From: Acidimicrobiales bacterium
GTDB taxonomy: Bacteria; Actinomycetota; Acidimicrobiia; Acidimicrobiales; GCA-2861595
Length of the DNA: 64,000 nucleotides
NCBI GenBank assembly: GCA_030448025.1
Contig: JAUJNQ010000001.1
Coordinates: forward strand, 199,258 to 263,257
Reading direction: 5' to 3'
The notes under the pieces were generated by a model. It saw nothing but the letters and a program-made list of their open reading frames with translations. It did not search any database and was not told where the DNA came from. The first letter of the stretch is position 1. Every line of letters starts with the position of its first letter. Positions 1-64,000 of this stretch are shown one piece after another. The translations under genes were made by a program, and so were the position numbers.

Positions 1-241
1 GACCGTCTCCCGCCCAGGACCGTCAGGTGGCCGTCTACCGTCGAGCCCTTGGTCACCGTGGGGCGCAGCATCCGGATGTGAGGTTCACCGGGCGTCCCAG
101 ATGTGATTCGTGATCAACGGAACCTCAACGGACAACCTCAACGCCGCGGGTGGATGAGCTGTGCGCCCATCGACTGGGCAAGCCAGTGACGTGAGGGGGT
201 GGGATTGCCACATATGACGACCATCAAGGTAACTTTGGGCA

Positions 242-463
242 GTGGATCCGGTGATCCTTGCGAGCAGCCGCAAGCACGGGGTGACCGACAAAGAAATGCT
301 TCACGCCTACCGAAACCCGATTCGAGTATTCGACCTCGACGACCTGACCCTGCTCATCGGCCCGGACGAGTCAGCGACGCTCCTTGAGGTCGGTGTCGCT
401 AGCTCCGAGGGCATCGACTTCATCGTCCACGCCATGCCGGCCCGAGCCAAGTTCTTGGAGTAG
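242..463 (+). CDS. small toxin-like protein of a two-gene TA-like pair (BrnT/DUF497-like layout, assigned by eye)
   Basis: 73-aa ORF with a GTG start. SRKHGVTDKEML.AYRNPIRVF ... FIVHAMPARAKF resembles the KHGV..E...VF / ISAR.A layout of BrnT-type toxins. The stop lies 4 nt before the next ORF. Confidence 0.4.
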   Translation: MDPVILASSRKHGVTDKEMLHAYRNPIRVFDLDDLTLLIGPDESATLLEVGVASSEGIDFIVHAMPARAKFLE

Positions 464-467
464 CCCG

Positions 468-740
468 ATGCCTCGATCCATTCAGGAGATCCTCGATCAC
501 GGCGACGAACTCGCTCGCCGCTTCGAGGACTACGAACCAACCTCAGACGACGAGCGACCGGTCGAGGAGTATCTGCTCGAGCGCGCGACGATCGCCCGAG
601 CGCGAGGGGAGCGTCAGGTCGTCGACGCCGTCGTTGCGGCTCGCAGCAAGGGCGTGTCGTGGCAGCGGATCGGCGACATCCTCGGCACCTCAGCCCAGGC
701 GGCACAGCAGCGGTACGGCATCGTTGTCGAATCCACTTGA
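468..740 (+). CDS. antitoxin-like small DNA-binding protein
   Basis: ATG at 468 inside ORF 384..740 (MPRSIQEILDHGDE...). Acidic N-terminus and a C-terminal HTH-like SWQRIGDILGTSAQAAQQRYG. Sits immediately after the toxin-like ORF. Confidence 0.4.
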   Translation: MPRSIQEILDHGDELARRFEDYEPTSDDERPVEEYLLERATIARARGERQVVDAVVAARSKGVSWQRIGDILGTSAQAAQQRYGIVVEST

Positions 741-1569
741 GAAGCCTGGACCGCGCCTCGAAGCCTGAGCCGTGACGGCGGGACATGGGGCGGCCACTCG
801 AGAGTCGTCTCTCCGGCTACAGCCGTTCTGGAGTCCCGTTCGGTGAGGCCCGTCTTGCTACGAGCGCATAGGGCCGACTCGGGCGCATCTCAGTCGTCCT
901 CTGCGATCGGGAGACGGCGCCGTTCTGTCGCGGCCGAGCTGTCGGGCCGCCGGTGGCCCTGGGTCGTCAGGATCTCGTCGTTACCGGGCGCGAAGGAAGT
1001 GCCGTTATCTCGCCCCCTTCACCGGCACATGAGCGCCGGATGCGGCCACTATCTGGGACCACCGCGCCGATGCGTGACCTGCTTCAAGTCGGTTATTCGG
1101 ACCTGGTTGTCACCCATGCGCTGGCAATGGAGCTCGACGTGCCGAAGGGTGCGGACAGGTGAGGAGGTTCACCCACAGCAGGGCCGGGCGCCTCCAGTGG
1201 GCGGGCGGCCAATGCTCGGTGCCGCGCGGTCAGCCTCTCAGGTGCGGCTGTGCCCCGTTGGTCCGGTGGAGGGGTAGAGGCGGTCGGTCTCGCTGGCTGC
1301 CGGGGCGGCGGTGGCCGCCCGTGTGTTGGTGGGGGGTCGGTCCCACCGCATCTTGTCGATGACGAGCTTCGGCAGGTTGATCCTCACCTGGCCGGGGCCG
1401 ACGATGGTGAGGGCGTCGAGGGGGACATGGAAGGTGCGGCGCAGGAGCCGGCCCTTGCGGACCGGAGATGGCCCTGGCTACCGTCGGTGCTCGGTACCAC
1501 CTTCTGAACGGAGCCGATCTTGAGGCCGTCGGAGCTGCGGACGGTGTCGCGCTTGCGGGGCAATTCGCT

Positions 1570-1900
1570 GGGTTGGTCGAGGGCGTCGAAGAAGTCCTCG
1601 ACGTCGACGACCGCGTTCGCCACGAGCGGGAAGTTGACTCGGATGGCGGTTTCGTAGGCCGCGAGGTTGTCGGCGCCGATGGCGTCGCGCAGGTAGGTGA
1701 CGTGGTAGCCGAGCTCCAAGGCGTGGCGGCCGGTGGACTCGCAGCACAGGTTGGCGGTCATGCCAGCGATCACCAGATGGGTGGTGCCGAGCCGGTCGAG
1801 GTGCTCGGGGAGGTCGGTCTCGAACACGTCGAGGCTCTTGTGGGGCTGGACGACGATGGCGCCATCCTCCGGCCGCAGGTCGGGATGGAAGTCGGCGCCC
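1570..1900 (-). pseudogene. isochorismatase/cysteine-hydrolase family fragment (C-terminal half only)
   Basis: ORF 1384..2085 contains IVVQPHKSLDVFETDLPEHLDRLGTTHLVIAGMTANLCCESTGRHALELGYHVTYLRDA (typical ..G..T..CV.sTar.A...Gy.v). The N-terminal half of the fold is missing and is replaced by out-of-frame PAP2 sequence. Confidence 0.6.
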
Positions 1901-1907
1901 CACGTAC

Positions 1908-2150
1908 CGGCAGCTCTTGAGCGACGCCGAGGGCGAAGGCCAGATCGCTCGCCGCGTGTCCGGAGGGGAACGAGGACGTGAAAGGACCTAGTTGGAGAAG
2001 CGCTGCTCCCGAGGGTGCTTCCTGCCGACGACCGCCTTGATGGGCAGGTGGAGAAGGGCGGCGGAGAGGTAGCAGAAGCTGCCACGCAGCGCCGCTCGCC
2101 GGCCAGTGCGGCCGGTGGCGGAGATCAACACCGCCAATCCTGCCCATGCT
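1908..2150 (-). pseudogene. PAP2 phosphatase family fragment, frameshifted and truncated
   Basis: TM segment plus KAVVGRKHP (motif-1-like KxxxxxxRP) ends frame 1988..2713. SFPSGHAASDLAFALG (PSGH motif 2) is in a different frame (1770..2189). Motif 3 is absent. Confidence 0.5.
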
Positions 2151-2613
2151 GGAGGCCGCTGAATGATGTCGCCGGCTCTGCTGAACCACGTCGATCCCTT
2201 GCGCGACCCCTTCCCGACCAACCTTGAGACAAAGGCGTCCTCGCCTGAGCGCGTTCGCAACATTCGAGCTCTCCTGTCGATCGGGCGTACCAGACCCTCG
2301 CTAGACCCTCCTAGGGTCATGGTGGCGCTGCTGAGGAGAGCCTCGACGCGGTGAATCACCACGGCGGCCTGCCTGGTTCGGAGCGGCCGCGTTTGGGCCG
2401 TCAGCCGACTCGCATCAGGCGCTGAGGCGCGCCGGCGGGTTCCTTCCTCGTTCCCCGGGGACTCGAGAGGCTGGGTTGGACCCCTGTACGAGGCGGCCAA
2501 GAACCGGTCGCATCTCCGCAGCCTCGACCACGACTTACGGGGGGCGAAAGGCTGGCGAAGCGGACGGCTTAGGAGACGCGGGCCCTCGCCCAGGTAACGA
2601 GAAAGATGGGCGC

Positions 2614-3540
2614 ATGCAACGAGCGATCTCCATCTCCGTCCCCGCCAGCGCCACCGACGAGCTCCTCGCCGAACTTGAGGGCCATGACCACGTGATCGCT
2701 CTGTCAGTGGCACGGGAGGCGTCGGTGAAACCTCCTGGCGACGTGGTCACCGTCCATGCCCTCGACCGTGGGTCAGACGCCGTGCTGGCCGCGGCTGAGC
2801 GGGCCCAGCGACACGGCCCAGTGTCCGTGGCCACCGAGGAGCTGCTTTCGATCGCCGACCCCGAGCACCACGACGAGCTCGTCCGCGACGTGGACGAGGG
2901 TCTGTGGGAGGAAGCGGTCACGGGCCTTGGCCACCGCGGACGAGTGACGTTCAACTTCGTTGCCCTGATCGTTGCCGGGGGACTGATCGCCCTCACCGGA
3001 CTGGTCACCGAGACCAACCAGGCCGCCGTGGTATTCGTGGCCGCCGCCATCATTGCCCCAGGCTTCGAGCCGATAGCCAAGATCCCACTCGCCCTGGTGC
3101 TGCGCCGTTGGGCCCTCCTGCAGCGGGGTCTTCGCTCCGCCACCATCGGCTACCTGGCGCTCATCGCCGCCACCGCCATCGCCTATATGGGCCTCCGGGC
3201 CGCAGGAGTGATCACAGAAGGCCAACTCGTCGCCAATAGCGAGGTGAGGCGGCTCGTCGATCCCAGCGCCATCGATGTCCTGGTCTCCGCCGCCGGCGCC
3301 CTCACCGGGATGATCATGGAGGTGGCCAACCGGCGGAACATGATCGCCGGGCCCCTGATCGCTCTGGCCCTCATCCCCGCTACTGCCCTGATCGGCGCTG
3401 GGGTCGGCGCTGGCGAACTGAACCTCGCCCTCGAAGCGCTCATGCGACTCGCGCTCGACTTCGCCCTCATCGTCTGTCTCGGCGTCGCAGTCGTGGCCTA
3501 CAAGCAGGCCCGGGTGCACCGCAGGGTCCCGATGGAGTAA
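2614..3540 (+). CDS. DUF389-like integral membrane protein
   Basis: ATG at 2614 (MQRAISISVPAS...) inside ORF 2476..3540. Soluble N-domain followed by about 6 hydrophobic segments (IIAPGFEPIAKIPLALV, MIAGPLIALALIPA), as in the DUF389 family. Confidence 0.55.
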   Translation: MQRAISISVPASATDELLAELEGHDHVIALSVAREASVKPPGDVVTVHALDRGSDAVLAAAERAQRHGPVSVATEELLSIADPEHHDELVRDVDEGLWEEAVTGLGHRGRVTFNFVALIVAGGLIALTGLVTETNQAAVVFVAAAIIAPGFEPIAKIPLALVLRRWALLQRGLRSATIGYLALIAATAIAYMGLRAAGVITEGQLVANSEVRRLVDPSAIDVLVSAAGALTGMIMEVANRRNMIAGPLIALALIPATALIGAGVGAGELNLALEALMRLALDFALIVCLGVAVVAYKQARVHRRVPME

Positions 3541-3560
3541 TCACCCCGTCACTTCATCCT

Positions 3561-4432
3561 TTGACAGCCCATCCCCGGTTCTGCGGAGTGTCGTCCGTCA
3601 GGCTGATGCGATCACCCTTCCGCGAGTGCATGGGACCAGGGCCGTCACCGGCCGTCGCCCTGGAAAGCCACTTTGGCGCCGCTACTCAGATGACCCGCAC
3701 GTCGCCATCGGCCTGGCCTCGTTTGTCGACCTCGCCATTCCAGTGCTCGAGGACCCCCTCACCGAATTTGGCGCCGACGCTGCAGTCAGCGCCCACCCTC
3801 ACACTGGTCCCCGAGTCCCTGGAAGGCACGCCCACACCGCCGGCGGGCGCCAGGCGCTACCGCGACGACACCGCCAACGAAGGCGCCGGGCCGCTGCCCG
3901 CTTGGTGGGGCGACTCGTCAGACCCACTGGTGTATGTCACCTTCGGTTCGGTGGCAGGCGGGCTCGGGCTCTTCCCCGGCTTCTACCGGGACGTGATCGC
4001 CGCCTTGGCCGACGTCCCCATCCGCGTTCTCCTCACCATTGGTGACGCCGGCGACCCCAATGACCTCGGGATTCTTCCGGACAACGTCCATGCGGAGCGT
4101 GGTGGCCCCAGAAGGCGGTGATGTCCCACGCTGCGGCCATGGTCGGGCACGGCGGCTTCGGGACGACGTTGCTCGGCCTGGCCTCTGGGCTCCCAATGGT
4201 GGTCATGCCGCTCTTCGCCGACCAGCCCCATAACGCCCGGCGGGTGGAGGCGGTCGGCGCCGGAATCGTGCTCGAGGGTGGAGCGGCGGCCGTCGTTTCC
4301 CTCCCGGGCGCTGTGCAACGCCTCCTCGCCGACCCTTGCTACCGCACGGCCGCGAGGCACATCGCAGACGAGATCTCGGGGCTCCGTCCAGTCTCGGCGT
4401 CCGTCGCATTCCTTGAGCAGGTGGCCGGGTAG
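3561..4432 (+). pseudogene. GT1-family (MGT/UDP-glycosyltransferase-like) glycosyltransferase, frameshifted
   Basis: PLVYVTFGSVAG...IRVLLTIGD...LPDNVHAE in frame 3561..4121, then HAAAMVGHGGFGTTLLGLASGLPMVVMPLFADQPHNARRVE in frame 4118..4432. N-domain pieces (VAIGLASFVDLAIPVLED) lie in a third frame. Confidence 0.65.
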
Positions 4433-4477
4433 CGGAGCATGTCTTCTGGTTGGTCTGGGTCGGGTTCCAGGACTGAT

Positions 4478-5887
4478 CTAGGGCAGCAGCCGGGCGTTCT
4501 GGCCGGCGTCGAGGAAGGGTTGAGCGGCGACGCCGAGGGTGATGACGAGAACGGTAGCTAGCGACGTCGCCGCTGCCGCCGAGCGCCCGAGGACGGGAAC
4601 CGGCCTGGGGCCGTGGTCGAGGGTGAGGGGGGTGATGATGCGCAGGTAGTAGAAGAGCGAGACGACGGTGTTGATGGCGGCGACGGCGGCCAGCCAGGCG
4701 TAGCCACCGTCAATGGTGGCGGTGAAGAGCAGGAGCTTTCCAGTGAACCCAGCCAGGGGCGGGATGCCGACGAAGGAGAGCAGTGCCACGATGAGGGCGG
4801 CCGCGATCCACGGCCGCCAGCGGGCGAGGCCGCGGTAGTCCTCGAGGCTGGTGCGGCCCCGGAGCTGGACGACCACGCCGAAGGCGGCAAGCTGGCCGGC
4901 GGCGTAGGCCGTGATGAAGAACAGGAGCGCGGGAAGGGCCTGTGGGCTGCGCCCGAGGACCGGGATGGCCATCAGGGCGTATCCGACCTGGGAGACCGAT
5001 GACCAGCCGAGGAGGCGGCGGACGTCGTCCTGCCACAGGGCGGTGAGGTTGCCGACGGTCATGGTGAGGGCGGCGACGCCCGCGGCTAGCGGGCGCCACC
5101 CGACGCTGGTGTCGGGGAGCAGGCTCAGGATGCGGGCGAGGGCGACGATGGCGCCGATCTTGGGGGCGACGGTGAGGAAGGCGGCTGCGGGGGCGGGGGC
5201 GCCTTGGGCGACGTCGGGCACCCAGGTGTGGGCGGGGACGGCGCCGAGCTTGAAGGCGAGGCCGATGGTGACGAGGACGGCGGCGGCGGTGAGGGTGACG
5301 GTGGACGCGCCGGGGAGCGAGGTGGCGGTCCGGTCGTAGAGGGTGGTGCCGGCGGCGCCGAACAGCAGGGCGACCCCCGCGAGGAGGAAGGTGTTGGTGA
5401 GGGCGCCGACGAGGAAGTACTTGGCGCCGGCTTCCACTGAGAGGGCGGAGCGGCGGTGGTAGGCGGCGAGGACGTAGCCGGTGGTCGAGGACAGCAGGAC
5501 GCCGAGGAGCAGCTCGAGGGAGTCGGCGGCGCTGGCCATGGTCATGGCGCCGGCGGCGGACAGGAGGAGCAGGGCGTACCACTCGCCGTGGCGGGCGTCG
5601 GTGGCGAACCACTGCGGGGAGAGGGCGACGGTGATGGCGGTGGTGGCCAGGATGACGAGCTCGGCCCACCCGGCGGCGCCGTCGAGGGCCCAGGCGCCGT
5701 GCCAGGTGAGCTCCTGGGGCCTGGTGGCCAGCCGGATGGCGATCAGGGCGACGGCGATGCCGCAGGTGGCGAGGGCGATGGGTGCACCGACCCACTGGCG
5801 GTCGCGGCGCACGAAGAGAACGACGACGAGGACGACGGCGGCGCCGGCGACGACGGTGAGCTCGCCGGCGATGCCGCCGATGTCCAC
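4478..5887 (-). CDS. nuoN: complex-I-like antiporter subunit N (NuoN/ND2 type)
   Basis: 469 aa, about 14 TM, Mrp/ND2-type antiporter-like sequence. GTG start 1 nt after the nuoM stop. Last gene of the cluster. Confidence 0.85.
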   Translation of the reverse strand: MDIGGIAGELTVVAGAAVVLVVVLFVRRDRQWVGAPIALATCGIAVALIAIRLATRPQELTWHGAWALDGAAGWAELVILATTAITVALSPQWFATDARHGEWYALLLLSAAGAMTMASAADSLELLLGVLLSSTTGYVLAAYHRRSALSVEAGAKYFLVGALTNTFLLAGVALLFGAAGTTLYDRTATSLPGASTVTLTAAAVLVTIGLAFKLGAVPAHTWVPDVAQGAPAPAAAFLTVAPKIGAIVALARILSLLPDTSVGWRPLAAGVAALTMTVGNLTALWQDDVRRLLGWSSVSQVGYALMAIPVLGRSPQALPALLFFITAYAAGQLAAFGVVVQLRGRTSLEDYRGLARWRPWIAAALIVALLSFVGIPPLAGFTGKLLLFTATIDGGYAWLAAVAAINTVVSLFYYLRIITPLTLDHGPRPVPVLGRSAAAATSLATVLVITLGVAAQPFLDAGQNARLLP

Positions 5888-5888
5888 C

Positions 5889-7376
5889 TCAGCCGGTCCC
5901 GACGAGCAGCCGGCTGGTGCCGTCGATGAGGTCGAGCAGCCAGCGGGGGTACACGCCGATGAGCACGATCAGGGCGATCAGCACGCCGAGGATGGCGGTC
6001 TCGGACCTTGCCAGGTCGGGGAACTGGTGGTGTTCGGGTGGGAGCTCACCGAAGAACAGCTTCTGGAGCATCTGGAGGAACAGGGCTGCGGTGATGAGGA
6101 GCCCGAGGAGGGCGACGGCCGCGGCCGCCGGGTAGACGGCGAAGGTGCCGATGAAGATCTGGACCTCGGCGACGAACCCGGCGAGGCCGGGGAGGCCGAG
6201 GCTGGCGAAGGCGGCGATGGTGGTGGCGAAGGTCAAGGTGCGGGCGGGCTGGGCGAGGCCGCCGTAGTGGTCCAGGTCGTAGTCCTGGGTGCGTTGCCAG
6301 AAGGATCCGGCGATGAGGAACAGGGCGCCGGTGATGAGCCCGTGGGCGACCATCTCGACGGTGGCGCCGGTGAGGGCGAGGCGGCGGGCGTCGGCGTGGT
6401 CGGCGGCCATGGCGCCGGCCACGGCGATGCCGAGGACGGCGTAGCCCATGTGGTTGATCGACGTGTAGGCGATCCGGGCCTTGAGGTTGGTCTGGCCGAG
6501 GGCGACGAGGGCGCCGTAGACGATGCTGATGGTGGCGACGATGGCCAGGAGGAACGCCCAGTCGGCGAAGGTGTCCGAGAGCATGGCGAGCGGGATGCGG
6601 ATGAGGCCGAAGGTGCCCATCTTCAACAGGACGCCGGCCAGGATGGCTGAGACGGGTCCTGGGGCGTCGACGTGGGCTGGCGGCAGCCAGGTGTGCACGG
6701 GGACGAGCGGCGTCTTCACGGCCAGCCCGACGATCAGGGCGAGGAGGACCATCCCGGCCCGCAACCCGGCGCCGGCGAGCGGCTGGGTGCGGATGATGGT
6801 GGCCATGTCGAAGGTGAGCGGGTCGGTCTCGAGATAGAGGCCGAGGATGCCGAGCAGCATGACGAGTGAGCCGGCCAGGGTGTACAGGAAGAACTTGAGG
6901 GCGGTGACCCGGGGCTGGCCGTGGCCCCACCGGGCGATGAGGAAGTACATGCCGACGAGGCTGAGGTCGAAGAAGACGTAGAACAGGAGGAGGTCGGTGG
7001 TGAGGAACAGCCCGAGCGACACCGACTCGAGGAACAGCATCCAGGCGTAGTAGTGCCGGGGCTGGCCCTTGGTGTCGACGGGGTAGGCGACGGCCGCGCA
7101 GAACAGCAGGGCGGTGAGGGAGGCGAGGGCGAGGGCGATGCCGTCGACACCGACGCGCCAGCCGACGCCGAGGGAGGGGATCCACGGTGCCCGCTCGTTC
7201 AGCTGGAACAGCGCCGTCGAGCTGGTGTCGTAGCGGACCCAGGCGACGACCATCAGCACCAGGGGGACGGCGGTGGCTGCGACGGCCACCCACCGGGCGG
7301 TGCGGCCGTCCAACCGACGGGCCGCCACCAGCAGGACGGCTCCCGCGAACGGCACGACGATGGAGGCGGTAAGCAC
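5889..7376 (-). CDS. nuoM: complex-I-like antiporter subunit M (NuoM/ND4 type)
   Basis: 495 aa with motifs such as LFLESVSLGLFLTTDLLLFYVFFDLSLVGMYFLI, VHTWLPPAHVDAPGPVSAILAGVLLKMG. GTG start 2 nt after the nuoL stop. Confidence 0.88.
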   Translation of the reverse strand: MLTASIVVPFAGAVLLVAARRLDGRTARWVAVAATAVPLVLMVVAWVRYDTSSTALFQLNERAPWIPSLGVGWRVGVDGIALALASLTALLFCAAVAYPVDTKGQPRHYYAWMLFLESVSLGLFLTTDLLLFYVFFDLSLVGMYFLIARWGHGQPRVTALKFFLYTLAGSLVMLLGILGLYLETDPLTFDMATIIRTQPLAGAGLRAGMVLLALIVGLAVKTPLVPVHTWLPPAHVDAPGPVSAILAGVLLKMGTFGLIRIPLAMLSDTFADWAFLLAIVATISIVYGALVALGQTNLKARIAYTSINHMGYAVLGIAVAGAMAADHADARRLALTGATVEMVAHGLITGALFLIAGSFWQRTQDYDLDHYGGLAQPARTLTFATTIAAFASLGLPGLAGFVAEVQIFIGTFAVYPAAAAVALLGLLITAALFLQMLQKLFFGELPPEHHQFPDLARSETAILGVLIALIVLIGVYPRWLLDLIDGTSRLLVGTG

Positions 7377-7378
7377 GC

Positions 7379-9301
7379 CTACCTCGCCACCGCGGCCAGC
7401 ACGACGAGGACGACGGCGCCGCCGGCGGCGACGACGTAGTAGTGGTGGGCCAGGCCCGTGTGGAGCCGGCGGACGTCCCGGCCACCTTGGGCGACGACCC
7501 CGGTGATCTGGCGGACGGCGCCGTCGACGCCGCGCTCGGTAACGGTCGCGCCCAGCCGGGCGGCCAGGCGGGTGAGGGCGGCGGCGGCCCGCACGCCAGC
7601 ATCGACGACCCGATGGTCGGCCCGGGCCGCGGCGACCGCCAGCCTCGGGGTTAGGGCGGTCGCGGCGCGAATCGGGGCGTCGAGGACCAGGGTGTCGAAC
7701 CGGCCCAGCCCGCGGGCGACGGCCAGCACCGGATCGACGATGACGGCCTTGGTACCGGCCGGCAGGGCGAACCAGTCGGCGACGGCAGCTCGGCGACGGT
7801 CGGGCCTCTCGCGGCCGAGGGCGCCGCTCCGAAAGGCGGTGACGGCCCCGTAGGCGGCGGCCGCCAGGACCAGCAGGGCGGCGATGGCCTCCACGGGAGG
7901 CCCTTCGGGCAGCTCCCCGCCGGCCAGGCGGGCGATGGCGTCATGAGCCGCCGGCCACCACAGAACCCCGAGGCCGAGCGACACCACGACCGACGCCCAG
8001 ACGGCGATCTGCTCGACGCGGGCGGGGCGGCGGGCCAGCTCCGGAGCGGTGTCAGGCGGCGGCGGCCCAAAGGCGAGCAGGTGGAAGCGGGCGGCGTACC
8101 AGGCGCTCAGCCCGCCGGCCAGCACGACGCCGGCGGCAAGCGAGGGCGCCGCCTTCCCGGCGGCGGAGACGATGGCCTCTTTGGTCCACGCGGCCCCCAG
8201 CGGCGGCACCGCGGCCAAGGCCAGCGCCAGCACCGCCGACGCGGTGGCGGTCGCCCTGAGCTCCCGCCCGAGACGCATGCGCCCGAGCTCAGAGCTCGAG
8301 GCCGCTTCGATGGCGATCCCGGCGGCTAGGAACAGACCGACCTTGAACGCGGCGTGGGCGACGAGGTGAGCCAACGCCGCGGCGGGGTAGCCGGCACCGA
8401 CGGCCACGAACATCAGCCCGTACTGGGCCGAGGTCGATGCGGCCAGCAGCTTCTTGGCGTCCTGCTGCATGGTGGCGATGACGCCACCGGCGAGGGCGGT
8501 GGCCAGCCCGACGGCGATGACCACCGGCCCGAACCAGGCGGCCCGGTCGAGCACCGGTTGCAGCCGGATGAGCGCGAAGGCGCCGGCGGCCACCATGGTG
8601 GCGGCGTGCAGGAGCGCGGACACCGACGTCGGTCCGGCCATGGCCGAGAACAGCCACGGGCTGAACGGCAGCTGCGCCGACTTGGCCGCCGCGGCCAGCA
8701 CGATCCCCCCGACGAACAGGTGCAGCCAGCCGCCGTCGAGGCGGGCCAAGTCGGCGTAGGCGAGCGAACCGGTCCCGGCGGCGGCGGCGCCGACTACCGC
8801 GAACAGGCCGAGGTCACCGAAGCGGGTGACGAGGAAGGCGTGGGCTGCGGCCGCTGGCTTGCCGGCCTCCTCCCACTCCGAGGCGATGAGCGCCCAGGAG
8901 CAGGCGCCGACCAGCTCCCAGCCGATCAGGAGGGTCAGCACGTCATCGGCCAGCACCAGCAGCTCCATTGCTCCGGCGAACCCGACGAGGATGGCCACGA
9001 GCCGGGACAGGCCGCGGCGCCGCTCGTGGAACGAGGCGTAGGCGACGACCAGCAGGGCGGCGACGGGCACCACGATGCCGACCACCGCCGCGGTATCGTC
9101 GACCGCGAGGCGCAGCGTCAGCCCGGCCCCCCACCGGTAGGAACCCTGCGGGCGGGCGGCGGCCGCCCACCCGGCCAGGGCGATGACCCCGGCCAGCAGC
9201 GCAGCCGCGGGCGCGGCGATCCGGGCGCGGGAGCGGTTGGCCCCGGCGAGCCACAACACCGGCGCGGCGGCGACGGGCACCAGCGGGACGAGCCAGATCA
9301 T
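7379..9301 (-). CDS. nuoL: complex-I-like subunit L (NuoL/ND5 type) with C-terminal lateral helix
   Basis: About 640 aa. Contains GWELVGACSWALI and SAQLPFSPWLFSAMAGPTSVSALLHAATMVAAG. The C-terminus (VIVDPVLAVARGLGRFDTLVLDAPIRA...VRRLHTGLAHHYYVVAAGGAVVLVVL) matches the HL helix plus last TM. ATG at 9301 overlaps the nuoK stop; an alternative TTG start is at 9304. Confidence 0.88.
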   Translation of the reverse strand: MIWLVPLVPVAAAPVLWLAGANRSRARIAAPAAALLAGVIALAGWAAAARPQGSYRWGAGLTLRLAVDDTAAVVGIVVPVAALLVVAYASFHERRRGLSRLVAILVGFAGAMELLVLADDVLTLLIGWELVGACSWALIASEWEEAGKPAAAAHAFLVTRFGDLGLFAVVGAAAAGTGSLAYADLARLDGGWLHLFVGGIVLAAAAKSAQLPFSPWLFSAMAGPTSVSALLHAATMVAAGAFALIRLQPVLDRAAWFGPVVIAVGLATALAGGVIATMQQDAKKLLAASTSAQYGLMFVAVGAGYPAAALAHLVAHAAFKVGLFLAAGIAIEAASSSELGRMRLGRELRATATASAVLALALAAVPPLGAAWTKEAIVSAAGKAAPSLAAGVVLAGGLSAWYAARFHLLAFGPPPPDTAPELARRPARVEQIAVWASVVVSLGLGVLWWPAAHDAIARLAGGELPEGPPVEAIAALLVLAAAAYGAVTAFRSGALGRERPDRRRAAVADWFALPAGTKAVIVDPVLAVARGLGRFDTLVLDAPIRAATALTPRLAVAAARADHRVVDAGVRAAAALTRLAARLGATVTERGVDGAVRQITGVVAQGGRDVRRLHTGLAHHYYVVAAGGAVVLVVLAAVAR

Positions 9302-9606
9302 CAACGTCCCATCGAGTCGAGGCCTTCGGTCATGTCGACCTGGCGGGCCCGGTAGAGGGCGACGACGACAGCGAGGCCGATGGCCATCTCGATCGCCATG
9401 ACCGCCATGGCCAGGATGAGCAGCAGCTGCCCTTTGGGTTCACCACCGGCCGAGTAGGCCCACAGCCCACCGCCGGCCAGCATCACCCCGTTGATCATGA
9501 GCTCGATGCCCATCAGCAGCATCACGATCGACTGCTGGGCCAAAGCACCCCACAGCCCGAGGCCGAGCAGGGCGGCCGCCACGATCAGCACCGATACGAT
9601 GGTCAA
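9301..9606 (-). CDS. nuoK: complex-I-like subunit K (NuoK/ND4L type)
   Basis: 101 aa, 3 TM, MGIELMINGVML...AMAVMAIEMAIGLAVVVALYR. TTG start overlaps the nuoJ stop (TTGA). The listed 202-aa ORF is an upstream over-extension. Confidence 0.85.
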   Translation of the reverse strand: MTIVSVLIVAAALLGLGLWGALAQQSIVMLLMGIELMINGVMLAGGGLWAYSAGGEPKGQLLLILAMAVMAIEMAIGLAVVVALYRARQVDMTEGLDSMGR

Positions 9607-10262
9607 TGCATCCCGCCGTGGCCGTCCCCGCCGTGGCCGTCCCCGCCGTCGGTGCTCGTCTCGGGGACGACGCCGGTGGGGTACGTGCCGAGGACAGGGT
9701 CGAGGGGAGGCGGGAGGGATCCGTCGTCGCCGGCCGCCTCGCCGTAGCGGCTGCGGCGGCTCGACAGGACGACCGAGCCGATCATCGTCGCCACCAGGGC
9801 GACCGCCGCCGACTCGAAGATCAGCATCGAGCGGCCCATCAGCTCGGTGCCCAGCTCGACGATCACCGGCCGGCCCGGCTCCAGCGGCCGGTCGGGGAAG
9901 CGGCCCCACACGGCCACGACGATGCCGCCTCCGAACAGCACCCAGCCGGCAGCCGCAGCCAGACGCGGCTGGTGGACCATGACCATCGGGTTCAGCCCGG
10001 CCGGGTTCATCATGAAGGCGACCATGAAGATGGCCATCACGGTCATCTCCACCGTCATCATGAACAGCAGGGCGACACCCAGGTAGGCGCCTCCCAGCAG
10101 CAGGAGGATGGCGCCGACGTTGAGGAACGAGACGAGGAGCAGGAACGTGGCCCGCACCATCGAGTCGGTGCGGAACACCCGCCAGCCCGAGAGGACGGCG
10201 GCGGCCGCGAACACCCAGAACGAGACGTGCACGAAGACCGACGGTGAGCTGACGTCGATCAC
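9603..10262 (-). CDS. nuoJ: complex-I-like subunit J (NuoJ/ND6 type) with Asp/Gly/His-rich C-terminal tail
   Basis: GTG at 10262 (VIDVSSPSVFVHVSFWVFAAAAVLSGWRVF...) overlaps the nuoH stop (GTGA). About 5 TM. The tail ends ...TSTDGGDGHGGDGHGGMH. The listed 437-aa ORF over-extends into nuoH. Confidence 0.8.
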   Translation of the reverse strand: MIDVSSPSVFVHVSFWVFAAAAVLSGWRVFRTDSMVRATFLLLVSFLNVGAILLLLGGAYLGVALLFMMTVEMTVMAIFMVAFMMNPAGLNPMVMVHQPRLAAAAGWVLFGGGIVVAVWGRFPDRPLEPGRPVIVELGTELMGRSMLIFESAAVALVATMIGSVVLSSRRSRYGEAAGDDGSLPPPLDPVLGTYPTGVVPETSTDGGDGHGGDGHGGMH

Positions 10263-11188
10263 AGCGCTTCCACCCCGGCGATGACCAGGTCGAGAAAGGC
10301 CAGTGGCAGCAGCACCAGCCAGCAGACAGTGACGAACCGCTCGGTCCGCACCCGGGCGAAGAGGTGGCCGGAGGCGACCAGGGCGGCCAGCACGACCAAG
10401 GTCTTCAGGACGACCCAGGCCGGGCCCGGGAGCACCGGGCCCTGCCAGCCGCCGAGGAACACCGTGGCCGCCATCGCCGAGAACGAGGTCAGCATGGCGG
10501 CACGGGCTCCGGACCAGACCAGGCGGGGCCGGCCTGACACATCGGCCGTCGTGCCCCCGGACAGGTCGTCGCCGTCGGCCAGGTTCAGCGGCCCCCAGGT
10601 CGACGAGCCGAGGGCGACGACGGCGAACAGCGGCAACCCGAGGGGCTGGCGGACGACGTTCCACAACCCGTGCTGTGACTCGACGATCCGGCTGAGCTGG
10701 AGGGACTCGGCGGGGATCGCCGCCGCGATCAGGACGAACATGCTCAGCAGCAGGTACGACAGGCCGGCGGCCAGGAACCGGTAGGCGGCCAGCAGCGACT
10801 GGTGGGTGTTGGCCGACCAGCCGTGCAGGAAGATGGCCACGATGGCCAGCGACTCGACGGTGCCCCACAGCACGATGCCGGCCTCGACATCGGCGACGGA
10901 GAACGACGCCGACCACGGGATCACGGCGAGGCCGGCCGCGGCCAGGCCCGCGTACAGCGCGGGGGCAAGCGCCCAGGAGGCGGCGTCGGGACGCTCGGTG
11001 GCCGACGGCTGCTGCACGACCAGGAGCGCCGCCCGGCGGAGCGGGCCGGCCAGCACCGACCGGCCGATGCCTGCCCCGCTGACGGCGGCGGCCACCGCCG
11101 CGTCAAGCACGGCGACCACATAGGCGCCGGCCGCAAGCACGCCGGCGGTCAGCAGCGGTGCAGCCCACACCTCCGCCTGGGCGGTCAC
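10259..11188 (-). CDS. nuoH: divergent complex-I-like subunit H (NuoH/ND1 type)
   Basis: 309 aa. HGWSANTHQSLLAAYRFLAAGLSYLL aligns by eye to GWaSNsKYallGglRaaAQmiSYE. FLGGWQGP and ARVRTERFVTVCWLVLLP resemble the C-terminal RxxxPRxRxDq...W. The AETNRxPFD loop is replaced by GSSTWGPLNLADGDD. GTG start overlaps the upstream stop. Confidence 0.7.
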   Translation of the reverse strand: MTAQAEVWAAPLLTAGVLAAGAYVVAVLDAAVAAAVSGAGIGRSVLAGPLRRAALLVVQQPSATERPDAASWALAPALYAGLAAAGLAVIPWSASFSVADVEAGIVLWGTVESLAIVAIFLHGWSANTHQSLLAAYRFLAAGLSYLLLSMFVLIAAAIPAESLQLSRIVESQHGLWNVVRQPLGLPLFAVVALGSSTWGPLNLADGDDLSGGTTADVSGRPRLVWSGARAAMLTSFSAMAATVFLGGWQGPVLPGPAWVVLKTLVVLAALVASGHLFARVRTERFVTVCWLVLLPLAFLDLVIAGVEAL

Positions 11189-12225
11189 GCCTGGGCCTCG
11201 ATCACCGCTTCGGCACGATCGGTCGGCAGGTCGAAGCTGCAGATCGTGACCACGGCGTCGGACCAGTCCTGGCCGACCAGGACCTCGGCGACCCGCTCCA
11301 GTGACGGGCCGGGACTTCGGCCTTCGGGTGCCGACGGGTCGAGGCGGCGCACGAGGCGGGCCCGGGCGTCCTCACCGTCGATCACGCCGACACCCGACCA
11401 GGCGGCCGGCAGGCCGCTGCGGCGCACGAGTCGCGCCAGCGCCGCCCTCGACGCCGGGGCGGGTGCGGCTCGGGCCAGCCGGGCCGCTCGCACGGCCAAG
11501 GCACCCAGTCCAGCCAGGCGCAGAGCCTCGGCCAACCACCGAAGGTCGTGCTGCGCCCCACCAGCGGCTGGATCGAGCCGGTCGAGCCGAGGCCCCGAAC
11601 CGAGGTCGAGTACCTCCAGCTTCGCCTCCTGCACGACATCGCCCTGCAGAACCGCATGCACCCGCAGCCCGTTTGGGAACCCGGGCAGGAACGGGCCCAG
11701 GACCACCGGCAGCCGGTCCAGGGCCAGGCCATCTCGATCGTCTCCGGTCATGGCCATCGGCCGGCCCCAGGGGACGCCGCCCATCATCCCCTCGCCTCCC
11801 TGCCCGTGATCGCCCCGCCCCTCGAACCGGTTCGGAGGATCGTCGGCCAACACCGCCGCATCTGATCGGATCCGACCCAGGCACAGGTCACGGTGGAGGG
11901 CCACCACCGAGCCGACCGGATCCGCGTCGGTCACGACCGACGCGTCCCGCAGCGCCGCCGGCCGGTCGCCGTCGACGTCCGCTGTCCACCACAGCGTGCC
12001 CCGTGGCGCCGGCAGCTGGTCGTGCACCCGGTCGACGGCCACACCAAGCGGTCCCGGGAAGCGGCCGGCGGCCACCAGCACCGTGGCATGCCGCGGGGAC
12101 ACCACGAGCCGCAGCCGCGCATCGAAGGCCAGCTCCACCGGCAGGAGACCGGTCCCGCCGCCGCGGGCCACGAACACCGGCACCGGGGCGGTCGCCGCCA
12201 AGCGACGGACCGCCGCTACTGCCAC
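11185..12225 (-). CDS. degenerate NuoB-NuoD fusion-like protein (Q-module relic without Fe-S or quinone-site residues)
   Basis: 346 aa. N-terminal LRLVVSPRHATVLVAAGRFPGPLGVAVDRVHDQLPAPRGTLWW resembles NuoB RfG...SPRqADvmiVaGtvt.km.p.l..vydQMPePKwVi. VVLGPFLPGFPNGLRVHAVLQGDVVQEAKL resembles NuoD NfGPQHPaaHGvlRlvleLdGEvV. The C-terminus LVGQDWSDAVVTICSFDLPTDRAE resembles NuoD ..G..iaDvvai.gSiD.vmGevDR. Only 2 Cys in the whole protein. Its GTG start overlaps the nuoA 3' end by 10 nt. Confidence 0.55.
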   Translation of the reverse strand: MAVAAVRRLAATAPVPVFVARGGGTGLLPVELAFDARLRLVVSPRHATVLVAAGRFPGPLGVAVDRVHDQLPAPRGTLWWTADVDGDRPAALRDASVVTDADPVGSVVALHRDLCLGRIRSDAAVLADDPPNRFEGRGDHGQGGEGMMGGVPWGRPMAMTGDDRDGLALDRLPVVLGPFLPGFPNGLRVHAVLQGDVVQEAKLEVLDLGSGPRLDRLDPAAGGAQHDLRWLAEALRLAGLGALAVRAARLARAAPAPASRAALARLVRRSGLPAAWSGVGVIDGEDARARLVRRLDPSAPEGRSPGPSLERVAEVLVGQDWSDAVVTICSFDLPTDRAEAVIEAQA

Positions 12226-12563
12226 CGGAAGGCGCCCTCACGCCAGGCGTACAGGATCCCGAGCGACAACAACCCCAGGAACACGCCCATGTCGGCGAAC
12301 GCGGTCATGCCCTCCTCGACGAAGACGACCGCCCACGGGTACATGAACATCATCTCCATCTCGAAAGCGACGAACACGAGGGTCATGGGGTAGTAGCGGG
12401 CGTGGAACCGGCTCCACGCATGCGTCTCCGAAATACCGCCGCCCAGGAACGGCGCACGGAACGGCCACAGCCCCTTCTTCCCGGCCCGCCACCCCCGCGC
12501 AAGGAAGACCGCGACCAGCACCGACCCGAACGCCGCGGAAGCCGACGCCAGGACGCTCAGCAC
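12216..12563 (-). CDS. nuoA: complex-I-like subunit A (NuoA/ND3 type)
   Basis: 115 aa, 3 TM. YYPMTLVFVAFEMEMMFMYPWAVVF...LGILYAWREGAFRWQ matches the NuoA FDvEv.FlfPWA / Y.wkkGaLeW pattern. Confidence 0.85.
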   Translation of the reverse strand: MLSVLASASAAFGSVLVAVFLARGWRAGKKGLWPFRAPFLGGGISETHAWSRFHARYYPMTLVFVAFEMEMMFMYPWAVVFVEEGMTAFADMGVFLGLLSLGILYAWREGAFRWQ

Positions 12564-12723
12564 GCCGATCCCGGTCGGGTCAGCTCAACTTGCATGACAT
12601 ATGCCGCTCCTCGAGACGGGGGCGCTATGAGACCCTGGGCACAGCACTGACGAGCAGCAGTGAACCACCCTTGAGGTCCTGCCGGGGTGGATCCCCCAGC
12701 GGTTGCACGACAGGCGGCTGCTG

Positions 12724-13155
12724 TCACCGGTCGTCCGCCGCCGGGAACCGAGCGACCACGGCGAGGTAGGCGGCGAGGGCGAGGAGGAACACCACGAACC
12801 ACGTGAGGTTGCGTCCGGGCATGAAGTGGGTGCTGATGTGGCCGAGGAACAGGTCCATCCAAGGCTCGTGGGCCACGCCACCAGCGAAGAGGAAGTCGGG
12901 AAACATGGCCATGACGTGGGCCAGGAACGGCCACACCAGGGGCAGCGGCACCGGTCTGCGAATGCGGGCGGCGACCGCTGCCATCACCACCAGCGCCGCG
13001 GCGGCGCCCACGAAGAAGTGGGTGAACCAGTGGAAGCGGGCGTCGTGGCCCCGGTAGGAGGCGTAAAGGCCCACCTCGGCCAGCACGGCGACGACGCACC
13101 ACAGGCACACCCGCAGCGCTGGAGTCGGCTGGACGGCTGGGTTCGCTGCGGTCAT
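12724..13155 (-). CDS. His-rich polytopic membrane protein, unknown function
   Basis: 143 aa, about 4 TM. Histidines cluster at helix ends (GHDARFHWFTHFF, FLAHVMAMFPDF, AHEPWMDLFLGHISTHF). 4-nt overlap with the upstream gene. Confidence 0.5.
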   Translation of the reverse strand: MTAANPAVQPTPALRVCLWCVVAVLAEVGLYASYRGHDARFHWFTHFFVGAAAALVVMAAVAARIRRPVPLPLVWPFLAHVMAMFPDFLFAGGVAHEPWMDLFLGHISTHFMPGRNLTWFVVFLLALAAYLAVVARFPAADDR

Positions 13156-13676
13156 GGCAAAGCGTCCAGGATGGTCCGGACCTCGCTGAGCTCGTCAGCC
13201 ACGGCCGGGTCGAGTGTCCGGTACCGGATGGCGCCGGCGCTGTCGACGACGGCGTAGCCCACCGGCGTACCGCCCCCCCGGGGGCGCCGCATGCCATAGG
13301 CCGCCGCCAGCGCCCCGTCCGCATCGTTGACGACCGCGTCAGCGCCCTCACAGCTGTGGGTGCCGGCACCGTCCACCACCACCGCCGTCGCCGTGGCCTT
13401 GTCGGGAAGGCCGCTCGCGGCGAAGACCCGGCACAGCCGGGGGAGACGTCCCGTCCGCTCGAAGAACACGACCGTGGGTCGCGACGGGGCGGGAAGGCCC
13501 GGCGCCACCGCGGGTGCCGGCACGGGAAGGTCGCCGGCGTCGACGAACCCGGGCCGCTGCCACGCCGGATCGGGGTCGTCGAGTGGCTCTCGCGCCGCCC
13601 GGGCGACGGAGAGCAGCAGGCCTAGGCCGATCGCCGCCGCCAGCCAGATGACCACCAGCGGCCTTGCCCCACTCAC
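13152..13676 (-). CDS. membrane-anchored thioredoxin-fold (AhpC/TlpA-like) protein lacking a CxxC
   Basis: 174 aa. N-terminal TM anchor, then PTVVFFERTGRLPRLCRVF ... GYAVVDSAGAIRYRTLDP, a layout typical of the redoxin fold. Overlaps both neighbours by 4 nt. Confidence 0.45.
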   Translation of the reverse strand: MSGARPLVVIWLAAAIGLGLLLSVARAAREPLDDPDPAWQRPGFVDAGDLPVPAPAVAPGLPAPSRPTVVFFERTGRLPRLCRVFAASGLPDKATATAVVVDGAGTHSCEGADAVVNDADGALAAAYGMRRPRGGGTPVGYAVVDSAGAIRYRTLDPAVADELSEVRTILDALP

Positions 13677-14641
13677 TGCTGTGCCTGCTTGTCGGAGTAG
13701 CGGAGCTGCCAGCTGCCGCCGGCGTCCGAGGAGCGGTAGATGGCGGTGGCATCATCGGCCGACGCCGCTGCGTAGACGTCGGTCCCGGCCACCAGCAGGG
13801 CCTGTGGTTGCCCGGCCAGTGCCGCTCGAGGCTCCCACCGGTCGTCGACGCGCCGGTAGGTCTGCCCGGTCCTCGACACGCCCCACAGGCCCAGCTCGGT
13901 CCCCCAGGAGACAAAGGCCAGCTGCGGCCCGTCGACTGGTTGCCAGCTGCGACCGCCGTCGCCACTGTCGGCCAGCCCCCGCTCGGTCATGGCCACCACG
14001 TGGTCGCCGTCGGCCGGGTCGACGGCGAAGGTGCCGATGCCGATCTCCGAGCGGGTGTCCCACCGCTTGCCGTCGTCGCTGACCATGAACCGTCCGCCGG
14101 TGGAGTCGTAGCCGTAGACCTTGCCGTGGGCGGCGACCAGCGAGTGGAAGTCGGCCTCTCCGAGCAGTGACAGCGGCTTCCACATCCGGCCGCCGTTGGT
14201 GCTCTCGATGAGGCCGAGGAGCGGGGGGCTGCCGGGCTTGCGCAAGTCCTTGTCGTTGGGATCCGGGTGGCCGCTGCCCAGGAAGCGGTCAGGTCCGACC
14301 ACGGTGAAGCCCATCGTGTCCTGCACGGCATCACCGACCCGCTGCGCCTTGCCCTGAGCGGGAACCCGGTACAGCCCGAGGTGGGTCGCCGCGTACAGGT
14401 CCTTGTCGGCCGGGTTGATGCCGAGGCCGTGCACATGAGCGACCCCCCCGGACGAGCCCGCCGTCCTCGGGCTGTCGTCGTCCCGCACGACCACGACTAG
14501 GACGGCCAGCACCGCCAGCGCCCCGGCCACCACCGCCCAGGCAGGAAACGCCCGTCGGCTCGGACGCTTGTTCTGCACCGGCGGCCGCCTCGGCTGGCCG
14601 CCGGTCCGGGTCTTTGCCGACCCCGTCTTGCTCGACGCCAT
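13673..14641 (-). CDS. F510_1955-family / BNR-sialidase-like beta-propeller protein, membrane-anchored
   Basis: 322 aa. TM anchor followed by repeated S.D.G..W motifs (STNGGRMWKP, SDDGKRWD, SGDGGRSWQP, SSDAGGSWQ). This family is recurrently found in heavy-metal islands. Confidence 0.6.
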   Translation of the reverse strand: MASSKTGSAKTRTGGQPRRPPVQNKRPSRRAFPAWAVVAGALAVLAVLVVVVRDDDSPRTAGSSGGVAHVHGLGINPADKDLYAATHLGLYRVPAQGKAQRVGDAVQDTMGFTVVGPDRFLGSGHPDPNDKDLRKPGSPPLLGLIESTNGGRMWKPLSLLGEADFHSLVAAHGKVYGYDSTGGRFMVSDDGKRWDTRSEIGIGTFAVDPADGDHVVAMTERGLADSGDGGRSWQPVDGPQLAFVSWGTELGLWGVSRTGQTYRRVDDRWEPRAALAGQPQALLVAGTDVYAAASADDATAIYRSSDAGGSWQLRYSDKQAQQ

Positions 14642-14643
14642 CG

Positions 14644-14844
14644 TCAGTCCGCCCTGCGGGACGCGGCGTCGCTCGGTGCAGCGGGCGGCCGATGGCGGAG
14701 CTCGGCGATCTCGTCACGTAGATCGGCCACCTCGCTGCGCTCGCCGGTCGACCTGCGGGCCCCGACGGCGTACCAGGCGAGAAACCCGACGGCCACGACA
14801 CCCATCATCAAGCTGCAGGCCAGCAGCGGTAGGAGTGCACCCAT
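14644..14844 (-). CDS. short DUF2933-like membrane protein (second-TM half plus coiled-coil tail)
   Basis: 66 aa. LLPLLACSLMMG matches the LPLL..AACPLSM.MMR core of the two DUF2933 genes. The EVADLRDEIAELR tail parallels their RLRAEVATLRAE tail. Confidence 0.45.
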   Translation of the reverse strand: MGALLPLLACSLMMGVVAVGFLAWYAVGARRSTGERSEVADLRDEIAELRHRPPAAPSDAASRRAD

Positions 14845-14853
14845 GCCCCTCCC

Positions 14854-15111
14854 CTACCGACTCTGCCGCTCAGCGCGCAGCGTGGCTACCTCAGCCCGCA
14901 GCCTGGCGACCTGATCGGCGTCGTCTGTCCCGTCCATCGTCTTGGAGCTGCCCATGGAGCCCATGACCCGCATCATCAGCAGCATCGACAAGGGGCAGGC
15001 CGCCACGATCAGCAGCGGGAGGACGGCCGCCGCCACCATGGGTGCCAAGACGTAGAGCCCCAGCCCGGCTGCGGCGAGCGCCGCCATCACCTTCCAGTTC
15101 AAGCACCTCAT
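14854..15111 (-). CDS. DUF2933 family small membrane protein
   Basis: ATG at 15111 (MRCLNWKVMAALAAAGLGLYVLAP...LPLLIVAACPLSMLLMMRVM...), the canonical DUF2933 signature. 4-nt overlap with the upstream gene. Confidence 0.7.
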   Translation of the reverse strand: MRCLNWKVMAALAAAGLGLYVLAPMVAAAVLPLLIVAACPLSMLLMMRVMGSMGSSKTMDGTDDADQVARLRAEVATLRAERQSR

Positions 15112-15404
15112 GAGCCGTTCCTCTCGTCGTTGCGGCCACTGCACGCCTCGTGCATCCGGTCGTGCACTGCCCGGTCCTGGGGTGACAGTCCGGCGGACAT
15201 GCGGGCGTGCATCTCGTCCATCTCCTCGGTGGTGTCGCCGCTCATCCGCATGGCTCCACCGGTCCCGTGCATCTCATCCGTCTCGGCGACTGGGTCACCA
15301 CGACCCGCAGAGGCGTTCCCAGCGACGAAGCCGACGCCGAGTGTCGCGGTGACCGCGGCGGTTGCCGCCAGCCCCCGCAGGGCGGTACGAAACGATCTGT
15401 CCAT
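15108..15404 (-). CDS. secreted Met/His-rich putative Cu-binding protein (SilE/PcoE-like composition)
   Basis: ATG at 15404 preceded by AAGGAGGA. Signal-like MDRSFRTALRGLAATAAVTATLGVGFVAGNASA, then ETDEMHGTGGAMRMSGDTTEEMDEMHARM...HDRMHEAC. Confidence 0.6.
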   Translation of the reverse strand: MDRSFRTALRGLAATAAVTATLGVGFVAGNASAGRGDPVAETDEMHGTGGAMRMSGDTTEEMDEMHARMSAGLSPQDRAVHDRMHEACSGRNDERNGS

Positions 15405-15497
15405 TGCTCCTCCTTGTCGGGCCCTCGGGGTGAGAGCCGGTCGGCCTGGTCGCGCCACCGGGCGGCAGCGCGTGTCGAGGGGCGCGCCGGGGCGCGC

Positions 15498-15755
15498 CTA
15501 GGCCAGACGGGGAGGTCGATCGAGTCGGAAGGCGGCAAGACGGCCGGCGAGGACCAACCGACGGCCCCGCAGCATCACCGCGAACAGTGCCAGTGCAACA
15601 GCGGCGGTAGCGGCCAGGACCGCTACGACGCAGCTGCTCACGACGATCATGCCGAAGTCGCAGTCCGCGCAGTCCATCGCTGGCATCCCCATCACCAGTG
15701 GGATCCCGGTCAGGACCACCACAACAGCGAGGACGACGAACAGGACGCGCTTCAC
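15498..15755 (-). CDS. small two-TM membrane protein with MPxMxCxDC motif (paralog of 22788..23057)
   Basis: 85 aa, MKRVLFVVLAVVVVLTGIPLVMGMPAMDCADCDFG...LDRPPRLA. Shares architecture, the CADC motif and the RPPRLA C-terminus with the 22788 ORF. Confidence 0.55.
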   Translation of the reverse strand: MKRVLFVVLAVVVVLTGIPLVMGMPAMDCADCDFGMIVVSSCVVAVLAATAAVALALFAVMLRGRRLVLAGRLAAFRLDRPPRLA

Positions 15756-16087
15756 GGCGAGGCCAAACGTACCCGGGTCGACCGCTGATCGAAGCGCGGG
15801 CTCACGTAGCTGAGATCTGGCACTCCAAAAGCGGCTGGCCGGTCGACGTGGACAGCCATGAAGCGTCTCCGCCGCGTGAGAATTCTGATCACCTGGGGCG
15901 GAGGCGACGGCGGCCGATGCTGGCGACCGAGGTCGTTGCTCCCCGCCCCATCAGTTTCCAGCGGCCCCCGCAGTCGGCCCGTCCACCCGACTCTGCGACC
16001 TCTCGTGCCGTGGTCCCGAGCGCTCCGCCCGCGACACATCGGGCTCGGACGATGCGGGCAGCTGCCACCGTCCAGGCAGGTTACACC

Positions 16088-16127
16088 CCTACCCCCTGGG
16101 ATGGAGTACTCCACCCCAGGGGGTAGG
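16088..16127. promoter_or_regulatory. 40-bp near-perfect palindrome made of two inverted CsoR-type boxes
   Basis: CCTACCCCCTGGGATGGAGTACTCCACCCCAGGGGGTAGG has 19 of 20 positions self-complementary. Each half (TACCCCCTGGGrTGGAGTA) resembles known CsoR operators (C-run then G-run flanked by TA). On the minus strand, TTGACC (16126..16131) lies 17 nt upstream of TACTCC. Confidence 0.55.
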
Positions 16128-16376
16128 TCAACAGCATGTGCGGTGATCTGCTGCTCTGCCTACGGCTTTCACTCCGCCGACGCCGCTCTTGCCCCGTGAT
16201 GCTCGCGGCCGGACCCATTGATCTCAAGCTGCCGCACGAGCGAGCGGCGGCGAAGCAGAGGCCGCGTGACCCGCATCCTCGTCAGGAGAGCCAGAAAAGG
16301 GCAGGGCTGCCGGGTCCATGGTACCGCTGCTTCTCTGGCTGGCCCGCCATCCATAGGGGAAACCAACGACACCGCC

Positions 16377-16405
16377 TTGCCCTCCCACCTGGGGTGGGGT
16401 ATGTT
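16377..16405 (+). promoter_or_regulatory. sigma-70-type promoter with inverted repeat in the spacer (candidate CsoR operator)
   Basis: TTGCCC-N17-TATGTT. The spacer contains CCCACC-TGG-GGTGGG (16384..16398). GAAGGAGAG RBS and ATG at 16437 follow. Confidence 0.5.
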
Positions 16406-16436
16406 GGTGGACACCCACTGAAGGAGAGCGAACTCG

Positions 16437-16685
16437 ATGAACACACGCACGAGAGCACGACGAGCGGCGGCGGCAGTCGTCGGGCTGGTGTTGCTGACCA
16501 CATTTGCCTCCGCCACCGGCGCTGGGGCCGCTCCGCTCGACGACCGACCGTCTCGACCCGCGCACGTGGGCATGCAGCGCATGCACGAGCTGATGATGAG
16601 CGGCAACCCCGGGATGCAGCGCATGCACGAGCTGAGGACGAGCGGCAACCCCGGGATGCAGCACATGCACGAGCTGATGCGCTAA
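16437..16685 (+). CDS. secreted Met/His-rich repeat protein (three NPGMQxMHEL repeats)
   Basis: 82 aa. Signal-like N-terminus (RRAAAAVVGLVLLTTFASATGAGA), then GMQRMHELMMSGNP / GMQRMHELRTSGNP / GMQHMHELMR. Confidence 0.65.
   Translation: MNTRTRARRAAAAVVGLVLLTTFASATGAGAAPLDDRPSRPAHVGMQRMHELMMSGNPGMQRMHELRTSGNPGMQHMHELMR
16569..16682 (+). repeat. 42-bp tandem repeat (about 2.7 copies) encoding the MQRMHEL units
   Basis: 16569..16610 and 16611..16652 differ at only a few positions. A third partial copy runs to the stop. Confidence 0.85.
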
Positions 16686-16767
16686 TGGGCTTCACCACGC
16701 CCCGCACAAGACCAGCCAGATGGTCGCGGCCCTCGTACGGGCCAGACACGAAGAACGAGGAGCCGTA

Positions 16768-17089
16768 ATGAAGATGTGCTTCAACTGGAAGGTGATCACC
16801 GCTCTTGCCGTGGCCGGGCTCGGAGCGGCCGCGTTCGCGCCGGATGTGCTGGGGGCGGCACTGCCGCTGCTCCTGCTCGCTGCCTGCCCGTTGTCGATGG
16901 TCGCGATGATGCGCGCCATGTCAGGTGGCAACCGCTGCGACGACCGGTCGACGGGGAACCGCAGTGAGACCAGCACCGACGCCGGCTCGAGCGAGGCTCA
17001 CCCGCCTGCGGGCCGAGATCGATCAGCTTCGAGCCGAGCAGGGACGAGGCAAGGATCGTGGACCGGGCGAGCAAGAGCACGTCACGTGA
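16768..17089 (+). pseudogene. DUF2933 family protein, apparent 1-nt frameshift before the coiled-coil tail
   Basis: ATG at 16768 after GAGGAG (MKMCFNWKVITALAVAGLGAAAFAP...LPLLLLAACPLSMVAMMRAM). The conserved tail LTRLRAEIDQLRAEQ... is in the +1 frame from about 16995 (CACCC run) and stops at 17089. Confidence 0.6.
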
Positions 17090-17275
17090 GCATGCCCGCA
17101 CCTGCCCCTCGGCAGCCGCACCGTCCGGGTGGGGAGGTCCCGGTCCGTGGCCCACAGACCGGGCTCGGCCGGCGCGGCCGTGCTAAGCGCACGCCAGCGT
17201 TGCCGGCACTCCGGATCCAACGACGTTGACCGGCAGCCGCGGCAACCCTACCCCTTCCTCCACCCATGAGTCGAC

Positions 17276-18425
17276 ATGACCGCGCCTGAGGCCTCCGCCA
17301 TCGGAACGGCGAAGCATCGGGCCGTTGACGTGCTGATCGTCGGGGCCGGCCAGGCCGGCCTCGGCACCGGCTACTGGCTGTCGCAGCGGACGTCGGCGTC
17401 GTTCCTGATCGTCGACGCCGCCCCGCGGCCGGGTGAGAGCTGGTGCAACCGGTGGGACAGCTTGACGCTGTTCACACCCCGACGGTTCAGCGCCCTGCCC
17501 GGGCTCCGCTTCCCGAAGGGCAAGGGCCGTTACCCGACCAAGGCGGAGATGCAGGCCTACCTGGCCGACTACGCCCGTCGCTTCGACCTGCCCCTGCTGC
17601 TCAACACCCGCACCGAGGTGGTCGAGGCGGCCGAAGGCGGCGGGTTCGTGGCCCGCACGAACCGGGGCACCATCAGCGCCCGCCATATGGTGGTGGCCAC
17701 CGGCCCGTTCTCCCGACCCGCCGTGCCCGCCGCCGCCGACGGCCTTGACGTCGAGGTGCGCCAGCTGCACTCGTCGGAGTACCAGCGGCCGTCCGACATC
17801 CCCAATGGTGATGTCCTGGTGGTCGGCGGCGGGAACAGCGCCGCGCAGCTGGCCTGCGAGCTGGGCCACCCACCAGGTCACGGTCGCCGCGCCCGGTCCG
17901 CTGTGGTACCTGCCGGAGGAGATCCTCGGGATCAGCCTGTACTGGTGGATCTACCTGACCGGCATCCTCAACGCCGGCGCCGACTCCTGGGTCGGCCGGT
18001 ACGTCCGCCAGCGCGGCGACGCGATCATCGGACGCCAGCTCGACCGGCTCGTCGCCGACGGCACCGTCCGCCTGCTCGCCTCCCGGGTCGTCCAGGGCCA
18101 GGGCCGCACCCTCACCCTCGAGGACAGAACCGCACTCACACCCAGCACGGTGCTGTGGTGCACCGGGTTCCGGCCCGACCACCCCTGGCTGCGCGTGCCC
18201 GGCGCCCTGGACCCCGACGGCAACCCTCGGCACCAGGCGGGAGCCTCCCCCGTCTCGGGCCTGCACTGGATGGGCCTGCCGTGGCAGACCCGGTTGAACT
18301 CCTCCATCGCCGACGGGGTTGACCGCGACGCCCGGGACCTGGTGAGCCGACTGGAGTCACATGGGCTCAGCCACCGGACCGCACCACCAAACCCTTGCAC
18401 ACCCACCCCCGGTGGGGTAGGGTAG
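17276..18425 (+). pseudogene. CzcO-like FAD/NAD(P)-dependent oxidoreductase (flavin monooxygenase fold), one frameshift
   Basis: VDVLIVGAGQAGLGTGYWL (FAD GxGxxG) and VLVVGGGNSAAQLACEL (second GxGxxG) in frame 17276. Continuation ..THQVTVAAPGPLWYLP...VLWCTGFRPDHPWL is in frame 17745..18425. The shift is near 17870. Confidence 0.65.
18395..18423 (+). promoter_or_regulatory. csoR-copA promoter with CsoR-type operator in the spacer; likely leaderless transcript
   Basis: TTGCAC-N17-TAGGGT. The spacer ACCCACCCCCGGTGGGG closely resembles the M. tuberculosis cso operator core CCCACCCCCAGTGGGGTGGG. The -10 ends 7 nt before ATG 18431. Confidence 0.6.
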
Positions 18426-18430
18426 CCGCC

Positions 18431-18736
18431 ATGAAGGTCGACAACCAGCGGTCCGTGCTCAACCGGCTCAAGACCTCGCGCGGTCATTTGGATGGGATCA
18501 TCCGGATGGTCGAGGAGGACGCCTACTGCCCCGAGGTGATGAAGCAGCTGTCGGCGGTGCAGGGCTCGTTGGAGCGGGCCAGCCGCATCGTGCTGCGCAA
18601 CCACCTGGAGACGTGTGTGGCGGCGGCGATGGTGGCGGGGCGGACCGACGAGATCGTGGATGAGCTGATGGAGGCCCTGCGCTTCGACCGGATCACCACC
18701 GGCCCGCTGCCAGAGCCGATCGGACAGGGCACCTGA
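18431..18736 (+). CDS. csoR: copper-sensing transcriptional repressor CsoR
   Basis: 101 aa, [53 protein letters not shown], with the C-H-C Cu(I) ligand set (YC..., H...C) present. Confidence 0.9.
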
Positions 18737-21136
18737 TGGGCACCCAGACCATGGACCGGACCGGCCCCGTCGAGCTCGTCGTCTCAGGGATGACCTGCGG
18801 CTCGTGCGCCACCCGGGTCCAGAAGGTCCTCTCCCGCCACCAGGGCGTGGAGGACGCCGCCGTGAACTTCGCCACGAAGCGGGCGACCGTGCAGCTCGAC
18901 CCTGACCGGGTGGAGATCAAAGATCTCGTTGCTGCGGTGGCCAAGGCCGGTTACGGCCTGGCGCCGGTCTCGGGATCGTCGGACACCGACGCCGAGGAGT
19001 CGGAGGACAAGGTCCGTTCGATGTGGCTGCGGCGGGTGCTGGTGGCCTGGCCGCTCGGGATCATCGTGCTGGTCCTGTCGCTGTTCTACATGCACGAACC
19101 GTGGGCCCGGTGGACGGCGTTCGCCCTGACCGTCCCGGTGCAGTTCTGGGCCGGGTTCCCGTTCCTGAAGGTCGCAGCCCAGCGCCTGCGGAGCTTCCAG
19201 GCCAACATGGACTCGCTGATCTCGATGGGGACGCTGGCCGCGTTCTTCTTCTCCGCCTACCAGGTGGCGTTCGGGCCGGCCCACTCCGACCACTACTTCG
19301 ACACCTCGGCGCTGATCATCGCCTTTTTGCTCCTCGGCCGCTTCTTCGAGGCCACGGCCAAGGGGAAGGCGTCCCACGCCATCCGGGCTCTGCTCGAGCT
19401 GGGGGCCAAGGAGGCCAGGCTCATCGTGGACGGCGAGGAGCGGCTCGTCCCCGTCGACCAGGTCGCCCTCGGTGACCTCCTCCGGGTCCGACCGGGTGAG
19501 AAGGTCCCCGTCGACGGTGAGGTCGTCGACGGCGCCTCCGCTGTGGACGAGTCGATGCTGACCGGTGAGTCCGTCCCGGTCGACAAGAAGCCCGGCGACA
19601 AGGTGGCCGGCGCCACGCTGAACACCCAGGGCGTCCTCACCGTGCGGGCCACCGCGGTCGGCACCGACACCGCCCTGTCCCAGATCGTCAAGCTGATCGA
19701 GGAGGCCCAGGGGACCAAGGCCCCCGTGCAGGCCCTCGCCGACCGGATCTCGGCGGTGTTCGTGCCCATCGTCCTGGCCATCGCCACCGCCACCCTGGCC
19801 GGATGGTGGGTCCTGGGTGACGACCCGACCAAAGGGCTGGTGGCCGCGGTCGCCGTGCTCATCATTGCCTGCCCGTGCGCGTTGGGCCTGGCCACCCCGA
19901 CGGCCATCCTGGTCGGCACCGGCAAGGGCGCATCGATGGGTGTGCTCATCAAGGGCGGTGAGGTTCTGGAGCGGTCCAAGAAGGTCGACACCGTCGTGTT
20001 CGACAAGACCGGGACGCTCACCAAGGGCCAGATGTCTCTCACCGACGTGATGGTCGGCGCCGGCGTCGACCGGGCCAACCTGCTCCGGTGGGCCGCCGCC
20101 GTCGAGGACGGCTCGGAGCACCCCGTCGGCCACGCTGTCGTCGACGGCGCCCGCGCCGCTGGGATGACGATCCCGGCGGTCACCGGTTTCGCATCCGTCG
20201 CCGGCCACGGCGTCCGGGCCGAGGTCGACGGTGTCGTCGTGCACGTCGGTCGCCGCAAGCTGGCGGCCGAAGCCGGCCTGGTCCTGACCGACGGCCTGGA
20301 GCAGGCCGCCGTCAGAGCTCGAGGCCCGAAGGCAAGACGGCGGTGTTCGCCGGGTGGGACGGCGCTGTGCGCGGTGTCCTGTCGGTGGCCGACACCCTGA
20401 AGGACGGCGCGCCGAGCGCCATCGCCGTCCTGCGGTCCCTGGGCGTGCAGGTGGTCATGATCACCGGCGACAACCGGCGCACGGCCGAGTCGATCGCCGC
20501 CCAGGTGGGCATCGACCGGGTCTGGCCGAGGTCCTCCCCGCCGACAAGGTCGACGAGGTCCGCCGCCTCCAAGCGGACGGGCGGGTCGTGGCGATGGTCG
20601 GCGACGGCATCAACGACGCCCCGGCGCTCGTCCAGGCCGACCTCGGGGTCGCCATCGGCACCGGCACCGACGTCGCCATCGAGTCCTCCGACATCACCCT
20701 GCTCTCCGGCGATCTCCACGGCGTGGCCAACGCCATCCGCCTCTCCCGACGCACGTTCCGCACCATTCTCCAGAACCTGGTGTGGGCGTTCGGGTACAAC
20801 GTGCTGCTCATCCCCCTCGCCGCCGCCGGGCTCCTCAACCCCATCCTGGCTGGCGGTGCCATGGCCATCTCCAGCGTGTCCGTCGTCACCAACAGCCTCC
20901 GCCTAGCCCGGTTCAAGGGCGTCAAGCACGGCAAGAACAAGGACAAGCGGGCGAAGGCCACGCAGGCGAAGACCAGTCCGGCCAAGGTCGCGACCGGTCG
21001 AGAGGTGACAACCCACCGACCGCACCGACCGTACCGACGGTCTCCGCGCCGCCCGCAGCCGGAACAAACGGTTCGGCCACATCGCCGTCTGCGCCACAGC
21101 AGCTGCCGCCTCTCCAGCCGGCCCCTGAGGCTGTAG
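18736..21136 (+). pseudogene. copA: copper-translocating P1B-type ATPase CopA, two frameshifts in the P-domain
   Basis: ATG overlaps the csoR stop (TGATG). N-terminal [31 protein letters not shown] in frame 1. [11 protein letters not shown]...VMITGDN is in a second frame (from about 20320). [10 protein letters not shown]...[12 protein letters not shown] is in a third frame (from about 20520). The reading frame then runs on to 21136. Confidence 0.85.
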
Positions 21137-22783
21137 CAGCCGACAGACCACGCTCGGGCGGCATCAGCTCATCGGCCAACCCGTCGGCCTGGGGGACGCC
21201 TGTCACCTTCGTGGCCGCCGTCGACGCCTCCGGTCCGCGCACCCCGACGGGCAGCGTCCGCTTCACCGACGACACCCTCGAGCTCGGCACCGCTGAGCTG
21301 GACGGACAGGGTCGCGGCCGCCTGACGGTGACCGGCCTTGCCGTCGGCGACCACGAAGTGGTCGCCGTCTACGACGGCGACGACCAGTGCGCGCCATCGA
21401 CAGCAACCATGCGCCAGATCGTCAAGCCTGCCCCCTCGACCACCAGCCTGTCCGTCTCCCCGCCGGGGCCAACCCTCGGCGAGGAAGTCGCCCTCGTCGC
21501 CTCGGTCACCGGCCCCGGCGGCGGCCCTGGCACCGGGACGGTGACCTTCACCGACGGGTCGACGACGATCGGCGTCGCCCCGTTGGACGGCGCGGCGAGG
21601 GCGACCCTGACCGGCCTGCGGCCCGGCGCCGGCAGCCACGGCATCACCGCCGCCTACAGCGGCGACAGGACGCACGTTCCCAGCGGGGCCACCGTGACCG
21701 TCACCATGCGAGCGGCGAGCCGCACCAGCGTGTCGGCCACCCCGGACCCGGCCGGGATCGACGACCGGGTCACGCTGCTGGCCTCCGTCGCATCGACCGC
21801 GTCAGCCCCGCCGACCGGGACGGTCACCTTCACCCTCGACGGGACCGTGGCCGGCTCCCCACCGCTCCTAGACGGTCACGCCACCGTGGAGGTGGTGCCG
21901 GGCGACGCTGGCTCCCACCCCGTCGTCGCCTGCTTCAGCGGCGACGTCGCGGTCGCCCCAGCTCGGCGGCGGCCACCGTCACCGTCGAGCGGGCCGCCAC
22001 CACCATCGACATCACCGCCGTCGACCAGCCCGCTGAGCCGACGGCGGGCGAGGTAGAGGTGGCATCCGACCTCACCCCGCCCATGCCGCCCGAGCCCACC
22101 AGGGCCGAGCGCAAGGCCGGCGCGGCTGCGAGAGCAGCGCCGAAACCGACGGAAGCTTTCCAAGCAGCGAGGCATGACGAAGATGCGCCGCGACCCCAAG
22201 GGCAAACGCCGCAAGCGAAAGAAGTGACCGCGGCCCACGTCGCCGACAAGCGCCTAGGCCAGCGGGTCGTGACACGGATCGTCGTCAAGCGGAACAACCC
22301 GACCCTGCTCGACACCTACGGCCACTGGTGGGTCGAGATCGACGACGTGGAGAGCTACGGGTGGTGGCCCGCTGTCCGTCCTGTCGGCATCACCAAGGCA
22401 CTCGGGGCGTGCCCGGCGTCCTCAACGCCGTCGGTGGCCCCGAAGGTGGTGGCCCCACCGTGGATCCCCGCCACGGCGAGCTCGCCGACCACGCCTTCCA
22501 CCCGGTCAGCGACGGCGACCGCACCGACGGCGCGGTCATCGCCGCCATCCGCCGCTTCGCCACCACCTTCGGCGGCGGGTGGCGCTGGTCGATACGGCCC
22601 ACGGTCAACTGCCGCTCCTTCCAAACGGACCTTCTCGCCGCCGCCGGGTTGGCCGTGCCCGACGGCTACGCCCACACCGCCGGTGCCGGCTGCCCCTTCC
22701 TCCAGTCACCCCGCCGCTGGCGGAACCGGCTGGCCCACCACCGGATCAACGGCGACGGGCACTCTCCTGAGCGATGCCGCTAA
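20990..22783 (+). pseudogene. Ig-like-repeat surface protein with C-terminal LRAT/NlpC-P60-like domain, two frameshifts, start unclear
   Basis: At least four repeats of the type GTVTFTDG...LG.A.LDG.G.A (frame 20782..22056). Continuation SSAAATVTVERAATTIDI...LLDTYGHWWVEIDDVESYGWWP is in frame 21387, then GVPGVLNAVGG...DHAFHPV...TVNCRSFQTDLL in frame 22328..22783. Shifts are near 21950 and 22400. Confidence 0.5.
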
Positions 22784-22787
22784 GGTC

Positions 22788-23057
22788 ATGCTCGCTGTGA
22801 AGAAGGCGTTCATCCTCCTCCTCGTGGTGCTGGTGGTCATCACCGGCCTCCCGGTGCCCATGGCGGGCATGGGGTCGATGAACTGTGCCGACTGCCTGCC
22901 CGGCGTGCTGTTCATGGGCGCCGCCTGCCTGGCCGTGCTCACCGGTGCCGTGACGCTGCTGGCCGCCGCTCTCGTGCTGACGTTGCGAGCCAGAGGCGTC
23001 CGCGGCGGCGGCCGCAACCGCGACGGCCCCCTGCTCCGACCTCCCCGGCTGGCTTAA
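22788..23057 (+). CDS. small two-TM membrane protein with MxCADC motif (paralog of 15498..15755)
   Basis: ATG at 22788 after AAGG (MLAVKKAFILLLVVLVVITGLPVPMAGMGSMNCADCLPG...LLRPPRLA). It sits at the tail of the chimeric ORF 21387..23057. Confidence 0.55.
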   Translation: MLAVKKAFILLLVVLVVITGLPVPMAGMGSMNCADCLPGVLFMGAACLAVLTGAVTLLAAALVLTLRARGVRGGGRNRDGPLLRPPRLA

Positions 23058-23173
23058 GCGCGCCGGCGCGGCGCTCATCGACACCGTCCCGGCGCTGCCT
23101 CCGCAGCGACCCGCGCATCGCAGTCGACGCCTCGTAGCCCCCGGGCTCCAGGCGCACGCCCGTCAGCCAGCCC

Positions 23174-24445
23174 GTGCCCGCACCTGCGGGCACCACTCCA
23201 GCCGAGGTCACCTCCCATGTCAGTCCTCTCGCCGTCGCGCCACCGGCCCGACGTCCCGCCCACCTGGCCCAGCTCGCGAGCCTGTGGGCCATCCTCCTCA
23301 CCGGCCTGTTCGCCGGCGGCGCATCATGCGCCGCCGTCCAAGGCGGCCTCCTCGCCGGCCTCGTCGCCCGCCGCGGCGGCCAACCGATCCCAGCCGTGGC
23401 CGGCACCGCCCGCCGAACACAACCCCGCCCCACCACACCAGCCAACAACAAGGGCAAGGCCAAGTCGGGTTCCACCCCACCCAAGCAACCGGCGGCACCC
23501 CAGCCGAACCCTCCCAGCCCCAACGCGCTAGGAGGCATTGACGACCTGTTGCCGGTAGGGGGCTTCCTCGCCGGCAAGCTCGTCTCCCACGTCCTGCTCG
23601 GCGCCGCCCTCGGAGCGGTCGGCAGCGCCGTCCAGCTGACGCCCCGCACCAGAGCGACTGTGCAGATCTTGGCCGGCGTGGTGATGCTGCTGCTGGCCCT
23701 TGACCTCCTCGGCCTCCACTGGTTCCGGCGCATCACGCCCACCCTGCCGGCCACCTGGGGTCAGCGGATCCGGCGCGACAGCCGCACCAACCCAGCCATG
23801 GGACCCACCATGCTCGGGCTGGCGTCGGTGGCCCTGCCGTGCGGGATCACCCTCAGCATGGAGGTCCTGGCCGTGGCCTCGGGGTCGGCGCTGACAGGAG
23901 CGGCGATCATGGGCGTGTTCGTGCTGGGAACCGCACCGCTGTTCGCCGTGCTCGGCTACCTGGCCCGCCGTTCGGCCACCGCGCTGCGAGGCCGGCTGGC
24001 CGTGCTGGCCGGGGCGGCCGTGCTCGTCACCGCCCTCCTCTCGGTCAACACCGGCCTGGTCCTGCTCGACGCGCCGGTCACCCTCCGCTCCCCGTTCTCC
24101 ACCGGGGATGCCGGGGCGGCCCAGGAGCCACCGCTGTCGCCGTCGGACAGCCCGGAGCCTGCCGCGCCCAGCGACGGCAGCCCGCAACGGCTCGTCGTCA
24201 ACGTCCGCGACAGCTCCTACTCGCCCTCTTCGTTGAGGGCCAAGGCCGGCAGCCCGGTGCAACTCGTGCTCCGCACCAACAACACCGTTGGCTGCACCAG
24301 TTCCATCGTCGTCCCAAACCTCAACCTGGAGGAGACGCTCCCAGAGACCGGCGAGACAGTCCTCGACCTCGGGACGCTGAAGCCCGGCAAGCTCCGGTTC
24401 ACCTGCGGGATGGGTATGTACTCCGGCTCCATCCAGGTCACATGA
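23174..24445 (+). CDS. DsbD_2/TauE-like membrane domain fused to a C-terminal cupredoxin-like domain
   Basis: 423 aa, about 6 TM (GGASCAAVQGG, VALPCGITLSMEVL). C-terminus QRLVVNVRDSSYSPSSLRAKAGSPVQLVLRTNNTVGCTSSIVVP...LRFTCGMGMYSGSIQV is typical of the cupredoxin_1 domain. The start is uncertain. Confidence 0.65.
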   Translation: MPAPAGTTPAEVTSHVSPLAVAPPARRPAHLAQLASLWAILLTGLFAGGASCAAVQGGLLAGLVARRGGQPIPAVAGTARRTQPRPTTPANNKGKAKSGSTPPKQPAAPQPNPPSPNALGGIDDLLPVGGFLAGKLVSHVLLGAALGAVGSAVQLTPRTRATVQILAGVVMLLLALDLLGLHWFRRITPTLPATWGQRIRRDSRTNPAMGPTMLGLASVALPCGITLSMEVLAVASGSALTGAAIMGVFVLGTAPLFAVLGYLARRSATALRGRLAVLAGAAVLVTALLSVNTGLVLLDAPVTLRSPFSTGDAGAAQEPPLSPSDSPEPAAPSDGSPQRLVVNVRDSSYSPSSLRAKAGSPVQLVLRTNNTVGCTSSIVVPNLNLEETLPETGETVLDLGTLKPGKLRFTCGMGMYSGSIQVT

Positions 24446-24660
24446 CCACCGGCCGGTACCGAATCACCGGGATGCACTGCCCCAGCTGCGGCCTCCTGGT
24501 CGACGACACCCTCGAGGACATTCCCGAGATCCAATCGTCCTCCACCGACGTCCGTGCCGGCCATGTTGTGATCAACATAAAGCCCGGCGCCCTCGTCAAC
24601 GACGACACCATCCTCGCCGCCATCACCGGCCTCGGCTATGAGGCTCACCCAGACACCTGA
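24442..24660 (+). CDS. heavy-metal-associated (HMA, CopZ-like) domain protein
   Basis: 72 aa, YRITGMHCPSCGLLVDDTLEDI. ATG overlaps the upstream stop (ATGA). Confidence 0.8.
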   Translation: MTTGRYRITGMHCPSCGLLVDDTLEDIPEIQSSSTDVRAGHVVINIKPGALVNDDTILAAITGLGYEAHPDT

Positions 24661-24753
24661 GCAGTCGGCTGCGCGCGGCGCCGCGCCTCCCCAGCCGCCG
24701 ACGTCCACCCGACACCCGCCTCTCGTCCAAGCCACCCTGGAGCAAGCCCACCC

Positions 24754-25213
24754 ATGAAGCCCTTCTATCCCGCCTGTCCGTCTTGACAGCCGCCGCCGTG
24801 GCCATCCCCGCCTGTGGCGGCGACCAGCAGACCGCCCGCCGCCTGTTCTTCGATCGGGCCCACCAGCCCATACACCAGCTCGCCTCCGCCACCTCCGAAG
24901 TGGACCGGGCTGCCTCGGCCAAGCTGCTCGAGGCCAAGCGGGTCGTCGAGGACGACCTCGACGACCCGGGAGCGGCCGGCCTCGCCGACCACCCCGACAC
25001 CAACATCGCTTTCATCCACCTCGAGGTCTGGCAAGGCTTCAAGACCAATACCATCAACCCCGCAGCTGCTGAGTGGATCAACCCGCCCGGCACCACCGAC
25101 GCCGCGAACCCTGGGGCTTCATCATCGGCCCGGACGGCCGCATCACCGACCGGTTCGACAACGTCGCCGGCGAAGACGAGCTCCAAGCCGCCATCAACCG
25201 GATCCCACGATGA
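24754..25213 (+). pseudogene. putative lipoprotein with thioredoxin-fold-like C-terminus, two frameshifts
   Basis: ATG 24754 gives MKPF then a stop. Adding one C to the CCC run restores MKPLLSRLSVLTAAAVAIPAC|GGDQQ (lipobox). The 3' part WGFIIGPDGRITDRFDNVAGEDELQAAINRIPR is again in another frame and ends in an ATGA overlap with tlpA. Confidence 0.4.
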
Positions 25214-25791
25214 ATACCACACCTGCCACGGCTGAAACCGCTGCAGGCGACGTCCCGTCCAACCGTCTCGGCAGGCGGCGACAGATGCTCGCTGCTGGCA
25301 TCGCCGCCGGCCTCGCCCTCATCAGTGCCGCCTTGGTTCTCAGGCCACCAACCACACCGACCAGCACAGGCGGCGAGGCCGCGCCCGCGCCCGGCATCTC
25401 CCTGCCTGATCTCGCTGACCCCTCCACCACCCGCACCCTGGACGCCCTGCGAGGTCAGCCTGTCGTCGTCAACCTGTTCGCATCCTGGTGCCTCCCCTGC
25501 CGGAGGGAGCTCCCCGTGCTCCAAGCCGCCTCGATCGCCAACCCCGACGTCGCCTTCCTCGGCATCGACCACCAGGACAGCCGCCGAGCCGGGCTTCAGA
25601 TGCTTCGAGAGGCCGGCGTCACCTACCCCGCCGCTCACGACCCCAACGGCATGACCGCCGCCGCCTACCGCGCCAGGGGCATGCCCACCACCATCCTCAT
25701 CACCCGCCACGGAACCGTCGCCGCCACCCACCTCGGCGAGCTCACCCAGCCCCAGCTCGACACCCTCATCCAAGACGCCAGGAACCGATGA
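25210..25791 (+). CDS. TlpA/ResA-family thiol-disulfide oxidoreductase, membrane-anchored
   Basis: 193 aa. TM anchor, VVVNLFASWCLPCRRELPVL (WCxxC), GMPTTILITRHG. Confidence 0.85.
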   Translation: MNTTPATAETAAGDVPSNRLGRRRQMLAAGIAAGLALISAALVLRPPTTPTSTGGEAAPAPGISLPDLADPSTTRTLDALRGQPVVVNLFASWCLPCRRELPVLQAASIANPDVAFLGIDHQDSRRAGLQMLREAGVTYPAAHDPNGMTAAAYRARGMPTTILITRHGTVAATHLGELTQPQLDTLIQDARNR

Positions 25792-25844
25792 CCACCAGCA
25801 CCCGCAATGCGGGATGGCCCACCTGGCGACGTGGGTGGCTTCTG

Positions 25845-26165
25845 GCGGAGAGGCGAAGACGACGCCGGCGTGATGCTCACCGGCTGCCGCCCATGACCTG
25901 ACGATGCGGTCGAAGTCCCTGGCGTTCTCGGTCACCAGTGCCCGTCCATCCCGAGCTGCCGACCGCAACAGCTCCTCGTCCGACAGAGTGCCCAGTAGTT
26001 GATCGTCGGCAGCCGCCATCACGTCGTAGCCCTCGTCTCCTAGGCGCTGGGCGGCTTTGGGGGAGTGGTGGGTGTCGAGAAGCAGCTTCCCCGGGCCAGC
26101 AGGTCGTGCTGGCGGCGCCAAAGCGCTTCGGCCTGGTCGGCGGCAACCAGGTTGGCTTGTATCTG
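25845..26165 (-). pseudogene. truncated copy of the DUF5615 PIN-like toxin gene plus the 3' end of its antitoxin gene (repeat of 45035..45357)
   Basis: KLLLDTHHSPKAAQRLGDEGYDVMAAADDQLLGTLSDEELLRSAARDGRALVTENARDFDRIVRSWAAAGEHHAGVVF matches the intact 44923..45282 gene. By eye, DNA identity is high (roughly 80-90%) over about 320 bp. Both ends are truncated by tlpA and the DtxR gene. Confidence 0.7.
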
Positions 26166-26200
26166 TGTGTCAGGGGGGTGGCAGTGCAGCGAGGTGGCAC

Positions 26201-26860
26201 TTACAGGCGTGCCACGTACAGCTGCCGGGTGAGGGCCGACCCGAGGGCGACGGTGGCGCCGTCCAGCTCGAGAGCAAGAGTGCCGTCCGGCGCCTTCTCG
26301 CGCACCCGAGCGTTGGTACCCGGGATGAACCCGTGCAGGCCCAGGTATGTGAGCGCCTCGAAGTCGAGCTCCACCTGCTCGGGCACCAGCTCCAGGCGAA
26401 CCCGGTCTCCGGGCTGCGACTCTGACAAGAGCACGAGCTCGCGTTCCGGAGCGTCAGTGCCGGGGATTGGGTTGCCGTGCGGACAGGTAGTGGGATGGTC
26501 GAGCAGCACCATCAGGCGGTCCTCCACCTCGTCGGAGATGACGTGCTCCCACCGGGAGGCCTCGACGTGGACCTTGTGCCAAGGAAGGCCGATGACGTCG
26601 GTGAGCAGCCGCTCCGCCAGTCTGTGCTTGCGCACCACGCTCTCTGCCAGGGAGCGACCCTTGGCGGTGAGGCGGATGGCGCGCTTCTTTATGGTCACGT
26701 AGCCGTCGTCCTTGAGCCGACGGACCATCTGAGACACCGATGGCGCCGAGTGGCCGAGGCGTTCCGCCACTCGGGCCTGTATGACCGGGATGCCCTCTTC
26801 CTCGATCTCGTGTATGGCTTCGAGGTAGTCCTCGAGGGGCGGGTGGAATCCGTCGGACAC
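26201..26860 (-). CDS. DtxR/IdeR/MntR-family metal-dependent repressor with C-terminal FeoA/SH3-like domain
   Basis: 219 aa, LEDYLEAIHEIEEEG...RVAERLGHSAPSVSQMVRRL...RKHRLAERLLTDVIGLPWHKVHVEASRWEHVISDEVE. Confidence 0.88.
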   Translation of the reverse strand: MSDGFHPPLEDYLEAIHEIEEEGIPVIQARVAERLGHSAPSVSQMVRRLKDDGYVTIKKRAIRLTAKGRSLAESVVRKHRLAERLLTDVIGLPWHKVHVEASRWEHVISDEVEDRLMVLLDHPTTCPHGNPIPGTDAPERELVLLSESQPGDRVRLELVPEQVELDFEALTYLGLHGFIPGTNARVREKAPDGTLALELDGATVALGSALTRQLYVARL

Positions 26861-26960
26861 CGAAAGATTCTACGAGCAGAGCCGGGCGGCGTGGCTGACG
26901 CCTTGGCTAGGTCGGCGCCAGATCGGGGAGTTGTGCGGAAGCTCTTGACAGCACCGTGAG

Positions 26961-26976
26961 CTTAGGATTACCTAAG
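26961..26976. promoter_or_regulatory. 16-bp perfect palindrome CTTAGG-ATTA-CCTAAG between the DtxR gene and bfd-bfr (candidate operator)
   Basis: Preceded by TTGACA (26945..26950). The palindrome overlaps a possible -10 (TACCTA). It has the same TTAGG-N4-CCTAA core as 37519..37534. Confidence 0.5.
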
Positions 26977-27284
26977 GACTTGTGGAAGGCTGTCCTTTGT
27001 CGCCTCGTTACCGATGATGGCGCGTGTGAGGAGCGGACGTCGGCGGTCTTTGGACGCAGACGCGCCCGATCTGGGGATGCGCCGGATTGGCTGGGTCAGG
27101 ATAGAGCTCTTGGCTCACGAGCACCGTTGCGCCGTGGTGGGCACCTCCCACCGCCTCCCTGCCGAGCGCTCGGTCCCTTTGGGCACGGCCCTGGCACTGT
27201 GGCGCAGCGGCGTTCCCGCCGTCATCCGTCGCCGGCGGGGCGGACACACCGTCGTGTCGTCCGAGCTGGCCGGGAGCGGCTGAG

Positions 27285-27485
27285 ATGTACGCGTGCTTGT
27301 GCAAAGGCGTCACCGACGCCCAGGTACGCGCCGCGGTCGGGGCTGGGGCACGAAACGTGGACGACCTGAGCTTGATCTGTGAGGCAGGCGCCGGGTGCGG
27401 CGGTTGCCACCGCCTGCTGGCCCGCCTGCTGTCGGGGCGGGGGCCGACGATGTGTCCCGAGAAGGACCGCACACCAGCGGCCTGA
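27285..27485 (+). CDS. bfd: bacterioferritin-associated ferredoxin, (2Fe-2S)-binding
   Basis: 66 aa, MYACLCKGVTDAQVR...ICEAGAGCGGCH, the four-Cys BFD pattern. Confidence 0.85.
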   Translation: MYACLCKGVTDAQVRAAVGAGARNVDDLSLICEAGAGCGGCHRLLARLLSGRGPTMCPEKDRTPAA

Positions 27486-27543
27486 GGGCAGGCGGTGGCC
27501 GGCGCTCGCCCTTAAGCTCTCGTGCTGAGCGAGGAGGACGAGG

Positions 27544-28014
27544 ATGAAGGGAAGCCCGGAGCTCATCGAGCTGCTGAACGACGCCCTGACGGCCGAGCTG
27601 ACGGCCATCAACCAGTACTTCGTGCAGGCCAAGATGTGCGACAACTGGGGCTACGCCCGCCTGGGCGAACGTCTCCGGGCGGAGTCCATCGACGAGATGC
27701 GCGACGCCGAGGCGCTCATCGAGCGGATCCTCTACCTCGAGGGCGTGCCCAACCTGCAGCGTCTCGGCTCGGTGATGGTGGGCCAGACCGTCGCCGAGCA
27801 ACACCGGGTGAACCTCGATCTGGAGCGGGCCGCCATTGAGCGGCTCAACCGGGGGATCCTCGCGTGCAGGTCGGCGGGCGACGAGGGCACCAGCCAGGTC
27901 CTGGAGCGCATCCTGGCCGGTGAGGAGGAGCACGCAGACTGGCTCGAGACCCAGCTGGAGCTCATCGGCCAGATCGGCGAGCCTCTCTACCTGGCTCAGC
28001 AGGTGGGGACCTAA
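27544..28014 (+). CDS. bfr: bacterioferritin
   Basis: 156 aa, MKGSPELIELLNDALTAELTAINQYFVQAKMCDNWGY...ESIDEMRDAE...EEEHADWLETQLELI. GAGGAGGA RBS. Confidence 0.92.
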   Translation: MKGSPELIELLNDALTAELTAINQYFVQAKMCDNWGYARLGERLRAESIDEMRDAEALIERILYLEGVPNLQRLGSVMVGQTVAEQHRVNLDLERAAIERLNRGILACRSAGDEGTSQVLERILAGEEEHADWLETQLELIGQIGEPLYLAQQVGT

Positions 28015-28043
28015 CGCACCGGCACCGGTACCGGCATTGTCAA

Positions 28044-29576
28044 GTGGCAACGGGCCGCCCATTGGTCCCGCGCACCGAGGACGGGGACTGGCCAGTGGCG
28101 GCGTCACCCACGAGCCTTACCGCCCCGCCGGCCACTACGGCCGTCCCGAAAGCCCGCCCCGCATGGGCTCAGGCGTCGATGTGGCTGGCCCCACCGCTCC
28201 TTCTGGCCGCGCTCGGCGGATGGGCTCTCAGCCGCCACCATGGGCTCTGGTTCGACGAGGTCTACACGGCTGAGGTTTCCACGTTGCCGCTCGGCGACCT
28301 CTTGTCGGCGATCGTCCGGGGCGAGGGGCCGATCCTCTACCTGCGAGACGCACCTCCCTCGTACAACGGGCCGTACTACGCGGTGGTGCACCTGTGGCTG
28401 GCGGCCACCGGGCTCCAAGCCGATGAGTGGGGGCTGCGCCTGCTGTCCCTGCTGGCCGCCGTGGCGGCGGTGCTGGCCTTCACCGCCGCTGTGCGCCGCC
28501 TGGCCGGTGCCGGGTTGGCCCTGGCCGCGGGGCTGGTCGTCGCCAGCAACCCATTCGTGGTGGAGTACTCGGCCGAGGGCAGGGGCTATGGGCTCGTCCT
28601 GCTCGGCGTCGCCCTGGCCGGACTAGGCCTGGCCCGCTGGCTCGACGGCCGTCCCCGAGCTCTGCTCCTCTACGGTGCCGCTGCCGCAGCCTCGGGGCTG
28701 GCCCACTGGTTCGCCCTCCTGGTCGTCGCTGCCTTCGTCGTCACCGCCCTGGTCCTCGACCGTCGCCGGGCAGCGCCGCTGGTGGCCGTCAGCGCGCTTT
28801 CCACCCTTCCGGCCCTGGCCCTCGTTGCTACCGCCGCTGCCAATGGGGTGGGGGCGTCGGGGGCGGAATGGCTCGGCGGCGTGGGCCCGGGCGTGCCGTG
28901 GCTGGTGCTGCGGTCGTGGGCGGGAGGCAACGCGCCACTCATCGTCCTCAGCCTGGTGCTGGGGGCGACGGGGATGGTCCGGGCCCGCCGGGACCATCGG
29001 GTGGTGCGGGTGGTGGCCACGGCCTGGTTCGGCGTTCCGGTAGCTGCCGTCGCCATCCTCGAGCTGGTGCGGCCCGTGTTCGTCGACCGCTACCTCTTGG
29101 CGGCCGTTCTCGGTCTGGCCCTCCTGATCGGGGTGGGGGCGGCCAGTCTGCCGCGCCGGGCCGCCGCGCTGGCCCTCGCCGTCTTCGTGGCCACGTCGAT
29201 ATGGGCCACGTTGGTAGACGTGGGCAGGGGCCCGAAGCAGGACGTCAGGGGAGCGGTCTCCTATGTGGCCAGCCGCCATTGGGCCGGTGAACCGGTCGTG
29301 GCCGGCGCCCGGTGGGATGCCCTCGGCTTGGACCACTTCACCCGTCGCGACCACCCCGAACTGGTTCCTGAGCTTGTGTTGGCGTCGCCGTCGGTCCCTG
29401 AAGCGTCGAGCCTGTGGGTGATCCGACGGTCACATGGCGGCATCAAGGGGGACGGCACCAGACTGGCCGCCCTGGACTCGGAGCTCGCGGCCCAAGGAAT
29501 GCGCGTGGGTGAGGAGCGCCGTTTCGACGGCCGCTACACCGACACGCTGGTCCAGCGTTGGGCTCGTGACTGGTGA
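28044..29576 (+). CDS. GT-C fold glycosyltransferase (ArnT/PMT_2/GT39-like)
   Basis: Up to 510 aa, 10 or more TM. N-terminal HHGLWFDEVYTAE loop motif and a C-terminal soluble domain. GTG at 28044, with an alternative ATG at 28179. Confidence 0.6.
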   Translation: MATGRPLVPRTEDGDWPVAASPTSLTAPPATTAVPKARPAWAQASMWLAPPLLLAALGGWALSRHHGLWFDEVYTAEVSTLPLGDLLSAIVRGEGPILYLRDAPPSYNGPYYAVVHLWLAATGLQADEWGLRLLSLLAAVAAVLAFTAAVRRLAGAGLALAAGLVVASNPFVVEYSAEGRGYGLVLLGVALAGLGLARWLDGRPRALLLYGAAAAASGLAHWFALLVVAAFVVTALVLDRRRAAPLVAVSALSTLPALALVATAAANGVGASGAEWLGGVGPGVPWLVLRSWAGGNAPLIVLSLVLGATGMVRARRDHRVVRVVATAWFGVPVAAVAILELVRPVFVDRYLLAAVLGLALLIGVGAASLPRRAAALALAVFVATSIWATLVDVGRGPKQDVRGAVSYVASRHWAGEPVVAGARWDALGLDHFTRRDHPELVPELVLASPSVPEASSLWVIRRSHGGIKGDGTRLAALDSELAAQGMRVGEERRFDGRYTDTLVQRWARDW

Positions 29577-30250
29577 CTTTGCTGCGCCCGGGCCCTCAAT
29601 GCCCAGGCCAGGCTGCGCGCTGATTGCCACAGGCGGGCTCGGGTCGGCCACGCCGAGGCGCCAGTGGTGCGCCTGGCCCGCTCCACCGGGACGGAAGCGA
29701 CGGCCAGGTCGGCGACGCCGATGGCGACGACGATGCTCGGCGCCCGGAGGCGCAGGATGGCATCTCGGGCGACAGGGCTCAGGGCGACGAAGGCACCGGC
29801 GTCGGCCGGCAGACCGGTGAAGCGGGCCAGGAGCGCTCGGTGCAGCCGCCCGGTGATGAGGCGGCCGCGACCCTCATAGGTTCCGCGCCGGCCGGCGAAC
29901 ACGGCGTCCCGCTCGTCGGCCAAGAGGTGCTCGACCAGCACGGGGACGGCCTCGGGCGGGTCCTGCAGGTCGGCGTCCAGGCAGACCCACGCTCGGGCGT
30001 CGGCCTCGTCGCAGAGGCCTCGGGCCAGCGCCTGGTGCTGTCCCCCGTTCACCGCCAGTTCGGTCACGGCAATGCGGTCGTCGGCTGCGGCCAAGCGCCG
30101 GGCTACCACCGCGCTGTGGTCGGGCGAGCCGTCGACGACGAGGCGCAGCCGCCATGGCCGGCCGGCCAGCGCCGCCGCCAGCCGGTCGGCCAGCTCGGGA
30201 AGGGTGGCGGCGTTGCCGTAGACGGGCGTCACTACCGACACCGAGGTCAC
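29534..30250 (-). CDS. GT2-family polyprenyl-phosphate glycosyltransferase-like (PpgS/ArnC/DPM1-like)
   Basis: GTG at 30250 overlaps the epimerase stop (GTGA). VSVVTPVYGNAATLPEL...LVVDGSPD...CLDADLQDPPE (DxD-type). Confidence 0.7.
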   Translation of the reverse strand: MTSVSVVTPVYGNAATLPELADRLAAALAGRPWRLRLVVDGSPDHSAVVARRLAAADDRIAVTELAVNGGQHQALARGLCDEADARAWVCLDADLQDPPEAVPVLVEHLLADERDAVFAGRRGTYEGRGRLITGRLHRALLARFTGLPADAGAFVALSPVARDAILRLRAPSIVVAIGVADLAVASVPVERARRTTGASAWPTRARLWQSARSLAWALRARAQQSHQSRAQRWTSVSV

Positions 30251-31200
30251 GTCCCCTCGGCTTCCCAGCAACGGGCCAGCCCCTCGCTCAGCTCGACCTT
30301 CGCCTCCCAACCCAGCAGGTCGCGGGCCCGGGAGGGGTCACAGACCCATGAGCTGGTGTCCCAGTCGCGCCCGGCGTGGGTCCCCATGGCGACCGTGATG
30401 GCCCGGCCCGTGACCCGCTCGGCCTCGGCCACCAACTCTTCGTTGGCCACCTGGCGCCCAGTGCCAACGTTCAGGACCTGGCCTGGCGGGAGGTTCTCGG
30501 AGGTGGCCGCCCGCACGCATGCCTCCACCACGTCGTCCACGAAGATCCAGTCCCGGCAGCGCCCGGGTTCGGTCAGCCGGAGAGCTTCGCCCGTGCGAGC
30601 GGCACGCAGGGCGGTGGGCACGAGCCGGCCGGGGTGGTCGAGTGGCCCGTACACCTGGAATGCCCGCACGACGGCTGCTCGCAGCCCCCGCTGGGCCGCG
30701 GCCGCCGTCGCCAGGAGGGAGCCGACCGCCTTGGTGGCGCCGAAGAAGCCGCGTGGTCGAAGCGGCGTGTCCTCGCTCATGGGCCCGTTCATGGCTGGGT
30801 ACTCAGTTGACGAGCCGAGGCGCACCACAGCCCGGCAGCGAGCGGGAAGGGCGTCGACGATCCACAGGGCACTCGAACCGTTGACGGCGGCGGTCGCCGC
30901 TCGCTCGGACGGCGTGGCCTGCGCTCGGGCCGCGGCCAGGAGAAGGGCCACATCGGGGTCAGCCGCAGTGACAACGGCAGCCACCGCTTCCCGTTCGGCC
31001 AGATCAGCCGCCACCAGCTCCACATCGCCGGCACAGCCCAGGGAGGCCAGCCTGGCTGCACCGGGCGGCGGCGTCGCCGGGCTCCGCGACCCGCCACTGC
31101 GGGGCCGCACCGTAGCGACCACGTCCCACCCGTCGGCGACCAGCCGGGCGACCAGGTGCGCGCCGACGAACCCGCCGGCACCCGTCACCAACGCCCTCAC
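30247..31200 (-). CDS. NAD-dependent nucleotide-sugar epimerase/dehydratase (SDR family)
   Basis: 317 aa, MRALVTGAGGFVGAHLVARLVADGWDV (GxxGxxG), extended SDR length. Confidence 0.8.
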   Translation of the reverse strand: MRALVTGAGGFVGAHLVARLVADGWDVVATVRPRSGGSRSPATPPPGAARLASLGCAGDVELVAADLAEREAVAAVVTAADPDVALLLAAARAQATPSERAATAAVNGSSALWIVDALPARCRAVVRLGSSTEYPAMNGPMSEDTPLRPRGFFGATKAVGSLLATAAAAQRGLRAAVVRAFQVYGPLDHPGRLVPTALRAARTGEALRLTEPGRCRDWIFVDDVVEACVRAATSENLPPGQVLNVGTGRQVANEELVAEAERVTGRAITVAMGTHAGRDWDTSSWVCDPSRARDLLGWEAKVELSEGLARCWEAEGT

Positions 31201-32054
31201 ACCGCCTCATCCTCGCTGAGCGAGCCGATCACGGCTACAAGCTCGGCACGGTCGGCGGCGACCTCCTCGTCGCTCCGACGGCGAGCGGCGCCGAGCGCGT
31301 CCAGGATACGGGGAACCTCCTCGGCGACCTCACGGCCGGCGATGTCGGCATGGAAGGAACGGCGCAGAAAGGTGAAGGAGGCGCTCAGGCTGGCCAGTAC
31401 GCCCATCAGCAGCCGGCAGGGGACGGGACGGCCGGCCTCGGGCAGCGTCAGCCCCGCCACGCCAAAGGGGATCCCCGCCGCTGCTGCTGTCGCGCTCACA
31501 CGCTCGACGGTGCCATCGACGAGAGGAGCGAACAGGCTGCGCGCTCCTCGGTCGATCATGAGGTCGTTCAGGCCCACGTACACCCGGGAGAGCGGTCGGC
31601 CCAGCAGCTCCTCAGCCTGCCTGACGGCGTCGGTGGTCTCCACGAGGATGCCAAGCCCGCAGCGTCCGGCGACGGCGTCGCGGGCGGCGTCGACTTCTCC
31701 CGGCCGGCGCACCATGGGGAGCAGTACCTCGTCCGCTCCGAGCGACACCGCCAGGTCGATCTCCGCTGCCGACCACGGTCCCCACCCGTTGACTCGGCAC
31801 AGGAGCCGACCCCCAGTGGCCGCTCGCACCTTTGCCAGATCTTCTGGAGTGTCGGCGTTGACCTGGGTCTTCGCTCCGGCTTGGCGGGCCCGCTTGCCGC
31901 GGTTCTCCCAGTCGACGACGACTCCGCTGGCCCCGGCGTCGACGACCCGCCGTGCGAAATCAGGCACAGTAGAAAAGGCGAAGAGCTGGATGTAGGCGAC
32001 CCTAACAAACTTCTTTAGACTCGGCTGAGTACGATCAGTGCCCGTGCGCCGCAC
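31197..32054 (-). CDS. HpcH/HpaI aldolase / citrate-lyase-beta-like TIM-barrel protein
   Basis: AYIQLFAFSTVPDFARRVVDAGASGVVVDWE...LGADEVLLPMV...ILVETTDAV...VYVGLNDL resembles the CitE/HpcH layout. The start is uncertain (GTG 32054 or GTG 31967). The listed 370-aa ORF over-extends. Confidence 0.5.
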   Translation of the reverse strand: MRRTGTDRTQPSLKKFVRVAYIQLFAFSTVPDFARRVVDAGASGVVVDWENRGKRARQAGAKTQVNADTPEDLAKVRAATGGRLLCRVNGWGPWSAAEIDLAVSLGADEVLLPMVRRPGEVDAARDAVAGRCGLGILVETTDAVRQAEELLGRPLSRVYVGLNDLMIDRGARSLFAPLVDGTVERVSATAAAAGIPFGVAGLTLPEAGRPVPCRLLMGVLASLSASFTFLRRSFHADIAGREVAEEVPRILDALGAARRRSDEEVAADRAELVAVIGSLSEDEAV

Positions 32055-33254
32055 AGTGGGCAACGCAGGGTGGGTCGCCGCCGGCGCGCTGACGTCAGGT
32101 GCTGCGTCGGCAATCGCTCTGGCCGTGGCTACCCGCTCTCTCGGCGCCCGAGAGGCCGCACCGCTGGCAGTGGCGTGGACGCTGGCCGTCATCGTCGGGC
32201 CCGGCCTCTGGTCGTCGGTCGAGCTCGAAGTGTCACGGCAGACGGCGGCCTCGCCCTCGGCGGCCGCTCCCGTCTTGCTCCCTGGCCTCGTGGTCCGACG
32301 GGCGGCCATAGCGGCCAGCGTGGTCGCCGCCGCTGGCCTCGCCCTTCGGGCCCGATTGTTCGACGGCAGCGTCGTCGTCCCGCTCGTGCTCAGCGCGCTG
32401 GCCGGCGCCTACGGGCCGCTGCACGTTGCCTGGGGACGCCTCGCCGGAGAGCGCCGAGGGCGGGCCCTTGCCGCGTCGGTCGCTTCAGAGGGGCTGCTCC
32501 GCCTGGCACTGGTCGGTGGCACTGCCCTGGTCGTCAGAGAGGCTGCCGGCACTGCCGCCGCTCTGGCCGTTGCCGTAGCCCTCGCCGCCGCAGGAACCAG
32601 AGCGCTGGTGGGCCCCATGCCCCCGTTCGCTCCGGCTACTCCGCAACTGGCGGCGTTGACCTGCGCCGGCCTCCTGTCTCAGGCCGCCCTCCTCGGAGCG
32701 CCCGCCATGTTCGCCCTACTCGCGGGACCCTCAGATCCCCGCACCTCCAAGCTGGCCTTGGCGGTCGTGCTGGCCCGCGCCCCCGCCCTGGCCTGGAAGG
32801 CTGTGGTGGCAACCGTGGTCCCGGCAGTGGCGACCGCTCTGGCGGCCGGCCGGCACGACGTCCCTCAGGCGACGGCTCGGGCCGTGCTGAGCGGCGCCAT
32901 TGTCGCCACCGGCTTCGGCGCGGTTCTGGCCGCCGCCATCGGCGACCCCGTCCTCCGCCTGCTGACCGGAGACGGCGACGGCGGCGGCCTCGGCGCTGGG
33001 CCGCTGGCGCTCCTGGCATCCGGCACGGTGGCGCACCTGGGTGCGGTCACGGCAAGCGCCGCCCTGGCCGGCTCCGAGCGGGGAAGGGCGGCAGCCTGGG
33101 CGTGGGCTGGCGGCATCGCCGTGGCGGCGGCGGTACTGGTCTTGCCCGGTGACCCCCTCCTGCGAGTTGCGGTGGCCCTCGCCGCCGGGACGACGACCGC
33201 CCTGGTGGCCTCCGCCGTCGCGCTGTACCGCTCGCCGCGCATACGGTCACTTCG

Positions 33255-33258
<4 letters not shown>
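32038..33258 (+). CDS. polytopic membrane protein, MOP/Wzx-flippase-like (low confidence)
   Basis: 406 aa, Ala/Leu-rich, about 12 TM. Its stop overlaps the ATG of the following ABC ATPase (ATGA). Confidence 0.4.
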
Positions 33259-34343
<1,085 letters not shown>

Positions 34344-34402
34344 CGATCGGCGCCTCGAGCTGTATCTTCGGTCGCCCGAACAGACTTTGGAAGGAAGACC
34401 GA

Positions 34403-35407
34403 ATGAGGCTGTCCCGGAGGAGTGCCGTCGCCTTGATCATGGCTGTCATGTCCATGACCGGAAGTGCCTGTTCCGACGACTCCGCTGACCTGACCGTCTA
34501 CTCGGGCCGGATCGCCGATCTGATGGGGCCGTTGTTCAACCAGTTCGAGCAGGAGACCGGCGTCAAGGTCAAGGTCCGCTACGGGGACTCGGCCGAGGTG
34601 GCGGGCGCCGCCCTCGAGGAGGGCGACAAGCCCCGGGCCGACGTCTTGCTGGTGCAGGACGCCGGCAACATCGGCCAGGTGTCAAAGAGCGGTCGACTCA
34701 CCACCCTCGATGCTGGCGTGGTCGACAAGGTGCCCACTCAGTTCCGCTCCGTCGACAATCACTGGGTGGGCCTGTCCGGACGAGCCCGGGTGGTCGCTTA
34801 CAACACCGACAAGGTGCGCGAGGACCAGCTTCCTCCCGAGATCACAGGGTTCAGCGATCCCCGCTGGAAGGGCAGGCTGGCCTGGGCGCCGACGAACGGT
34901 TCCTTCCAGGCGTTCATCACCGCCTTCCGGGTCATGGAGGGTGACGCCGCCGCCGAAGCGTGGCTACGGGGGGTCAAGGCCAACGAGGCGAAGGTCTTCC
35001 CCAACAACGTCGCCATCCTGGACGCCGTGGGCAGGGGGGAGGTCGACACCGGGTTCGTCAACCACTACTACCTGTATCGGGCCCGAGCCGAGGGACAGGC
35101 TGGCAAGGCGGAGAACAAGTACTACGGCGCCGGCGATCCGGGAGGGCTGGTGAACGTGTCCGCCGCCGGCATCCTGCGGGGTGCCAAGCACCCGGTCGCT
35201 GCCCGCCGTCTGGTCGAGTTCCTGCTCTCGGACAACGCGCAGCGCTACTTCGCGGACAAGACGTTCGAGCTGCCCGTCGTGCCCACCGTCCAGGCCGACC
35301 CCGCGCTTCCTCCCATCACGGCACTGGCCAGGCCTGAGGTGGACCTGGCTCGCCTCGAGGATGCCAAGGGCACCGTCGATCTTCTTACCCGCCTCGGCGT
35401 CCTCTAG
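34403..35407 (+). CDS. iron(III) ABC transporter substrate-binding lipoprotein (FbpA/AfuA-like)
   Basis: Lipobox MSMTGSAC|SDD. LTVYSGR...VRYGDSAE...VLLVQDAG...NHYYLYR is typical of family-1 Fe3+ binding proteins. Confidence 0.8.
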   Translation: MRLSRRSAVALIMAVMSMTGSACSDDSADLTVYSGRIADLMGPLFNQFEQETGVKVKVRYGDSAEVAGAALEEGDKPRADVLLVQDAGNIGQVSKSGRLTTLDAGVVDKVPTQFRSVDNHWVGLSGRARVVAYNTDKVREDQLPPEITGFSDPRWKGRLAWAPTNGSFQAFITAFRVMEGDAAAEAWLRGVKANEAKVFPNNVAILDAVGRGEVDTGFVNHYYLYRARAEGQAGKAENKYYGAGDPGGLVNVSAAGILRGAKHPVAARRLVEFLLSDNAQRYFADKTFELPVVPTVQADPALPPITALARPEVDLARLEDAKGTVDLLTRLGVL

Positions 35408-35430
35408 CACCGAGGGAGACCGCTCCGGCA

Positions 35431-37101
35431 TTGGCAATCCCACTTCGGCCTTCGCATGTCGAGGACGAGCTCGGGCTGGCTCCGGCAGGCGAGCCGGCCC
35501 CGCCGGACCCACGTGGTGCGACCCGCGCCAGGCCCGAGCGAGGCCGGCAACGAGGCGACCTGCTCACCGCCCTGGCCGCGGTGCTCGTGGCCGCCATCGC
35601 GGTCCTGCCCGCTGTGTACCTCGTCATCCGAGCCCGGGAGGCAGGTTTGGGGGCGACGGCCGACCTGGTGCTCACCACGCGAACCGCGCAGCTGCTGGGC
35701 CGCAGCCTGGGCCTGGCGGCGGCCGTCACGGTCACGGCGGTCCTCATCGGCGTTCCCGTCGGATGGCTGACAGCCCGCACCGACCTCCCGGGACGGCGGC
35801 TGTTCACCGTGCTCACCGCCCTTCCTCTGGCGGTCCCCTCCTACGTGGCGGCCCTCGCCGTGGTTGCCGCGTTTGGGCCTCGGGGGACGATCGCTCGTTG
35901 GCTCGGCCCCCTCGGAGTGGATCGCCTGCCCGAGCTCTACGGGTTCCCCGGCGCGTGGCTGGCCCTCTCGCTGTCGACGTTCCCGTATGTCACCCTCACG
36001 GTCCGAGGCGCCCTCCGCCGGCTCGATCCGGCCCTCGAGGAGGTCAGCCGCAGCCTCGGCGTCGGGTCGTGGGAGACGTTTCTCCGGGTGACCCTTCCAC
36101 AGATGGCGCCTGCGGCCGCCGCCGGAGCGCTGCTCGCCGCCCTCTACACCCTTGCCGACTTCGGAGCGGTGTCACTGCTCCGCTACGACACCTTCACCCG
36201 GGCCATCTATGTCCAGTACAAGGGCTCGCTCGACTATTCGGCGGCGGCGGTGCTCGCTCTGGTGCTGGCCGTCATGTCATTGGCAGTCGTTGCCGTCGAG
36301 TCCCGGATGCGTTCCCGCACACGGATCGTGTCCAGTCGCACCGCCCGCCAGCCACGCGTCGTTCCTCTTGGCCGCTGGCGTCTCGCCGCCGCCGGGGCCA
36401 TGGCCCTGATCGTGGTCCTGGGCCTGGCACTGCCCGTAGCCACTCTGGTCACCTGGCTCGTCGTGGGCGCCCAGGAGGGCGTCGACCTCGCCGGAACTCT
36501 GCGGGCGGCGGTTCACTCCGCCCAGGCATCGGGGCTGGGCGCGCTGGCGGCCGTCGGGGCGGCATGGCCCGTGGCCGTCCTGAGTGCCCGCCGGCGGGGA
36601 TCGGTGGCTCGCTGGACAGAGCGCGCCGCCTACGTCGGTTATGCCCTCCCCGGTCTGGTGGTCGCCCTGTCCCTCGTCTTCTTCGGCGCACGGGTGGCTA
36701 CGGCCCTGTACCAGACGGTCGCCATGCTCGTCCTGGCCTACCTCGTGCTCTTCCTCCCGCAGGGTCTGGGCGCCCTGCGATCGACGATCGCCCAAGTCAG
36801 CCCCCGCCTCGAGGAGGCAAGCCGGTCACTTGGTGCCAGCCGGCTCAAAACCACCCTGCGAGTCCTCCTCCCGCTGGTGCGACCAGGGGCCGCTGCCGCC
36901 TTCGCTCTGGTCTTCCTCACCGCCATGAAGGAGCTTCCTGCGGCGCTGCTCCTCGGGCCAACCGGTTGGGACACGCTGGCCACCCGAGTCTGGGCCTCCA
37001 CCAGCGAGGGGTTCCTGGCCCGGGCTGCCGCGCCGGCCCTCCTGCTCATCGCCGTCTCCTCGGTGCCCCTCGTTTTCCTCGCCCTCCGAGACAACCGGTG
37101 A
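35431..37101 (+). CDS. iron ABC transporter permease, duplicated two-domain type (FbpB-like)
   Basis: 556 aa, about 12 TM. Two EAA-like loops (EEVSRSLGVGSWETFLRVTLP and EEASRSLGASRLKTTLRVLLP). TTG start is uncertain. Confidence 0.8.
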   Translation: MAIPLRPSHVEDELGLAPAGEPAPPDPRGATRARPERGRQRGDLLTALAAVLVAAIAVLPAVYLVIRAREAGLGATADLVLTTRTAQLLGRSLGLAAAVTVTAVLIGVPVGWLTARTDLPGRRLFTVLTALPLAVPSYVAALAVVAAFGPRGTIARWLGPLGVDRLPELYGFPGAWLALSLSTFPYVTLTVRGALRRLDPALEEVSRSLGVGSWETFLRVTLPQMAPAAAAGALLAALYTLADFGAVSLLRYDTFTRAIYVQYKGSLDYSAAAVLALVLAVMSLAVVAVESRMRSRTRIVSSRTARQPRVVPLGRWRLAAAGAMALIVVLGLALPVATLVTWLVVGAQEGVDLAGTLRAAVHSAQASGLGALAAVGAAWPVAVLSARRRGSVARWTERAAYVGYALPGLVVALSLVFFGARVATALYQTVAMLVLAYLVLFLPQGLGALRSTIAQVSPRLEEASRSLGASRLKTTLRVLLPLVRPGAAAAFALVFLTAMKELPAALLLGPTGWDTLATRVWASTSEGFLARAAAPALLLIAVSSVPLVFLALRDNR

Positions 37102-37518
37102 GCTCGGGTGACTTCGGAGCAAGGTCGACTTGGCAGGCGGGTAGGGAGCGGGCTGGTCTGGGCGCACCGGGGGTGCGGCTTGGGACGAAGAATAGGGGGT
37201 CACCTCAACGCTGGCGCCCCATCTGTTCTGAGTCGCAGGTGCGCGAGGCGATGTTTCATGGCGGGAGGCAGTAAAGGGCTGCCGCGCGAAGACGTGAGTG
37301 CAGCGAGTGGGGTAAGGGTCGCCGGTGGTAAGGCGGTTGCCTCCGAGCTGTGGCTCTTGTTCTCATCCTCGTGTCGTCTCCCCTGTGTCGCTCCCTCGAC
37401 TGCTGGCCCTCAGCCGATCAGGCCCCGGCCCGGCTCCCTCGCCCAGAGCCGCGCCCTGTGGGGCGGCTTCTCGTTGAGCCGGTGGACTTCATGATGTAAG
37501 GCGTCCCTTGTAGTTTGA

Positions 37519-37534
37519 CTTAGGGACCCCTAAG
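37519..37534. promoter_or_regulatory. 16-bp perfect palindrome CTTAGGG-AC-CCCTAAG upstream of the FecB-like operon (candidate operator)
   Basis: Lies within TTGTAG-N17-TAAGAT (37508..37536), 40 nt upstream of the 37574 start. It has the same TTAGG-N4-CCTAA core as 26961..26976. Confidence 0.5.
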
Positions 37535-37573
37535 ATGCCCTCCGGCTGCTCGAGTTAGCGGAAGGGAGTCTCA

Positions 37574-38755
37574 GTGGCTACTGAACGTCGCGGGAGTCGG
37601 TGGACTGACCGGCGGCTAGCGCTGGCTCTCCCTACGCGCCGCCGTTGTTGTCGTCCCCGCCCTCTCATCCTTGTGGTGGCAGTCGCGTTCTTGGCAGCGG
37701 CGTGTTCCGACGCTGAACCGCCCAGCTCCACCCAGGACTCTGCCGACCGACCGGGTCCGATCACCCTCACGGACCAACGAGGCGCCGTCGTCCGCCTCGA
37801 CGACCCCGCCCGTCGTATCGTCACCGTCCCGATGCCGGCGGCCTCGATGCTCATCGCTCTGGACGGCAGCGCCGACCGCCTGGCTGCCATACACGCCGGC
37901 TCAGCCTCCGCCATCCGAAAGGAGCTGCTGGGCGAGCTGTTCCCCGGGGCGGCCAACCTCCCCTCCGACATCGCCAACGAGAGCTTTGCCCCCAACGTCG
38001 AGAGCATCACCAAGGTCAGCCCCGACCTCGTGGTCCAGTGGGGCGACCGCGGCAGCGAAGTCATCGCCCCCCTGGAGAATGCCGGTTTCAAGGTCGTCGG
38101 GCTCAAGTACGGGACCCAGGAGGACCTCGAGGCCTGGATCCGCCTCTTCGGAGAGGCAATCGGGAAGCCAGAGCGGGCCAACGCCCTATTGGATTGGCAT
38201 CACGACGCCCTGGGCGAGGTGAAGGCGAAGGCGACACAGGTGTCGGGGCAGCGACCCAAGGTGCTCTACTTCAACCGGCTGAAGAGCGAGCTGCGGGTCG
38301 GCGGGACGGGGACCTACAACGACTTCTACATCAACTTGGTGGGCGCCCAGAACGCTGCGGCCGAGGTCAAGGGCTTCGCACCGGTGAACGCCGAGCAGGT
38401 GGCCAGGTGGAACCCCGACATCATCCTCGTGGGCAACTTCGACCCCGGGACTCCGACCGATGTGTACGCCAATCCGGCCTGGAAGGACCTGTCGGCGGTG
38501 AAGGCCAAGCGGGTCTACCAGGTGCCGATCGGCGGCTACCGCTGGGACCCGCCCAATCAGGAGTCACCCCTCATGTGGCGGTGGCTGGCCGAGCTCACCC
38601 ATCCCAACACCTTTGACTTCAAGCTCCGGGAGGAGATGAAGGCCCGCTACCGCTTCCTGTATGGGGCCGAGCTGGCCGACGCTCAGATAGACCGCATCCT
38701 GCGGACGGACCAGAACTCCGGCGCCGCCGGCTATGACCGCGCCGCCAAGGACTGA
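37574..38755 (+). CDS. ABC transporter substrate-binding lipoprotein, siderophore/cobalamin (FecB/BtuF, cluster A-2) type
   Basis: Lipobox FLAAAC|SDA. IVTVPMPAASMLIALDG...PDLVVQWG...PDIILVGNF layout. GTG start is uncertain. Confidence 0.75.
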   Translation: MATERRGSRWTDRRLALALPTRRRCCRPRPLILVVAVAFLAAACSDAEPPSSTQDSADRPGPITLTDQRGAVVRLDDPARRIVTVPMPAASMLIALDGSADRLAAIHAGSASAIRKELLGELFPGAANLPSDIANESFAPNVESITKVSPDLVVQWGDRGSEVIAPLENAGFKVVGLKYGTQEDLEAWIRLFGEAIGKPERANALLDWHHDALGEVKAKATQVSGQRPKVLYFNRLKSELRVGGTGTYNDFYINLVGAQNAAAEVKGFAPVNAEQVARWNPDIILVGNFDPGTPTDVYANPAWKDLSAVKAKRVYQVPIGGYRWDPPNQESPLMWRWLAELTHPNTFDFKLREEMKARYRFLYGAELADAQIDRILRTDQNSGAAGYDRAAKD

Positions 38756-39863
38756 AGCTCGCCCCGCCGGCGAACAGTCCCCTCCTCCTGCCCCGGACCT
38801 CGCCGGCGCAGGCGCCACCACGGCGCCCCTGTCAGGCGAGCGTGGCCAGAGCCCGAGCCGGTTGGTGATGGTCGCCCTTCCCCTTCTGGTACTTGTCATC
38901 GCCGTTGTGGCCCTGGGGATGGGCCGCCTGTGGATCGCCCCGGTCAAGGTGGTGCGCATCCTTGTCGACAACGTGATCGGCCTGGGCCCGGACTGGAGCG
39001 ACACCGAGGCCAACGTCGTGGAGCGCCTCCGGGCCCCTCGGGTCGTGCTGTCGCTGCTCATCGGCGGCGGCCTGGCCTGCTGTGGGGCGGTGCTCCAAGG
39101 CGTGCTGCGCAATCCCCTGGTCGCCCCCCAGATCATCGGCGTCTCCTCAGGTGCCTCCTTCGGTGGGGCGCTGGCCATCGCCATGGGACTGGGAACTGCC
39201 CTTCTCGTGTGCGGCGCCTTCGTGTTCGGCCTGGCCGCTCTGCTGCTCGTCTTCTTGATGGGCCGGGTGGACGGCCGCACTCCCCTGCTCATGCTCGTGC
39301 TTTCCGGTGTGGTGGTCGCCGCCTTCTTCTCGGCCCTGGTGTCCGGCCTCACCTACGTCAGCGACCCCCAGCAGCGACTTCCCGCCATCGTCTTCTGGCT
39401 GCTGGGCAGCCTGGCCACCGCCAGCTGGGACAAGGTCGCGATAGCTGTGATGCCGATCGGGGCCGGCGTGGCCGTCATGATGGCCCTCCGGTGGCGGATC
39501 AACGTGTTGTCACTTGGCGACGAGGACGCCCAGGCCCTCGGTGTGCGGGTGGAGCTGCTGCGTTGGACGCTCTTGGTGGCCACCACCGTGGTCGTGGCCG
39601 GGGCGGTGGCCGTGACCGGAGTCATCGGCTGGGTGGGACTGGTGGTGGCCCACCTGGGCCGGATGCTGGTGGGCCCCGACCACCGGGTCCTGGTTCCGGT
39701 GTCGTTCCTGATCGGGGCCGGCTATCTCACTGCCATGGACACTGTGGCTCGCACGGTCATCGCCTCCGAGATCCCCATAGGGATCCTCACCGCCCTGGTC
39801 GGGGGCCCGGCCTTCTTCGCCCTGCTGCGCCGCACCAGGGGCCGGGGCTGGGTGGATGCCTGA
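38733..39863 (+). CDS. FecCD-family ABC permease
   Basis: 376 aa. RAPRVVLSLLIGGGLACCGAVLQGVLRNPLVAPQIIGVSSGA, and a C-terminal GILTALVGGPAFFALL. Confidence 0.85.
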   Translation: MTAPPRTEARPAGEQSPPPAPDLAGAGATTAPLSGERGQSPSRLVMVALPLLVLVIAVVALGMGRLWIAPVKVVRILVDNVIGLGPDWSDTEANVVERLRAPRVVLSLLIGGGLACCGAVLQGVLRNPLVAPQIIGVSSGASFGGALAIAMGLGTALLVCGAFVFGLAALLLVFLMGRVDGRTPLLMLVLSGVVVAAFFSALVSGLTYVSDPQQRLPAIVFWLLGSLATASWDKVAIAVMPIGAGVAVMMALRWRINVLSLGDEDAQALGVRVELLRWTLLVATTVVVAGAVAVTGVIGWVGLVVAHLGRMLVGPDHRVLVPVSFLIGAGYLTAMDTVARTVIASEIPIGILTALVGGPAFFALLRRTRGRGWVDA

Positions 39864-40656
39864 TCAGCTGGCCTCCCCCGAGAGCTTGGCCGGCCCCACG
39901 TCGGTCGACGCTCCCCTCCTCGAGCTGCGTGGACTCGGATTTCAACACAAGGGCCATCCGTGGCTTCTACGAAACGTTGAGCTGGACGTGAAAAGCGGGG
40001 ACCTCGTCGCCGTGCTGGCTCCCAACGGCCGGGGCAAGTCCACCCTGCTTCGCTGTGCCGCTGGCCTGGCCAAGCCAACCGAGGGGACGGTGGTCCGCCA
40101 CAGCGCCTTTGGCTACGTACCCCAGGCCCACCAGGTCGTGTTCGCCTTCTCGGCCCTCGACATGGTCTTGATGGGCCGAGCCCGCCATCTCGGCCCACTG
40201 TCGGCTCCTCGCCCTGTCGACCACGAGGTAGCGGCCAGAGCCCTGGCTCGGGTCGGTATGTCCCACCTCGCCCGGCGGGCGTACCCCTCGCTTTCGGGGG
40301 GCGAACAGCAGCTCGTGCTCATAGCCCGGGCCATTGCTTCCCAGGCTCGACTGCTCATCCTCGACGAGCCCGCCTCGGCCCTGGATCTGTCCAATCAGGC
40401 CATGGTGCTGGGCATGCTGGCTGACCTGGCCGCCGATGGCTGGGCTGTGTTGTTCTCGACCCACCAGCCCGAGCATGCTCAGGCCATTGCCACTCGAGTG
40501 GCCCTCCTGTACGGACCGGGAGACCTGCGGGTGGGCCCGACCGACGAGCTGATCGACGAGGCCAGCCTCTCCGAGCTCTACGGCATCCGGCTACGTCGGG
40601 TCAGCTTCAACGATGACGGCGCCGAGCGAGACCGCATCATCCCCCTCTATGGCTGA
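39856..40656 (+). CDS. ABC transporter ATP-binding protein (FepC/FecE/BtuD-like)
   Basis: APNGRGKSTLLR, LSGGEQQLVLIARAI, LILDEP. Confidence 0.85.
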   Translation: MPDQLASPESLAGPTSVDAPLLELRGLGFQHKGHPWLLRNVELDVKSGDLVAVLAPNGRGKSTLLRCAAGLAKPTEGTVVRHSAFGYVPQAHQVVFAFSALDMVLMGRARHLGPLSAPRPVDHEVAARALARVGMSHLARRAYPSLSGGEQQLVLIARAIASQARLLILDEPASALDLSNQAMVLGMLADLAADGWAVLFSTHQPEHAQAIATRVALLYGPGDLRVGPTDELIDEASLSELYGIRLRRVSFNDDGAERDRIIPLYG

Positions 40657-41236
40657 ACCGGTCGTTCTGCTCACCATGGGCGACGATCCGCGACTCTTGG
40701 ATCATCCGGCGGCGTGGGGGGTGCGGGCGCTGGACTGCTACGACCTGAGCCAGGCCGAGCTGGAGCAGGCCGCGGCCGTGCTGGTGGGCATGCACGCCGA
40801 CCAGCGACACTTGGCCGGCATGCGCCCCGTGCTCGAGACCTTCGTTGCCTCGGGCGGGCGCCTCGTGGTGTGCGGGCAGGTGGCCATCCCCTTCCTGGCC
40901 GGCCTGTGCAGGTTTTGTCCGCTCGTCGACTACCACCTCGAGGACCTCGAGGTGCACGCCGTTCGAGCACACCCCGTGTGGGCCGGAGTCAAGACCGAGG
41001 ACCTCACCCTGCGCCGGGGAGTGGCGGGCTTCTACGGGCGGGGATGGCACCAACCGCCGCCGGGGGCCGTTGTCATCAACGGGCTCGGCCCTCGTCGGCT
41101 GCCGGTGGACTTCGTCTACCGCATGGGAGCCGGGGAGGTGTTGGTGCACGGGGGCAACGACCTCTGGTCCTCGGACGAAGAGGGGAGCACCTCGGCTCGG
41201 CTCGTGCCCCAGCTGCTCGAGTGGGCGGCCCCATGA
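40649..41236 (+). CDS. uncharacterised protein, first of two tandem paralogs coupled to the ABC operon
   Basis: ATG 40649 overlaps the ATPase stop by 8 nt. 195 aa, soluble, with ..VLVGMHADQRHL...GGRLVVCGQ...HPVWAGVKTEDL...PPPGAVV. No recognisable family by eye (a GATase1/ThuA-like flavour only). Confidence 0.5.
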   Translation: MAEPVVLLTMGDDPRLLDHPAAWGVRALDCYDLSQAELEQAAAVLVGMHADQRHLAGMRPVLETFVASGGRLVVCGQVAIPFLAGLCRFCPLVDYHLEDLEVHAVRAHPVWAGVKTEDLTLRRGVAGFYGRGWHQPPPGAVVINGLGPRRLPVDFVYRMGAGEVLVHGGNDLWSSDEEGSTSARLVPQLLEWAAP

Positions 41237-41850
41237 CGCCTCGAAGAGCACGTGTGGGCCTAGTGACCGGTGGTGCCTCCTACCATGAGCGCACCCTGGC
41301 CGACTCCCCGTTTTCTGAGCGGATCACCCGGGGCTTGTATCTCCCCGCCTTGGCGATGGGCGACCTAGACGGGCTAGACGTGGTCGTCGTCTCGGACCGC
41401 CAGCATCCCGGTGTGCTGGTTCGCCACGCCCCGGCGCTCCTCGGGGTCGCCGAGCGGGGCGACACCCTGGTCGTGCTGGGCGAGAACCGCGCCCAGACCT
41501 GGGTTCCGGGCGCCAGATGGGAGGCCCGGCCCACCAACTTCTGGTGGTGGCTAGAGGGGCTCGACCCCGGAATCCGTCCCCGCAACGCGGAGCATCCCCT
41601 GTGGCGGACAGCGACGGCGGGCGACCTCACCTGGCACTTCCACGGCGTGCTCCATCCGCCTCCGGGCGCCACACCGCTGCTGGTCGCCGAGGGCCAGGGC
41701 GAAGACGGGGTGCTGCTGTATGAGGACGAGGTGTCGACGCCAGGGCGCCTTGTGGTCACAACCTTGGACCCCGTCTACCACCACGGCAGCAACTTCATGC
41801 CGGCCGCCACCCGGTGCCTGGATGCGCTCTTGTCGTGGTTGAGCGTGTGA
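41233..41850 (+). CDS. uncharacterised protein, second tandem paralog
   Basis: ATG overlaps the upstream stop (ATGA). 205 aa with ..VVVVSDRQHPGVL...GDTLVVLGE...HPLWRTATAGDL...PPPGATPLL, collinear with the previous protein. Confidence 0.5.
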   Translation: MTPRRARVGLVTGGASYHERTLADSPFSERITRGLYLPALAMGDLDGLDVVVVSDRQHPGVLVRHAPALLGVAERGDTLVVLGENRAQTWVPGARWEARPTNFWWWLEGLDPGIRPRNAEHPLWRTATAGDLTWHFHGVLHPPPGATPLLVAEGQGEDGVLLYEDEVSTPGRLVVTTLDPVYHHGSNFMPAATRCLDALLSWLSV

Positions 41851-42385
41851 AGCGAGGCGGTACCTCTGCGCCCCGGGGAGGTTGTGTCCAGGCCAGACCA
41901 AAACCGATGCGCGCCTGTGGGGCGGTCCCTGAAATCGGCGACGTGGTCCATCTTTATGAGCGCCGACTGCTCCGGCGTCTTCGTCATGTACGGGCTCGCC
42001 GGCTGGGAACCACTCACAGCCGGCGGAACGGTCAGCGACGCCGGACTTCAGATCTAGGCCATCGCTTAGCTCTCGTTGGCTGCTTCCCGGCGAGGTTCGA
42101 CTGCCAACGTATCGACGGTTATCTGGTGCAGTGCCCGTGGTCCCCGTGCGGCTCAGCGGGATCGCCGGGAAGGTGCCCGGGTACGGCACAAGTGCCGCAC
42201 GCCGGAACTGCATGGACTTGCCGGGGGTCCTTCAGACTGGCGCCTGAGCCGGTGACCACCACAGACCCTGCCGGGATGGTCCCGTGCGCTAGACCATCAA
42301 CATGCCTCGCGCAGATGAGCGCCGCATTGGTGTCAAGTTCAACTCGTCGGTACGCTTGGCTCGTCCTTAGTGAACGAGGTGCGAG

Positions 42386-42592
42386 ATGGCGGTGCGCCAC
42401 GACGATCTGAGTCCCGAGGAGCAGGCTCGGCAGCGCGCGCTCGACCGCTCGTGGAGAACGGCACAGGAGGCGCTGAGCGATCAGGAGTTCCGTGCTCGTC
42501 TTCAGGCGTCGATCGACCGCGTGAACCGCTCGAACATCACGCCCATCACCGGCGAGGAGTTCCTGGCGCAGACCGAGCCGTCAACGGAGTAG
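42386..42592 (+). CDS. small antitoxin-like protein
   Basis: 68 aa, charged and helical (LSPEEQARQRALDRSWRTAQEALSDQEFRARLQASIDRV). A degenerate toxin-like reading frame follows directly. Confidence 0.35.
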   Translation: MAVRHDDLSPEEQARQRALDRSWRTAQEALSDQEFRARLQASIDRVNRSNITPITGEEFLAQTEPSTE

Positions 42593-42866
42593 TGCCGCTT
42601 CGGGACGTCAGGGAGTTGCACGCCTGGCTCGAGCGAGAGACTCCAAGCAATTCAAGCCCTCAGCGTCGCCCGCACCTTCATTGCCGAGCTCGGAAACCGA
42701 CCGTGGCGTTGCCCCCAGCGTCCCGATCGCAGAACTCTCGAGCCCGCCGGAGTATGAGATCCGAACCGCCGCACTCGACGTCACGGGCGAGCCCGATGTT
42801 GTGATCTGGTGGCTGCACGACTACGCGACCGGAGACGTCGACCTCATCGCGATCACGAGTCGGTAG
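42590..42866 (+). pseudogene. RelE/ParE-like toxin remnant, frameshifted (tentative)
   Basis: Pieces PLRDVRELHAWLERE / ALSVARTFIAELGNRPW / ...EYEIRTAALDVTGEPDVVIWWLHDYATGDVDLIAIT lie in three frames. Confidence 0.3.
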
Positions 42867-43138
42867 CTCCGCCGCGGTAGTCGCGACCCGGTGAGCGAGT
42901 AGCCCTGGGAAGCGTCGCCAGACCCGTCCGAGCCGCGTGAGAGAAGCGCCCGTCGGGTCCCGGCCCACCCAGTACCGGCACCAGTGCTGCGCGAAGTAGC
43001 GCCGCGAGCCCCCGATACTTCGGGTATGGATTGCCCGGAGCCGGTTGGTTGCATCAGCCATCGGCCAAGCGGCGGCCGCGCCCCGACCACGGCGGGTTAC
43101 GCACACCGACATCACCCAAAGAGACGCCGCGGTGCGGC

Positions 43139-43621
43139 TTAGAGGCGAGTCAGCCTCACGATGGGAATGGGGCGATTCGTCTTGGCCTGGTAGCGGTCGT
43201 AGCGGCCGCGGTTGTTCTCGTTCACCAACTGCCATAGCCGTTGGTAGTCGTCATCGTCCCGCTCGACGACGGCTGCCACGGCCGGGAAGCGGTCGCGAGC
43301 GATCTGTGCCCCCACCTGCGGTCGAAATCGCACGTTGTGCAGCCAGCCGGGTGCTCGCTCGGCGCCGCCGAAAGAGCCAACCACCAGGTAGTCCTCCTCA
43401 TGGCGGGCGTACACCAACGACGATGTGCGGGCCTTCCCGGTGCGCCTGCCGGTCGTGCGAAGCAGCAGACAGGGGGCACCGAGAAGGCGATGCCCGACCC
43501 GCCCGTCGGTGACCACGTAGATGGCCTGATGGAGATGAAGAAGCTCGAGCGCAACGCGTGTTCCGAGGCGCACGAGGGGCTCCCTCAACCGACCGGCCTG
43601 GTGGAGTAGTCGCCGTGCCAT
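43139..43621 (-). CDS. deazaflavin(F420)-dependent nitroreductase family protein (Ddn/DUF385-like)
   Basis: ATG at 43621. LLLRTTGRRTGKARTSSLVYARHEEDYLVVGSFGGAERAPGWLHNV...YQRLWQLVNENNRGRYDRYQAKTNRPIPIVRL is the classic family signature. Confidence 0.8.
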   Translation of the reverse strand: MARRLLHQAGRLREPLVRLGTRVALELLHLHQAIYVVTDGRVGHRLLGAPCLLLRTTGRRTGKARTSSLVYARHEEDYLVVGSFGGAERAPGWLHNVRFRPQVGAQIARDRFPAVAAVVERDDDDYQRLWQLVNENNRGRYDRYQAKTNRPIPIVRLTRL

Positions 43622-43642
43622 CGGAACAAGCGTGCCAGCGCG

Positions 43643-44215
43643 GTGGAGGCCGAGGCCCGCTCGACGTCGCGCTCGGCGGTGTCTCGACGCTTCGTGGCCG
43701 CCACCGAGACGGCCCTGGCCGAGCTGATGAGCGCTGATCTGTCGGCGCTGGACCTGGTGGCGTTCATCGTCGACGGGGTGCACTTCGCCGGCCACTGCTG
43801 CGTGGTGGCGCTCGGCATCGACATCGACGGGACCAAGCATCCCCTCGCCGTCGAGGAGGGCTCAAGGGAGAACGCCACGCTGGTCCGGGACCGGCTGGTG
43901 GGGCTCAGGGATCCGGGGCCTTGCGTGAGCCGGCCATCCTCGTCGTCATCGACGGCTCCAAGGCGCTGGCCTCAGGGGCGAAGGAGGTCTTCGACCACCC
44001 CGTCATCCATCGTTGTCAACTCCACAAGGTCAGAAACGTCGAGGACAAAGCTGCCCGACGCCCTTGGCCGCCACGGTGGCCAAGAAGATGCGAGCCGCCT
44101 ACCGCGACCCCGATCCCCTCGGTGCCGAAGCGAGGCTGGAGGCGCTGGCCCGGGACCTGCACAAGTCCCATCCCGGCGCCGCTGCGTCGCTGCGAGTCGC
44201 TCTCGACGCCCACGT
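43643..44215 (+). mobile_element. IS256 (Mutator)-family transposase relic, 5'/3'-truncated and frameshifted
   Basis: RSAVSRRFVAATETALAELMSADLSALDLVAFIVDGVHFAGHCCVVALGIDIDGTKHPLAVEEGS, then ILVVIDGSKAL...FDHPVIHRCQLHKVRNVEDK, then ..MRAAYRDPDPLGAEARLEALARDLHKSHPGAAASL, in three frames. No terminal inverted repeats were seen. Confidence 0.75.
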
Positions 44216-44284
44216 CGCCAAGACCGTCACAGCCCCTGAGTACGATCCAAGAAGGAGGTGGCCGCATAGAAGTCATCGGGGCCG

Positions 44285-44548
44285 CTACCGAAGTTCCACG
44301 CCAAGTGGGACATCCTGGGCGTGGCCCAACCGGTAGAACGCGCGTTCGTCCAACTCCACGCTGTGCTTCGCTATGAGTGCGTCGAGGAGCTGATCGAGGA
44401 GCTGTCCGGCGAGCCGCGGGTGGACCGGCGGAAGATCGAGCCGAACCTGCACCATCTTCTCGAGGTATGCAAGGGCACGAGGGCGATCACAAGTGGCGAG
44501 CTCGGTTGACGTGAGCACGTCGAGCACAGTCTTCTCGTCGAACGCCAA
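44285..44548 (-). pseudogene. KAP-family P-loop NTPase C-terminal fragment (tentative)
   Basis: ALAYLEKMVQVRLDLPPV resembles the KAP NTPase fLeKiiQ.pf.lP motif. The fragment is only 87 aa with no P-loop. Confidence 0.35.
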
Positions 44549-44589
44549 CAGGTAGTAGACGTTCGGGAGCCTCCCGACGAGACGGACGG

Positions 44590-44897
44590 CGCGCGAGGCC
44601 CTAAGCCAAGACAGCGAGGGCGGTACGGTACTCGTGGCGACGGCCTCCTACCTCGGCGAAGGGTTCGACTGGCCGGCCCTTGACACGCTCTTCCTGGCCT
44701 TTCCCCTCGCCTGGAAGGGCAGGGTGGTCCAGTACGTCGGCCGGCTGCTGAGGGCTCACGAAGGCAAGCATGAGGTGCAGGTTCACGACTACGTGGACGT
44801 GCTTGTACCCGTACTGGCTCGCATGCACCAGAAACGGCTGGCGGGTTATGCCAACCTGGGCTTCGACGTCCGAGCAGCGCGCAAGCGGCTTCGCTAA
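44590..44897 (+). pseudogene. superfamily-2 (DEAD/DEAH, restriction-type) helicase C-terminal fragment
   Basis: VLVATASYLGEGFDWPALDTLFLAFPLAWKGRVVQYVGRLLR (helicase motifs V-VI). An in-frame stop lies just upstream at 44556, and the N-terminal domains are absent. Confidence 0.6.
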
Positions 44898-44922
44898 CGA
44901 CCCTCACCGGGAAAGCGTTCGG

Positions 44923-45282
44923 TCAGGGAAGCCAGAGCACCCAGTCAGATTCAGCCTCCGGCGGATCAGCCAGCAGTGTCTGGAGTGCGGCGATGAGCTT
45001 CTGCGGGTAGCCGCTGCTGCCACGGTGGTAACGCCTGGGAGAGGTGAAGACGACGCCGGCGTGATGCTCACCGGCTGCTGTCCAAGACCTGACCATGCGG
45101 TCGAAGTCCCTGGCGTTCTCGGTGACCAGTGCCCGTCCGTCTCGAGCTGCCGCCCGCAACAGCTCCTCATCCGACAGGGTGGCCAGCAGCCGGTCCTCGG
45201 CAGCCGCCGTCACGTCGGAGCCCTGGTCTCGAAGGCGCTCGGCGGTTCTGGGGGAGTGGTGCGTGTCGAGCAGCAGCTTCAC
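44923..45282 (-). CDS. DUF5615-family PIN-like toxin
   Basis: GTG at 45282 overlaps the antitoxin stop (GTGA). KLLLDTHHSPRTAERLRDQGSDV...LVTENARDFDRMV...HAGVVF. Confidence 0.65.
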   Translation of the reverse strand: MKLLLDTHHSPRTAERLRDQGSDVTAAAEDRLLATLSDEELLRAAARDGRALVTENARDFDRMVRSWTAAGEHHAGVVFTSPRRYHRGSSGYPQKLIAALQTLLADPPEAESDWVLWLP

Positions 45283-45773
45283 TTGGCCAGCAGGTCGTGC
45301 TGGCGGCGCCAAAGCGCTTCGGCATGGTCGGCGGCAACCAGGTTGGCTTGTACCTGAGCGTCGATCTCATCGGTGAACTCGGCGTAGTAGGCCAACACGG
45401 CGTCGACCTGCTCCCGGCGTAGTCCAAAGACCTCGACAGCTCGTTGGATTCGATCATCGGGGGACACGTCGCCGTCCACGAGCCCCGCCACCACCTCCCA
45501 CACGTCGGGACCGCCAACCAGGGCGGCACGTCGTCCGGTGGGCCCGTCGCGGAAACTGATCAGCGGATGACGGCGGGTCCGCAGCCCTTCGTCGATGAGC
45601 TCTTCGGCCAACGCCGAGGCTGACCGGTCCTGTGCACCGGCTTCCTCCTTGAGCCGCTCAGCAACGTCGTGGTTCCGAAACCGAAGCGACACAGGATGCG
45701 TCGTGACTACAAACGTAGTCACGGGTTGCGAGGGCGTCTGCCCGATGGACGTGCAACTACCCTCGATGACCAT
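45279..45773 (-). CDS. DUF433-type antitoxin-like protein
   Basis: PLISFRDGPTGRRAALVGGPDVWEVVAGL...VLAYYAEF resembles DUF433. Sits upstream of and overlaps the PIN-like gene. The start is uncertain. Confidence 0.55.
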   Translation of the reverse strand: MVIEGSCTSIGQTPSQPVTTFVVTTHPVSLRFRNHDVAERLKEEAGAQDRSASALAEELIDEGLRTRRHPLISFRDGPTGRRAALVGGPDVWEVVAGLVDGDVSPDDRIQRAVEVFGLRREQVDAVLAYYAEFTDEIDAQVQANLVAADHAEALWRRQHDLLAK

Positions 45774-46160
45774 GGCAGGCGAACCGGGAGCGAGTGGCTG
45801 AACACCCGGGAGGCCTCTCGCTGACTCGGTCTACCGGTTCGAACGGCCTATCAACTCATCGACGACGGAGAGCTCCCGCTTATTGATCGGGCTCTGCCCT
45901 CGCGCTGCGCTACGCCGACGTGGACGCCTACGGAGGCCGCCGCTCCGGCAGTGACGATCCGTCGAGCTCCTCGGCATGACCTCATTTACCACGGCAAGAC
46001 TCAATCATGCCGGGCGCGCAACTCGGGTTGGCGATCCGTCGGAGACCACATAGCGGGTGCGCTCCTGCCACTAAGGGCTCAAAATAAACGCTAAAGGTGA
46101 CCGTCGTAGCGGCCGATACGTCAGAACAGGGACCGGACCGAGCGGAGAGGCGGGTGGTGA

Positions 46161-48038
46161 GTGAGGGCGACTACCAGCACTGAAACCCCCGCGCGCCCGG
46201 CAACAGGGGCGCCACGTGCCGGACGCCCCATGAAGGGTACCGAGGCAGGTACCCGAGGTGCTCCCCGGTCGCGGCCACTGGTCTCGCCGTCGTATCGGGC
46301 AAGGACTGCCGGCCCTACGTTTGCCGGCCATCGACGGTCCCGGCCGCTCGTGTCTGCCGCCTATCAGGCCCGCCTGGCCTCGGCCCTCGTCGCCGGTCAA
46401 GGCCCCGCCACCGGCATGGGCGTGACGGCTCCAGCCCGGCCCCCAGCTTCTCGCCCCCTCGCCGAGGAGCGCTGGAAGCGCCGACCGGTACTCGGGCTAC
46501 TCGTACGAGCCCTGGCCCTGGCGGTGCCCCTCGCCGCCTCCGTGCTGACCGCCGTCGCAGTGAGCCGGGCCGTGCAGCGCCCCTCGAGCCTCGCCGGAGC
46601 CGTGGTCTGGTGGCTCATGCTCATCGTCGTGTCCACGCTCGTGCTCGGCGTCGTGGACAGGGCGGCCCGGCGCCTGCTGCCGCTCGCAGCGCTTCTTCGC
46701 CTTTGCATGGCCTTTCCCGATCGCGCTCCGTCTCGCTTCTCCGTCGCCTTCAGGGCGGGTACCACCCGCAAGCTGCGGGAGAAGTTGGAACTGGCCAAAG
46801 CCCAGGGTGTTGCAGACGAACCGGCCAGGGCTGCCGAGCGGATCCTGATCCTGGTGGCGGCCATGAACATCCACCACCGGGGTACCCGGGGACACTCCGA
46901 ACGTGTTCGGGCCTTCAATGAGCTCATTGCCGAGGAGCTCCGCCTGCCGGAGGCTGACCGTGACCGGCTCCGCTGGGCCGCCCTCCTGCACGACGTGGGC
47001 AAGCTCGAGGTCCCGGCCCGGATCCTCGACAAGGCGGGGAAGCCGACCGAAGCCGAGTGGGACACCCTGCGCCGTCATCCCGGGGACGGAGCTCGTATGG
47101 TCGCACCTCTGAACCGCTGGCTGGGGCCTTGGGCGGCAGCCATCGAACAGCACCACGAGCGCTGGGACGGCGCCGGATACCCACTCGGCCTGGCTGGCCA
47201 GGAGATTGGTCTGGCCGCCCGCATCGTCGCCGTCGCCGACGTGTTCGAGGTCATGACCGCTCCTCGCCCCTACAGGCAGCCGGTCAACGCCGAAGCCGCC
47301 CGGGCAGAGCTGGCTCGCTGCGCCGGGAGCCAACTCGACCCCGTCGTCGTCCGAGCCTTCCTCAACGTGTCGTTGGGAAAGCTCCGCATGGCCATAGGAC
47401 CACTCTCTTGGCTGGCCCAGCTGCCGTTCGTTGGCGCCCTGCCCCGTCTCGAGGGAGTGGCCGCCGCCGGGCGCGCCGCGGCAACCGTTGCCGGCACCGC
47501 CACGGGTGTGGGCGCACTTGCCCTCATCGGCGTGGTTGGCCCACCGACTTCCGACGATTCCGTCTCGCTCGACGTCCAGACTGCTCAGAGCACCACCGGC
47601 GAAATGCCTGCTGCCCCGGAGCCATCAGGGGCCCCGAGAACGGCGAGCGCCGGGGCGGGAGGAGCGGGCCCCATTCCCGCCCTCAGGCCCGATGTGACAG
47701 CCGGCGGATCGACCGTGACCGCGCCTCGAGCCGGCTCACAGCCCGGCTCAGCCGGGCCGCCGGCCCGGACAGGCCGCTCCCGCTCCGCACAGCGCGATAC
47801 GGCAGCCCGGCGTGGCCGGCAAGGAACCACGGCCAAGGCCAACCGAAAGGTCAAGGCCAAGGCCGTCGCCAACCGAAAGGCCAAGGCCAGAGCCGCGACC
47901 AGGGCCAGAGCCGCGACCAGGGCCAGAGCCGCGACCAGGTCTGGAGCTGCCGACAAGGCCGAAGCCGAAGCCGCGGACAAGGACAAAGGCAAGGGCAAGA
48001 GCAACAGCGACACGGCGATGGCCGCACCGAGCTCGTGA
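46161..48038 (+). CDS. membrane-associated HD-GYP domain protein (putative c-di-GMP phosphodiesterase) with Lys/Ala-rich C-terminal tail
   Basis: HHRGTRGHSERV...ALLHDVGKLEVP...HHERWDGAGYPLGL (HD...HHExxDGxGYP). The TM region is at about residues 110-170. The true start is possibly the internal ATG near 46415. Confidence 0.8.
   Translation: MRATTSTETPARPATGAPRAGRPMKGTEAGTRGAPRSRPLVSPSYRARTAGPTFAGHRRSRPLVSAAYQARLASALVAGQGPATGMGVTAPARPPASRPLAEERWKRRPVLGLLVRALALAVPLAASVLTAVAVSRAVQRPSSLAGAVVWWLMLIVVSTLVLGVVDRAARRLLPLAALLRLCMAFPDRAPSRFSVAFRAGTTRKLREKLELAKAQGVADEPARAAERILILVAAMNIHHRGTRGHSERVRAFNELIAEELRLPEADRDRLRWAALLHDVGKLEVPARILDKAGKPTEAEWDTLRRHPGDGARMVAPLNRWLGPWAAAIEQHHERWDGAGYPLGLAGQEIGLAARIVAVADVFEVMTAPRPYRQPVNAEAARAELARCAGSQLDPVVVRAFLNVSLGKLRMAIGPLSWLAQLPFVGALPRLEGVAAAGRAAATVAGTATGVGALALIGVVGPPTSDDSVSLDVQTAQSTTGEMPAAPEPSGAPRTASAGAGGAGPIPALRPDVTAGGSTVTAPRAGSQPGSAGPPARTGRSRSAQRDTAARRGRQGTTAKANRKVKAKAVANRKAKARAATRARAATRARAATRSGAADKAEAEAADKDKGKGKSNSDTAMAAPSS
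47885..47938 (+). repeat. 18-bp perfect tandem repeat x3 (GGCCAGAGCCGCGACCAG) inside the HD-GYP tail
   Basis: 47885..47902, 47903..47920 and 47921..47938 are identical and encode (ARAATR)x3. Confidence 0.9.
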
Positions 48039-48126
48039 GCGGCGGCTCGCCTCGGTGCGTCCCCGGGCGCGCACACCGACTTCTCGACGACGCTGCGCGC
48101 GGACCCGAGCCCCGCGCCGCTTGTAG

Positions 48127-49060
48127 GCTGCCAACGCATTTCCCTGGCTCGAGGGCCTGAACCCAGAGCAGCGCCGGGCCGTGCTCCACGACGGCGGTCA
48201 CCTGCTCATCGTCGCCGGTGCGGGAAGCGGCAAGACCAAGACCCTCGCCTGCCGGGGTCGCCCGCCTCCTGGCCGGCGGCGTGCGTCCCGAGCGGATACT
48301 GCTGCTGCCTTCTCGCGCCGGGCGGCGCGAGAGATGCTCATCCGTGCCGGCCAGTTGGCCGAGGTCCAGATGGCCCAAAGACACAGGGCGCCCGCCGGGT
48401 CTGGGGCGGCACGTTCCACGCCGTCGCCAACCGGCTGCTCCATCAGCACGGCGCCGCCGTCGGCGTTCGCCCCGGCTTCACCCTGCTCGACCAGGGCGAC
48501 AACGCTGACCTTCTAGGCCTGTGCGCCACGACCTCGGGCTGGGCGAGCGGGGCCGGCGCTTTGCCAAGAAGGACACCCTGGCCTCGATCAACTCGCGGGT
48601 GGTCAACGCCCAGGAGAAGCTGGTCGACGTCGTCGAGCGGTTCTACCCTTGGCGCCGAGGCGACGTCGAGGACATCAAGGCCGTCTTCGCCGGCTACGTC
48701 GAGCGCAAGCGGGCGCGCAACGTCGTCGACTACGCGACCTGCTGCTCTACTGGCGGGCCCTTGCCCGCCTCGCCCCGGTCCGGCTTGGTGCTGCGGTCGA
48801 GCTTCGAGCACATCCTCGTCGACGAGTTCCAGGACACCAACACCCTCCAGGCGGACATCGTCGCCGCCAGCGGTCCAGGTGGAGCGGCTGGCGGACGCCT
48901 GCGTGCCCCTCTTCACCCGTCGCTACCCGGCTACGGCCTCGGTCCGCTTCGCCGACCTCGAGCACCTGTGTTCGCTGGCCACCGACCATCGAACCCGAAG
49001 CCGCTTCCTCGACGAGCTCACCCTGGACCCGCCAGCGCTACTCACTCGACGACGCCCACA
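48127..49060 (+). pseudogene. UvrD/PcrA-like superfamily-1 helicase relic (no start codon, several frameshifts, large internal deletion)
   Basis: LNPEQRRAVLHDGGHLLIVAGAGSGKTKTLACR / RILLLPSR / GGTFHAVANRLL / FEHILVDEFQDTNTLQADIV / FLDELTLDPP are spread over three frames within less than 1 kb. TAG at 48124 lies upstream, with no start codon before motif I. Confidence 0.75.
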
Positions 49061-49218
49061 CCTACGGCCAGCCCAGCCGCCTTCTCGCGCCCGCCGCGTC
49101 GGCGTTCGACTCCGTCAGCGTCGGCGAGGCCGTGGTCGCCGGCGACCCCGTGGCCGGCGAGCTGGCCGCCCTCTGGCAGCGAGGCCCTCCAGGTCGGCTC
49201 CGACGGGTGGCCGGTCCC

Positions 49219-49677
49219 TCACCGCCGCAGGAACTCGATGAGGAAGGACACCTCCCCTCGCGGCTCGACCTCGTGCTCGACACCGGGCGGGATGGCCTGA
49301 GGGGTGTCGGGCCGCACCACGACGTCGAGGGATGGTCGGGTACGGGCCCGGAACCGGAGCCGGCCCTGCCTGACACGGAGCAGACCCCAGACACCAGCCG
49401 CTACCCGGTGGGAGCGGCGTAGCCCGGCGGGCATCGTCCGTTCGTCCGACACGTCGGTGGTGCGCACCACGCGGAGGCCGTCCGCGAGCTCGGCCCGGTC
49501 GCACAATGGGAAGTCCAGCGCTGAGCCCACCCGCGCCGCCCGGCCGGCGCCGTCCAGCACCCAAGGCGCCAGACGGAAGGGAGGCTGGTGTCGGACGTGC
49601 TGGGCGTGCGGGCAGGAGAGGTCCGCCACCCAGTCGCCGTCGTAGTCCTCGTCGAAGCCGGCGATCGTGCGCTCCAC
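49219..49677 (-). CDS. DUF3565 + DUF1971 (TehB-C-terminal-like) two-domain protein
   Basis: 152 aa. WVADLSCPHAQHVRHQPPF (DUF3565-like) followed by MPAGLRRSHRVAAGVWGLLRVRQGRLRF (DUF1971-like). Confidence 0.55.
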   Translation of the reverse strand: MERTIAGFDEDYDGDWVADLSCPHAQHVRHQPPFRLAPWVLDGAGRAARVGSALDFPLCDRAELADGLRVVRTTDVSDERTMPAGLRRSHRVAAGVWGLLRVRQGRLRFRARTRPSLDVVVRPDTPQAIPPGVEHEVEPRGEVSFLIEFLRR

Positions 49678-49691
49678 CCGCCTACCCGTGA

Positions 49692-50105
49692 TCAGTCATC
49701 GCCGGCCCCTCCACCCCGGAGGCGCTTTACGTCGCCCCGCTTGCGCTTGGCCGAGAGGCGCCGCTCCCGAGACCCTTTGGTCGGGGCCGTCGGACGGCGA
49801 TGGCGGCGCACCTGAAGCGCCTCCGCCAGCCTGGTCCCGAGGCGCTCCAGCGCCAGCTGGCGGTTGCGGGCCTGCGACCGCTCGTCCGAGACGACCACCC
49901 GCACCAGGGGGCCGGTCCGATCCAGGAGGCGCGCTCGCTGATGGGCAGACAGCGAGGGGGAGGAGTCGACGGCGAAGCGAACCTCGACGCGGGTGTTGGC
50001 CGTGTTGGCGTGCTGGCCGCCGGGGCCCCCGGCACCGGAGAACCTCCACTCCAGCTCGCTGAGCGGGATGGTGAGGGAGCGGTTGACGCGCAGCTCGTCA
50101 CCCAT
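49692..50105 (-). CDS. arfB: alternative ribosome-rescue factor ArfB (peptidyl-tRNA hydrolase, GGQ)
   Basis: ATG at 50105. IPLSELEWRFSGAGGPGGQHANTANTRVEVRF...DERSQARNRQLALERL, then a basic tail. Confidence 0.88.
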   Translation of the reverse strand: MGDELRVNRSLTIPLSELEWRFSGAGGPGGQHANTANTRVEVRFAVDSSPSLSAHQRARLLDRTGPLVRVVVSDERSQARNRQLALERLGTRLAEALQVRRHRRPTAPTKGSRERRLSAKRKRGDVKRLRGGGAGDD

Positions 50106-50490
50106 TCTGGAGAAGGGCTTGCATGTCCGCCAGCGCGAAGAAGGTGGCGACGTCGATCGCCGACGGCGACCCCAGCGCAGGATCGGCACCGTGCTCGAGG
50201 AGAGCGCGGACCGAGACCGACGACCGCCGGAAAACGGCGGCGCCCAGGGCGGTCTGACCCCGGTCGTTCACCCTTGTCGTGTCCGCTCCCCGTTCGAGGA
50301 GCAGGCGAACGGTGTTGGGATGGTCGTGATAGGCGGCCAGGATGAGGAGGGTCTCGCCCTTGTCGTTGGTGAGGTTGGGAGGAAGCCCCGCATCGATCAG
50401 CGAGGCCAGCTCCTCACCGGCGCCCACCCTGGCCAGGTCGAACGTGCGGTGGGCAAACGCCAGCGTCTCCTCGTCGAGTTGCTCGGCCAC
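50098..50490 (-). CDS. ankyrin-repeat protein
   Basis: 130 aa. KGETLLILAAYHDHPNTVRLLLERGADTTRVNDRGQTALGAAVF...ALLEHGADP. 8-nt overlap with the arfB start. Confidence 0.8.
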   Translation of the reverse strand: MAEQLDEETLAFAHRTFDLARVGAGEELASLIDAGLPPNLTNDKGETLLILAAYHDHPNTVRLLLERGADTTRVNDRGQTALGAAVFRRSSVSVRALLEHGADPALGSPSAIDVATFFALADMQALLQNG

Positions 50491-50528
50491 ACAAGAAGCC
50501 TACGGCGACCCCTCCCGCCCGCCGGTAA

Positions 50529-51230
50529 ATGGGCGACAATGTCGCCGTGGGCGACGGTCCGGAGCCGCGGCAGGTCGCCGAGCTGTACTTCGAGGTCTGG
50601 GAGGGCCAGGGCGACGTCGATGACGACGTGTCGCTCCGGGTGCTGGGCGAGGCCGTCGAGGCCATCGAGGCCCAGGGTGTCTCCTACGTTCTCATGGGAG
50701 GGATGGTCTCCCGGGCCGCGGGGCGGCCCCGGGACACCCATGACATCGACTTCTTCGTCGGCCCGACGAGGCCGGTGCGGCGTTGGAAGGCCTGAAGTCA
50801 GCCGACTTCGACACCCGTGAGACCGAGCCGCAGTGGCTGTACAAGGCGGTCAAGTAGGGCGTGCTCGTGGACGTGCTGTTCCGGGCCACGGGCGACGTCC
50901 CTGCTCGACGACGAGATGATCGAGCGGGCCAAGCGCCGCCACTTCGGTGGTCACGAGATCCCGGCCATGTCGGTCGAGGACCTCGTCATCATCAAGGTCA
51001 TCATCAAGGCCTTGTCTCACCAGGAGCACACCGCCCGGCATTGGTTCGACGCCCTGGCCCTGCTCTTCAACCAGGAGGTCGACTGGGACTACCTGGTGCG
51101 CCGGGCCCGGCGGCGTGGCGCCCGGCGGGTGCTCAGCCTGCTGCTGTACGGCCAGTCGATCGACGTCTTGGTGCCCGACCGGGCCGTTCACGACCTCTAC
51201 GACCTCATCTACAAGCCGACAAGGGCTGAC
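50529..51230 (+). pseudogene. nucleotidyltransferase-fold protein, multiple frameshifts and an in-frame stop
   Basis: GVSYVLMGGMVSRAAGRPRDTHDIDFFV (frame 0), EPQWLYKAVK*GVLVDVLFRATGDV, then LLDDEMIERAKRRHFGGHEIPAMSVEDLVIIKV...DWDYLVRRARRRGA in other frames. Confidence 0.6.
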
Positions 51231-51243
51231 CCGGCGACCGGCG

Positions 51244-51520
51244 TTACCCCAACGGCTCACACGCGGGCGGCTCATCGCCACCTCCGAGGCAGTACAGGTT
51301 GTAGGCGTCAGCGATCACGGGCTGGGCCACCTTGCGAACGGGCACACCGCCGGCGGTGGTTCCCTTCTCACTGCCCCCGTGGGCATGACCGTGCAGCACC
51401 AGGTCGGCACCCACCGAGTCGACGGCTTCGGCCAGCAGGTAGCTGCCGAGGAAGGGGTAGATCTCCAGGCCCTCGCCCACCAGCGTGTCCTCGAGGCAGT
51501 GCCCACTCCTTCTGGCGACG
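51244..51520 (-). pseudogene. metallophosphoesterase C-terminal fragment
   Basis: LGSYLLAEAVDSVGADLVLHGHAHGGSEKG...VRKVAQPVI. The N-terminal metal-binding motifs are absent, and the fragment is cut by the pirin gene end. Confidence 0.55.
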
Positions 51521-51567
51521 GTTTCCGTCGGATACGGCGGGAAATCGTCGCCAGAACGTGACGGCGC

Positions 51568-52536
51568 TCAGCCGGCCGTGACCCGTGAGGCCGGTACCCT
51601 TCCCAGCCGACCTGCCTGGTAGTCCTGCATGGCCTGCAGGACCTCGGCCTTGGTGTTCATCACGAACGGGCCGTAGGCGACCACGGGCTCACCGATGGGA
51701 CGGCCCCCGAGCACGAGCACGTCGAGGTTGGCGGCTCGGCTCTCCTGCGTGGGGTCGGCGGCGAGGGTGATGAAATCTCCGTTTGCCAGGACGGCGAGCT
51801 GGCCCATCCGCAACGGGCGACCCTCGGATCCGACGCTCCCCTTGCCGGCGAGGGCGTAGACGAGGGCGTTGAAGTCGGCCCGCCACGGCAGCGCGAGCTG
51901 GGCGCCCGGGCTGAGGGTGGCGTGGGCGAGGGCGATTGGCGTGTGGGTGCTGCCCGGGCCTTGGTGGCCGGCCACGTCGCCGGCGATCACCCGCACGACG
52001 GCACCACCGTCGGGCGAGGACAACAGCGTGACCCCCTCGGCGCCGATGTCCTGGTAGGCGGGCGCCGCCCACTTCTGGTCCTTGGGGAGGTTCACCCACA
52101 GCTGGACCCCGTGGAAGAGACCGCCACTGGCCACCAGCGCCTCGGGCGGACGCTCGACATGCAGGATCCCGGCGCCGGCGGTCATCCACTGGGTGTCGCC
52201 ATTGGTGATCAGACCGCCGCCACCGGTGGAGTCCTCGTGCTGGAACGTGCCGTCGATCATGTAGGTGACGGTCTCGAAGCCCCGGTGCGGATGCCAGGCG
52301 GTTCCCCGCGGCTCGCCCGGCGCATACTCCACCTCGCCCATCTGGTCCATGTGGATGAAGGGATCCAGGGCGGACATGTCGATGCCCGCGAACGCCCGGC
52401 GCACCGGGAAACCCTCACCCTCGAAGCCGCTCGGCGCGGTGGTGACGGTCGCCACCCTGCGCTCGGACGTCGCCGTCGGGTCGGGCGGCGAGATGCGGGG
52501 GAGTGAGAGCGGGTTGTCAACGGTCACGGCGGGCAT
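51568..52536 (-). CDS. pirin-family bicupin protein
   Basis: 322 aa. GFPVRRAF...PHRGFETVTYMIDGTFQHEDSTGGGG...DTQWMTAGAGILHVE...GPFVMNT. Confidence 0.9.
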   Translation of the reverse strand: MPAVTVDNPLSLPRISPPDPTATSERRVATVTTAPSGFEGEGFPVRRAFAGIDMSALDPFIHMDQMGEVEYAPGEPRGTAWHPHRGFETVTYMIDGTFQHEDSTGGGGLITNGDTQWMTAGAGILHVERPPEALVASGGLFHGVQLWVNLPKDQKWAAPAYQDIGAEGVTLLSSPDGGAVVRVIAGDVAGHQGPGSTHTPIALAHATLSPGAQLALPWRADFNALVYALAGKGSVGSEGRPLRMGQLAVLANGDFITLAADPTQESRAANLDVLVLGGRPIGEPVVAYGPFVMNTKAEVLQAMQDYQAGRLGRVPASRVTAG

Positions 52537-52656
52537 GAGGCTTCCTCCCTGGTAGTTGCAGCTACAACGACCAACGCCACGTCCATGTTCCCGGCGGCTC
52601 CACTCGGTTCTCGGTGCAGCTGCCTCCGCAAACCGGAGGCAGCTGCACCGAGACCC

Positions 52657-53180
52657 TCAGGCGGAGGTCGGTGTCGGTGAGGAGACGCCGACCCCGCCCC
52701 GGGTTCGAGCCCCGTAGCGGGCCTTCTCCCCGGCGATGTCGAGCCGGCCGATCCGCTCCTTGGCCGCGACGGCGGCGTCGTCGATCAGGTCCGCGGGGAC
52801 CAGCCACGACACCTCGAACTCGATGCCGTCGGGGTCGCGGCCGTAGAGCGCCTTGGTCGTGCCGTGGTCGGAGGCGCCCACCAGCGCGCCTGCCCCGGAC
52901 AGGGCGTCGCCAATGTGCTCCAAGTCCTCCAGGGTCTCGACCTCCCAGGCCAAGTGGTAGAGCCCCACGGTGCGCCGTCCCGCCTGCGACGCCTCGGCTC
53001 GGTCGCCGATGGAGAACAGACCGAGGTCGTGATCGTTGTCGGAGCCGGGTGCCTGCATGAACACCGCGCCGGAAGCTCGATGGGGAGGCGACGGAACCCG
53101 AGCACGTCGGTGTAGAAGCCGGCGCTGCGCTCGGCGTCTCGGACGTAGAGCACGGCATGGTTCAAGCGGGTGATGGCCAT
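52657..53180 (-). pseudogene. VOC/glyoxalase-family (extradiol-dioxygenase-like) protein, one frameshift
   Basis: MAITRLNHAVLYVRDAERSAGFYTDVLGF in frame 52785..53192, and AVFMQAPGSDNDHDLGLFSIG...GLYHLAWEVETLEDL...DHGTTKALYGRDPDGIEFEV in frame 52657..54138. The shift is near 53090. Confidence 0.7.
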
Positions 53181-53237
53181 TGAGCCCGCCAACGGGGTAG
53201 CCGGCTCCTGTATTCCATGAGCATTCAGTGGCAGCGG

Positions 53238-54620
53238 TCAGCCAATCTGAGCGGCCAGCTCGCGCAGGGGCGGCTCGTAGACCTCGCTGAAGGTGGGGAA
53301 TGGGTGCACGACGTCGATGAGCACGGCGAGCTGGATCTCGGCCCTGATGGCCAGCACCGCCTCGCCGATCCACTCGTCGGCGGCACCACCCATGGCCGAG
53401 GCGCCGATCAGCACACCACGGCTCCGGTCGGCCACGAGGACCAGCCTTCCCCGGGGCTCCCCCTCGGTGGCAGATCGGGCGGTCTGACCCAGCTCCAGGG
53501 TGGCGGTGATGGCGTCGATGCCCTCTTCCTCCGCCCGGCTCAGGCTCATGCCCACCGAGGCCAGCGGGGGGTCGGTGAAGATGGTGCGGGGAATGGCCCG
53601 GTAGTCGGCGGCGGTGGGCCGGGACAGGAGGTTGGCGGCGATGACCCGGGCCTGGTAGTTGGCGGCATGGGTGAAGGGCGCCACCCCGGTCACGTCGCCG
53701 GCGGCCCACACGTGGTCCTGGCCCAACACCCGGCCGCGCTCGTCGGTCTCCAGCCCCAACTTGGCGGGCTCGATGCCGAGGACCTCGAGGCCGATGTCCT
53801 CGGTGTTGGGCGAGCGCCCCACGGACAGCACGATCCGCTCGGCTTCCACCACCGAACCGTCGTCCAGGTGAAGGCGAGCTCCTCCCTCGACCGCCTTGGC
53901 CTGCTTGGCCTTCGACCCGACACGCACGTCCACCCCGTCCTCTCGGAGCACTGCGGCCATGTCTTCCGACACGCTGGGCTCTTCCTTGACCACCAGCCGT
54001 TCGGCCGCTTCCACGAGCGTCACCTGCACGCCGAAGCGGGCATGGGCCTGGGCCAGCTCGCAGCCGACGGGACCGCCACCGAGGATCACCAGCGACCTCG
54101 GTCGCTCGTCGGTGGTGAGCACCTGGTCGCTGGTCCACGTGGGGACGTCCTCGATGCCGTCGATCGGCGGCCGAATTGCCGAGCTCCCGGTGGCGATGAC
54201 GAGATCGGTGTAGCCGTACTCCTCCTCGCCCACACGCACCACGCCCGGCTTCGTCACCCGGCCCCGTCCTCGCACCAGCGTGACGCCGGCGTCCTCGACG
54301 CCCTTGGCCGATCCGCTGTCGTCCAGCCCGCCGATGACCTTGTCCCGCCGGGCCACGGCGGCGTCGAAGGCAGTGTCGTCATCGTCGAGCTCGGGATCGG
54401 CCGAGGCCGCGCCGAGCTCGGTGGCCCTGGTCATCACCTTGCGCACCTCGGCCGAGCGAAGCAGCGACTTGGCGGGCATGCACGCCACGAAAGGGCACTC
54501 GCCCCCCACCCGATGGGCCTCGATCAGGACCACGGACCGACCCTCCTCGGCCAGGTTGGAGGCGACCGACTCCCCAGCGGTGCCCGCACCGAGCACGATC
54601 ACGTCGAAGTCCTTGGCCAT
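53238..54620 (-). CDS. class-I pyridine-nucleotide disulfide oxidoreductase (Lpd/mycothione-reductase family)
   Basis: ATG at 54620. FDVIVLGAGTAGESVA (FAD), GGECPFVACMPAK (CxxxxC), LVILGGGPVGCELA (NAD), HPFPTFSE dimerisation motif. Confidence 0.85.
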   Translation of the reverse strand: MAKDFDVIVLGAGTAGESVASNLAEEGRSVVLIEAHRVGGECPFVACMPAKSLLRSAEVRKVMTRATELGAASADPELDDDDTAFDAAVARRDKVIGGLDDSGSAKGVEDAGVTLVRGRGRVTKPGVVRVGEEEYGYTDLVIATGSSAIRPPIDGIEDVPTWTSDQVLTTDERPRSLVILGGGPVGCELAQAHARFGVQVTLVEAAERLVVKEEPSVSEDMAAVLREDGVDVRVGSKAKQAKAVEGGARLHLDDGSVVEAERIVLSVGRSPNTEDIGLEVLGIEPAKLGLETDERGRVLGQDHVWAAGDVTGVAPFTHAANYQARVIAANLLSRPTAADYRAIPRTIFTDPPLASVGMSLSRAEEEGIDAITATLELGQTARSATEGEPRGRLVLVADRSRGVLIGASAMGGAADEWIGEAVLAIRAEIQLAVLIDVVHPFPTFSEVYEPPLRELAAQIG

Positions 54621-54759
54621 GAGCTCCCTCTTCCCGTCGAGCACGATCCGTCTCGATGATGATGCCCTGTTCGCCGAACGGGAGCGGAGGCGCTCTTAAG
54701 GTTGGATTACGGCTCGGTCCTCGCCGGCGGCCCGAACGGCCGCAGCGACCGTTCTGGTT

Positions 54760-55281
54760 ATGGTCGCGAGCGTGTCCTCATCTGCACTGCCCACGGTTCG
54801 CTCCTCCCTTTCGGGCCTGGTCCTGCTGGCCGGGGCGGGCGCCTATGCCCTGGCGGAGGGCGCCCTCGGGGTCACCTTCAACGCCACGCCGCTGATAATC
54901 GGCCTGGTTGCGCTCGTGGCCGGCCTGGTGGGCCCTCGACGCCACCTCGTCCCGGTTGGACTGGCGCTGGCCGGCTGGGGAGTGGGTGTCCTTCTGGCCG
55001 GCGAGGTCGATGGGCTGGGGGATCGCACCACCGCCCTCCACGTGGTCGGCTTCGGCGCCGGGCTCGTCCTGGTCCGCCTCATCGCTCCGGCGGACCAGCA
55101 AGGGTCGTGGCTCGCCTCAGGCTCCCTCGCCGTCCTCGTCTCGGGGCTCTCGTTCCTCTTGGCCTTCGACATGGACCAGCTCGGCAGGTGGCAGGGCTGG
55201 ACCGTGGCCTTGGTGTTGTGGGGCCTCTGGGAGTTGCGGCCCTCAGGGGAACGGGTGGACACCAACCTCACCCGTCCTTGA
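54760..55281 (+). CDS. hypothetical integral membrane protein
   Basis: 173 aa, about 5 hydrophobic segments. Its stop overlaps the TTG start of the next gene. Confidence 0.45.
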   Translation: MVASVSSSALPTVRSSLSGLVLLAGAGAYALAEGALGVTFNATPLIIGLVALVAGLVGPRRHLVPVGLALAGWGVGVLLAGEVDGLGDRTTALHVVGFGAGLVLVRLIAPADQQGSWLASGSLAVLVSGLSFLLAFDMDQLGRWQGWTVALVLWGLWELRPSGERVDTNLTRP

Positions 55282-56213
55282 GCCGGCTACTGGCCCTCGC
55301 CGCCACCGCCCTGGCGGCCGTGCTGCTGGCGGCGGTGCTGCTGGCGGCCTGCTCCAGCGCCACGGCGCCCGGATCGTTGGACGGCCGCTTCCGCTCGGGG
55401 ACCGAGTTGGTCAACGGCACCCGGCTGCACTACGTGATGGGCGGGCAGGGGACTCCCGTCGTGCTCCTGCACGGCTTTCCCGAGACGTGGATGGCGTGGC
55501 GCAAGGTCATGACCACCCTCGCCGACGACCACACCGTCGTGGCCGTCGACCTGAGGGGCGCCGGCGAGTCCGCCCTGGAGACGAGCGGCTACGACAAGGA
55601 GACCCTCGCCGCCGACGTGCACCAGCTGGTGGAGCGCCTCGACCTGCGTGAGGTGTCGCTGGTGGGGGAGGACTTCGGCGGCCAGGTGGCGTACGCCTAC
55701 GCCCGCATGTACCGGGACCAGGTGCGTCGCCTGGCGGTCGTGGAGGCCGGCGTGCCCGGCTTCGGGCTCGAGTCACTCTTCCAAGGCTCTTACCACTACC
55801 GCTTCCACATGGTCCCCGAGCTGCCCGAGCGGCTGATCCGCGGGCGGGAGCGCTATTACGTCACCCGGTTCATGTGTGGCGAGGAGCTGGACTGCCAGAA
55901 GGCCTCGATCGACGAGGCGTTGGTTGACGAGTACGTGCGGGCCTACTCCCGGCCCGGACGCCTCACTGCGGGCCTCGAGCTCTACCGGGCTCTCCCCCTG
56001 GACGCCGAGGCCAACCGGGCCCGGGCCGCGCCCAAGATCACGATGCCCGTGCTGGCGCTCGGCGGCGAGCGGGGGATCGGCACGATCCCACTGGAGCAGT
56101 TCAGCCAGGTGGCCGAGGACGTGACCGGAGGCGTGGTGCCCGGCGCCGACCACTGGGTGGCCGAGCAACGCCCGCGGGAACTGATGGCCCGGCTGGCGCC
56201 CTTCCTGCGCTGA
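55278..56213 (+). CDS. alpha/beta hydrolase (epoxide-hydrolase/haloalkane-dehalogenase-like), probable lipoprotein
   Basis: TTG at 55278. Lipobox LLAAC|SS. VVLLHGFPETWMAWRKV (HGxP), SLVGEDFGG (nucleophile elbow with Asp), C-terminal GADHWVAEQRP. The listed 503-aa ORF over-extends. Confidence 0.8.
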   Translation: MSRLLALAATALAAVLLAAVLLAACSSATAPGSLDGRFRSGTELVNGTRLHYVMGGQGTPVVLLHGFPETWMAWRKVMTTLADDHTVVAVDLRGAGESALETSGYDKETLAADVHQLVERLDLREVSLVGEDFGGQVAYAYARMYRDQVRRLAVVEAGVPGFGLESLFQGSYHYRFHMVPELPERLIRGRERYYVTRFMCGEELDCQKASIDEALVDEYVRAYSRPGRLTAGLELYRALPLDAEANRARAAPKITMPVLALGGERGIGTIPLEQFSQVAEDVTGGVVPGADHWVAEQRPRELMARLAPFLR

Positions 56214-56223
56214 GGCCACCTCC

Positions 56224-57090
56224 GTGCCGCCGGGAGCTATTGCACTAGCCGATGTAACACCGATCGATGATACGGTCGGTCTGGTGTCCAGAGCCGAGCC
56301 CATCACCGTCGACGAGCTGGCCAGGCTGGCAGGTACCACCACCCGCAACGTACGCAACTACCAGACCCTGGGCCTGCTGCCGCCACCGACCATGGCCGGT
56401 CGGGTGGGCCACTACGACGAGGGCCACCTGGCCCGGCTCCGCATCATCGCCCGCCTCCAGGACCAAGGCTTCTCGCTCAGCGCCATCGCCGCCCTGCTCC
56501 GGGCGTGGGAGGACGGGAGGGCTCTGGCCGAGGTTCTCGGCTTCGAGCAGGCGCTCACCGCGCCCTGGAGCGAGGAACCACCCGAAGTGGTCTCGGCCGA
56601 GGAGCTCCTGGAGCTGTTCCCCGAGGCCGCTGGGGATCCCGTGGTGGCGGCGCGAGCCGTCGAGCTCGGACTCGTCGTCCCCGAGGCCGGCTCCTTCCGT
56701 CTCCCGAGCCCGAGCCTGGTGCGGGCGGGCGCCGAGCTGGTGGACGTGGGTGTCCCCTTGGCTGCCACCCAGGAGGAGGTGGCCGCCCTACGTGGCGACA
56801 TGGCTCGCGTGGCAGCCAGGTTCGTGGCTCTGTTCGAGAGTCACGTGTGGGAGCCGTTCGCCGCCGACGGGATGCCGGCCGAGCGGCTGGCCCAAGTCAC
56901 CGATGCCCTGCGCCGATTGCGGCCACTGGCGGCCATCGCCGTGACGTCGACCCTGGCCCATGCCATGGAGGAGGCAGTTGCGGCATCCACCGCCCTGCAG
57001 GCCGGACCGGCGCAACCCGATATCGACGCCAAACCCGGCCTCGACCTCCGACCCGAACCCGAAGCCGTCTCCGAAGGAGCTGCCCGATGA
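56224..57090 (+). CDS. MerR-family transcriptional regulator with long C-terminal domain
   Basis: ITVDELARLAGTTTRNVRNYQTLGLLPPP...GHYDEGHLARLRIIARLQDQGFSLSAI. No Cys-based metal-binding motif. The start is uncertain. Confidence 0.8.
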   Translation: MPPGAIALADVTPIDDTVGLVSRAEPITVDELARLAGTTTRNVRNYQTLGLLPPPTMAGRVGHYDEGHLARLRIIARLQDQGFSLSAIAALLRAWEDGRALAEVLGFEQALTAPWSEEPPEVVSAEELLELFPEAAGDPVVAARAVELGLVVPEAGSFRLPSPSLVRAGAELVDVGVPLAATQEEVAALRGDMARVAARFVALFESHVWEPFAADGMPAERLAQVTDALRRLRPLAAIAVTSTLAHAMEEAVAASTALQAGPAQPDIDAKPGLDLRPEPEAVSEGAAR

Positions 57091-58910
57091 GGTTCTCCAC
57101 CTCGTGGGACCACTGGATCTACGTGTCCCTCCCCTTCTTCCTCTACCTCGTTGTGGTGCTCGGCCTGCTCATCTGGGGCGAGCACGGCGCCGAGACGAAC
57201 ATCGTGAAGGTCTTCTTCCGTCGCATCTCGTGGAGCCTGGAGCGCCTCACCGGTCATCCCGGCTGGGTCATGGCCGGCGTGCTGAGCGGGCTCACCGTGC
57301 TGGGCGTGGCCATGCTGGGCCTGTACTGGGACGTCGCCTTCCACATCGACGTGGGCCGGGACAAGGAGCTGTTCACTCCTTCCCACACCATGATCGTGCT
57401 CGGCCTCGGTGGGCTGGTCTACAGCGCGGTGATCGCGGTGATCTTCGCCACCGTCGACCGGGCTCCCGTCGGGTGGCGCGTCTTCGCGCTGCGCATCCCC
57501 AGGTCGGCCGTCGCCTTGGCCGCTCTGGGCACGGGCGGCGTGGCCGCCTTCCCCCTCGACAACCTGTGGCACGAGGCCTACGGCGTGGATGTCACGCTGT
57601 GGAGCCCCACCCACCTCCAGCTCATCGCCGGTGGAGCGCTGGCGCCCATCGCCCTCTGGCTCATGCTGCGCGAAGGTGCGGCCGAGGCCCGGCCACGCCT
57701 CATCGGACGGGGCATCAGCGCGCTGGTGCTCGGGGCCGTGCTCACCGGGATGTCCGCCGTGCAGGGCGAGTTCGACTTTGGCGTTCCCCAGTTCCAGTTG
57801 AGCTGTCTGCCCATCCTGATCGCCGTCGCCGCCGGGTTCAGCCTGGTGGTGGCCCGTGTGGGCCTGGGCCTGGGCGGCGCCCTGAAGGCGGTGGTGGGCT
57901 TCCTCGTCCTGCGGGGCGCGGTGGCGCTCCTGGTGGGGGGCGCCCTCAACCACACCGTCCCCCGATTCCCCCTCTACCTGGCGTCGGCGGCGGTCGTGGA
58001 GCTCGCGGCCTGGGCACTGGGGACGGAGCGGCGGTTGCGCCTGGGCCTGGTCGCCGGCGCGCTGGTGGGCACGGTCGGCGTAGCAGGGGAGCTGGTGTGG
58101 GTCCAGGTCTCGGGCTGGTTCGGCACCGCCGTCGCCACGCTGCCCCCCACGGCCCTTCTCGCCGTGCCCGCCGCGGTCGGCGCAGCAGTGGTGGGGGCCT
58201 CGCTGGCTCGTGCCGTGCCGGGCGGCAGTCGAGTCCCGTGGGCGGCCACCGCCCTCGCCGCAGCAGCCCTAGTGGTGGCTCTGGCCGTGCCGCTTCCGAG
58301 GAACGTGGGGACGGTGGAGGCCACCATCCGCACCCAGCCGGGCGGTCCCACCACCGGTGTCCAGGTCGAGTTCCAGCCTGTCGACGCGGCCGAGGGTCAC
58401 TCTTTGGCCATCGTGTCGTGGCAGGGCGGCGGCCGGGTGCTCGCGGGGCTGCGTGAGGTCGGTCCGGGCCGCTACGTCTCGGCCCGACCGGTGCCGGTCG
58501 GAGGGAGCTGGAAGTCGATGCTCTCCCTCTACCGGGGTGACGAGGTCATGGCCGCGCCCGTCTACCTGCCCGCCGACCCCGAGATCGGAGCGCCCGAGGT
58601 GCCGGTGCTGCCGGAACGGCGGGAGCGCCTGGTGCGCAACACCCAGGTGTACCTGAGGGAGTCCCACGCCGGGTCGGCGTGGGTGAGAACGGCTGCCTAC
58701 ACCGGCGTGGCCGTCGTGGTCGGGGTGTGGATGGTGCTGTTCGCCCTCGCCTCTCGGGGGGCGGGGCGGCTGGACACAGTTCCGGTTCACCGGCCTCCCG
58801 ACCAGCCCGGTGGCAAGAGCCCTGAGGAGGTGGCCGACGTGGCCCCGAACGGTCAGGGGGAGGACTGGGCATCGGCGCTGCACCGCAGGCTGCTGGCGCA
58901 GCGTGATTGA
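57087..58910 (+). CDS. large polytopic membrane protein of unknown function with C-terminal extracytoplasmic domain
   Basis: ATG 57087 overlaps the MerR stop (ATGA). 607 aa, about 12 TM. Conserved-looking His motifs (YWDVAFHIDVGRD, FTPSHTMIV, DNLWHEAYG, WSPTHLQLI). The listed 801-aa ORF over-extends through the MerR gene. Confidence 0.6.
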   Translation: MRFSTSWDHWIYVSLPFFLYLVVVLGLLIWGEHGAETNIVKVFFRRISWSLERLTGHPGWVMAGVLSGLTVLGVAMLGLYWDVAFHIDVGRDKELFTPSHTMIVLGLGGLVYSAVIAVIFATVDRAPVGWRVFALRIPRSAVALAALGTGGVAAFPLDNLWHEAYGVDVTLWSPTHLQLIAGGALAPIALWLMLREGAAEARPRLIGRGISALVLGAVLTGMSAVQGEFDFGVPQFQLSCLPILIAVAAGFSLVVARVGLGLGGALKAVVGFLVLRGAVALLVGGALNHTVPRFPLYLASAAVVELAAWALGTERRLRLGLVAGALVGTVGVAGELVWVQVSGWFGTAVATLPPTALLAVPAAVGAAVVGASLARAVPGGSRVPWAATALAAAALVVALAVPLPRNVGTVEATIRTQPGGPTTGVQVEFQPVDAAEGHSLAIVSWQGGGRVLAGLREVGPGRYVSARPVPVGGSWKSMLSLYRGDEVMAAPVYLPADPEIGAPEVPVLPERRERLVRNTQVYLRESHAGSAWVRTAAYTGVAVVVGVWMVLFALASRGAGRLDTVPVHRPPDQPGGKSPEEVADVAPNGQGEDWASALHRRLLAQRD

Positions 58911-59247
58911 CCTCGCTCCGGCCATCTTCTCGAGGCTGGTTGCCGAGGCCCTCGATTCCATCCCGGACCCGTTGAGCGACGTGATGGACAACGTGGCCGT
59001 GGTGGTCGACGACGACAGCCCGCCCGGTGGCCTGTTCGGCGTCTACCAGGGGATCCCACTCACCGAGCGAAACGACTACGGCGGCATGGTGCTGCCCGAC
59101 AGGATCACCATCTTCCGCCGGACGATCTGCGCGTCCTGCGACACCGAGGAGGAGGTGGTGGCCCAGGTTCGGACCACGGTGCTGCACGAGGTCGGCCACC
59201 ACTTCGGGATCACCGACCAGCGACTCGAGGACCTGGGATGGGGATGA
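58903..59247 (+). CDS. zincin-like metallopeptidase family protein (DUF1025/MTH-type, HExxH)
   Basis: GTG overlaps the upstream stop. FSRLVAEALDSIPD...VAVVVDD...ITIFRR...VLHEVGHHFG. Confidence 0.75.
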   Translation: MIDLAPAIFSRLVAEALDSIPDPLSDVMDNVAVVVDDDSPPGGLFGVYQGIPLTERNDYGGMVLPDRITIFRRTICASCDTEEEVVAQVRTTVLHEVGHHFGITDQRLEDLGWG

Positions 59248-59309
59248 ACTCTCCCTTACGGCGGGCCGTCTGTCGTTTGGCCGAGCGTCAACGGGGAACC
59301 GGCAACGTC

Positions 59310-59785
59310 ATGAGGACCGGAGACGTAGCCGCAGCGGTGGGGAAGGGCTTGTTGGCGGGATTGGTGGGGACGGTGGCCATGACGCTGTCCAGCACGGCTG
59401 AGGCGAAGCTGCGGGGTCGAGGGTCGAGCTCGGCACCGGCAGACGCCGCGGCCAAGGTGCTCGGGGTCGAGCCCAAGGGCGATCGGGAGAAGGCGCGTTT
59501 CGCCACCGTCGTGCACTGGGGCTACGGGACGGGTTGGGGAGCGGTTCGTGGCCTGCTGGGCGCAGTGGGCATGAAGGGGCCGGCTGCAGCCGGCGCCCAC
59601 TTCGCTGCTGTTTGGGGGAGTGAGCTGGTCATGCTGCCCGCGCTAGACGTGGCCCCACCGATAACGGAATGGGCGCGGCCGAGGTCGGGGTGGGCGCGGC
59701 CCACCACCTCGTCTACGCCGTCGCCACGAGCCTGGCGTACGCCTTCCTCGGACAGCACCAATTTGAATCGGGCCACTTGAAGTGA
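59310..59785 (+). pseudogene. small membrane protein (DUF1440-like), apparent frameshift near 59660
   Basis: MRTGDVAAAVGKGLLAGLVGTVAMT...HWGYGTGWGAV in frame 59238..59780. A more protein-like end, GAAEVGVGAAHHLVYAVATSLAYAFLGQ, is in the adjacent frame and stops at 59785. Confidence 0.4.
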
Positions 59786-60075
59786 CTGACGACCGCAAGA
59801 CCGATGCCCCGTCCCTCGGAGCCAGGCTCCGTCAGCGGTGGTCCTGGGGTGTGACCGCAATGCTGGTGTTGTCCTTCCCGTTATCGACAGTTCTCTATGG
59901 CCCGCTCAGCATGAGTGCGGTCATCCTCATCGTTGCTGGCATTGCGGGATGGGCGTTTTCCTCTAAGGAGCCTGCCAAGGAGGCGGCACTCAGCTTGCTG
60001 ACCTACGGAGCAGCAATGCTACCGGCGCTGACAATAGTGATGGCAATAGCACTTTGGATGACGCGCAATCAGTAA
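59782..60075 (+). CDS. small hypothetical membrane protein
   Basis: 97 aa, 2-3 TM. GC is lower than the surroundings. GTG start overlaps the preceding stop. Confidence 0.35.
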   Translation: MTDDRKTDAPSLGARLRQRWSWGVTAMLVLSFPLSTVLYGPLSMSAVILIVAGIAGWAFSSKEPAKEAALSLLTYGAAMLPALTIVMAIALWMTRNQ

Positions 60076-60489
60076 CGATTCGATTCCTGAGAGTGGGTCA
60101 CCTCTTGATCGGCCCTGCCCGTGGCGGCGCCGTGGTCCAGTGCCGGCCATCGGGATCGGTGACCTCCAAGGTGGCGAGGTCCCACAGACCGGCAGCATCG
60201 AAGGCGCCCCACGGCGTCGGTGACCTTGGCGTCGAGGCGGTCCCGAAGGGCGAGTACCTCGGTGATGGCCACAGGGAGGGATCGACAAGTCTTCGATCTC
60301 GGGTGCCAGGCCCTCGAAACCCCGAGACCGTACGCACGTTCGGTGCCCTATGTCAAGCGTCATCTCTTGCAGCACAAGGGATCCGTGTATTGGGACTCGC
60401 CGGGGGCGACAGACGCCCGGCCCCTGACGACCCAAGTCCTATCGACTGCCCAGCCTGATCTCAGCGGGGTCACAGCCGGAGCGGCCACC

Positions 60490-61686
60490 ATGGTTGGCGT
60501 GCAACCTCCGACCCAACTGCCCCCAGGGCCACCGCCTTATCCCGGCGGCCCGGCTACCCCCCCTCCGCTTACTGGCTGGGGTCCACCCCCGCCACCCCCG
60601 CCACCTCCGCCGTCCCCCCGGCGGCGCCCACCGACGTGGCCGGGGGTAGCGGCCGTGGCCGTTGCCAGCACTCTGGTGGCGGGCCTGCTGGGCGGGGTCG
60701 TGGGTGCAGCGGTGACCGACGAAGACGGTCCCCGAGCACCGGCGGCACCGTCGACCATCGCTGCACCCGCCGGCAGCGCCGGAGCGGCTTCACCCAACGG
60801 CGCCAATTCGAGCATTCAGGGGATCGTGGCCAAGGTCCAGCCCAGCGTGGTGACCATCCGCACTGGGGGCGGCCGTTCGGGCGGCACCGGCACCGGGGTG
60901 CTGCTCAGCCCCGACGGCGAGGTGATGACCAACGCCCACGTGGTGGACGGGGCCTCGAACGTGCGGGTGTTGCTCGCCGGAGAGTCACAGGCACGACCGG
61001 CCAGGGTGATAGGGGCCGACGACTCCGAGGACCTTGCCCTTCTCCGCGTGGAAGGTGTCAACGGCCTGACCGCCGCTGAGCTGGGCCGCTCCGCCGACGT
61101 CCAGGTGGGCGAGGACGTGGTGGCCATCGGCAACGCTCTGGGCCTTGGAGGCACTCCCACCGTCACCCGGGGCATCGTGTCGGCGCTGAACCGGTCGGTG
61201 AGCTCCATCAACGGGCTCATCCAGACCGATGCCGCCATCAATCCCGGCAACTCGGGTGGTCCCCTGGTGAACGCCGCCGGCCAGGTGGTGGGCATCAACA
61301 CGGCGTCGGCCGGGGCCCGGGGCGGGGGTGCGGAGAACATCGGGTTCGCCATTCCCGTCGACAAGGCTCGCATGGTGGTGGACCGACTGCGCAAAGGGGA
61401 GAAGGCGGCGCCCACCGGCTACCTGGGGGTGGCCACCAGTGAGGCCGACGACGGGAGTGCCGGGGCTCAGGTCGGTGAGGTCGTGCCCGGTTCCCCCGCT
61501 GCCTCCGCGGGCCTCGAGCCGGGTGACGTGATCAGCAGCGTCGGCGGTGAGCCCGTTGCCACGCCGGGCGAGCTGGCAGCGGCCGTCCGCGAGCGTCGCC
61601 CCGGCGACCAGGTCGACATCGGGTTCCGTCGAGGAGGGCAGACGAGGACCGCCCGGGTGACCCTCGCCAGCCGCCCGCCGTCCTGA
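60490..61686 (+). CDS. HtrA/DegP/PepD-like trypsin-fold serine protease with PDZ domain and Pro-rich N-terminus
   Basis: ATG 60490. TM anchor, TNAHVV (His), DLALLRV (Asp), GNSGGPLVN (Ser), and a C-terminal PDZ (VVPGSPAASAGLEPGDVI). Confidence 0.88.
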   Translation: MVGVQPPTQLPPGPPPYPGGPATPPPLTGWGPPPPPPPPPPSPRRRPPTWPGVAAVAVASTLVAGLLGGVVGAAVTDEDGPRAPAAPSTIAAPAGSAGAASPNGANSSIQGIVAKVQPSVVTIRTGGGRSGGTGTGVLLSPDGEVMTNAHVVDGASNVRVLLAGESQARPARVIGADDSEDLALLRVEGVNGLTAAELGRSADVQVGEDVVAIGNALGLGGTPTVTRGIVSALNRSVSSINGLIQTDAAINPGNSGGPLVNAAGQVVGINTASAGARGGGAENIGFAIPVDKARMVVDRLRKGEKAAPTGYLGVATSEADDGSAGAQVGEVVPGSPAASAGLEPGDVISSVGGEPVATPGELAAAVRERRPGDQVDIGFRRGGQTRTARVTLASRPPS

Positions 61687-61725
61687 CCCTCGAAGGACGA
61701 TCAGAGCTCGGCGGGGCAGCATACG

Positions 61726-62427
61726 GTGGTGCAGCACGAGGCCGAGGGAAGGGTCCTCGTCGTCGACGACGAGGCCAACATCACCGACCTGGTGGGAACG
61801 GCCCTGCGCTACGTGGGCTTCGAGGTGGCCGTGGCCGACACCGGCCGGGGCGCTTTGGCTCAGGCCACCCAGTTCCGCCCCGACATCTTGGTGCTCGACG
61901 TGATGCTCCCGGACCTCGACGGCTTCGAGGTCACCCGCCGGCTGCGTTCGGAGGGCGTGCGGGTGCCGATCGTGTTCCTGACCGCTCGGGACCAGACCGC
62001 CGACCTGGTGGCCGGCCTCACCATGGGTGGCGACGACTACGTCACCAAGCCGTTCAGCCTCGAGGAGCTGGTGGCCAGGGTGCGGGCCGTGCTGCGCCGC
62101 ACCGCGGGCGAGGGCCCGAGGTCGACGGTGCTCCGGTTCGCCGACCTCGAGCTCGATGAGGACACCTACGAGGTGAGGCGGGCCGGAGAGGCCGTCGTAC
62201 TGACGGCCACCGAGTTCAACCTCCTGCACTACCTCATGGTCAATGCCAGGCGCGTGCTGTCCAAGACACAGATCCTCGACCACGTGTGGGCCTACGACTT
62301 CGGTGGAGACGCCAACGTCGTGGAGACCTACATCAGCTACCTGCGCAAGAAGGTGGACCACACCGATCCGCGGCTCATCCATACCGTACGGGGGGTGGGC
62401 TACGTGCTCCGAATGCCCACGAGCTAG
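61726..62427 (+). CDS. OmpR/PhoB-family response regulator
   Basis: VLVVDDE...DILVLDVMLPDLDGF...LTARD...KPF, and a winged-helix C-terminus (VRGVGYVL). Confidence 0.92.
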   Translation: MVQHEAEGRVLVVDDEANITDLVGTALRYVGFEVAVADTGRGALAQATQFRPDILVLDVMLPDLDGFEVTRRLRSEGVRVPIVFLTARDQTADLVAGLTMGGDDYVTKPFSLEELVARVRAVLRRTAGEGPRSTVLRFADLELDEDTYEVRRAGEAVVLTATEFNLLHYLMVNARRVLSKTQILDHVWAYDFGGDANVVETYISYLRKKVDHTDPRLIHTVRGVGYVLRMPTS

Positions 62428-63917
62428 TGCTTCGCCCAGGCCGGCCTCTGAGGCCGGTGTCGTTGCGGACCCGGCTGCTTGCCGGGGTCTTGGTGCTTGT
62501 GGCCGCCGGCCTGGTGGTGGCCAGCATCGCGACCTACACCGCCCTGCGGTCCTTCCTCACCACCAGGGTGGATGAGCAGCTCGTGGCTGCGGCCGCGCCC
62601 GTGGGACGGGAGCTGCTGTTCGGGTCCCGGCCGGGCGTGCGCACCACGAGCAAGGCCATCGTGCCCCTTGGGACCTACGCCCAACTGCGCAATGGGAGGG
62701 GTGAGGTCACGGCCACTCTCACGTCGACGTTCGGTGACGCCAGCGACCCACCTCCCGAGCTTCCGCCCGACTTGCCGCCCATGGATGGTGCGAGCAAGCG
62801 GCTGTTCAGCGTCGACGCCCAGAGCGGCGGGTCGTTCCGCTACCGCGTCCTGGCCACCCCTCTGTCGGGAGAATCACCCGAGGACGGTTCCCTCGTCGTG
62901 GCCCTGCCCCTGAGGGAGGTGAACCAAACGCTGCGACGGCTGCTCGTGATCGAGGGCGTGGTCACCGTGGTCGTCCTGGCCATGCTGGGGGCCGTCGGCT
63001 TCTGGCTCGTGCGAATGGGCCTGCGACCCCTCGGCCAGATCGAGGCCACGGCGGGGGCCATCGCCGGCGGCGACCTCACCCGCCGCATCGAGCGCGATGA
63101 CGAGCGCACCGAGGTCGGACGGCTCGGGCGGGCGCTGAACGCCATGCTCGGCCACATCGAGAGCGCCTTCGCCGAGCGAACCGCCTCGGAGCAGCGGCTC
63201 CGGCGCTTCGTGGCCGACGCCTCTCACGAGCTGCGCACCCCACTCACCTCCATCCGTGGCTATGCCGAGCTTTTCCGCCGGGGGGCATCGGAGCGTCCCG
63301 AGGATCTCAGCACCGCCATGCGCCGCATCGAGGAGGAGTCCGAGCGCATGGGCGTCCTGGTGGAGGACCTGCTGCTCCTGGCCCGCCTCGACCAAGGCCG
63401 GTCCCTGGCGCGGTCGCCCGTGGACCTGGTGCAGGTAGCGTCGGACGCCGTGGCCGATCTGCGGGTGGTGGAGGCGGATCGTCCCATTGACCTCGAGGGC
63501 GGCGGACGGGTGGTCGTCAGTGGCGACGAGGCCCGGCTGCGACAGGTGGCCGCCAACCTGTTGAGCAACGCCCGGCTCCACACCCCGAGCGGGACTCCAG
63601 TGCACGTGCGGGTGCGAGCGTCGCACGCCACGGCGGTGCTCGAGGTCGCCGACGAGGGCCCGGGCCTGGCCTCGGAGGAGTCCCAGCGGGTCTTCGAGCG
63701 GTTCTACCGCGCCGACCCCTCGAGGTCCAGAGCCAGCGGTGGCATCGGGCTCGGCCTCTCGATCGTGTCTGCCATCGCCGGGGCCCACGGGGGCGTGGCA
63801 ACCGTGGAGTCCGCTCCCGGGTCAGGCGCCACCTTCCGCGTGGAGCTACCCCTTGACCATGTCCCCGGGGATGCCCCCGACCATGCCCCCGGTCCCGGCC
63901 ACGAAGGAGAGCGCTGA
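62427..63917 (+). CDS. sensor histidine kinase (2 TM, HAMP, HisKA, HATPase_c)
   Basis: GTG overlaps the RR stop. FVADASHELRTPLTSI (H-box), NLLSNARLHTP (N-box), DEGPGL, GGIGLGLSIV. Confidence 0.88.
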   Translation: MLRPGRPLRPVSLRTRLLAGVLVLVAAGLVVASIATYTALRSFLTTRVDEQLVAAAAPVGRELLFGSRPGVRTTSKAIVPLGTYAQLRNGRGEVTATLTSTFGDASDPPPELPPDLPPMDGASKRLFSVDAQSGGSFRYRVLATPLSGESPEDGSLVVALPLREVNQTLRRLLVIEGVVTVVVLAMLGAVGFWLVRMGLRPLGQIEATAGAIAGGDLTRRIERDDERTEVGRLGRALNAMLGHIESAFAERTASEQRLRRFVADASHELRTPLTSIRGYAELFRRGASERPEDLSTAMRRIEEESERMGVLVEDLLLLARLDQGRSLARSPVDLVQVASDAVADLRVVEADRPIDLEGGGRVVVSGDEARLRQVAANLLSNARLHTPSGTPVHVRVRASHATAVLEVADEGPGLASEESQRVFERFYRADPSRSRASGGIGLGLSIVSAIAGAHGGVATVESAPGSGATFRVELPLDHVPGDAPDHAPGPGHEGER

Positions 63918-64000
63918 TGGACACCGCCGGCGACAGCAGCCCTGCCAGCCAACTGGAGCGGACCCTCTTCGAGGTCAAGCGGGTGATCGTGGGCCAGGGC
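63917..64000 (+). CDS. MoxR-like AAA+ ATPase, 5' partial (runs off the window)
   Basis: ATG overlaps the HK stop. MDTAGDSSPASQLERTLFEVKRVIVGQ resembles the MoxR N-terminal ..i.kvivGq motif. Only 28 codons are visible. Confidence 0.35.
   Translation, partial: MDTAGDSSPASQLERTLFEVKRVIVGQG

Follow-up and report, generated by a model that had tools for sequence, protein, structure and literature searches.

An eight-gene complex-I-like operon without redox subunits, and its possible role in copper export

Organization of the operon

The window analysed here is the whole of a stretch of 64,000 nucleotides from an Acidimicrobiales bacterium (GCA_030448025.1, JAUJNQ010000001.1:199258-263257). Positions 4478-12563 are taken up, on the minus strand, by eight translationally coupled genes in the order nuoA, X (346 aa), nuoH, J, K, L, M and N. 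All frames are open, and the gene coordinates given by an earlier reading, made from the sequence alone (the sequence-only reading), were all confirmed:

12216-12563, minus strand: nuoA-like, 115 aa, first gene of the operon (PF00507, E 2.2e-22)
11185-12225, minus strand: X, 346 aa, NuoB/NuoD fusion relic, the sole peripheral subunit, without Fe-S ligands
10259-11188, minus strand: nuoH-like, 309 aa (PF00146, E 3.7e-39)
9603-10262, minus strand: nuoJ-like, 219 aa (PF00499, E 3e-14)
9301-9606, minus strand: nuoK-like, 101 aa (PF00420)
7379-9304, minus strand: nuoL-like, 641 aa (spans the NuoL profile NF005141 end to end, over residues 2-639)
5889-7376, minus strand: nuoM-like, 495 aa (TIGR01972, 478 bits against a cut-off of 263.8)
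4478-5887, minus strand: nuoN-like, 469 aa, last gene of the operon (TIGR01770, 335.7 bits against a cut-off of 332.6)

The close packing that had been described, with overlaps or gaps of 1-2 nt, also holds when the junctions are read from the sequence. The nuoA stop lies over the X start in a 10-nt overlap (GTGGCAGTAG) that is also seen in related loci; X/H and H/J overlap by GTGA, J/K by TTGA and K/L by TGATG, while L and M are separated by 2 nt, and M and N by 1 nt. This leaves no room within the operon for an extra small membrane gene, as the sequence-only reading had maintained, and the best matches all fall within Nuo families. The genes for A, H, J, K, L, M and N each match the corresponding family (Pfam and NCBIfam), and the seven membrane core subunits are complete, as first claimed, including the lateral helix of NuoL, which aligns, together with the last transmembrane (TM) helix, to E. 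coli NuoL. Also borne out is the claimed absence of NuoC, E, F, G and I: E. coli NuoB, CD, E, F, G and I, used as tblastn queries, gave zero matches across the 64-kb window, and none of 80 related loci has a separate gene for NuoB/C/D/I or NuoE/F/G.

Protein X is a fused relic, consisting of an N-terminal domain with the NuoB fold, a Gly/Met loop and a reduced NuoD-like C-terminal domain, and its initial description as a fusion without Fe-S ligands was accurate. The window's 346-aa protein has no Pfam match. With a family profile, residues 40-83 match PSST/NuoB in PDB (E 1.7e-9), and in the AlphaFold2 model (pLDDT 90.2) the N-terminal domain is recognised as a NuoB fold (Foldseek probability 1.0). 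For the C-terminal domain, the leading fold matches are nearly all NuoD, MbsL, NdhH or NiFe large subunits, with MbsL the best, and long-form homologues of X pass Pfam PF00346. Neither the N2 cysteines nor the quinone-site residues, whose retention would have spoken against a relic, are kept. There is no column of conserved Cys among 99 sequences, indicating that X carries no Fe-S cluster, and the SMGSC position after PRYV, which holds N2 cluster ligands, aligns to WWTA. The canonical NuoD/Nqo4 beta1-beta2 loop is GPQHPxxHG; the equivalent in X reads GPFLPxxPxG, without His. The two domains are joined by a conserved segment:

11716-11826, minus strand: X loop, residues 134-170, between the B-like and D-like domains, near-invariant and flexible

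Its consensus is GxGxxGQGGEGMMGGxP(Y/W)GRPMAMTxDDRDGLxLD, in which the Gly, Pro, Arg and Asp columns are invariant, and Met is present in 73/73 sequences at positions 147 and 157, and in 72/73 at 148 and 159. The pLDDT of the loop is 45-66, a drop found nowhere else in the model.

Conservation and distribution

The 80 related loci compared come from Actinomycetota, Alpha- and Gammaproteobacteria, Gemmatimonadota and Acidobacteriota, and wherever there is enough DNA the order A-X-H-J-K-L-M-N is found on one strand. X has relatives in 214 species genomes, and a profile search with X gave 306 clusters (50% identity) at E<=1e-30. Subunit identity across phyla is 50-73% (for NuoM, 59-73% to the window's copy). 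The distribution is rich in Halomonadaceae, Salinisphaera, marine alphaproteobacteria and Actinomycetota of saline/alkaline habitats.

Judging by an order and motifs that are conserved across phyla, the operon is under selection. The sequence-only reading had come to the same view by another route, from an intact operon among many frameshifted neighbours. Two split genes are verified, including one beside the operon:

3561-4432, neighbour of the operon: split glycosyltransferase, verified

The claim of many frameshifted neighbours holds only in part; a further eight candidate ORFs, which form four adjacent pairs, appear to be intact and separate genes. The argument from the neighbours is also weakened by a close relative, GCA_030448245.1, 97% identical over the aligned 4 kb, in which fusion of nuoL with an integrase gene truncates the operon, A-X-H-J-K being absent at that site; the operon is therefore dispensable in at least that lineage. 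Selection itself is upheld by the cross-phylum conservation.

The truncated relative, and three otherwise nearly invariant NuoL positions at which the window's copy deviates, are what might be expected of a non-functional leftover of a duplicated nuo operon in the course of decay. This explanation is highly improbable, given eight open frames with conserved overlapping junctions, and the order, motifs and sequence identity maintained between phyla. In addition, features that the family has gained (the Met ladders, NuoJ TM3 Glu and His tail described below, and the X loop) are all invariant, which argues for a new function and not for decay. A lineage-specific decaying copy had been one of the outcomes considered in the sequence-only reading; the order recurs across phyla and the copy is not decaying.

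Proton paths, methionine-rich subunits and copper genes

In the three antiporter-like subunits, L, M and N, the Lys/Glu/His residues of the proton paths have been preserved. NuoL keeps E144, K229, K342, K399, H254, H334 and H338 (E. coli numbering) in 62-64 of 64 sequences, and NuoM keeps K234, K265, E407, H241, H322 and H348 in 64/64, with E144 changed to Asp in 64/64. In NuoN, K247 and K395 are present in 65/65 and K217 in 58/65, and Leu stands in 64/65 where E. coli has the TM5 Glu E133. In NuoH, compared by alignment with the E. coli protein, the quinone-chamber motif of the TM1-2 loop (ERRxxGxxQxRxGPNxxGxxGxLQxxAD) has been replaced by unconserved sequence, and the TM5-6 loop is only partly retained.

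Met makes up 9.1% of A, 8.8% of J and 9.2% of K, against 2.1-2.9% of the H, L, M and N encoded in those operons; E. coli NuoJ, for comparison with the NuoJ family, has 3.3%. Over 25 Met are invariant at positions where canonical subunits have V, L, I, Y or T. Among the membrane subunits, this soft-metal signature is restricted to the E-channel subunits A, J and K, around retained carboxylates. In A and J it includes the following:

12342-12422, minus strand: NuoA residues 48-74, with H48 and H54, both invariant, in the TM1-2 loop, and AFEMEMMFMYPW as the TM2 motif
9972-10067, minus strand: NuoJ residues 66-97, with the TM3 Met ladder FMMxVEMxVMAxFMVxFMM and then the loop NPAGLNPMxMVHQ
9606-9656, minus strand: His-rich C-terminal tail of NuoJ, DGGDGHGGDGHGGMH

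H48, H54, M60, M69, M71, M72 and M74 of NuoA are each found in 47/47 members of the family; the same region of canonical NuoA/NdhC/ND3 reads FDVETVFLYPW. For NuoJ, M68, M69, M73, M76, M80, M84, M85, M93, M95 and H97 are each present in 73/73, where canonical NuoJ has V, Y, V, L or V at the ladder positions. On the helix, M69, M73, M76, M80 and M84 all lie inside an arc of 80 degrees, and TM3 has also gained an invariant buried Glu. At least three His occur in the last 20 residues of NuoJ in 64/72 members (e.g. GGHHHHHH, GGHHHCH), but in no member of any other subunit family. Both membrane Glu of NuoK, E35 (E. coli E36, kept in 74/74) and E73 (E. coli E72, kept in 68/74), are flanked by Met: M29, M32 and M70 (74/74), and M67 and M74 (70/74), replace E. 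coli F, I, I, A and A. This signature went unnoticed in the sequence-only reading, as did the copper genes nearby.

Genes for CopB, multicopper oxidase, CsoR, P1B ATPase, cupredoxin or CusA lie within 10 kb of the operon in 31/62 loci of at least 17 kb, a fraction to be read against a background rate near random loci that is itself an estimate. They occur in many arrangements, and on three plasmids the operon is inside cop/cue islands. The association at the genome level is a strong one; co-expression with copper genes is known from the short Marinobacter variant described below. The commonest neighbours are multicopper oxidase and cupredoxin genes, and cytochrome c genes are also frequent. 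The remaining half of the long loci have no copper gene within 10 kb; many of these are from Halomonadaceae, where egtB/egtD follow the operon. In the window, copper genes are found about 6 kb from the operon, as context outside the module:

18323-21136, plus strand: csoR and Cu-type P1B ATPase
18736-21136, plus strand: split Cu P-type ATPase (HMA, E1-E2 ATPase and hydrolase over two ORFs), with a frameshift near 20354-20400

The csoR product matches PF02583 (E 6e-25). A CsoR-type operator (CCCACCCCCGGTGGGGTAGGG) occurs once in the window, at 18402-18422; none was found upstream of the operon, and on two plasmids no CueR box was found before nuoA.

The frequency of cupredoxin, cytochrome c and multicopper oxidase genes would be in keeping with an energy-converting oxidoreductase. 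Bound copper would then act as its redox centre, or else a partner encoded at another site would pass electrons to quinone and drive the pumping of protons. A canonical N/Q module, a cupredoxin or a cytochrome c could serve as the partner. Part of the NuoH TM5-6 loop is conserved, and energy from copper redox chemistry was suggested by the authors who described a related cassette in Marinobacter atlanticus (PMC8233155; see below). Nevertheless, this is distinctly improbable, as the Fe-S ligands, NuoI and NuoC are all absent and the NuoH quinone-chamber loop is lost. X has GPFLP, with no His, where NuoD has GPQHP. Cupredoxins, multicopper oxidases and cytochromes c are periplasmic, whereas X is, by homology, on the cytoplasmic face. 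The potentials of Cu2+/Cu+ and quinone would also leave little energy for pumping. Lastly, by its transcriptome, M. atlanticus expresses an entire NADH:quinone oxidoreductase of the Na+-pumping type far more highly, from which its authors concluded that the cassette is unlikely to be a main part of the electron transport chain.

The sequence-only reading had proposed, for a membrane arm with no evident electron input, a partner in trans, an Mrp-like ion translocator or antiporter, or some other coupling; of these, the second is the best supported. Taken together, the Met/His signature and the copper-gene context favour Cu(I) over Na+ or H+ as the substrate. On the reading preferred here, which is put forward tentatively, the operon would encode a proton-driven, secondary-active exporter built on a complex-I scaffold, with Cu(I) and probably also Ag(I) as its substrates, and would serve to expel copper and not to respire. 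Cytoplasmic Cu(I) would be captured by the His tail of NuoJ and handed to a site built from three loops, those of X (GMMGGxPYGRPMAM), NuoA TM1-2 (H48, H54) and NuoJ TM3-4 (NPMxMVHQ). This loading site would sit where the quinone chamber used to be, with the cofactor-less NuoB-NuoD relic closing it. From there Cu(I) would reach the outer face through the former E-channel, now lined with Met and Glu from NuoA TM2, NuoJ TM3 and NuoK TM2-3, the energy being supplied by inward proton flow through L, M and N. Coupling would be that of complex I in reverse or, equivalently, of Mrp with Cu+ replacing Na+. The continuity and sidedness of the Met path are those which homology to canonical complex I suggests. 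Points that speak against copper export are that no CsoR operator was found upstream of the window's operon and no CueR box before nuoA on two plasmids, that half of the long loci are without a nearby copper gene, that the published link is to marine/hyperosmotic conditions and the distribution is rich in halophiles, and that one lineage can dispense with the operon.

The same Met/His signature and copper context could also reflect Cu(I) transport for the loading of periplasmic cuproenzymes, or copper import, instead of detoxification, and the commonest neighbour genes, for multicopper oxidase and cupredoxin, would suit such a role. It is considered quite unlikely, however, since the neighbouring genes form resistance sets of the classical kind (CopA/CopB, CusA, CsoR or CueR with a P1B ATPase, CopC/CopD), and three proton channels seem excessive for trace delivery; the direction of transport is not itself readable from sequence.

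A further alternative, and the one published under the heading of marine adaptation, is that the operon encodes an Mrp-like Na+(K+)/H+ antiporter, or a proton translocator, serving ion gradients in marine, halophilic or alkaliphilic cells. The family is rich in halophilic, marine and saline/alkaline taxa, and the cluster is carried by Salinispora, Kocuria and marine Streptomyces but is lacking in terrestrial relatives. There is no redox module, and L, M and N, homologous to MrpA and MrpD, keep their ion-path residues. All the same it is unlikely, as hard cations offer no rationale for the more than 25 Met that are invariant across A, J, K and X, or for the His tail: Na+/K+ sites use carboxylate, carbonyl or hydroxyl oxygens, not thioethers. 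Many lineages have the operon within cop/cue islands, there is no MrpB, E, F or G, and the marine link is one of correlation in a few genomes.

Somewhat more guardedly than copper export itself, it is suggested that the operon could represent a previously unrecognised class of copper pump, a complex-I membrane arm run backwards for multi-proton-driven export of Cu(I)/Ag(I). If so, it would be the first natural use of complex-I coupling machinery beyond redox chemistry or Na+/H+ exchange, and the "marine adaptation" nuo genes would be re-explained.

Comparison with known systems

The sequence-only reading knew of no described system with this gene set, but nuoA-hypothetical-nuoHJKLMN has been in the literature since 2012 and is routinely annotated by PGAP. 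The set is therefore both published and annotated, although its function has only been guessed. It was described as a partial NDH-1 operon and set of marine-adaptation genes in Salinispora, Kocuria flava S43 and marine Streptomyces (PMC3314556, PMC6002675, PMC6676996; Penn & Jensen 2012; Sun 2018; Almeida 2019). Matched by description, its gene order is that of the window, including the unnamed gene between nuoA and nuoH (PMC6676996), and its distribution, scattered among Actinobacteria and related Proteobacteria, from which horizontal transfer was inferred, is the same as found here. Those papers propose a proton or sodium pump for life in seawater, treat the second gene as a hypothetical without homologues, and make no mention of copper, a Met/His signature or the missing electron input. 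New here are the Met ladders of A, J and K, the NuoJ His tail and the copper-gene neighbourhood.

The nuoA-hyp-D-H-J-K-L cassette of Marinobacter atlanticus CP1 (ACP86_11540-11570; Eddie et al. 2021, PMC8233155) lies within a copper-resistance (cop) operon and is co-expressed with the cop genes. By description, it too has complex-I-like membrane genes without an electron-input module. It differs in having seven genes, with no NuoM or NuoN and a NuoL without the lateral helix, and its B-like and D-like parts are apparently separate genes, whereas they are fused as X in the window.

Complex I (NDH-1) shares the homologous subunits A, H, J, K, L, M and N, including the lateral helix of NuoL; also retained are the Lys/Glu/His of the antiporter subunits and the carboxylates of NuoK and NuoA, and the NuoB and NuoD folds are recognisable in X. 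The window operon differs in lacking C, E, F, G, I, any Fe-S cluster and the NuoH quinone loop. NuoJ Tyr59 is replaced by Met, the NuoN TM5 Glu by Leu, and the E-channel is lined with Met. The second nuo cluster of Streptomyces (nuoA2-B2-D2-H2-I2-J2-K2-L2-M2-N2) is likewise an extra, incomplete cluster in Actinomycetota, but it keeps separate B, D and I genes.

Among the group-4 [NiFe]-hydrogenase relatives, Ehr, MBH, MBS and Mbx have NuoB-, C-, D- and I-like subunits as distinct proteins, with Fe-S clusters. Ehr is defined by separate homologues of the large and small subunits, NuoD-like without Ni-Fe ligands and NuoB-like, together with NuoC- and NuoI-like subunits (in part after PMC6349859). 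X resembles Ehr in its NuoD-like part without catalytic ligands, but here there is one cofactor-less fusion of 346 aa, and no C- or I-like gene.

CusA, CusF, Ctr1 and CcoA have conserved Met clusters or ladders, sometimes with a His or aromatic cap, as transient Cu(I) ligands along their path. The conserved Met/His clusters in TM segments, and the His-rich tail, would give the present family a similar chemistry, but it is only in this respect that the family resembles such Cu(I)/Ag(I) transporters, with no homology of sequence or fold. The closest mechanistic analogy is Mrp, a redox-less machine of several subunits in which antiporter-like subunits conduct protons and the other cation is believed to cross close to the NuoJ/NuoK-like part. 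In contrast to Mrp, the window operon has NuoH, NuoA and the B/D relic but no MrpB, E, F or G, its M and N score as NuoM and NuoN rather than as MrpD, and its predicted substrate is a soft metal ion.

Gene content and conservation of the operon

The window has a G+C content of ~70%. The eight complex-I-like genes in it follow one another in the order A-X-H-J-K-L-M-N, where X is the protein encoded between nuoA and nuoH.

Genes of the operon, in order of transcription (window coordinates)
12216-12563, minus strand: A (NuoA), ORF of 115 aa
11185-12225, minus strand: X, ORF of 346 aa
10259-11188, minus strand: H (NuoH), ORF of 309 aa
9603-10262, minus strand: J (NuoJ), ORF of 219 aa
9301-9606, minus strand: K (NuoK), ORF of 101 aa
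7379-9304, minus strand: L (NuoL), ORF of 641 aa
5889-7376, minus strand: M (NuoM), ORF of 495 aa
4478-5887, minus strand: N (NuoN), ORF of 469 aa

Read from the sequence, A and X overlap by 10 nt, X/H, H/J and J/K by 4 nt each, K and L share TGATG, and the gaps are 2 nt (L/M) and 1 nt (M/N), in agreement with the sequence-only reading. Pfam and NCBIfam assign A, H, J, K, L, M and N to the matching Nuo families. M scores above the NuoM subfamily cut-off and N above that for NuoN, and L covers the NuoL profile end to end, lateral helix and last transmembrane helix (TM) included. X has no Pfam match, and E. coli NuoB, CD, E, F, G and I used as tblastn queries matched nothing across the whole 64 kb. 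The ORFs, family assignments and null tblastn together confirm an eight-gene cluster without redox subunits. The A/X overlap (12216-12225) reads GTGGCAGTAG, with NuoA ending in WQ and a stop and X starting with MAV. Overlap and start are seen in nearly all family members (A/X junctions of the related loci L004-L080), which suggests that translation of NuoA and X is obligatorily coupled. Three overlapping minus-strand genes (12724-14641) stand upstream of nuoA, 160 nt away. Their products are a membrane protein of 143 aa that contains His, a secreted protein of 174 aa that weakly matches Redoxin, and a BNR/Ycf48-like propeller of 322 aa. The three were rejected as operon members, since other genomes do not conserve them alongside the module.

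When one genome per species was scanned, 214 genomes proved to have relatives of X. Gene order and identity were taken from 80 fetched loci, which cover Acidimicrobiia, Nitriliruptorales, Euzebyales, Halomonadaceae, Salinisphaera, Aurantimonadaceae, Amorphus, Caenispirillum, Sphingomonadaceae, Gemmatimonadales and Acidobacteriota. Every fetched locus with enough DNA has A-X-H-J-K-L-M-N on a single strand without insertion, with identities to the window proteins of 59-73% (M), 50-66% (N) and 36-68% (X). No flanking gene is universally conserved among the related loci. Among the collected genomes, the nearest complete relative is locus L003 (9747-17794) of the Acidimicrobiia MAG MFD05442.bin.2.295, in which each of X, J, L, M and N is broken into 2-6 tblastn pieces. 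These breaks look like long-read homopolymer frameshifts rather than biology, and are a caution against taking frameshifts in such assemblies as pseudogenes.

An exact search for X in the contig index gave no match, while a search with NuoM located a related assembly, GCA_030448245.1, in which the window NuoM is unchanged. Its contig JAUJNH010000011.1 (L085), positions 1-6001, was compared with window 4434-8430 and is 96.9% identical over the aligned 4 kb. There the 5' half of a tyrosine-integrase gene is fused in frame, mid-nuoL, to the C-terminal half of nuoL, and a MerR gene and a 105-aa gene occupy the upstream region where A-X-H-J-K would stand. A genuine mobile-element event, recombination or chimeric assembly of the MAG could account for this arrangement. 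Divergence between the two copies is a mosaic: nuoM shows no DNA difference (0/1488 nt, 100% identity), the nuoL C-terminal half differs by 6.7% (70/1050) and nuoN by 3.3% (47/1410). Codon changes number 36 synonymous and 30 non-synonymous in the nuoL half and 26 and 17 in nuoN, with both copies altered at conserved sites. The comparison yields no usable dN/dS.

The sequence-only reading had inferred selection from an intact operon among many frameshifted neighbours. Two neighbours, a glycosyltransferase gene and a Cu-type P1B ATPase gene, are verifiably split, so "many" is only partly borne out: when five adjacent pairs, ten ORFs in all, were surveyed, the glycosyltransferase was the sole split found, the ATPase being the second verified case. 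The glycosyltransferase (GT1 family; 3561-4432, plus strand) lies in two overlapping ORFs, with Pfam matches in the C-terminal piece only. In L085 an intact 296-aa glycosyltransferase (6081-6971) comes after nuoN, apparently on the opposite strand to it. With just two split neighbours and the operon itself disrupted in the relative, the inference from neighbours is weak. Since dN/dS is also unusable, the argument for selection rests on the family, not on the window lineage. Judged from the aligned loci, the module is conserved and not a decaying copy; decay is a very remote explanation.

Protein X, proton paths and the methionine signature

The X family has at least 444 relatives in a 90%-identity protein collection, and its profile recovers 306 clusters (50% identity) at E<=1e-30. 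Residues 40-83 match PSST/NuoB in the PDB (family profile, E 1.7e-9), aligning SPRHAxVLLVAG...RVHDQLPHPR with SPRQADVMIVAG...KVYDQMPEPR, and the profile matches NuoB by hhalign (E 5e-5). Against E. coli NuoCD hhalign gave no match, an uninformative result as the target is one sequence. An AlphaFold2 model of X (pLDDT 90.2, pTM 0.89) has an N-terminal domain of NuoB/PSST/MbhJ fold (Foldseek probability 1.0, target-normalised TM-score ~0.5-0.58). The C-terminal domain, modelled alone (pLDDT 89.8), finds almost only NuoD-type folds, namely MbsL (probability 0.99), NdhH, NuoCD, the 49-kDa subunit and [NiFe] large subunits, although the E-values of the individual matches are weak. Homologues of ~430 aa retain an extra segment that passes Pfam PF00346 with up to 47 bits, which the short form in the window lacks. 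By profile match and model, then, the N-terminal part is a NuoB relic, and the Pfam matches of long-form homologues together with the fold matches identify the C-terminal part as a reduced NuoD. Family members occur as short (~300-350 aa) and long forms (~420-470 aa; e.g. the proteins P0029, P0036 and P0053, and those of loci L012 and L014). The NuoD segment of the long forms reads NARAAGxxxDARxDDPAYxxLGF. The median length among related loci is 422 aa, which makes the 346-aa protein of the window a more reduced version.

No column of conserved Cys exists among 99 X sequences, so that cluster N2 cannot be bound. At the position of the quinone-contacting NuoD loop GPQHP...H, X reads GPFLPxxPxG. 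By its sequence, X is without an Fe-S cluster and without a quinone ligand. The description of X as a B/D fusion relic lacking Fe-S ligands was therefore correct, and with it the structural interpretation of the sequence-only reading, yet the label "relic" undersells the protein. Its two domains are joined by a 37-residue loop, GxGxxGQGGEGMMGGxP(Y/W)GRPMAMTxDDRDGLxLD, which hardly varies between Actinomycetota and Gammaproteobacteria. No other part of X is as well conserved, and the loop alone has low confidence in the model.

Family alignments of the subunits hold 47-74 members each (the E. coli row is absent for NuoA and X). The proton-path residues of L (E144, K229, K342, K399, H254, H334, H338) and N (K217, K247, K395) are kept in essentially all members. 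M keeps K234, K265, E407 and three His, with Asp at position E144, and NuoK retains both membrane Glu. In NuoH the quinone-chamber motif of the TM1-2 loop, strongly conserved elsewhere, is gone, and the TM5-6 loop is partly kept. The alignments therefore indicate proton channels with no sign of a quinone site. A residual redox enzyme, which the remaining part of the TM5-6 loop might favour, is improbable beside the missing Cys and quinone ligands. Of 65 NuoN members, 64 have Leu in place of the TM5 Glu (E. coli E133), which in complex I belongs to a Glu-Lys pair adjoining NuoK; at the equivalent NuoM position all members have Asp. These two changes may mark an altered hand-over between the A/J/K channel and the first antiporter module.

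Methionine makes up 9.1% of NuoA, 8.8% of NuoJ and 9.2% of NuoK, against 2.1-2.9% of H, L, M and N in the same operons and 3.3% (NuoJ) and 5.0% (NuoK) in E. coli. The extra Met of A, J and K are invariant and stand where canonical subunits have aliphatic or aromatic residues. NuoA TM2 reads AFEMEMMFMYPW in place of the canonical FDVETVFLYPW, and the TM1-2 loop carries two invariant His (H48 and H54). NuoJ TM3, FMMxVEMxVMAxFMVxFMM, has gained an invariant Glu and replaced the canonical Tyr59 by Met; M69, M73, M76, M80 and M84 fall within an 80-degree arc, a ladder ~22 Å long, and the loop NPAGLNPMxMVHQ comes after the helix. In NuoK each membrane Glu is preceded by Met at positions i-3 and i-6, and the X loop has four near-invariant Met. 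A His-rich C-terminal tail is present in 64 of 72 NuoJ members (e.g. GGHHHHHH; DGHGGDGHGGMH in the window) and in no other subunit family of the module. By homology to complex I, NuoA TM2, NuoJ TM3 and NuoK TM2-3 form the E-channel. The same homology places X, the C-terminus of NuoJ, its TM3-4 loop and the TM1-2 loop of NuoA on the cytoplasmic face, surrounding what was the quinone chamber. Conserved thioether ladders accompanied by His serve Cu(I)/Ag(I) transport in CusA, CusF and Ctr1 and are not known from the transport of Na+ or H+.

Copper genes around the module

Clustering and Pfam show recurrent flanking genes for CopB, multicopper oxidase, CsoR, MerR/CueR-like regulators, cupredoxin, CusA-like RND pumps, cytochrome c and two-component regulators. 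By single tblastn queries, at least one copper-type gene lies within 10 kb in 31 of the 62 loci of at least 17 kb, in many lineages and many arrangements; near a random locus the estimate is a few per cent. On a Halomonas sp. KO116 plasmid the order is copC, copD, cupredoxin, copRS, multicopper oxidase and copB, three genes, nuoA-hyp-HJKLMN, then egtB and egtD. An Acuticoccus sp. plasmid has copZ, a P1B ATPase and cueR, one gene, nuoA-hyp-HJKLMN, then TolC, copper oxidase, cupredoxin and copper-binding protein. On a Roseivivax marinus plasmid nuoA-hyp-HJKLMN is directly followed by cueR, P1B ATPase, copZ, DsbA, cytochrome c and multicopper oxidase. Copper delivery or import, instead of resistance, would suit some of the same neighbours (multicopper oxidase, cupredoxin), and is an unlikely reading of loci that also carry CopB and RND pumps.

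The window has csoR and the Cu ATPase ~6 kb from the operon. At 18323-21136 (plus strand) stand csoR, one CsoR-type operator CCCACCCCCGGTGGGGTAGGG before it at 18402-18422, and then the ATPase, whose frame breaks near 20354-20400, leaving the HMA/E1-E2 part and the hydrolase part in separate ORFs. ACCCC-N4-GGGGT occurs in the window at csoR only; neither TACCC..GGGTA sites nor a second copy of the csoR operator were found there. CueR dyads are confined to the copZ/ATPase promoter in plasmid L083, and none rises above chance in plasmid L082. Immediately before the operon, no CsoR operator was found in the window and no CueR operator in these two plasmids. In Halomonadaceae the ergothioneine genes egtB and egtD come directly after nuoN (L082 22015-24287; also ~12-15 loci, e.g. 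L039 and L061), and an APC-family permease stands upstream of the operon on the Halomonas and Acuticoccus plasmids alike; both might be related to thiol- or histidine-based copper buffering.

Functional reading and known systems

The gene set is not undescribed, as had been supposed: nuoA-hyp-nuoHJKLMN is already published for Salinispora and for Kocuria flava S43, whose seven-gene partial NDH-1 operon is arranged as in Salinispora (Sun 2018, PMC6002675). The hypothetical proteins in the figure of PMC6676996 are described as without homologues in UniProt or PDB. All papers on the partial nuo operon guess at a proton or sodium pump, and they neither ask for its energy source nor link copper to the cluster (PMC3314556, PMC6002675, PMC6676996). 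Such Na+/H+ or H+ transport would make use of the retained proton channels and is unlikely for a module with a Met-lined channel. The sequence evidence points instead to copper, which in the open-access literature is unpublished for the module; no paper there was found that ascribes copper transport to it, or that identifies its B/D relic or Met-lined E-channel.

Some role in copper handling is, in round terms, probable. The most economical reading, put forward tentatively and at slightly less than even chances, is an exporter of Cu(I)/Ag(I) driven by protons, which would enter via L, M and N. The metal would be gathered by the NuoJ tail and a site made up of X and the NuoA and NuoJ loops, and it would exit via the Met/Glu-lined A/J/K channel. 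For metal biology, this would add a proton-driven route of cytoplasmic Cu(I) removal beside the P1B ATPases, carried on plasmids and genomic islands in at least five phyla. If true, annotations as NADH-quinone oxidoreductase subunits and GO terms for electron transport would need correction, as would the use of these nuo genes as marine-adaptation markers in comparative genomics. There is continuing debate on how events at the quinone site of complex I are relayed via the E-channel to its antiporter-like subunits. With no redox module, three proton channels kept and an apparently different ion in the E-channel, the module would be a clean natural comparison system for that question.

Membership of the Ehr complexes was rejected, as these have separate B, C, D and I-like subunits. 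Marinobacter atlanticus has a shorter cassette, nuoA-hyp-D-H-J-K-L, inside a copper-resistance operon with which it is co-expressed, and the authors speculated on copper redox energy (Eddie 2021, PMC8233155); beyond this note, searches of the open-access literature found no copper-transporting complex-I-like system. The module is a member of the complex-I/Mrp superfamily with a new predicted substrate and coupling direction, and the proposed mechanism would resemble Mrp with a soft cation, or complex I in reverse.

Follow-up and report, generated by a model that had tools for sequence, protein, structure and literature searches.

Protein X, encoded in second place in an eight-gene operon of invariant order (NuoA-X-H-J-K-L-M-N), is a conserved fused and heavily reduced homolog of NuoB and NuoD. 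With its cofactor-free cap, a putatively methionine-lined channel and a setting in copper islands, the system looks like a proton pump rebuilt as a copper transporter. We put at about one half the probability that the operon has turned the membrane arm of complex I into a pmf-driven Cu(I)/H+ antiporter, in which X would be the metal-entry cap.

The X gene and the parts of its product map as follows in the window, the 64-kb stretch of DNA analysed here:
11185..12225, minus strand: X, fused NuoB-like/NuoD-like protein of 346 aa (open reading frame, homologs, profile matches, AF2 model)
11851..12225, minus strand: X residues 1-125, flavodoxin-like domain of NuoB type, devoid of the four N2 cysteines (Foldseek, hhalign, cysteine columns)
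11716..11850, minus strand: X residues 126-170, Met/Gly/His-rich loop, candidate Cu(I) entry site (family conservation)
11185..11715, minus strand: X residues 171-346 plus stop codon, NuoD remnant with the middle segment deleted (long-form alignment, Foldseek of the C-domain)

That this open reading frame, singled out in a preliminary description of the sequence, is a real gene is borne out by its GTG start codon at 12225, by its overlaps with the NuoA-like gene (10 nt) and the NuoH-like gene (4 nt), and by at least 444 homologs with the common N-terminus MAVxxLxRLAA. The 10-nt overlap with nuoA is found in the window and at both other loci having gene calls. The nearest relatives (63-68% identity) are from Acidimicrobiia/Actinomycetota MAGs. 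X has neither a signal peptide nor a TM segment. In databases the family, more than 300 sequence clusters, appears only as "hypothetical protein", and literature searches found it undescribed apart from a side remark on a similar cassette in Marinobacter. Two open reading frames antisense to X (11548-11865 and 11893-12393, plus strand) have a high GC3 and were rejected as composition artefacts; the X frame has a GC1 of 0.84, and hundreds of genomes encode a conserved X protein.

As a single sequence, X matched nothing in Pfam at E<=1, including PF01058 and PF00346, and gave a faint NuoB match in NCBIfam (TIGR01957, 13.9 bits vs a cutoff of 142.7). Such single-sequence scans were unusable; homology detection needed a family profile. 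The X family profile matched NuoB/NDUFS7 chains in the PDB with E=2.4e-9, over a region in which SPRHAxVLLVAG..RVHDQLPxPR of the X family is paired with SPRQADVMIVAG..KVYDQMPEPR of NuoB/NDUFS7, and hhalign aligned X residues 38-82 to residues 84-128 of E. coli NuoB (E=5e-5). Weak matches to PF01058 were obtained for 15 of 25 X relatives (best 6.8e-4). The AF2 model of full-length X (all X structure models are monomers) had a pLDDT of 90.2. In Foldseek its top hits were all NuoB-type chains, with probability 1.0 over ~140 columns and HycG, NDUFS7, MbhJ and Nqo6 as leading matches; the top 20 were all NuoB-type at a probability of about 1.0, and the top 50 contained NuoB-type chains only. Thus, the alignment of the N-terminal third to NuoB, originally made by eye, is upheld by profile, hhalign and fold. 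The proposed check against PF01058 gave a divided answer: family profile and fold are those of NuoB, but the window protein itself stays below the Pfam and NCBIfam thresholds.

Since the full-length model returned NuoB-type chains only, the NuoD half was modelled separately. The model of residues 163-346 (pLDDT 88) matched almost only NuoD and NiFe-hydrogenase large subunits, with weak E-values of 0.05-2; the best match was MbsL (probability 1.0, TMq 0.62). About 180 aa are left in X of the NiFe-hydrogenase large-subunit fold of ~400 aa. Long-form relatives of X (420-470 aa) matched NuoD/NdhH in the PDB in three collinear segments at E=2.5e-13 and PF00346 with a best E-value of 7.6e-15, and also carry precomputed PF00346 annotation. 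Alignment with these long forms identified X of the window as a short form without the middle NuoD segment. Within its residues 171-346 three NuoD elements survive: the beta-sheet of the N-terminus, which carries GPFLPGFPNG, a bundle of helices, and the motif LVGxxWxDAxxTxxS at the C-terminus. The remainder of X corresponds to a NuoD without its middle segment, much as had been proposed, and PF00346 is matched by the long-form relatives but not by the window protein. An hhalign comparison of the X family with the single E. coli NuoCD sequence gave a spurious match of 18 residues (probability 0.2%) and was superseded by the long-form profile against the PDB and the C-domain model.

The cofactor ligands of both parent proteins are lost. 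X contains exactly two cysteines, in DLCLGR and TICSFD, and neither is conserved. In an alignment of 102 relatives Cys occupied at most 14% of any column and 16 sequences had no Cys at all; the four N2 cysteines (CCxxE, GxCxxxGG, GCPP) are thus not conserved in the family. This rules out a recent loss in one strain, the refutation that the preliminary description had itself envisaged, and makes the Cys-less state ancestral to the whole family. The NuoD motif GPQHPxxHG has become GPFLPGFPNG in X of the window and GPFLPxxPxG in the family, the latter being aligned in the long forms to GPHHPSMHG of NdhH. F179 and P184, at the positions of the NuoD His residues, are invariant or conserved in at least 90%, and the Tyr-bearing quinone-site segment of NuoD has no counterpart in short-form X. 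Homologs of NuoB, CD, E, F, G and I were absent from the 64-kb window and from the flanks of 83 loci. The sequence data support the view that X would be unable to bind cluster N2. With N2 and quinone-site His ligands lost throughout the family and no redox module encoded nearby, we agree with the preliminary description that X is not a catalytic Q-module.

The best-conserved element of the X family is the 40-residue Met/Gly-rich linker that joins the two domains (consensus PPNxWxGxGxHGQGGEGMMGGxPYGRPMAMTxDDRDGLxLD). G138, G143, G144, M147, G149, G150, P152, G154 and R155 are invariant. Among orthologs, the loop methionines M147 and M157 are present in 78/78, M148 in 77/78 and M159 in 76/78. 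In the monomer model, confidence is low (pLDDT 48-63) only across residues 134-166. The loop does not figure in the preliminary description.

Pfam matches in the window identified all seven membrane subunits encoded with X:
12216..12563, minus strand: NuoA-like (PF00507, 2.2e-22)
10259..11188, minus strand: NuoH-like (PF00146, 3.7e-39)
9603..10262, minus strand: NuoJ-like (PF00499, 3e-14), with a GTGA start/stop overlap with nuoH
9301..9606, minus strand: NuoK-like (PF00420), with a TTGA overlap
7379..9304, minus strand: NuoL-like antiporter subunit, 641 aa (PF00361)
5889..7376, minus strand: NuoM-like antiporter subunit (PF00361)
4478..5887, minus strand: NuoN-like antiporter subunit (PF00361)

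The gene order is identical in all loci, with no extra genes between A and N and no NuoC, NuoI or NuoEFG genes in the operon; hosts include Actinomycetota, Alpha- and Gammaproteobacteria, and others. Scanning of positions 4000-16500 revealed no sigma-70 promoter-like site and one terminator-like site (shuffle average 2.3), and Rfam had no match in the window. In the antiporter subunits, E144, K229, H334, H338, K342 and K399 of NuoL, K234, K265, H322, H348 and E407 of NuoM, and K247 and K395 of NuoN are each kept in 66-70 of ~70 orthologs, and NuoN K217 in 59/68. E144 of NuoM is replaced by Asp and the TM5 Glu of NuoN by Leu. This retention of proton-channel residues in L, M and N suggests that the transporter core is functional. 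The E-channel carboxylates are likewise retained: the equivalents of E. coli D79 and E81 in NuoA are Glu in 82/82, NuoK E36 is present in 74/74 and E72 is acidic in 74/74 (68 Glu, 6 Asp). NuoH is acidic at E. coli E216, E220 and E228, with M/I/L at E157.

The retained E-channel glutamates of NuoA, NuoJ and NuoK are surrounded by methionine ladders. Met occupies at least 90% of orthologs at 8 columns of NuoA (7 invariant), 13 of NuoJ (each 76-77/78, with one more at 64/78) and 7 of NuoK. E. coli has a residue other than Met at 27 of 29 such columns, mostly small or hydrophobic (V/A/L/I), the other states being F, P, Tyr59 and two insertion columns. The ladder is clearest in TM3 of NuoJ (FMMTVEMTVMAIFMVAFMMNPAGLNPMVMVHQ), where E. 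coli Tyr59 is replaced by Met and a new Glu has appeared beside Met columns at E. coli positions 59, 63, 66, 70 and 73/74; their i/i+3/i+4 spacing places them on a single helix face. In NuoK, E36 and E72 are flanked by conserved Met (VMLLMGIELM and AMAVMAIEMA). NuoA has two invariant histidines, His48 and His54, and a Met-rich TM2 motif, FEMEMMFMYPWA, vs canonical FDVETVFLYPWA (NdhC comparison). The C-terminal tail of NuoJ is Gly/His-rich in the window and His-rich in most orthologs, and the protein shows 57-83% identity across its best 120 database matches, which we take as a sign of selection. Canonical NdhC, NdhE, NdhG, NuoA, NuoJ and NuoK are without these methionines; canonical NuoJ TM3 has 1-3. 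The Met fraction is raised in A (0.081), J (0.050) and K (0.089) compared to E. coli (0.034, 0.033 and 0.050) and lowered in L, M and N. Thus, a soft-metal signature appears to be confined to the E-channel subunits.

Copper genes were present at 34 of the 66 loci with at least 8 kb of flank to which the count was restricted; this is a raw count, and enrichment was judged rather than computed against random 13-kb flanks. The genes encode multicopper oxidase (21 loci), CopB (18 loci), P1B ATPase, CsoR, DUF411, cupredoxin, CopZ and CopD, and the association extends to three bacterial classes. Counting against a copper reading, about half of the loci have housekeeping neighbours only. In Iamia, csoR immediately precedes nuoA, with a TACCCCTAGGGGGTA palindrome upstream, and on a Halomonas plasmid the operon lies within copCD-azurin-copRS-MCO-copB. 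In the window, genes for CsoR, a Cu-ATPase and a DsbD-cupredoxin, together with two for DUF2933, lie within 12 kb. The relevant features are:
18395-18736, plus strand: CsoR-family repressor (PF02583, 3.5e-25)
18736-20400 and 20354-21136, plus strand: P1B copper ATPase with HMA domain, split in two ORFs (PF00122, PF00403, PF00702)
12724..15458, minus strand: six ORFs upstream of the nuoA-like gene on the same strand, given below in order of transcription
15108-15458, minus strand: first, secreted Met/His-rich protein
14854-15144, minus strand: second, DUF2933
within 12724..15458, minus strand: third, 66-aa ORF
13673-14641, minus strand: fourth, F510_1955-family protein
within 12724..15458, minus strand: fifth, 174-aa protein
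within 12724..15458, minus strand: sixth, 143-aa His-rich membrane protein

A CsoR-box-like sequence, ACCCCCGGTGGGGT, is located at 18405. Boxes of this type occur only before csoR and ORF 16136; none lies directly upstream of nuoA in the window.

X resembles complex I in several respects. Its N-domain has the fold and the SPRxA...DQxPxPR motif of NuoB (PSST, NdhK), and its C-domain has from NuoD (49 kDa, NdhH) the N-terminal beta-sheet (GPxxP...LxGxxV), a portion of the helical bundle and the motif at the C-terminus. X is also encoded between nuoA and nuoH, at the usual place of nuoB, C and D, and its membrane partners are closest to NdhC, NdhE and NdhG. In contrast to NuoB and NuoD (roughly 160 + 400 aa), it is one 346-aa chain without N2 Cys, quinone-site His or NuoC/NuoI partners, its halves joined by a family-specific Met/Gly loop. 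Ehr (Ech-hydrogenase-related) complexes were reportedly described by Marreiros in 2013. They too are relatives of complex I and group 4 hydrogenases in which the large subunit is without catalytic metal ligands (PMC7894505). However, they have separate EhrL and EhrS and an Ech-like set EhrA-D, a list of subunits (PMC7894505) that differs from the NuoA/J/L/M/N-type genes and fused B-D of the X operon, and they are not known to show a fusion, a NuoD deletion, Met ladders or a copper setting. With Mrp (Mnh/Sha) antiporters the X operon shares redox-free NuoL/M/N-type subunits and NuoK- and NuoJ-like small subunits (PMC8165549). We propose for the X operon the working principle of Mrp, in which proton influx via the antiporter-like subunits drives cation exit in the region of the small subunits (PMC8165549; see also PMC7419157). 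The X operon has three PF00361 subunits and a NuoK/MrpC-like one, yet it also has NuoH and NuoA and is not Mrp; Mrp is without NuoH, NuoA and a peripheral cap, the X operon is without MrpE/F/G, and its substrate path is proposed to be thioether-lined.

A cassette resembling the X operon, nuoA-hyp-nuoD-H-J-K-L (ACP86_11540-11570), is co-expressed with cop genes in Marinobacter atlanticus (Eddie et al. 2021, PMC8233155). It likewise has no electron-input module and lies within a copper-resistance cluster, but by description it comprises seven genes, with a separate 'hypothetical' and NuoD-like gene, one antiporter-like subunit and no nuoM or nuoN; neither cofactor ligands nor methionines are analysed at the sequence level in that study (PMC8233155). 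DAB (DabA/DabB) and CupA of cyanobacterial NDH-1MS are further cases of complex I-type antiporter subunits coupled to non-quinone chemistry. There a carbonic-anhydrase-like subunit is added to a NuoL/NdhF-type subunit, whereas in the X operon the Q-module and E-channel are remodelled. In CusA, Ctr1 and CcoA, conserved Met clusters and MxxxM motifs line the ion path in TM helices. The M-x3-M-x2-M-x3-M-x3-M pattern of NuoJ TM3 is reminiscent of these proteins, by analogy only, as the fold is different and there is no homology. Met clusters (NuoA, J, K and the X loop) and a copper context, as expected of a methionine-relay Cu(I) transporter, thus both appear to be present.

In the mechanism we propose, X would sit as a cofactor-free Q-module remnant on the cytoplasmic face of the NuoH/NuoA/J/K/L/M/N arm, giving an eight-subunit machine that has no redox input and would act in the Mrp mode. 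Proton influx through L, M and N, with their Lys/Glu/His relay intact, would drive export of Cu(I), perhaps also Ag(I), along the former E-channel, where invariant Met lie beside the retained glutamates of NuoA, NuoJ and NuoK. The X loop and the two invariant His of the NuoA loop would fill the former quinone chamber and serve as cytoplasmic Cu(I) acceptor, possibly supplied by CopZ. Expression may be copper-induced, by CsoR in Acidimicrobiia and by CopRS or MerR-type regulators elsewhere. What is transported, in which direction and by what coupling, and where the X loop lies once the complex is assembled, are inferences. The fuller claim, that the complex I architecture has been turned into a transition-metal pump, is tentative, at somewhat below even odds; in it, Cu(I) would be bound in the quinone chamber by the X loop, the NuoA His loop and NuoH, the Met/Glu E-channel would conduct it and a complex I-like long-range coupling would reach L, M and N. 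Against a Cu(I) acceptor in the X loop, cytoplasmic Cu(I) sites usually employ Cys, and those built from Met/His are found more typically in the periplasm. For a copper exporter, the need for three proton modules is puzzling where P1B ATPases are present.

The Met ladders and copper context would also fit a copper machine working in another mode: import or delivery of Cu(I) for cuproenzymes, transport of Cu with a ligand (e.g. Cu-ergothioneine), or copper-gated conduction of protons or ions. Ctr1 and CcoA, which import Cu, have MxxxM motifs as well, the neighbouring multicopper oxidase, cupredoxins and cytochromes c need copper or electrons, and egtB-egtD follow the operon in Halomonadaceae. 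However, CsoR-type control and CopA-ATPase/CopB/CopD/CopRS islands are typical of copper excess, a setting in which an importer would be harmful, and we regard this alternative as unlikely. A Mrp-like Na+(K+)/H+ antiporter for salt/pH homeostasis, with methionines and copper neighbours incidental, is somewhat less likely still. Na+ sites are built from carboxylate and carbonyl oxygen, not thioethers. The 28 Met columns (>=90%) of A, J and K are maintained from phylum to phylum, in host genomes whose GC content of 63-75% disfavours ATG codons; the operon has NuoH and NuoA but not MrpE, F and G, the Na+ module, and the copper association extends over three bacterial classes. On the other side, many hosts are halophilic or marine (Halomonas, Chromohalobacter, Salinisphaera, Salinicola), six to seven flanks contain a CPA1-type Na+/H+ antiporter, and the architecture resembles redox-free Mrp (PMC8165549).

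The preliminary description saw in X a structural plug for the NuoH/NuoA interface; in the strict form of this reading, X would be an inert cap that only seals the interface, on an arm whose function is unrelated to X. Loss of the cofactor ligands and deletion of much of NuoD agree with this view, as do the well-predicted folded domains, on which docking surfaces are probably kept. Yet it is the flexible loop, rather than either folded scaffold, in which conservation peaks, and the X gene is in every operon. Moreover, Mrp antiporters function capless (PMC8165549), so the retention of NuoH, NuoA and X is an argument for a chamber that is in use. Loop conservation, the Met/His of NuoA, J and K and the copper islands speak against a mere plug and point to an active role of X in metal handling; an inert cap seems improbable. 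We give slightly less credence to a redox-driven pump in which copper on the Met/His loop of X replaces N2, or a quinone site remains, and copper/quinone redox energy is used, as speculated by Eddie et al. (PMC8233155). The quinone-chamber scaffold (NuoH, NuoA, NuoB/NuoD) is retained and cytochromes c and cupredoxins are encoded nearby, but there is no electron-input subunit and there are no Fe-S ligands or His/Tyr quinone ligands. Cytochrome c, cupredoxin and multicopper oxidase, the possible partners, are periplasmic, whereas X derives from cytoplasmic subunits, and the Met ladder is a membrane feature that does not connect a donor with an acceptor.

If the copper antiporter reading is correct, the operon would be the first complex I-type machine moving a metal ion, a new functional class in the complex I/Mrp/membrane-bound hydrogenase superfamily, and a kind of bacterial determinant of copper (or silver) resistance that is new, spread horizontally, plasmids included. 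It would also provide a redox-free minimal natural system for coupling from the Q-site to the antiporter subunits, with eight subunits and a simple ligand, and would bear on whether ions can leave the cell through the E-channel of complex I and on how the antiporter-like subunits sense that the quinone chamber is occupied. Note that the partner subunits of X are mis-annotated as NADH-quinone oxidoreductase, so that respiratory complex I is over-predicted in genomes and MAGs.

The gene for X, the fused NuoB-like/NuoD-like protein, comes second in a compact operon of eight genes:

Genes of the operon in the window (~70% G+C), in order of transcription
12216-12563 (-): NuoA-like, PF00507 (2e-22)
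11185-12225 (-): X, 346 aa, GTG start
10259-11188 (-): NuoH-like, PF00146 (4e-39)
9603-10262 (-): NuoJ-like, PF00499
9301-9606 (-): NuoK-like, PF00420
7379-9304 (-): antiporter-like subunit (NuoL-like), PF00361
5889-7376 (-): antiporter-like subunit (NuoM-like), PF00361
4478-5887 (-): antiporter-like subunit (NuoN-like), PF00361

The junctions between the operon genes are GTGA or TTGA start/stop overlaps, the start of the X gene overlaps nuoA by 10 nt, and the packing leaves no space for genes encoding NuoC or NuoI. Queries with E. coli NuoB, CD, E, F, G and I gave zero matches within the 64-kb window. Two antisense ORFs inside the X gene, 11548-11865 (+) and 11893-12393 (+), were rejected as genes despite a GC3 of 0.86-0.90, which results from the first-position G+C of 0.84 in the Ala/Gly/Asp/Arg-rich X frame. 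Note that a 104-aa ORF adjoining the 3' end of the operon, 4118-4432 (+), matches solely the C-terminal part of UDP-glycosyltransferases (EryCIII-like_C, UDPGT) and is apparently a gene fragment.

The order NuoA-X-H-J-K-L-M-N was found in every locus of sufficient length among 80 loci taken from species-representative genomes, of which 223 matched, and two from protein look-ups. NuoB, CD, E, F, G and I homologs were sought in the 10-kb flanks of the fetched loci and none was found; no electron-input module is encoded with X. The hosts include Acidimicrobiia and other Actinomycetota, Alphaproteobacteria (Caenispirillum, Aurantimonas, Fulvimarina, Amorphus, Sphingomonas, Stakelama), Gammaproteobacteria (Halomonas, Chromohalobacter, Salinicola, Salinisphaera, Endozoicomonas), and Gemmatimonadales and Acidobacteriota MAGs. 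An exhaustive profile search (E<=1e-30) recovered 315 X clusters at 50% identity among 1.84 billion representatives. The X family is real but uncommon. NuoJ-like proteins share 57-83% identity across the top 120 database matches; for X, identity beyond the closest relatives is 36-69%.

The preliminary description of X as a fused, miniaturised NuoB-NuoD homolog was borne out for both halves. The Pfam scan of X alone gave no match at E<=1, and the NCBIfam scan returned a faint NuoB match over residues 41-75 (13.9 bits, against a cutoff of 142.7). More than 444 homologs, with 40-90% identity across their full length, were present in the database, all unnamed or labeled "hypothetical". A profile of 25 family members matched the NDUFS7/PSST/NuoB chains of solved complex I structures with E=2.4e-9, in the very stretch where the resemblance to NuoB had first been noticed (SPRHAxVLLVAG...RVHDQLPxPR in the X family versus SPRQADVMIVAG...KVYDQMPEPR). 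An AlphaFold2 model of X, built on 102 sequences (pLDDT 90.2, pTM 0.88), likewise had NuoB-type proteins as its top Foldseek matches: HycG, NDUFS7, MbhJ, Nqo6 and NdhK, with a probability of ~1.0 over ~140 columns.

For the NuoD half, the evidence came from longer relatives of 420-470 aa, which carry a PF00346 match (best 7.6e-15). In one search, a profile of 20 of these long forms matched both NdhH/NuoD (2.5e-13) and NuoB (1.2e-8). Its NuoD matches form three collinear segments: GPFLPxxPxG aligned with GPHHPSMHG, a middle segment GPxxRAxG..DxR..Y..F..GD..R..E, and the C-terminal motif LxxLLxGxxxxDxVxxxxSxD. X of the window aligns end to end with the long forms, minus the middle segment alone. 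Long forms, which keep GPxARAAG..DxR..Y..F..GD, are the majority among diverse X-family representatives, and in the 346-aa short form of the window the NuoD remnant seems to have been reduced further. A separate model of residues 163-346 (pLDDT 88.1) retrieved almost only NuoD-family and NiFe-hydrogenase large subunits, including MbsL (probability 1.0, TMq 0.62), NUCM, Nad7, NuoCD and HycE. Weak E-values (0.05-2) are to be expected given the large deletions in this domain.

X contains exactly two cysteines, in DLCLGR and TICSFD, as had been reported initially. In no alignment column of 102 relatives does the share of Cys exceed 14%, and 16 proteins lack Cys altogether; the Cys-less state is therefore family-wide and not a recent loss in the window strain. 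The proposed loss of the NuoD histidines in GPQHPxxHG also held: their positions are occupied by F179 (>=90% conserved) and the invariant P184. As judged from these residues, X cannot hold cluster N2 and has no quinone ligands. X is a descendant of NuoB plus NuoD, yet fails the defining features of both families: it scores below the curated thresholds and has neither the N2 cysteines, nor the quinone-site His, nor a full NuoD core.

The best-conserved part of X is the linker between the folded remnants (residues ~126-170), with the consensus PPNxWxGxGxHGQGGEGMMGGxPYGRPMAMTxDDRDGLxLD. G138, G143, G144, M147, G149, G150, P152, G154 and R155 are invariant, and M148, M157 and M159 are conserved at >=90%. 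Residues 134-166 are also the sole low-confidence stretch of the monomer model (pLDDT 48-63), as would be expected if this segment needs its partner subunits to become ordered.

We aligned 68-82 orthologs of each membrane subunit with E. coli Nuo (E. coli numbering). The proton-relay residues are kept in the NuoL-like (E144, K229, H334, H338, K342, K399), NuoM-like (K234, K265, H322, H348, E407) and NuoN-like (K217 in 59/68, K247, K395) subunits. E144 of NuoM is Asp in 70/70 orthologs, Leu takes the place of the NuoN TM5 glutamate (E133) in 67/68, and NuoL D303 is replaced by His in 61/71 but is Asp in the window. Compared with complex I, the terminal proton module may operate differently. The E-channel carboxylates persist as Glu at NuoK E36 (74/74), an acidic residue at E72 (68 Glu and 6 Asp of 74), Glu at the D79 and E81 positions of NuoA and Asp at E216 and E220 of NuoH. 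Selection is acting on both the E-channel acids and the proton machinery of L, M and N.

Around these carboxylates, where canonical enzymes have mostly small or hydrophobic residues, the family has methionines. TM2 of NuoA reads FEMEMMFMYPWA, versus FDVETVFLYPWA in canonical NdhC, and the preceding loop carries two invariant histidines (THAWxRYH). NuoK has SFVMLMMGLELM and MAVMAxEMA in place of the canonical VRVLMSIELL and TVAAAEAAV. TM3 of NuoJ (FMMAVEMxVMALFMVMFMMNPAGLNPMxMVHQ) contains 10-12 Met, versus 1-3 in E. coli, Paracoccus and Thermosynechococcus; Tyr59 has become Met, a new Glu has appeared, and the Met columns (59, 63, 66, 70, 73/74) form one helix face. The enrichment is limited to NuoA, NuoJ and NuoK:

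Median Met fraction of membrane subunits
NuoA: family 0.081, E. coli 0.034
NuoJ: family 0.050, E. coli 0.033
NuoK: family 0.089, E. coli 0.050
NuoL, M, N: family 0.021-0.028, E. coli 0.039-0.051

In addition, the NuoJ-like protein ends in a Gly/His-rich tail (GGDGHGGDGHGGMH at 9603-9680 (-); GGGHGHHHH in most orthologs). The E-channel subunits and the X linker have gained invariant thioether and imidazole side chains.

Flanking genes were detected with a limited set of queries by tblastn and clustering, with Pfam confirmation of representatives. One or more recognised copper genes lay within 10 kb in 34 of the 66 loci with >=8 kb of flank: multicopper oxidase in 21, CopB in 18, DUF411 in 11 and cupredoxin in 7 loci, besides P1B ATPase, CsoR, CopZ and CopD. 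CopRS-like two-component systems, MerR regulators and CDF and RND pumps were frequent companions; the remaining half of the loci had ordinary neighbours. Since the copper genes of a genome are generally gathered in a few small clusters, we judge, rather than calculate, the 50% rate to be far above chance. The operon travels with copper-homeostasis genes across several phyla. In Iamia majanohamensis, csoR immediately precedes nuoA on the same strand, with copZ and a Cu-ATPase divergent upstream and copD downstream. The copZ-csoR intergenic region contains the palindrome TACCCCTAGGGGGTA, which we take to resemble published CsoR operators; a MAG of the Acidimicrobiales has two boxes like it. On a 314-kb plasmid of Halomonas sp. 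KO116, where RefSeq labels X "hypothetical protein", the operon lies within copC-copD-azurin-copRS-MCO-copB, followed by egtB-egtD.

Within 12 kb, the window itself has a set of copper and metal genes:

Copper/metal genes and operon-proximal genes in the window
12724-13155 (-): 143-aa membrane protein
13152-13676 (-): 174-aa exported protein
13673-14641 (-): F510_1955-family beta-propeller
14854-15144 (-): DUF2933 protein
15108-15458 (-): small secreted Met/His-rich protein (EMHGTGGAMRM, EMDEMHARM, DRMHEAC)
16720-17229 (+): DUF2933 protein
18395-18736 (+): CsoR
18736-21136 (+): P1B copper ATPase with HMA domain, split by a frameshift
23174-24445 (+): DsbD_2-cupredoxin fusion

Of the two overlapping ATPase ORFs, one (18736-20400 (+)) encodes HMA, E1-E2 and the initial portion of the hydrolase domain, and the other (20354-21136 (+)) the remainder of that domain, reflecting either a pseudogene or a sequencing error. 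The Met/His-rich protein, which has no Pfam match, heads the same-strand gene string leading into the operon and may be a periplasmic copper-binding protein. The two genes just upstream of nuoA gave no family matches and were not found near the operon in other loci; the 143-aa protein has the His-rich motifs HWFTHFF, HVMAMFPDF and GHISTHFMPG. An F510_1955-family gene also adjoins the operon in another genome (locus L053).

The operon shares the membrane arm of complex I, without its redox modules. It is like Mrp in having no redox input, but differs in the presence of NuoH and NuoA and the absence of MrpE, F and G. The nearest described "catalytically dead" relatives are the Ehr complexes, known here by description and set apart on that basis; we file the operon as a variant within the complex I-like superfamily, outside every named subgroup. 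A superfamily review covering complex I, NDH-1, MBH, MBS and Mrp contains nothing like it (PMC8165549). Full-text literature searches for the X-type family found one relevant paper. In Marinobacter atlanticus, the copper-resistance genes are interrupted by a cassette of seven genes, nuoA-hypothetical-nuoD-H-J-K-L, which is co-expressed with the cop genes (Eddie et al. 2021, PMC8233155). The likeness of this cassette to the X operon rests on the published description; its authors speculated on copper redox energy and did not analyse the cassette sequences.

We propose, with a probability of about one half, that the operon encodes an Mrp-type secondary transporter that would expel Cu(I), perhaps also Ag(I), from the cytoplasm, powered by H+ entering through L, M and N. 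The metal would exit along a Met/Glu-lined route derived from the E-channel. On the cytoplasmic side it would be accepted in the former quinone chamber, made up of NuoH, the His loop of NuoA and the Met loop of X. The loop and the Met side chains are placed here by their sequence positions, the models being of X monomers. Methionine relays and MxxxM motifs are a hallmark of the Cu(I) paths in CusA, Ctr1 and CcoA; the likeness is one of analogy, not homology.

The same remodelled channel and copper neighbourhood would be found if the machine handled copper in another direction or form, which we regard as unlikely. The absence of redox input, shared with Mrp, would also suit an Mrp-like Na+/H+ antiporter of halophiles; the methionines would then be incidental, and we consider this distinctly doubtful. 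Very improbable, in our estimate, is the inert cap that the preliminary description saw in X; it did not mention the most conserved loop of X, the invariance of the operon or the remodelling of the membrane subunits. To a copper- or quinone-based redox pump, recalling the speculation on the Marinobacter cassette, we give the least credence of all; X is encoded with no electron-input module.

Several minor observations concern regulation and genes next to the operon. A perfect 12-bp inverted repeat, CTACCCCCTGGG...CCCAGGGGGTAG (16088-16126), lies just upstream of the ORF 16136-16768 (+), and ACCCCCGGTGGGGT (18405-18418) just upstream of the probable csoR start; in sequence, both resemble CsoR operators. 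A CsoR-like box was sought directly upstream of the window nuoA-like gene and not found. An EgtB-like cluster was present in 10 loci and flagged in 11 by a second tally (e.g. L021, L028, L029, L044, L060, L063, L065, L078). In Halomonadaceae, the ergothioneine biosynthesis genes egtB-egtD directly follow the nuoN-like gene (e.g. 20015-22287 of locus L084), possibly in the same transcript. Ergothioneine binds copper, so it could conceivably be connected with what the transporter carries.
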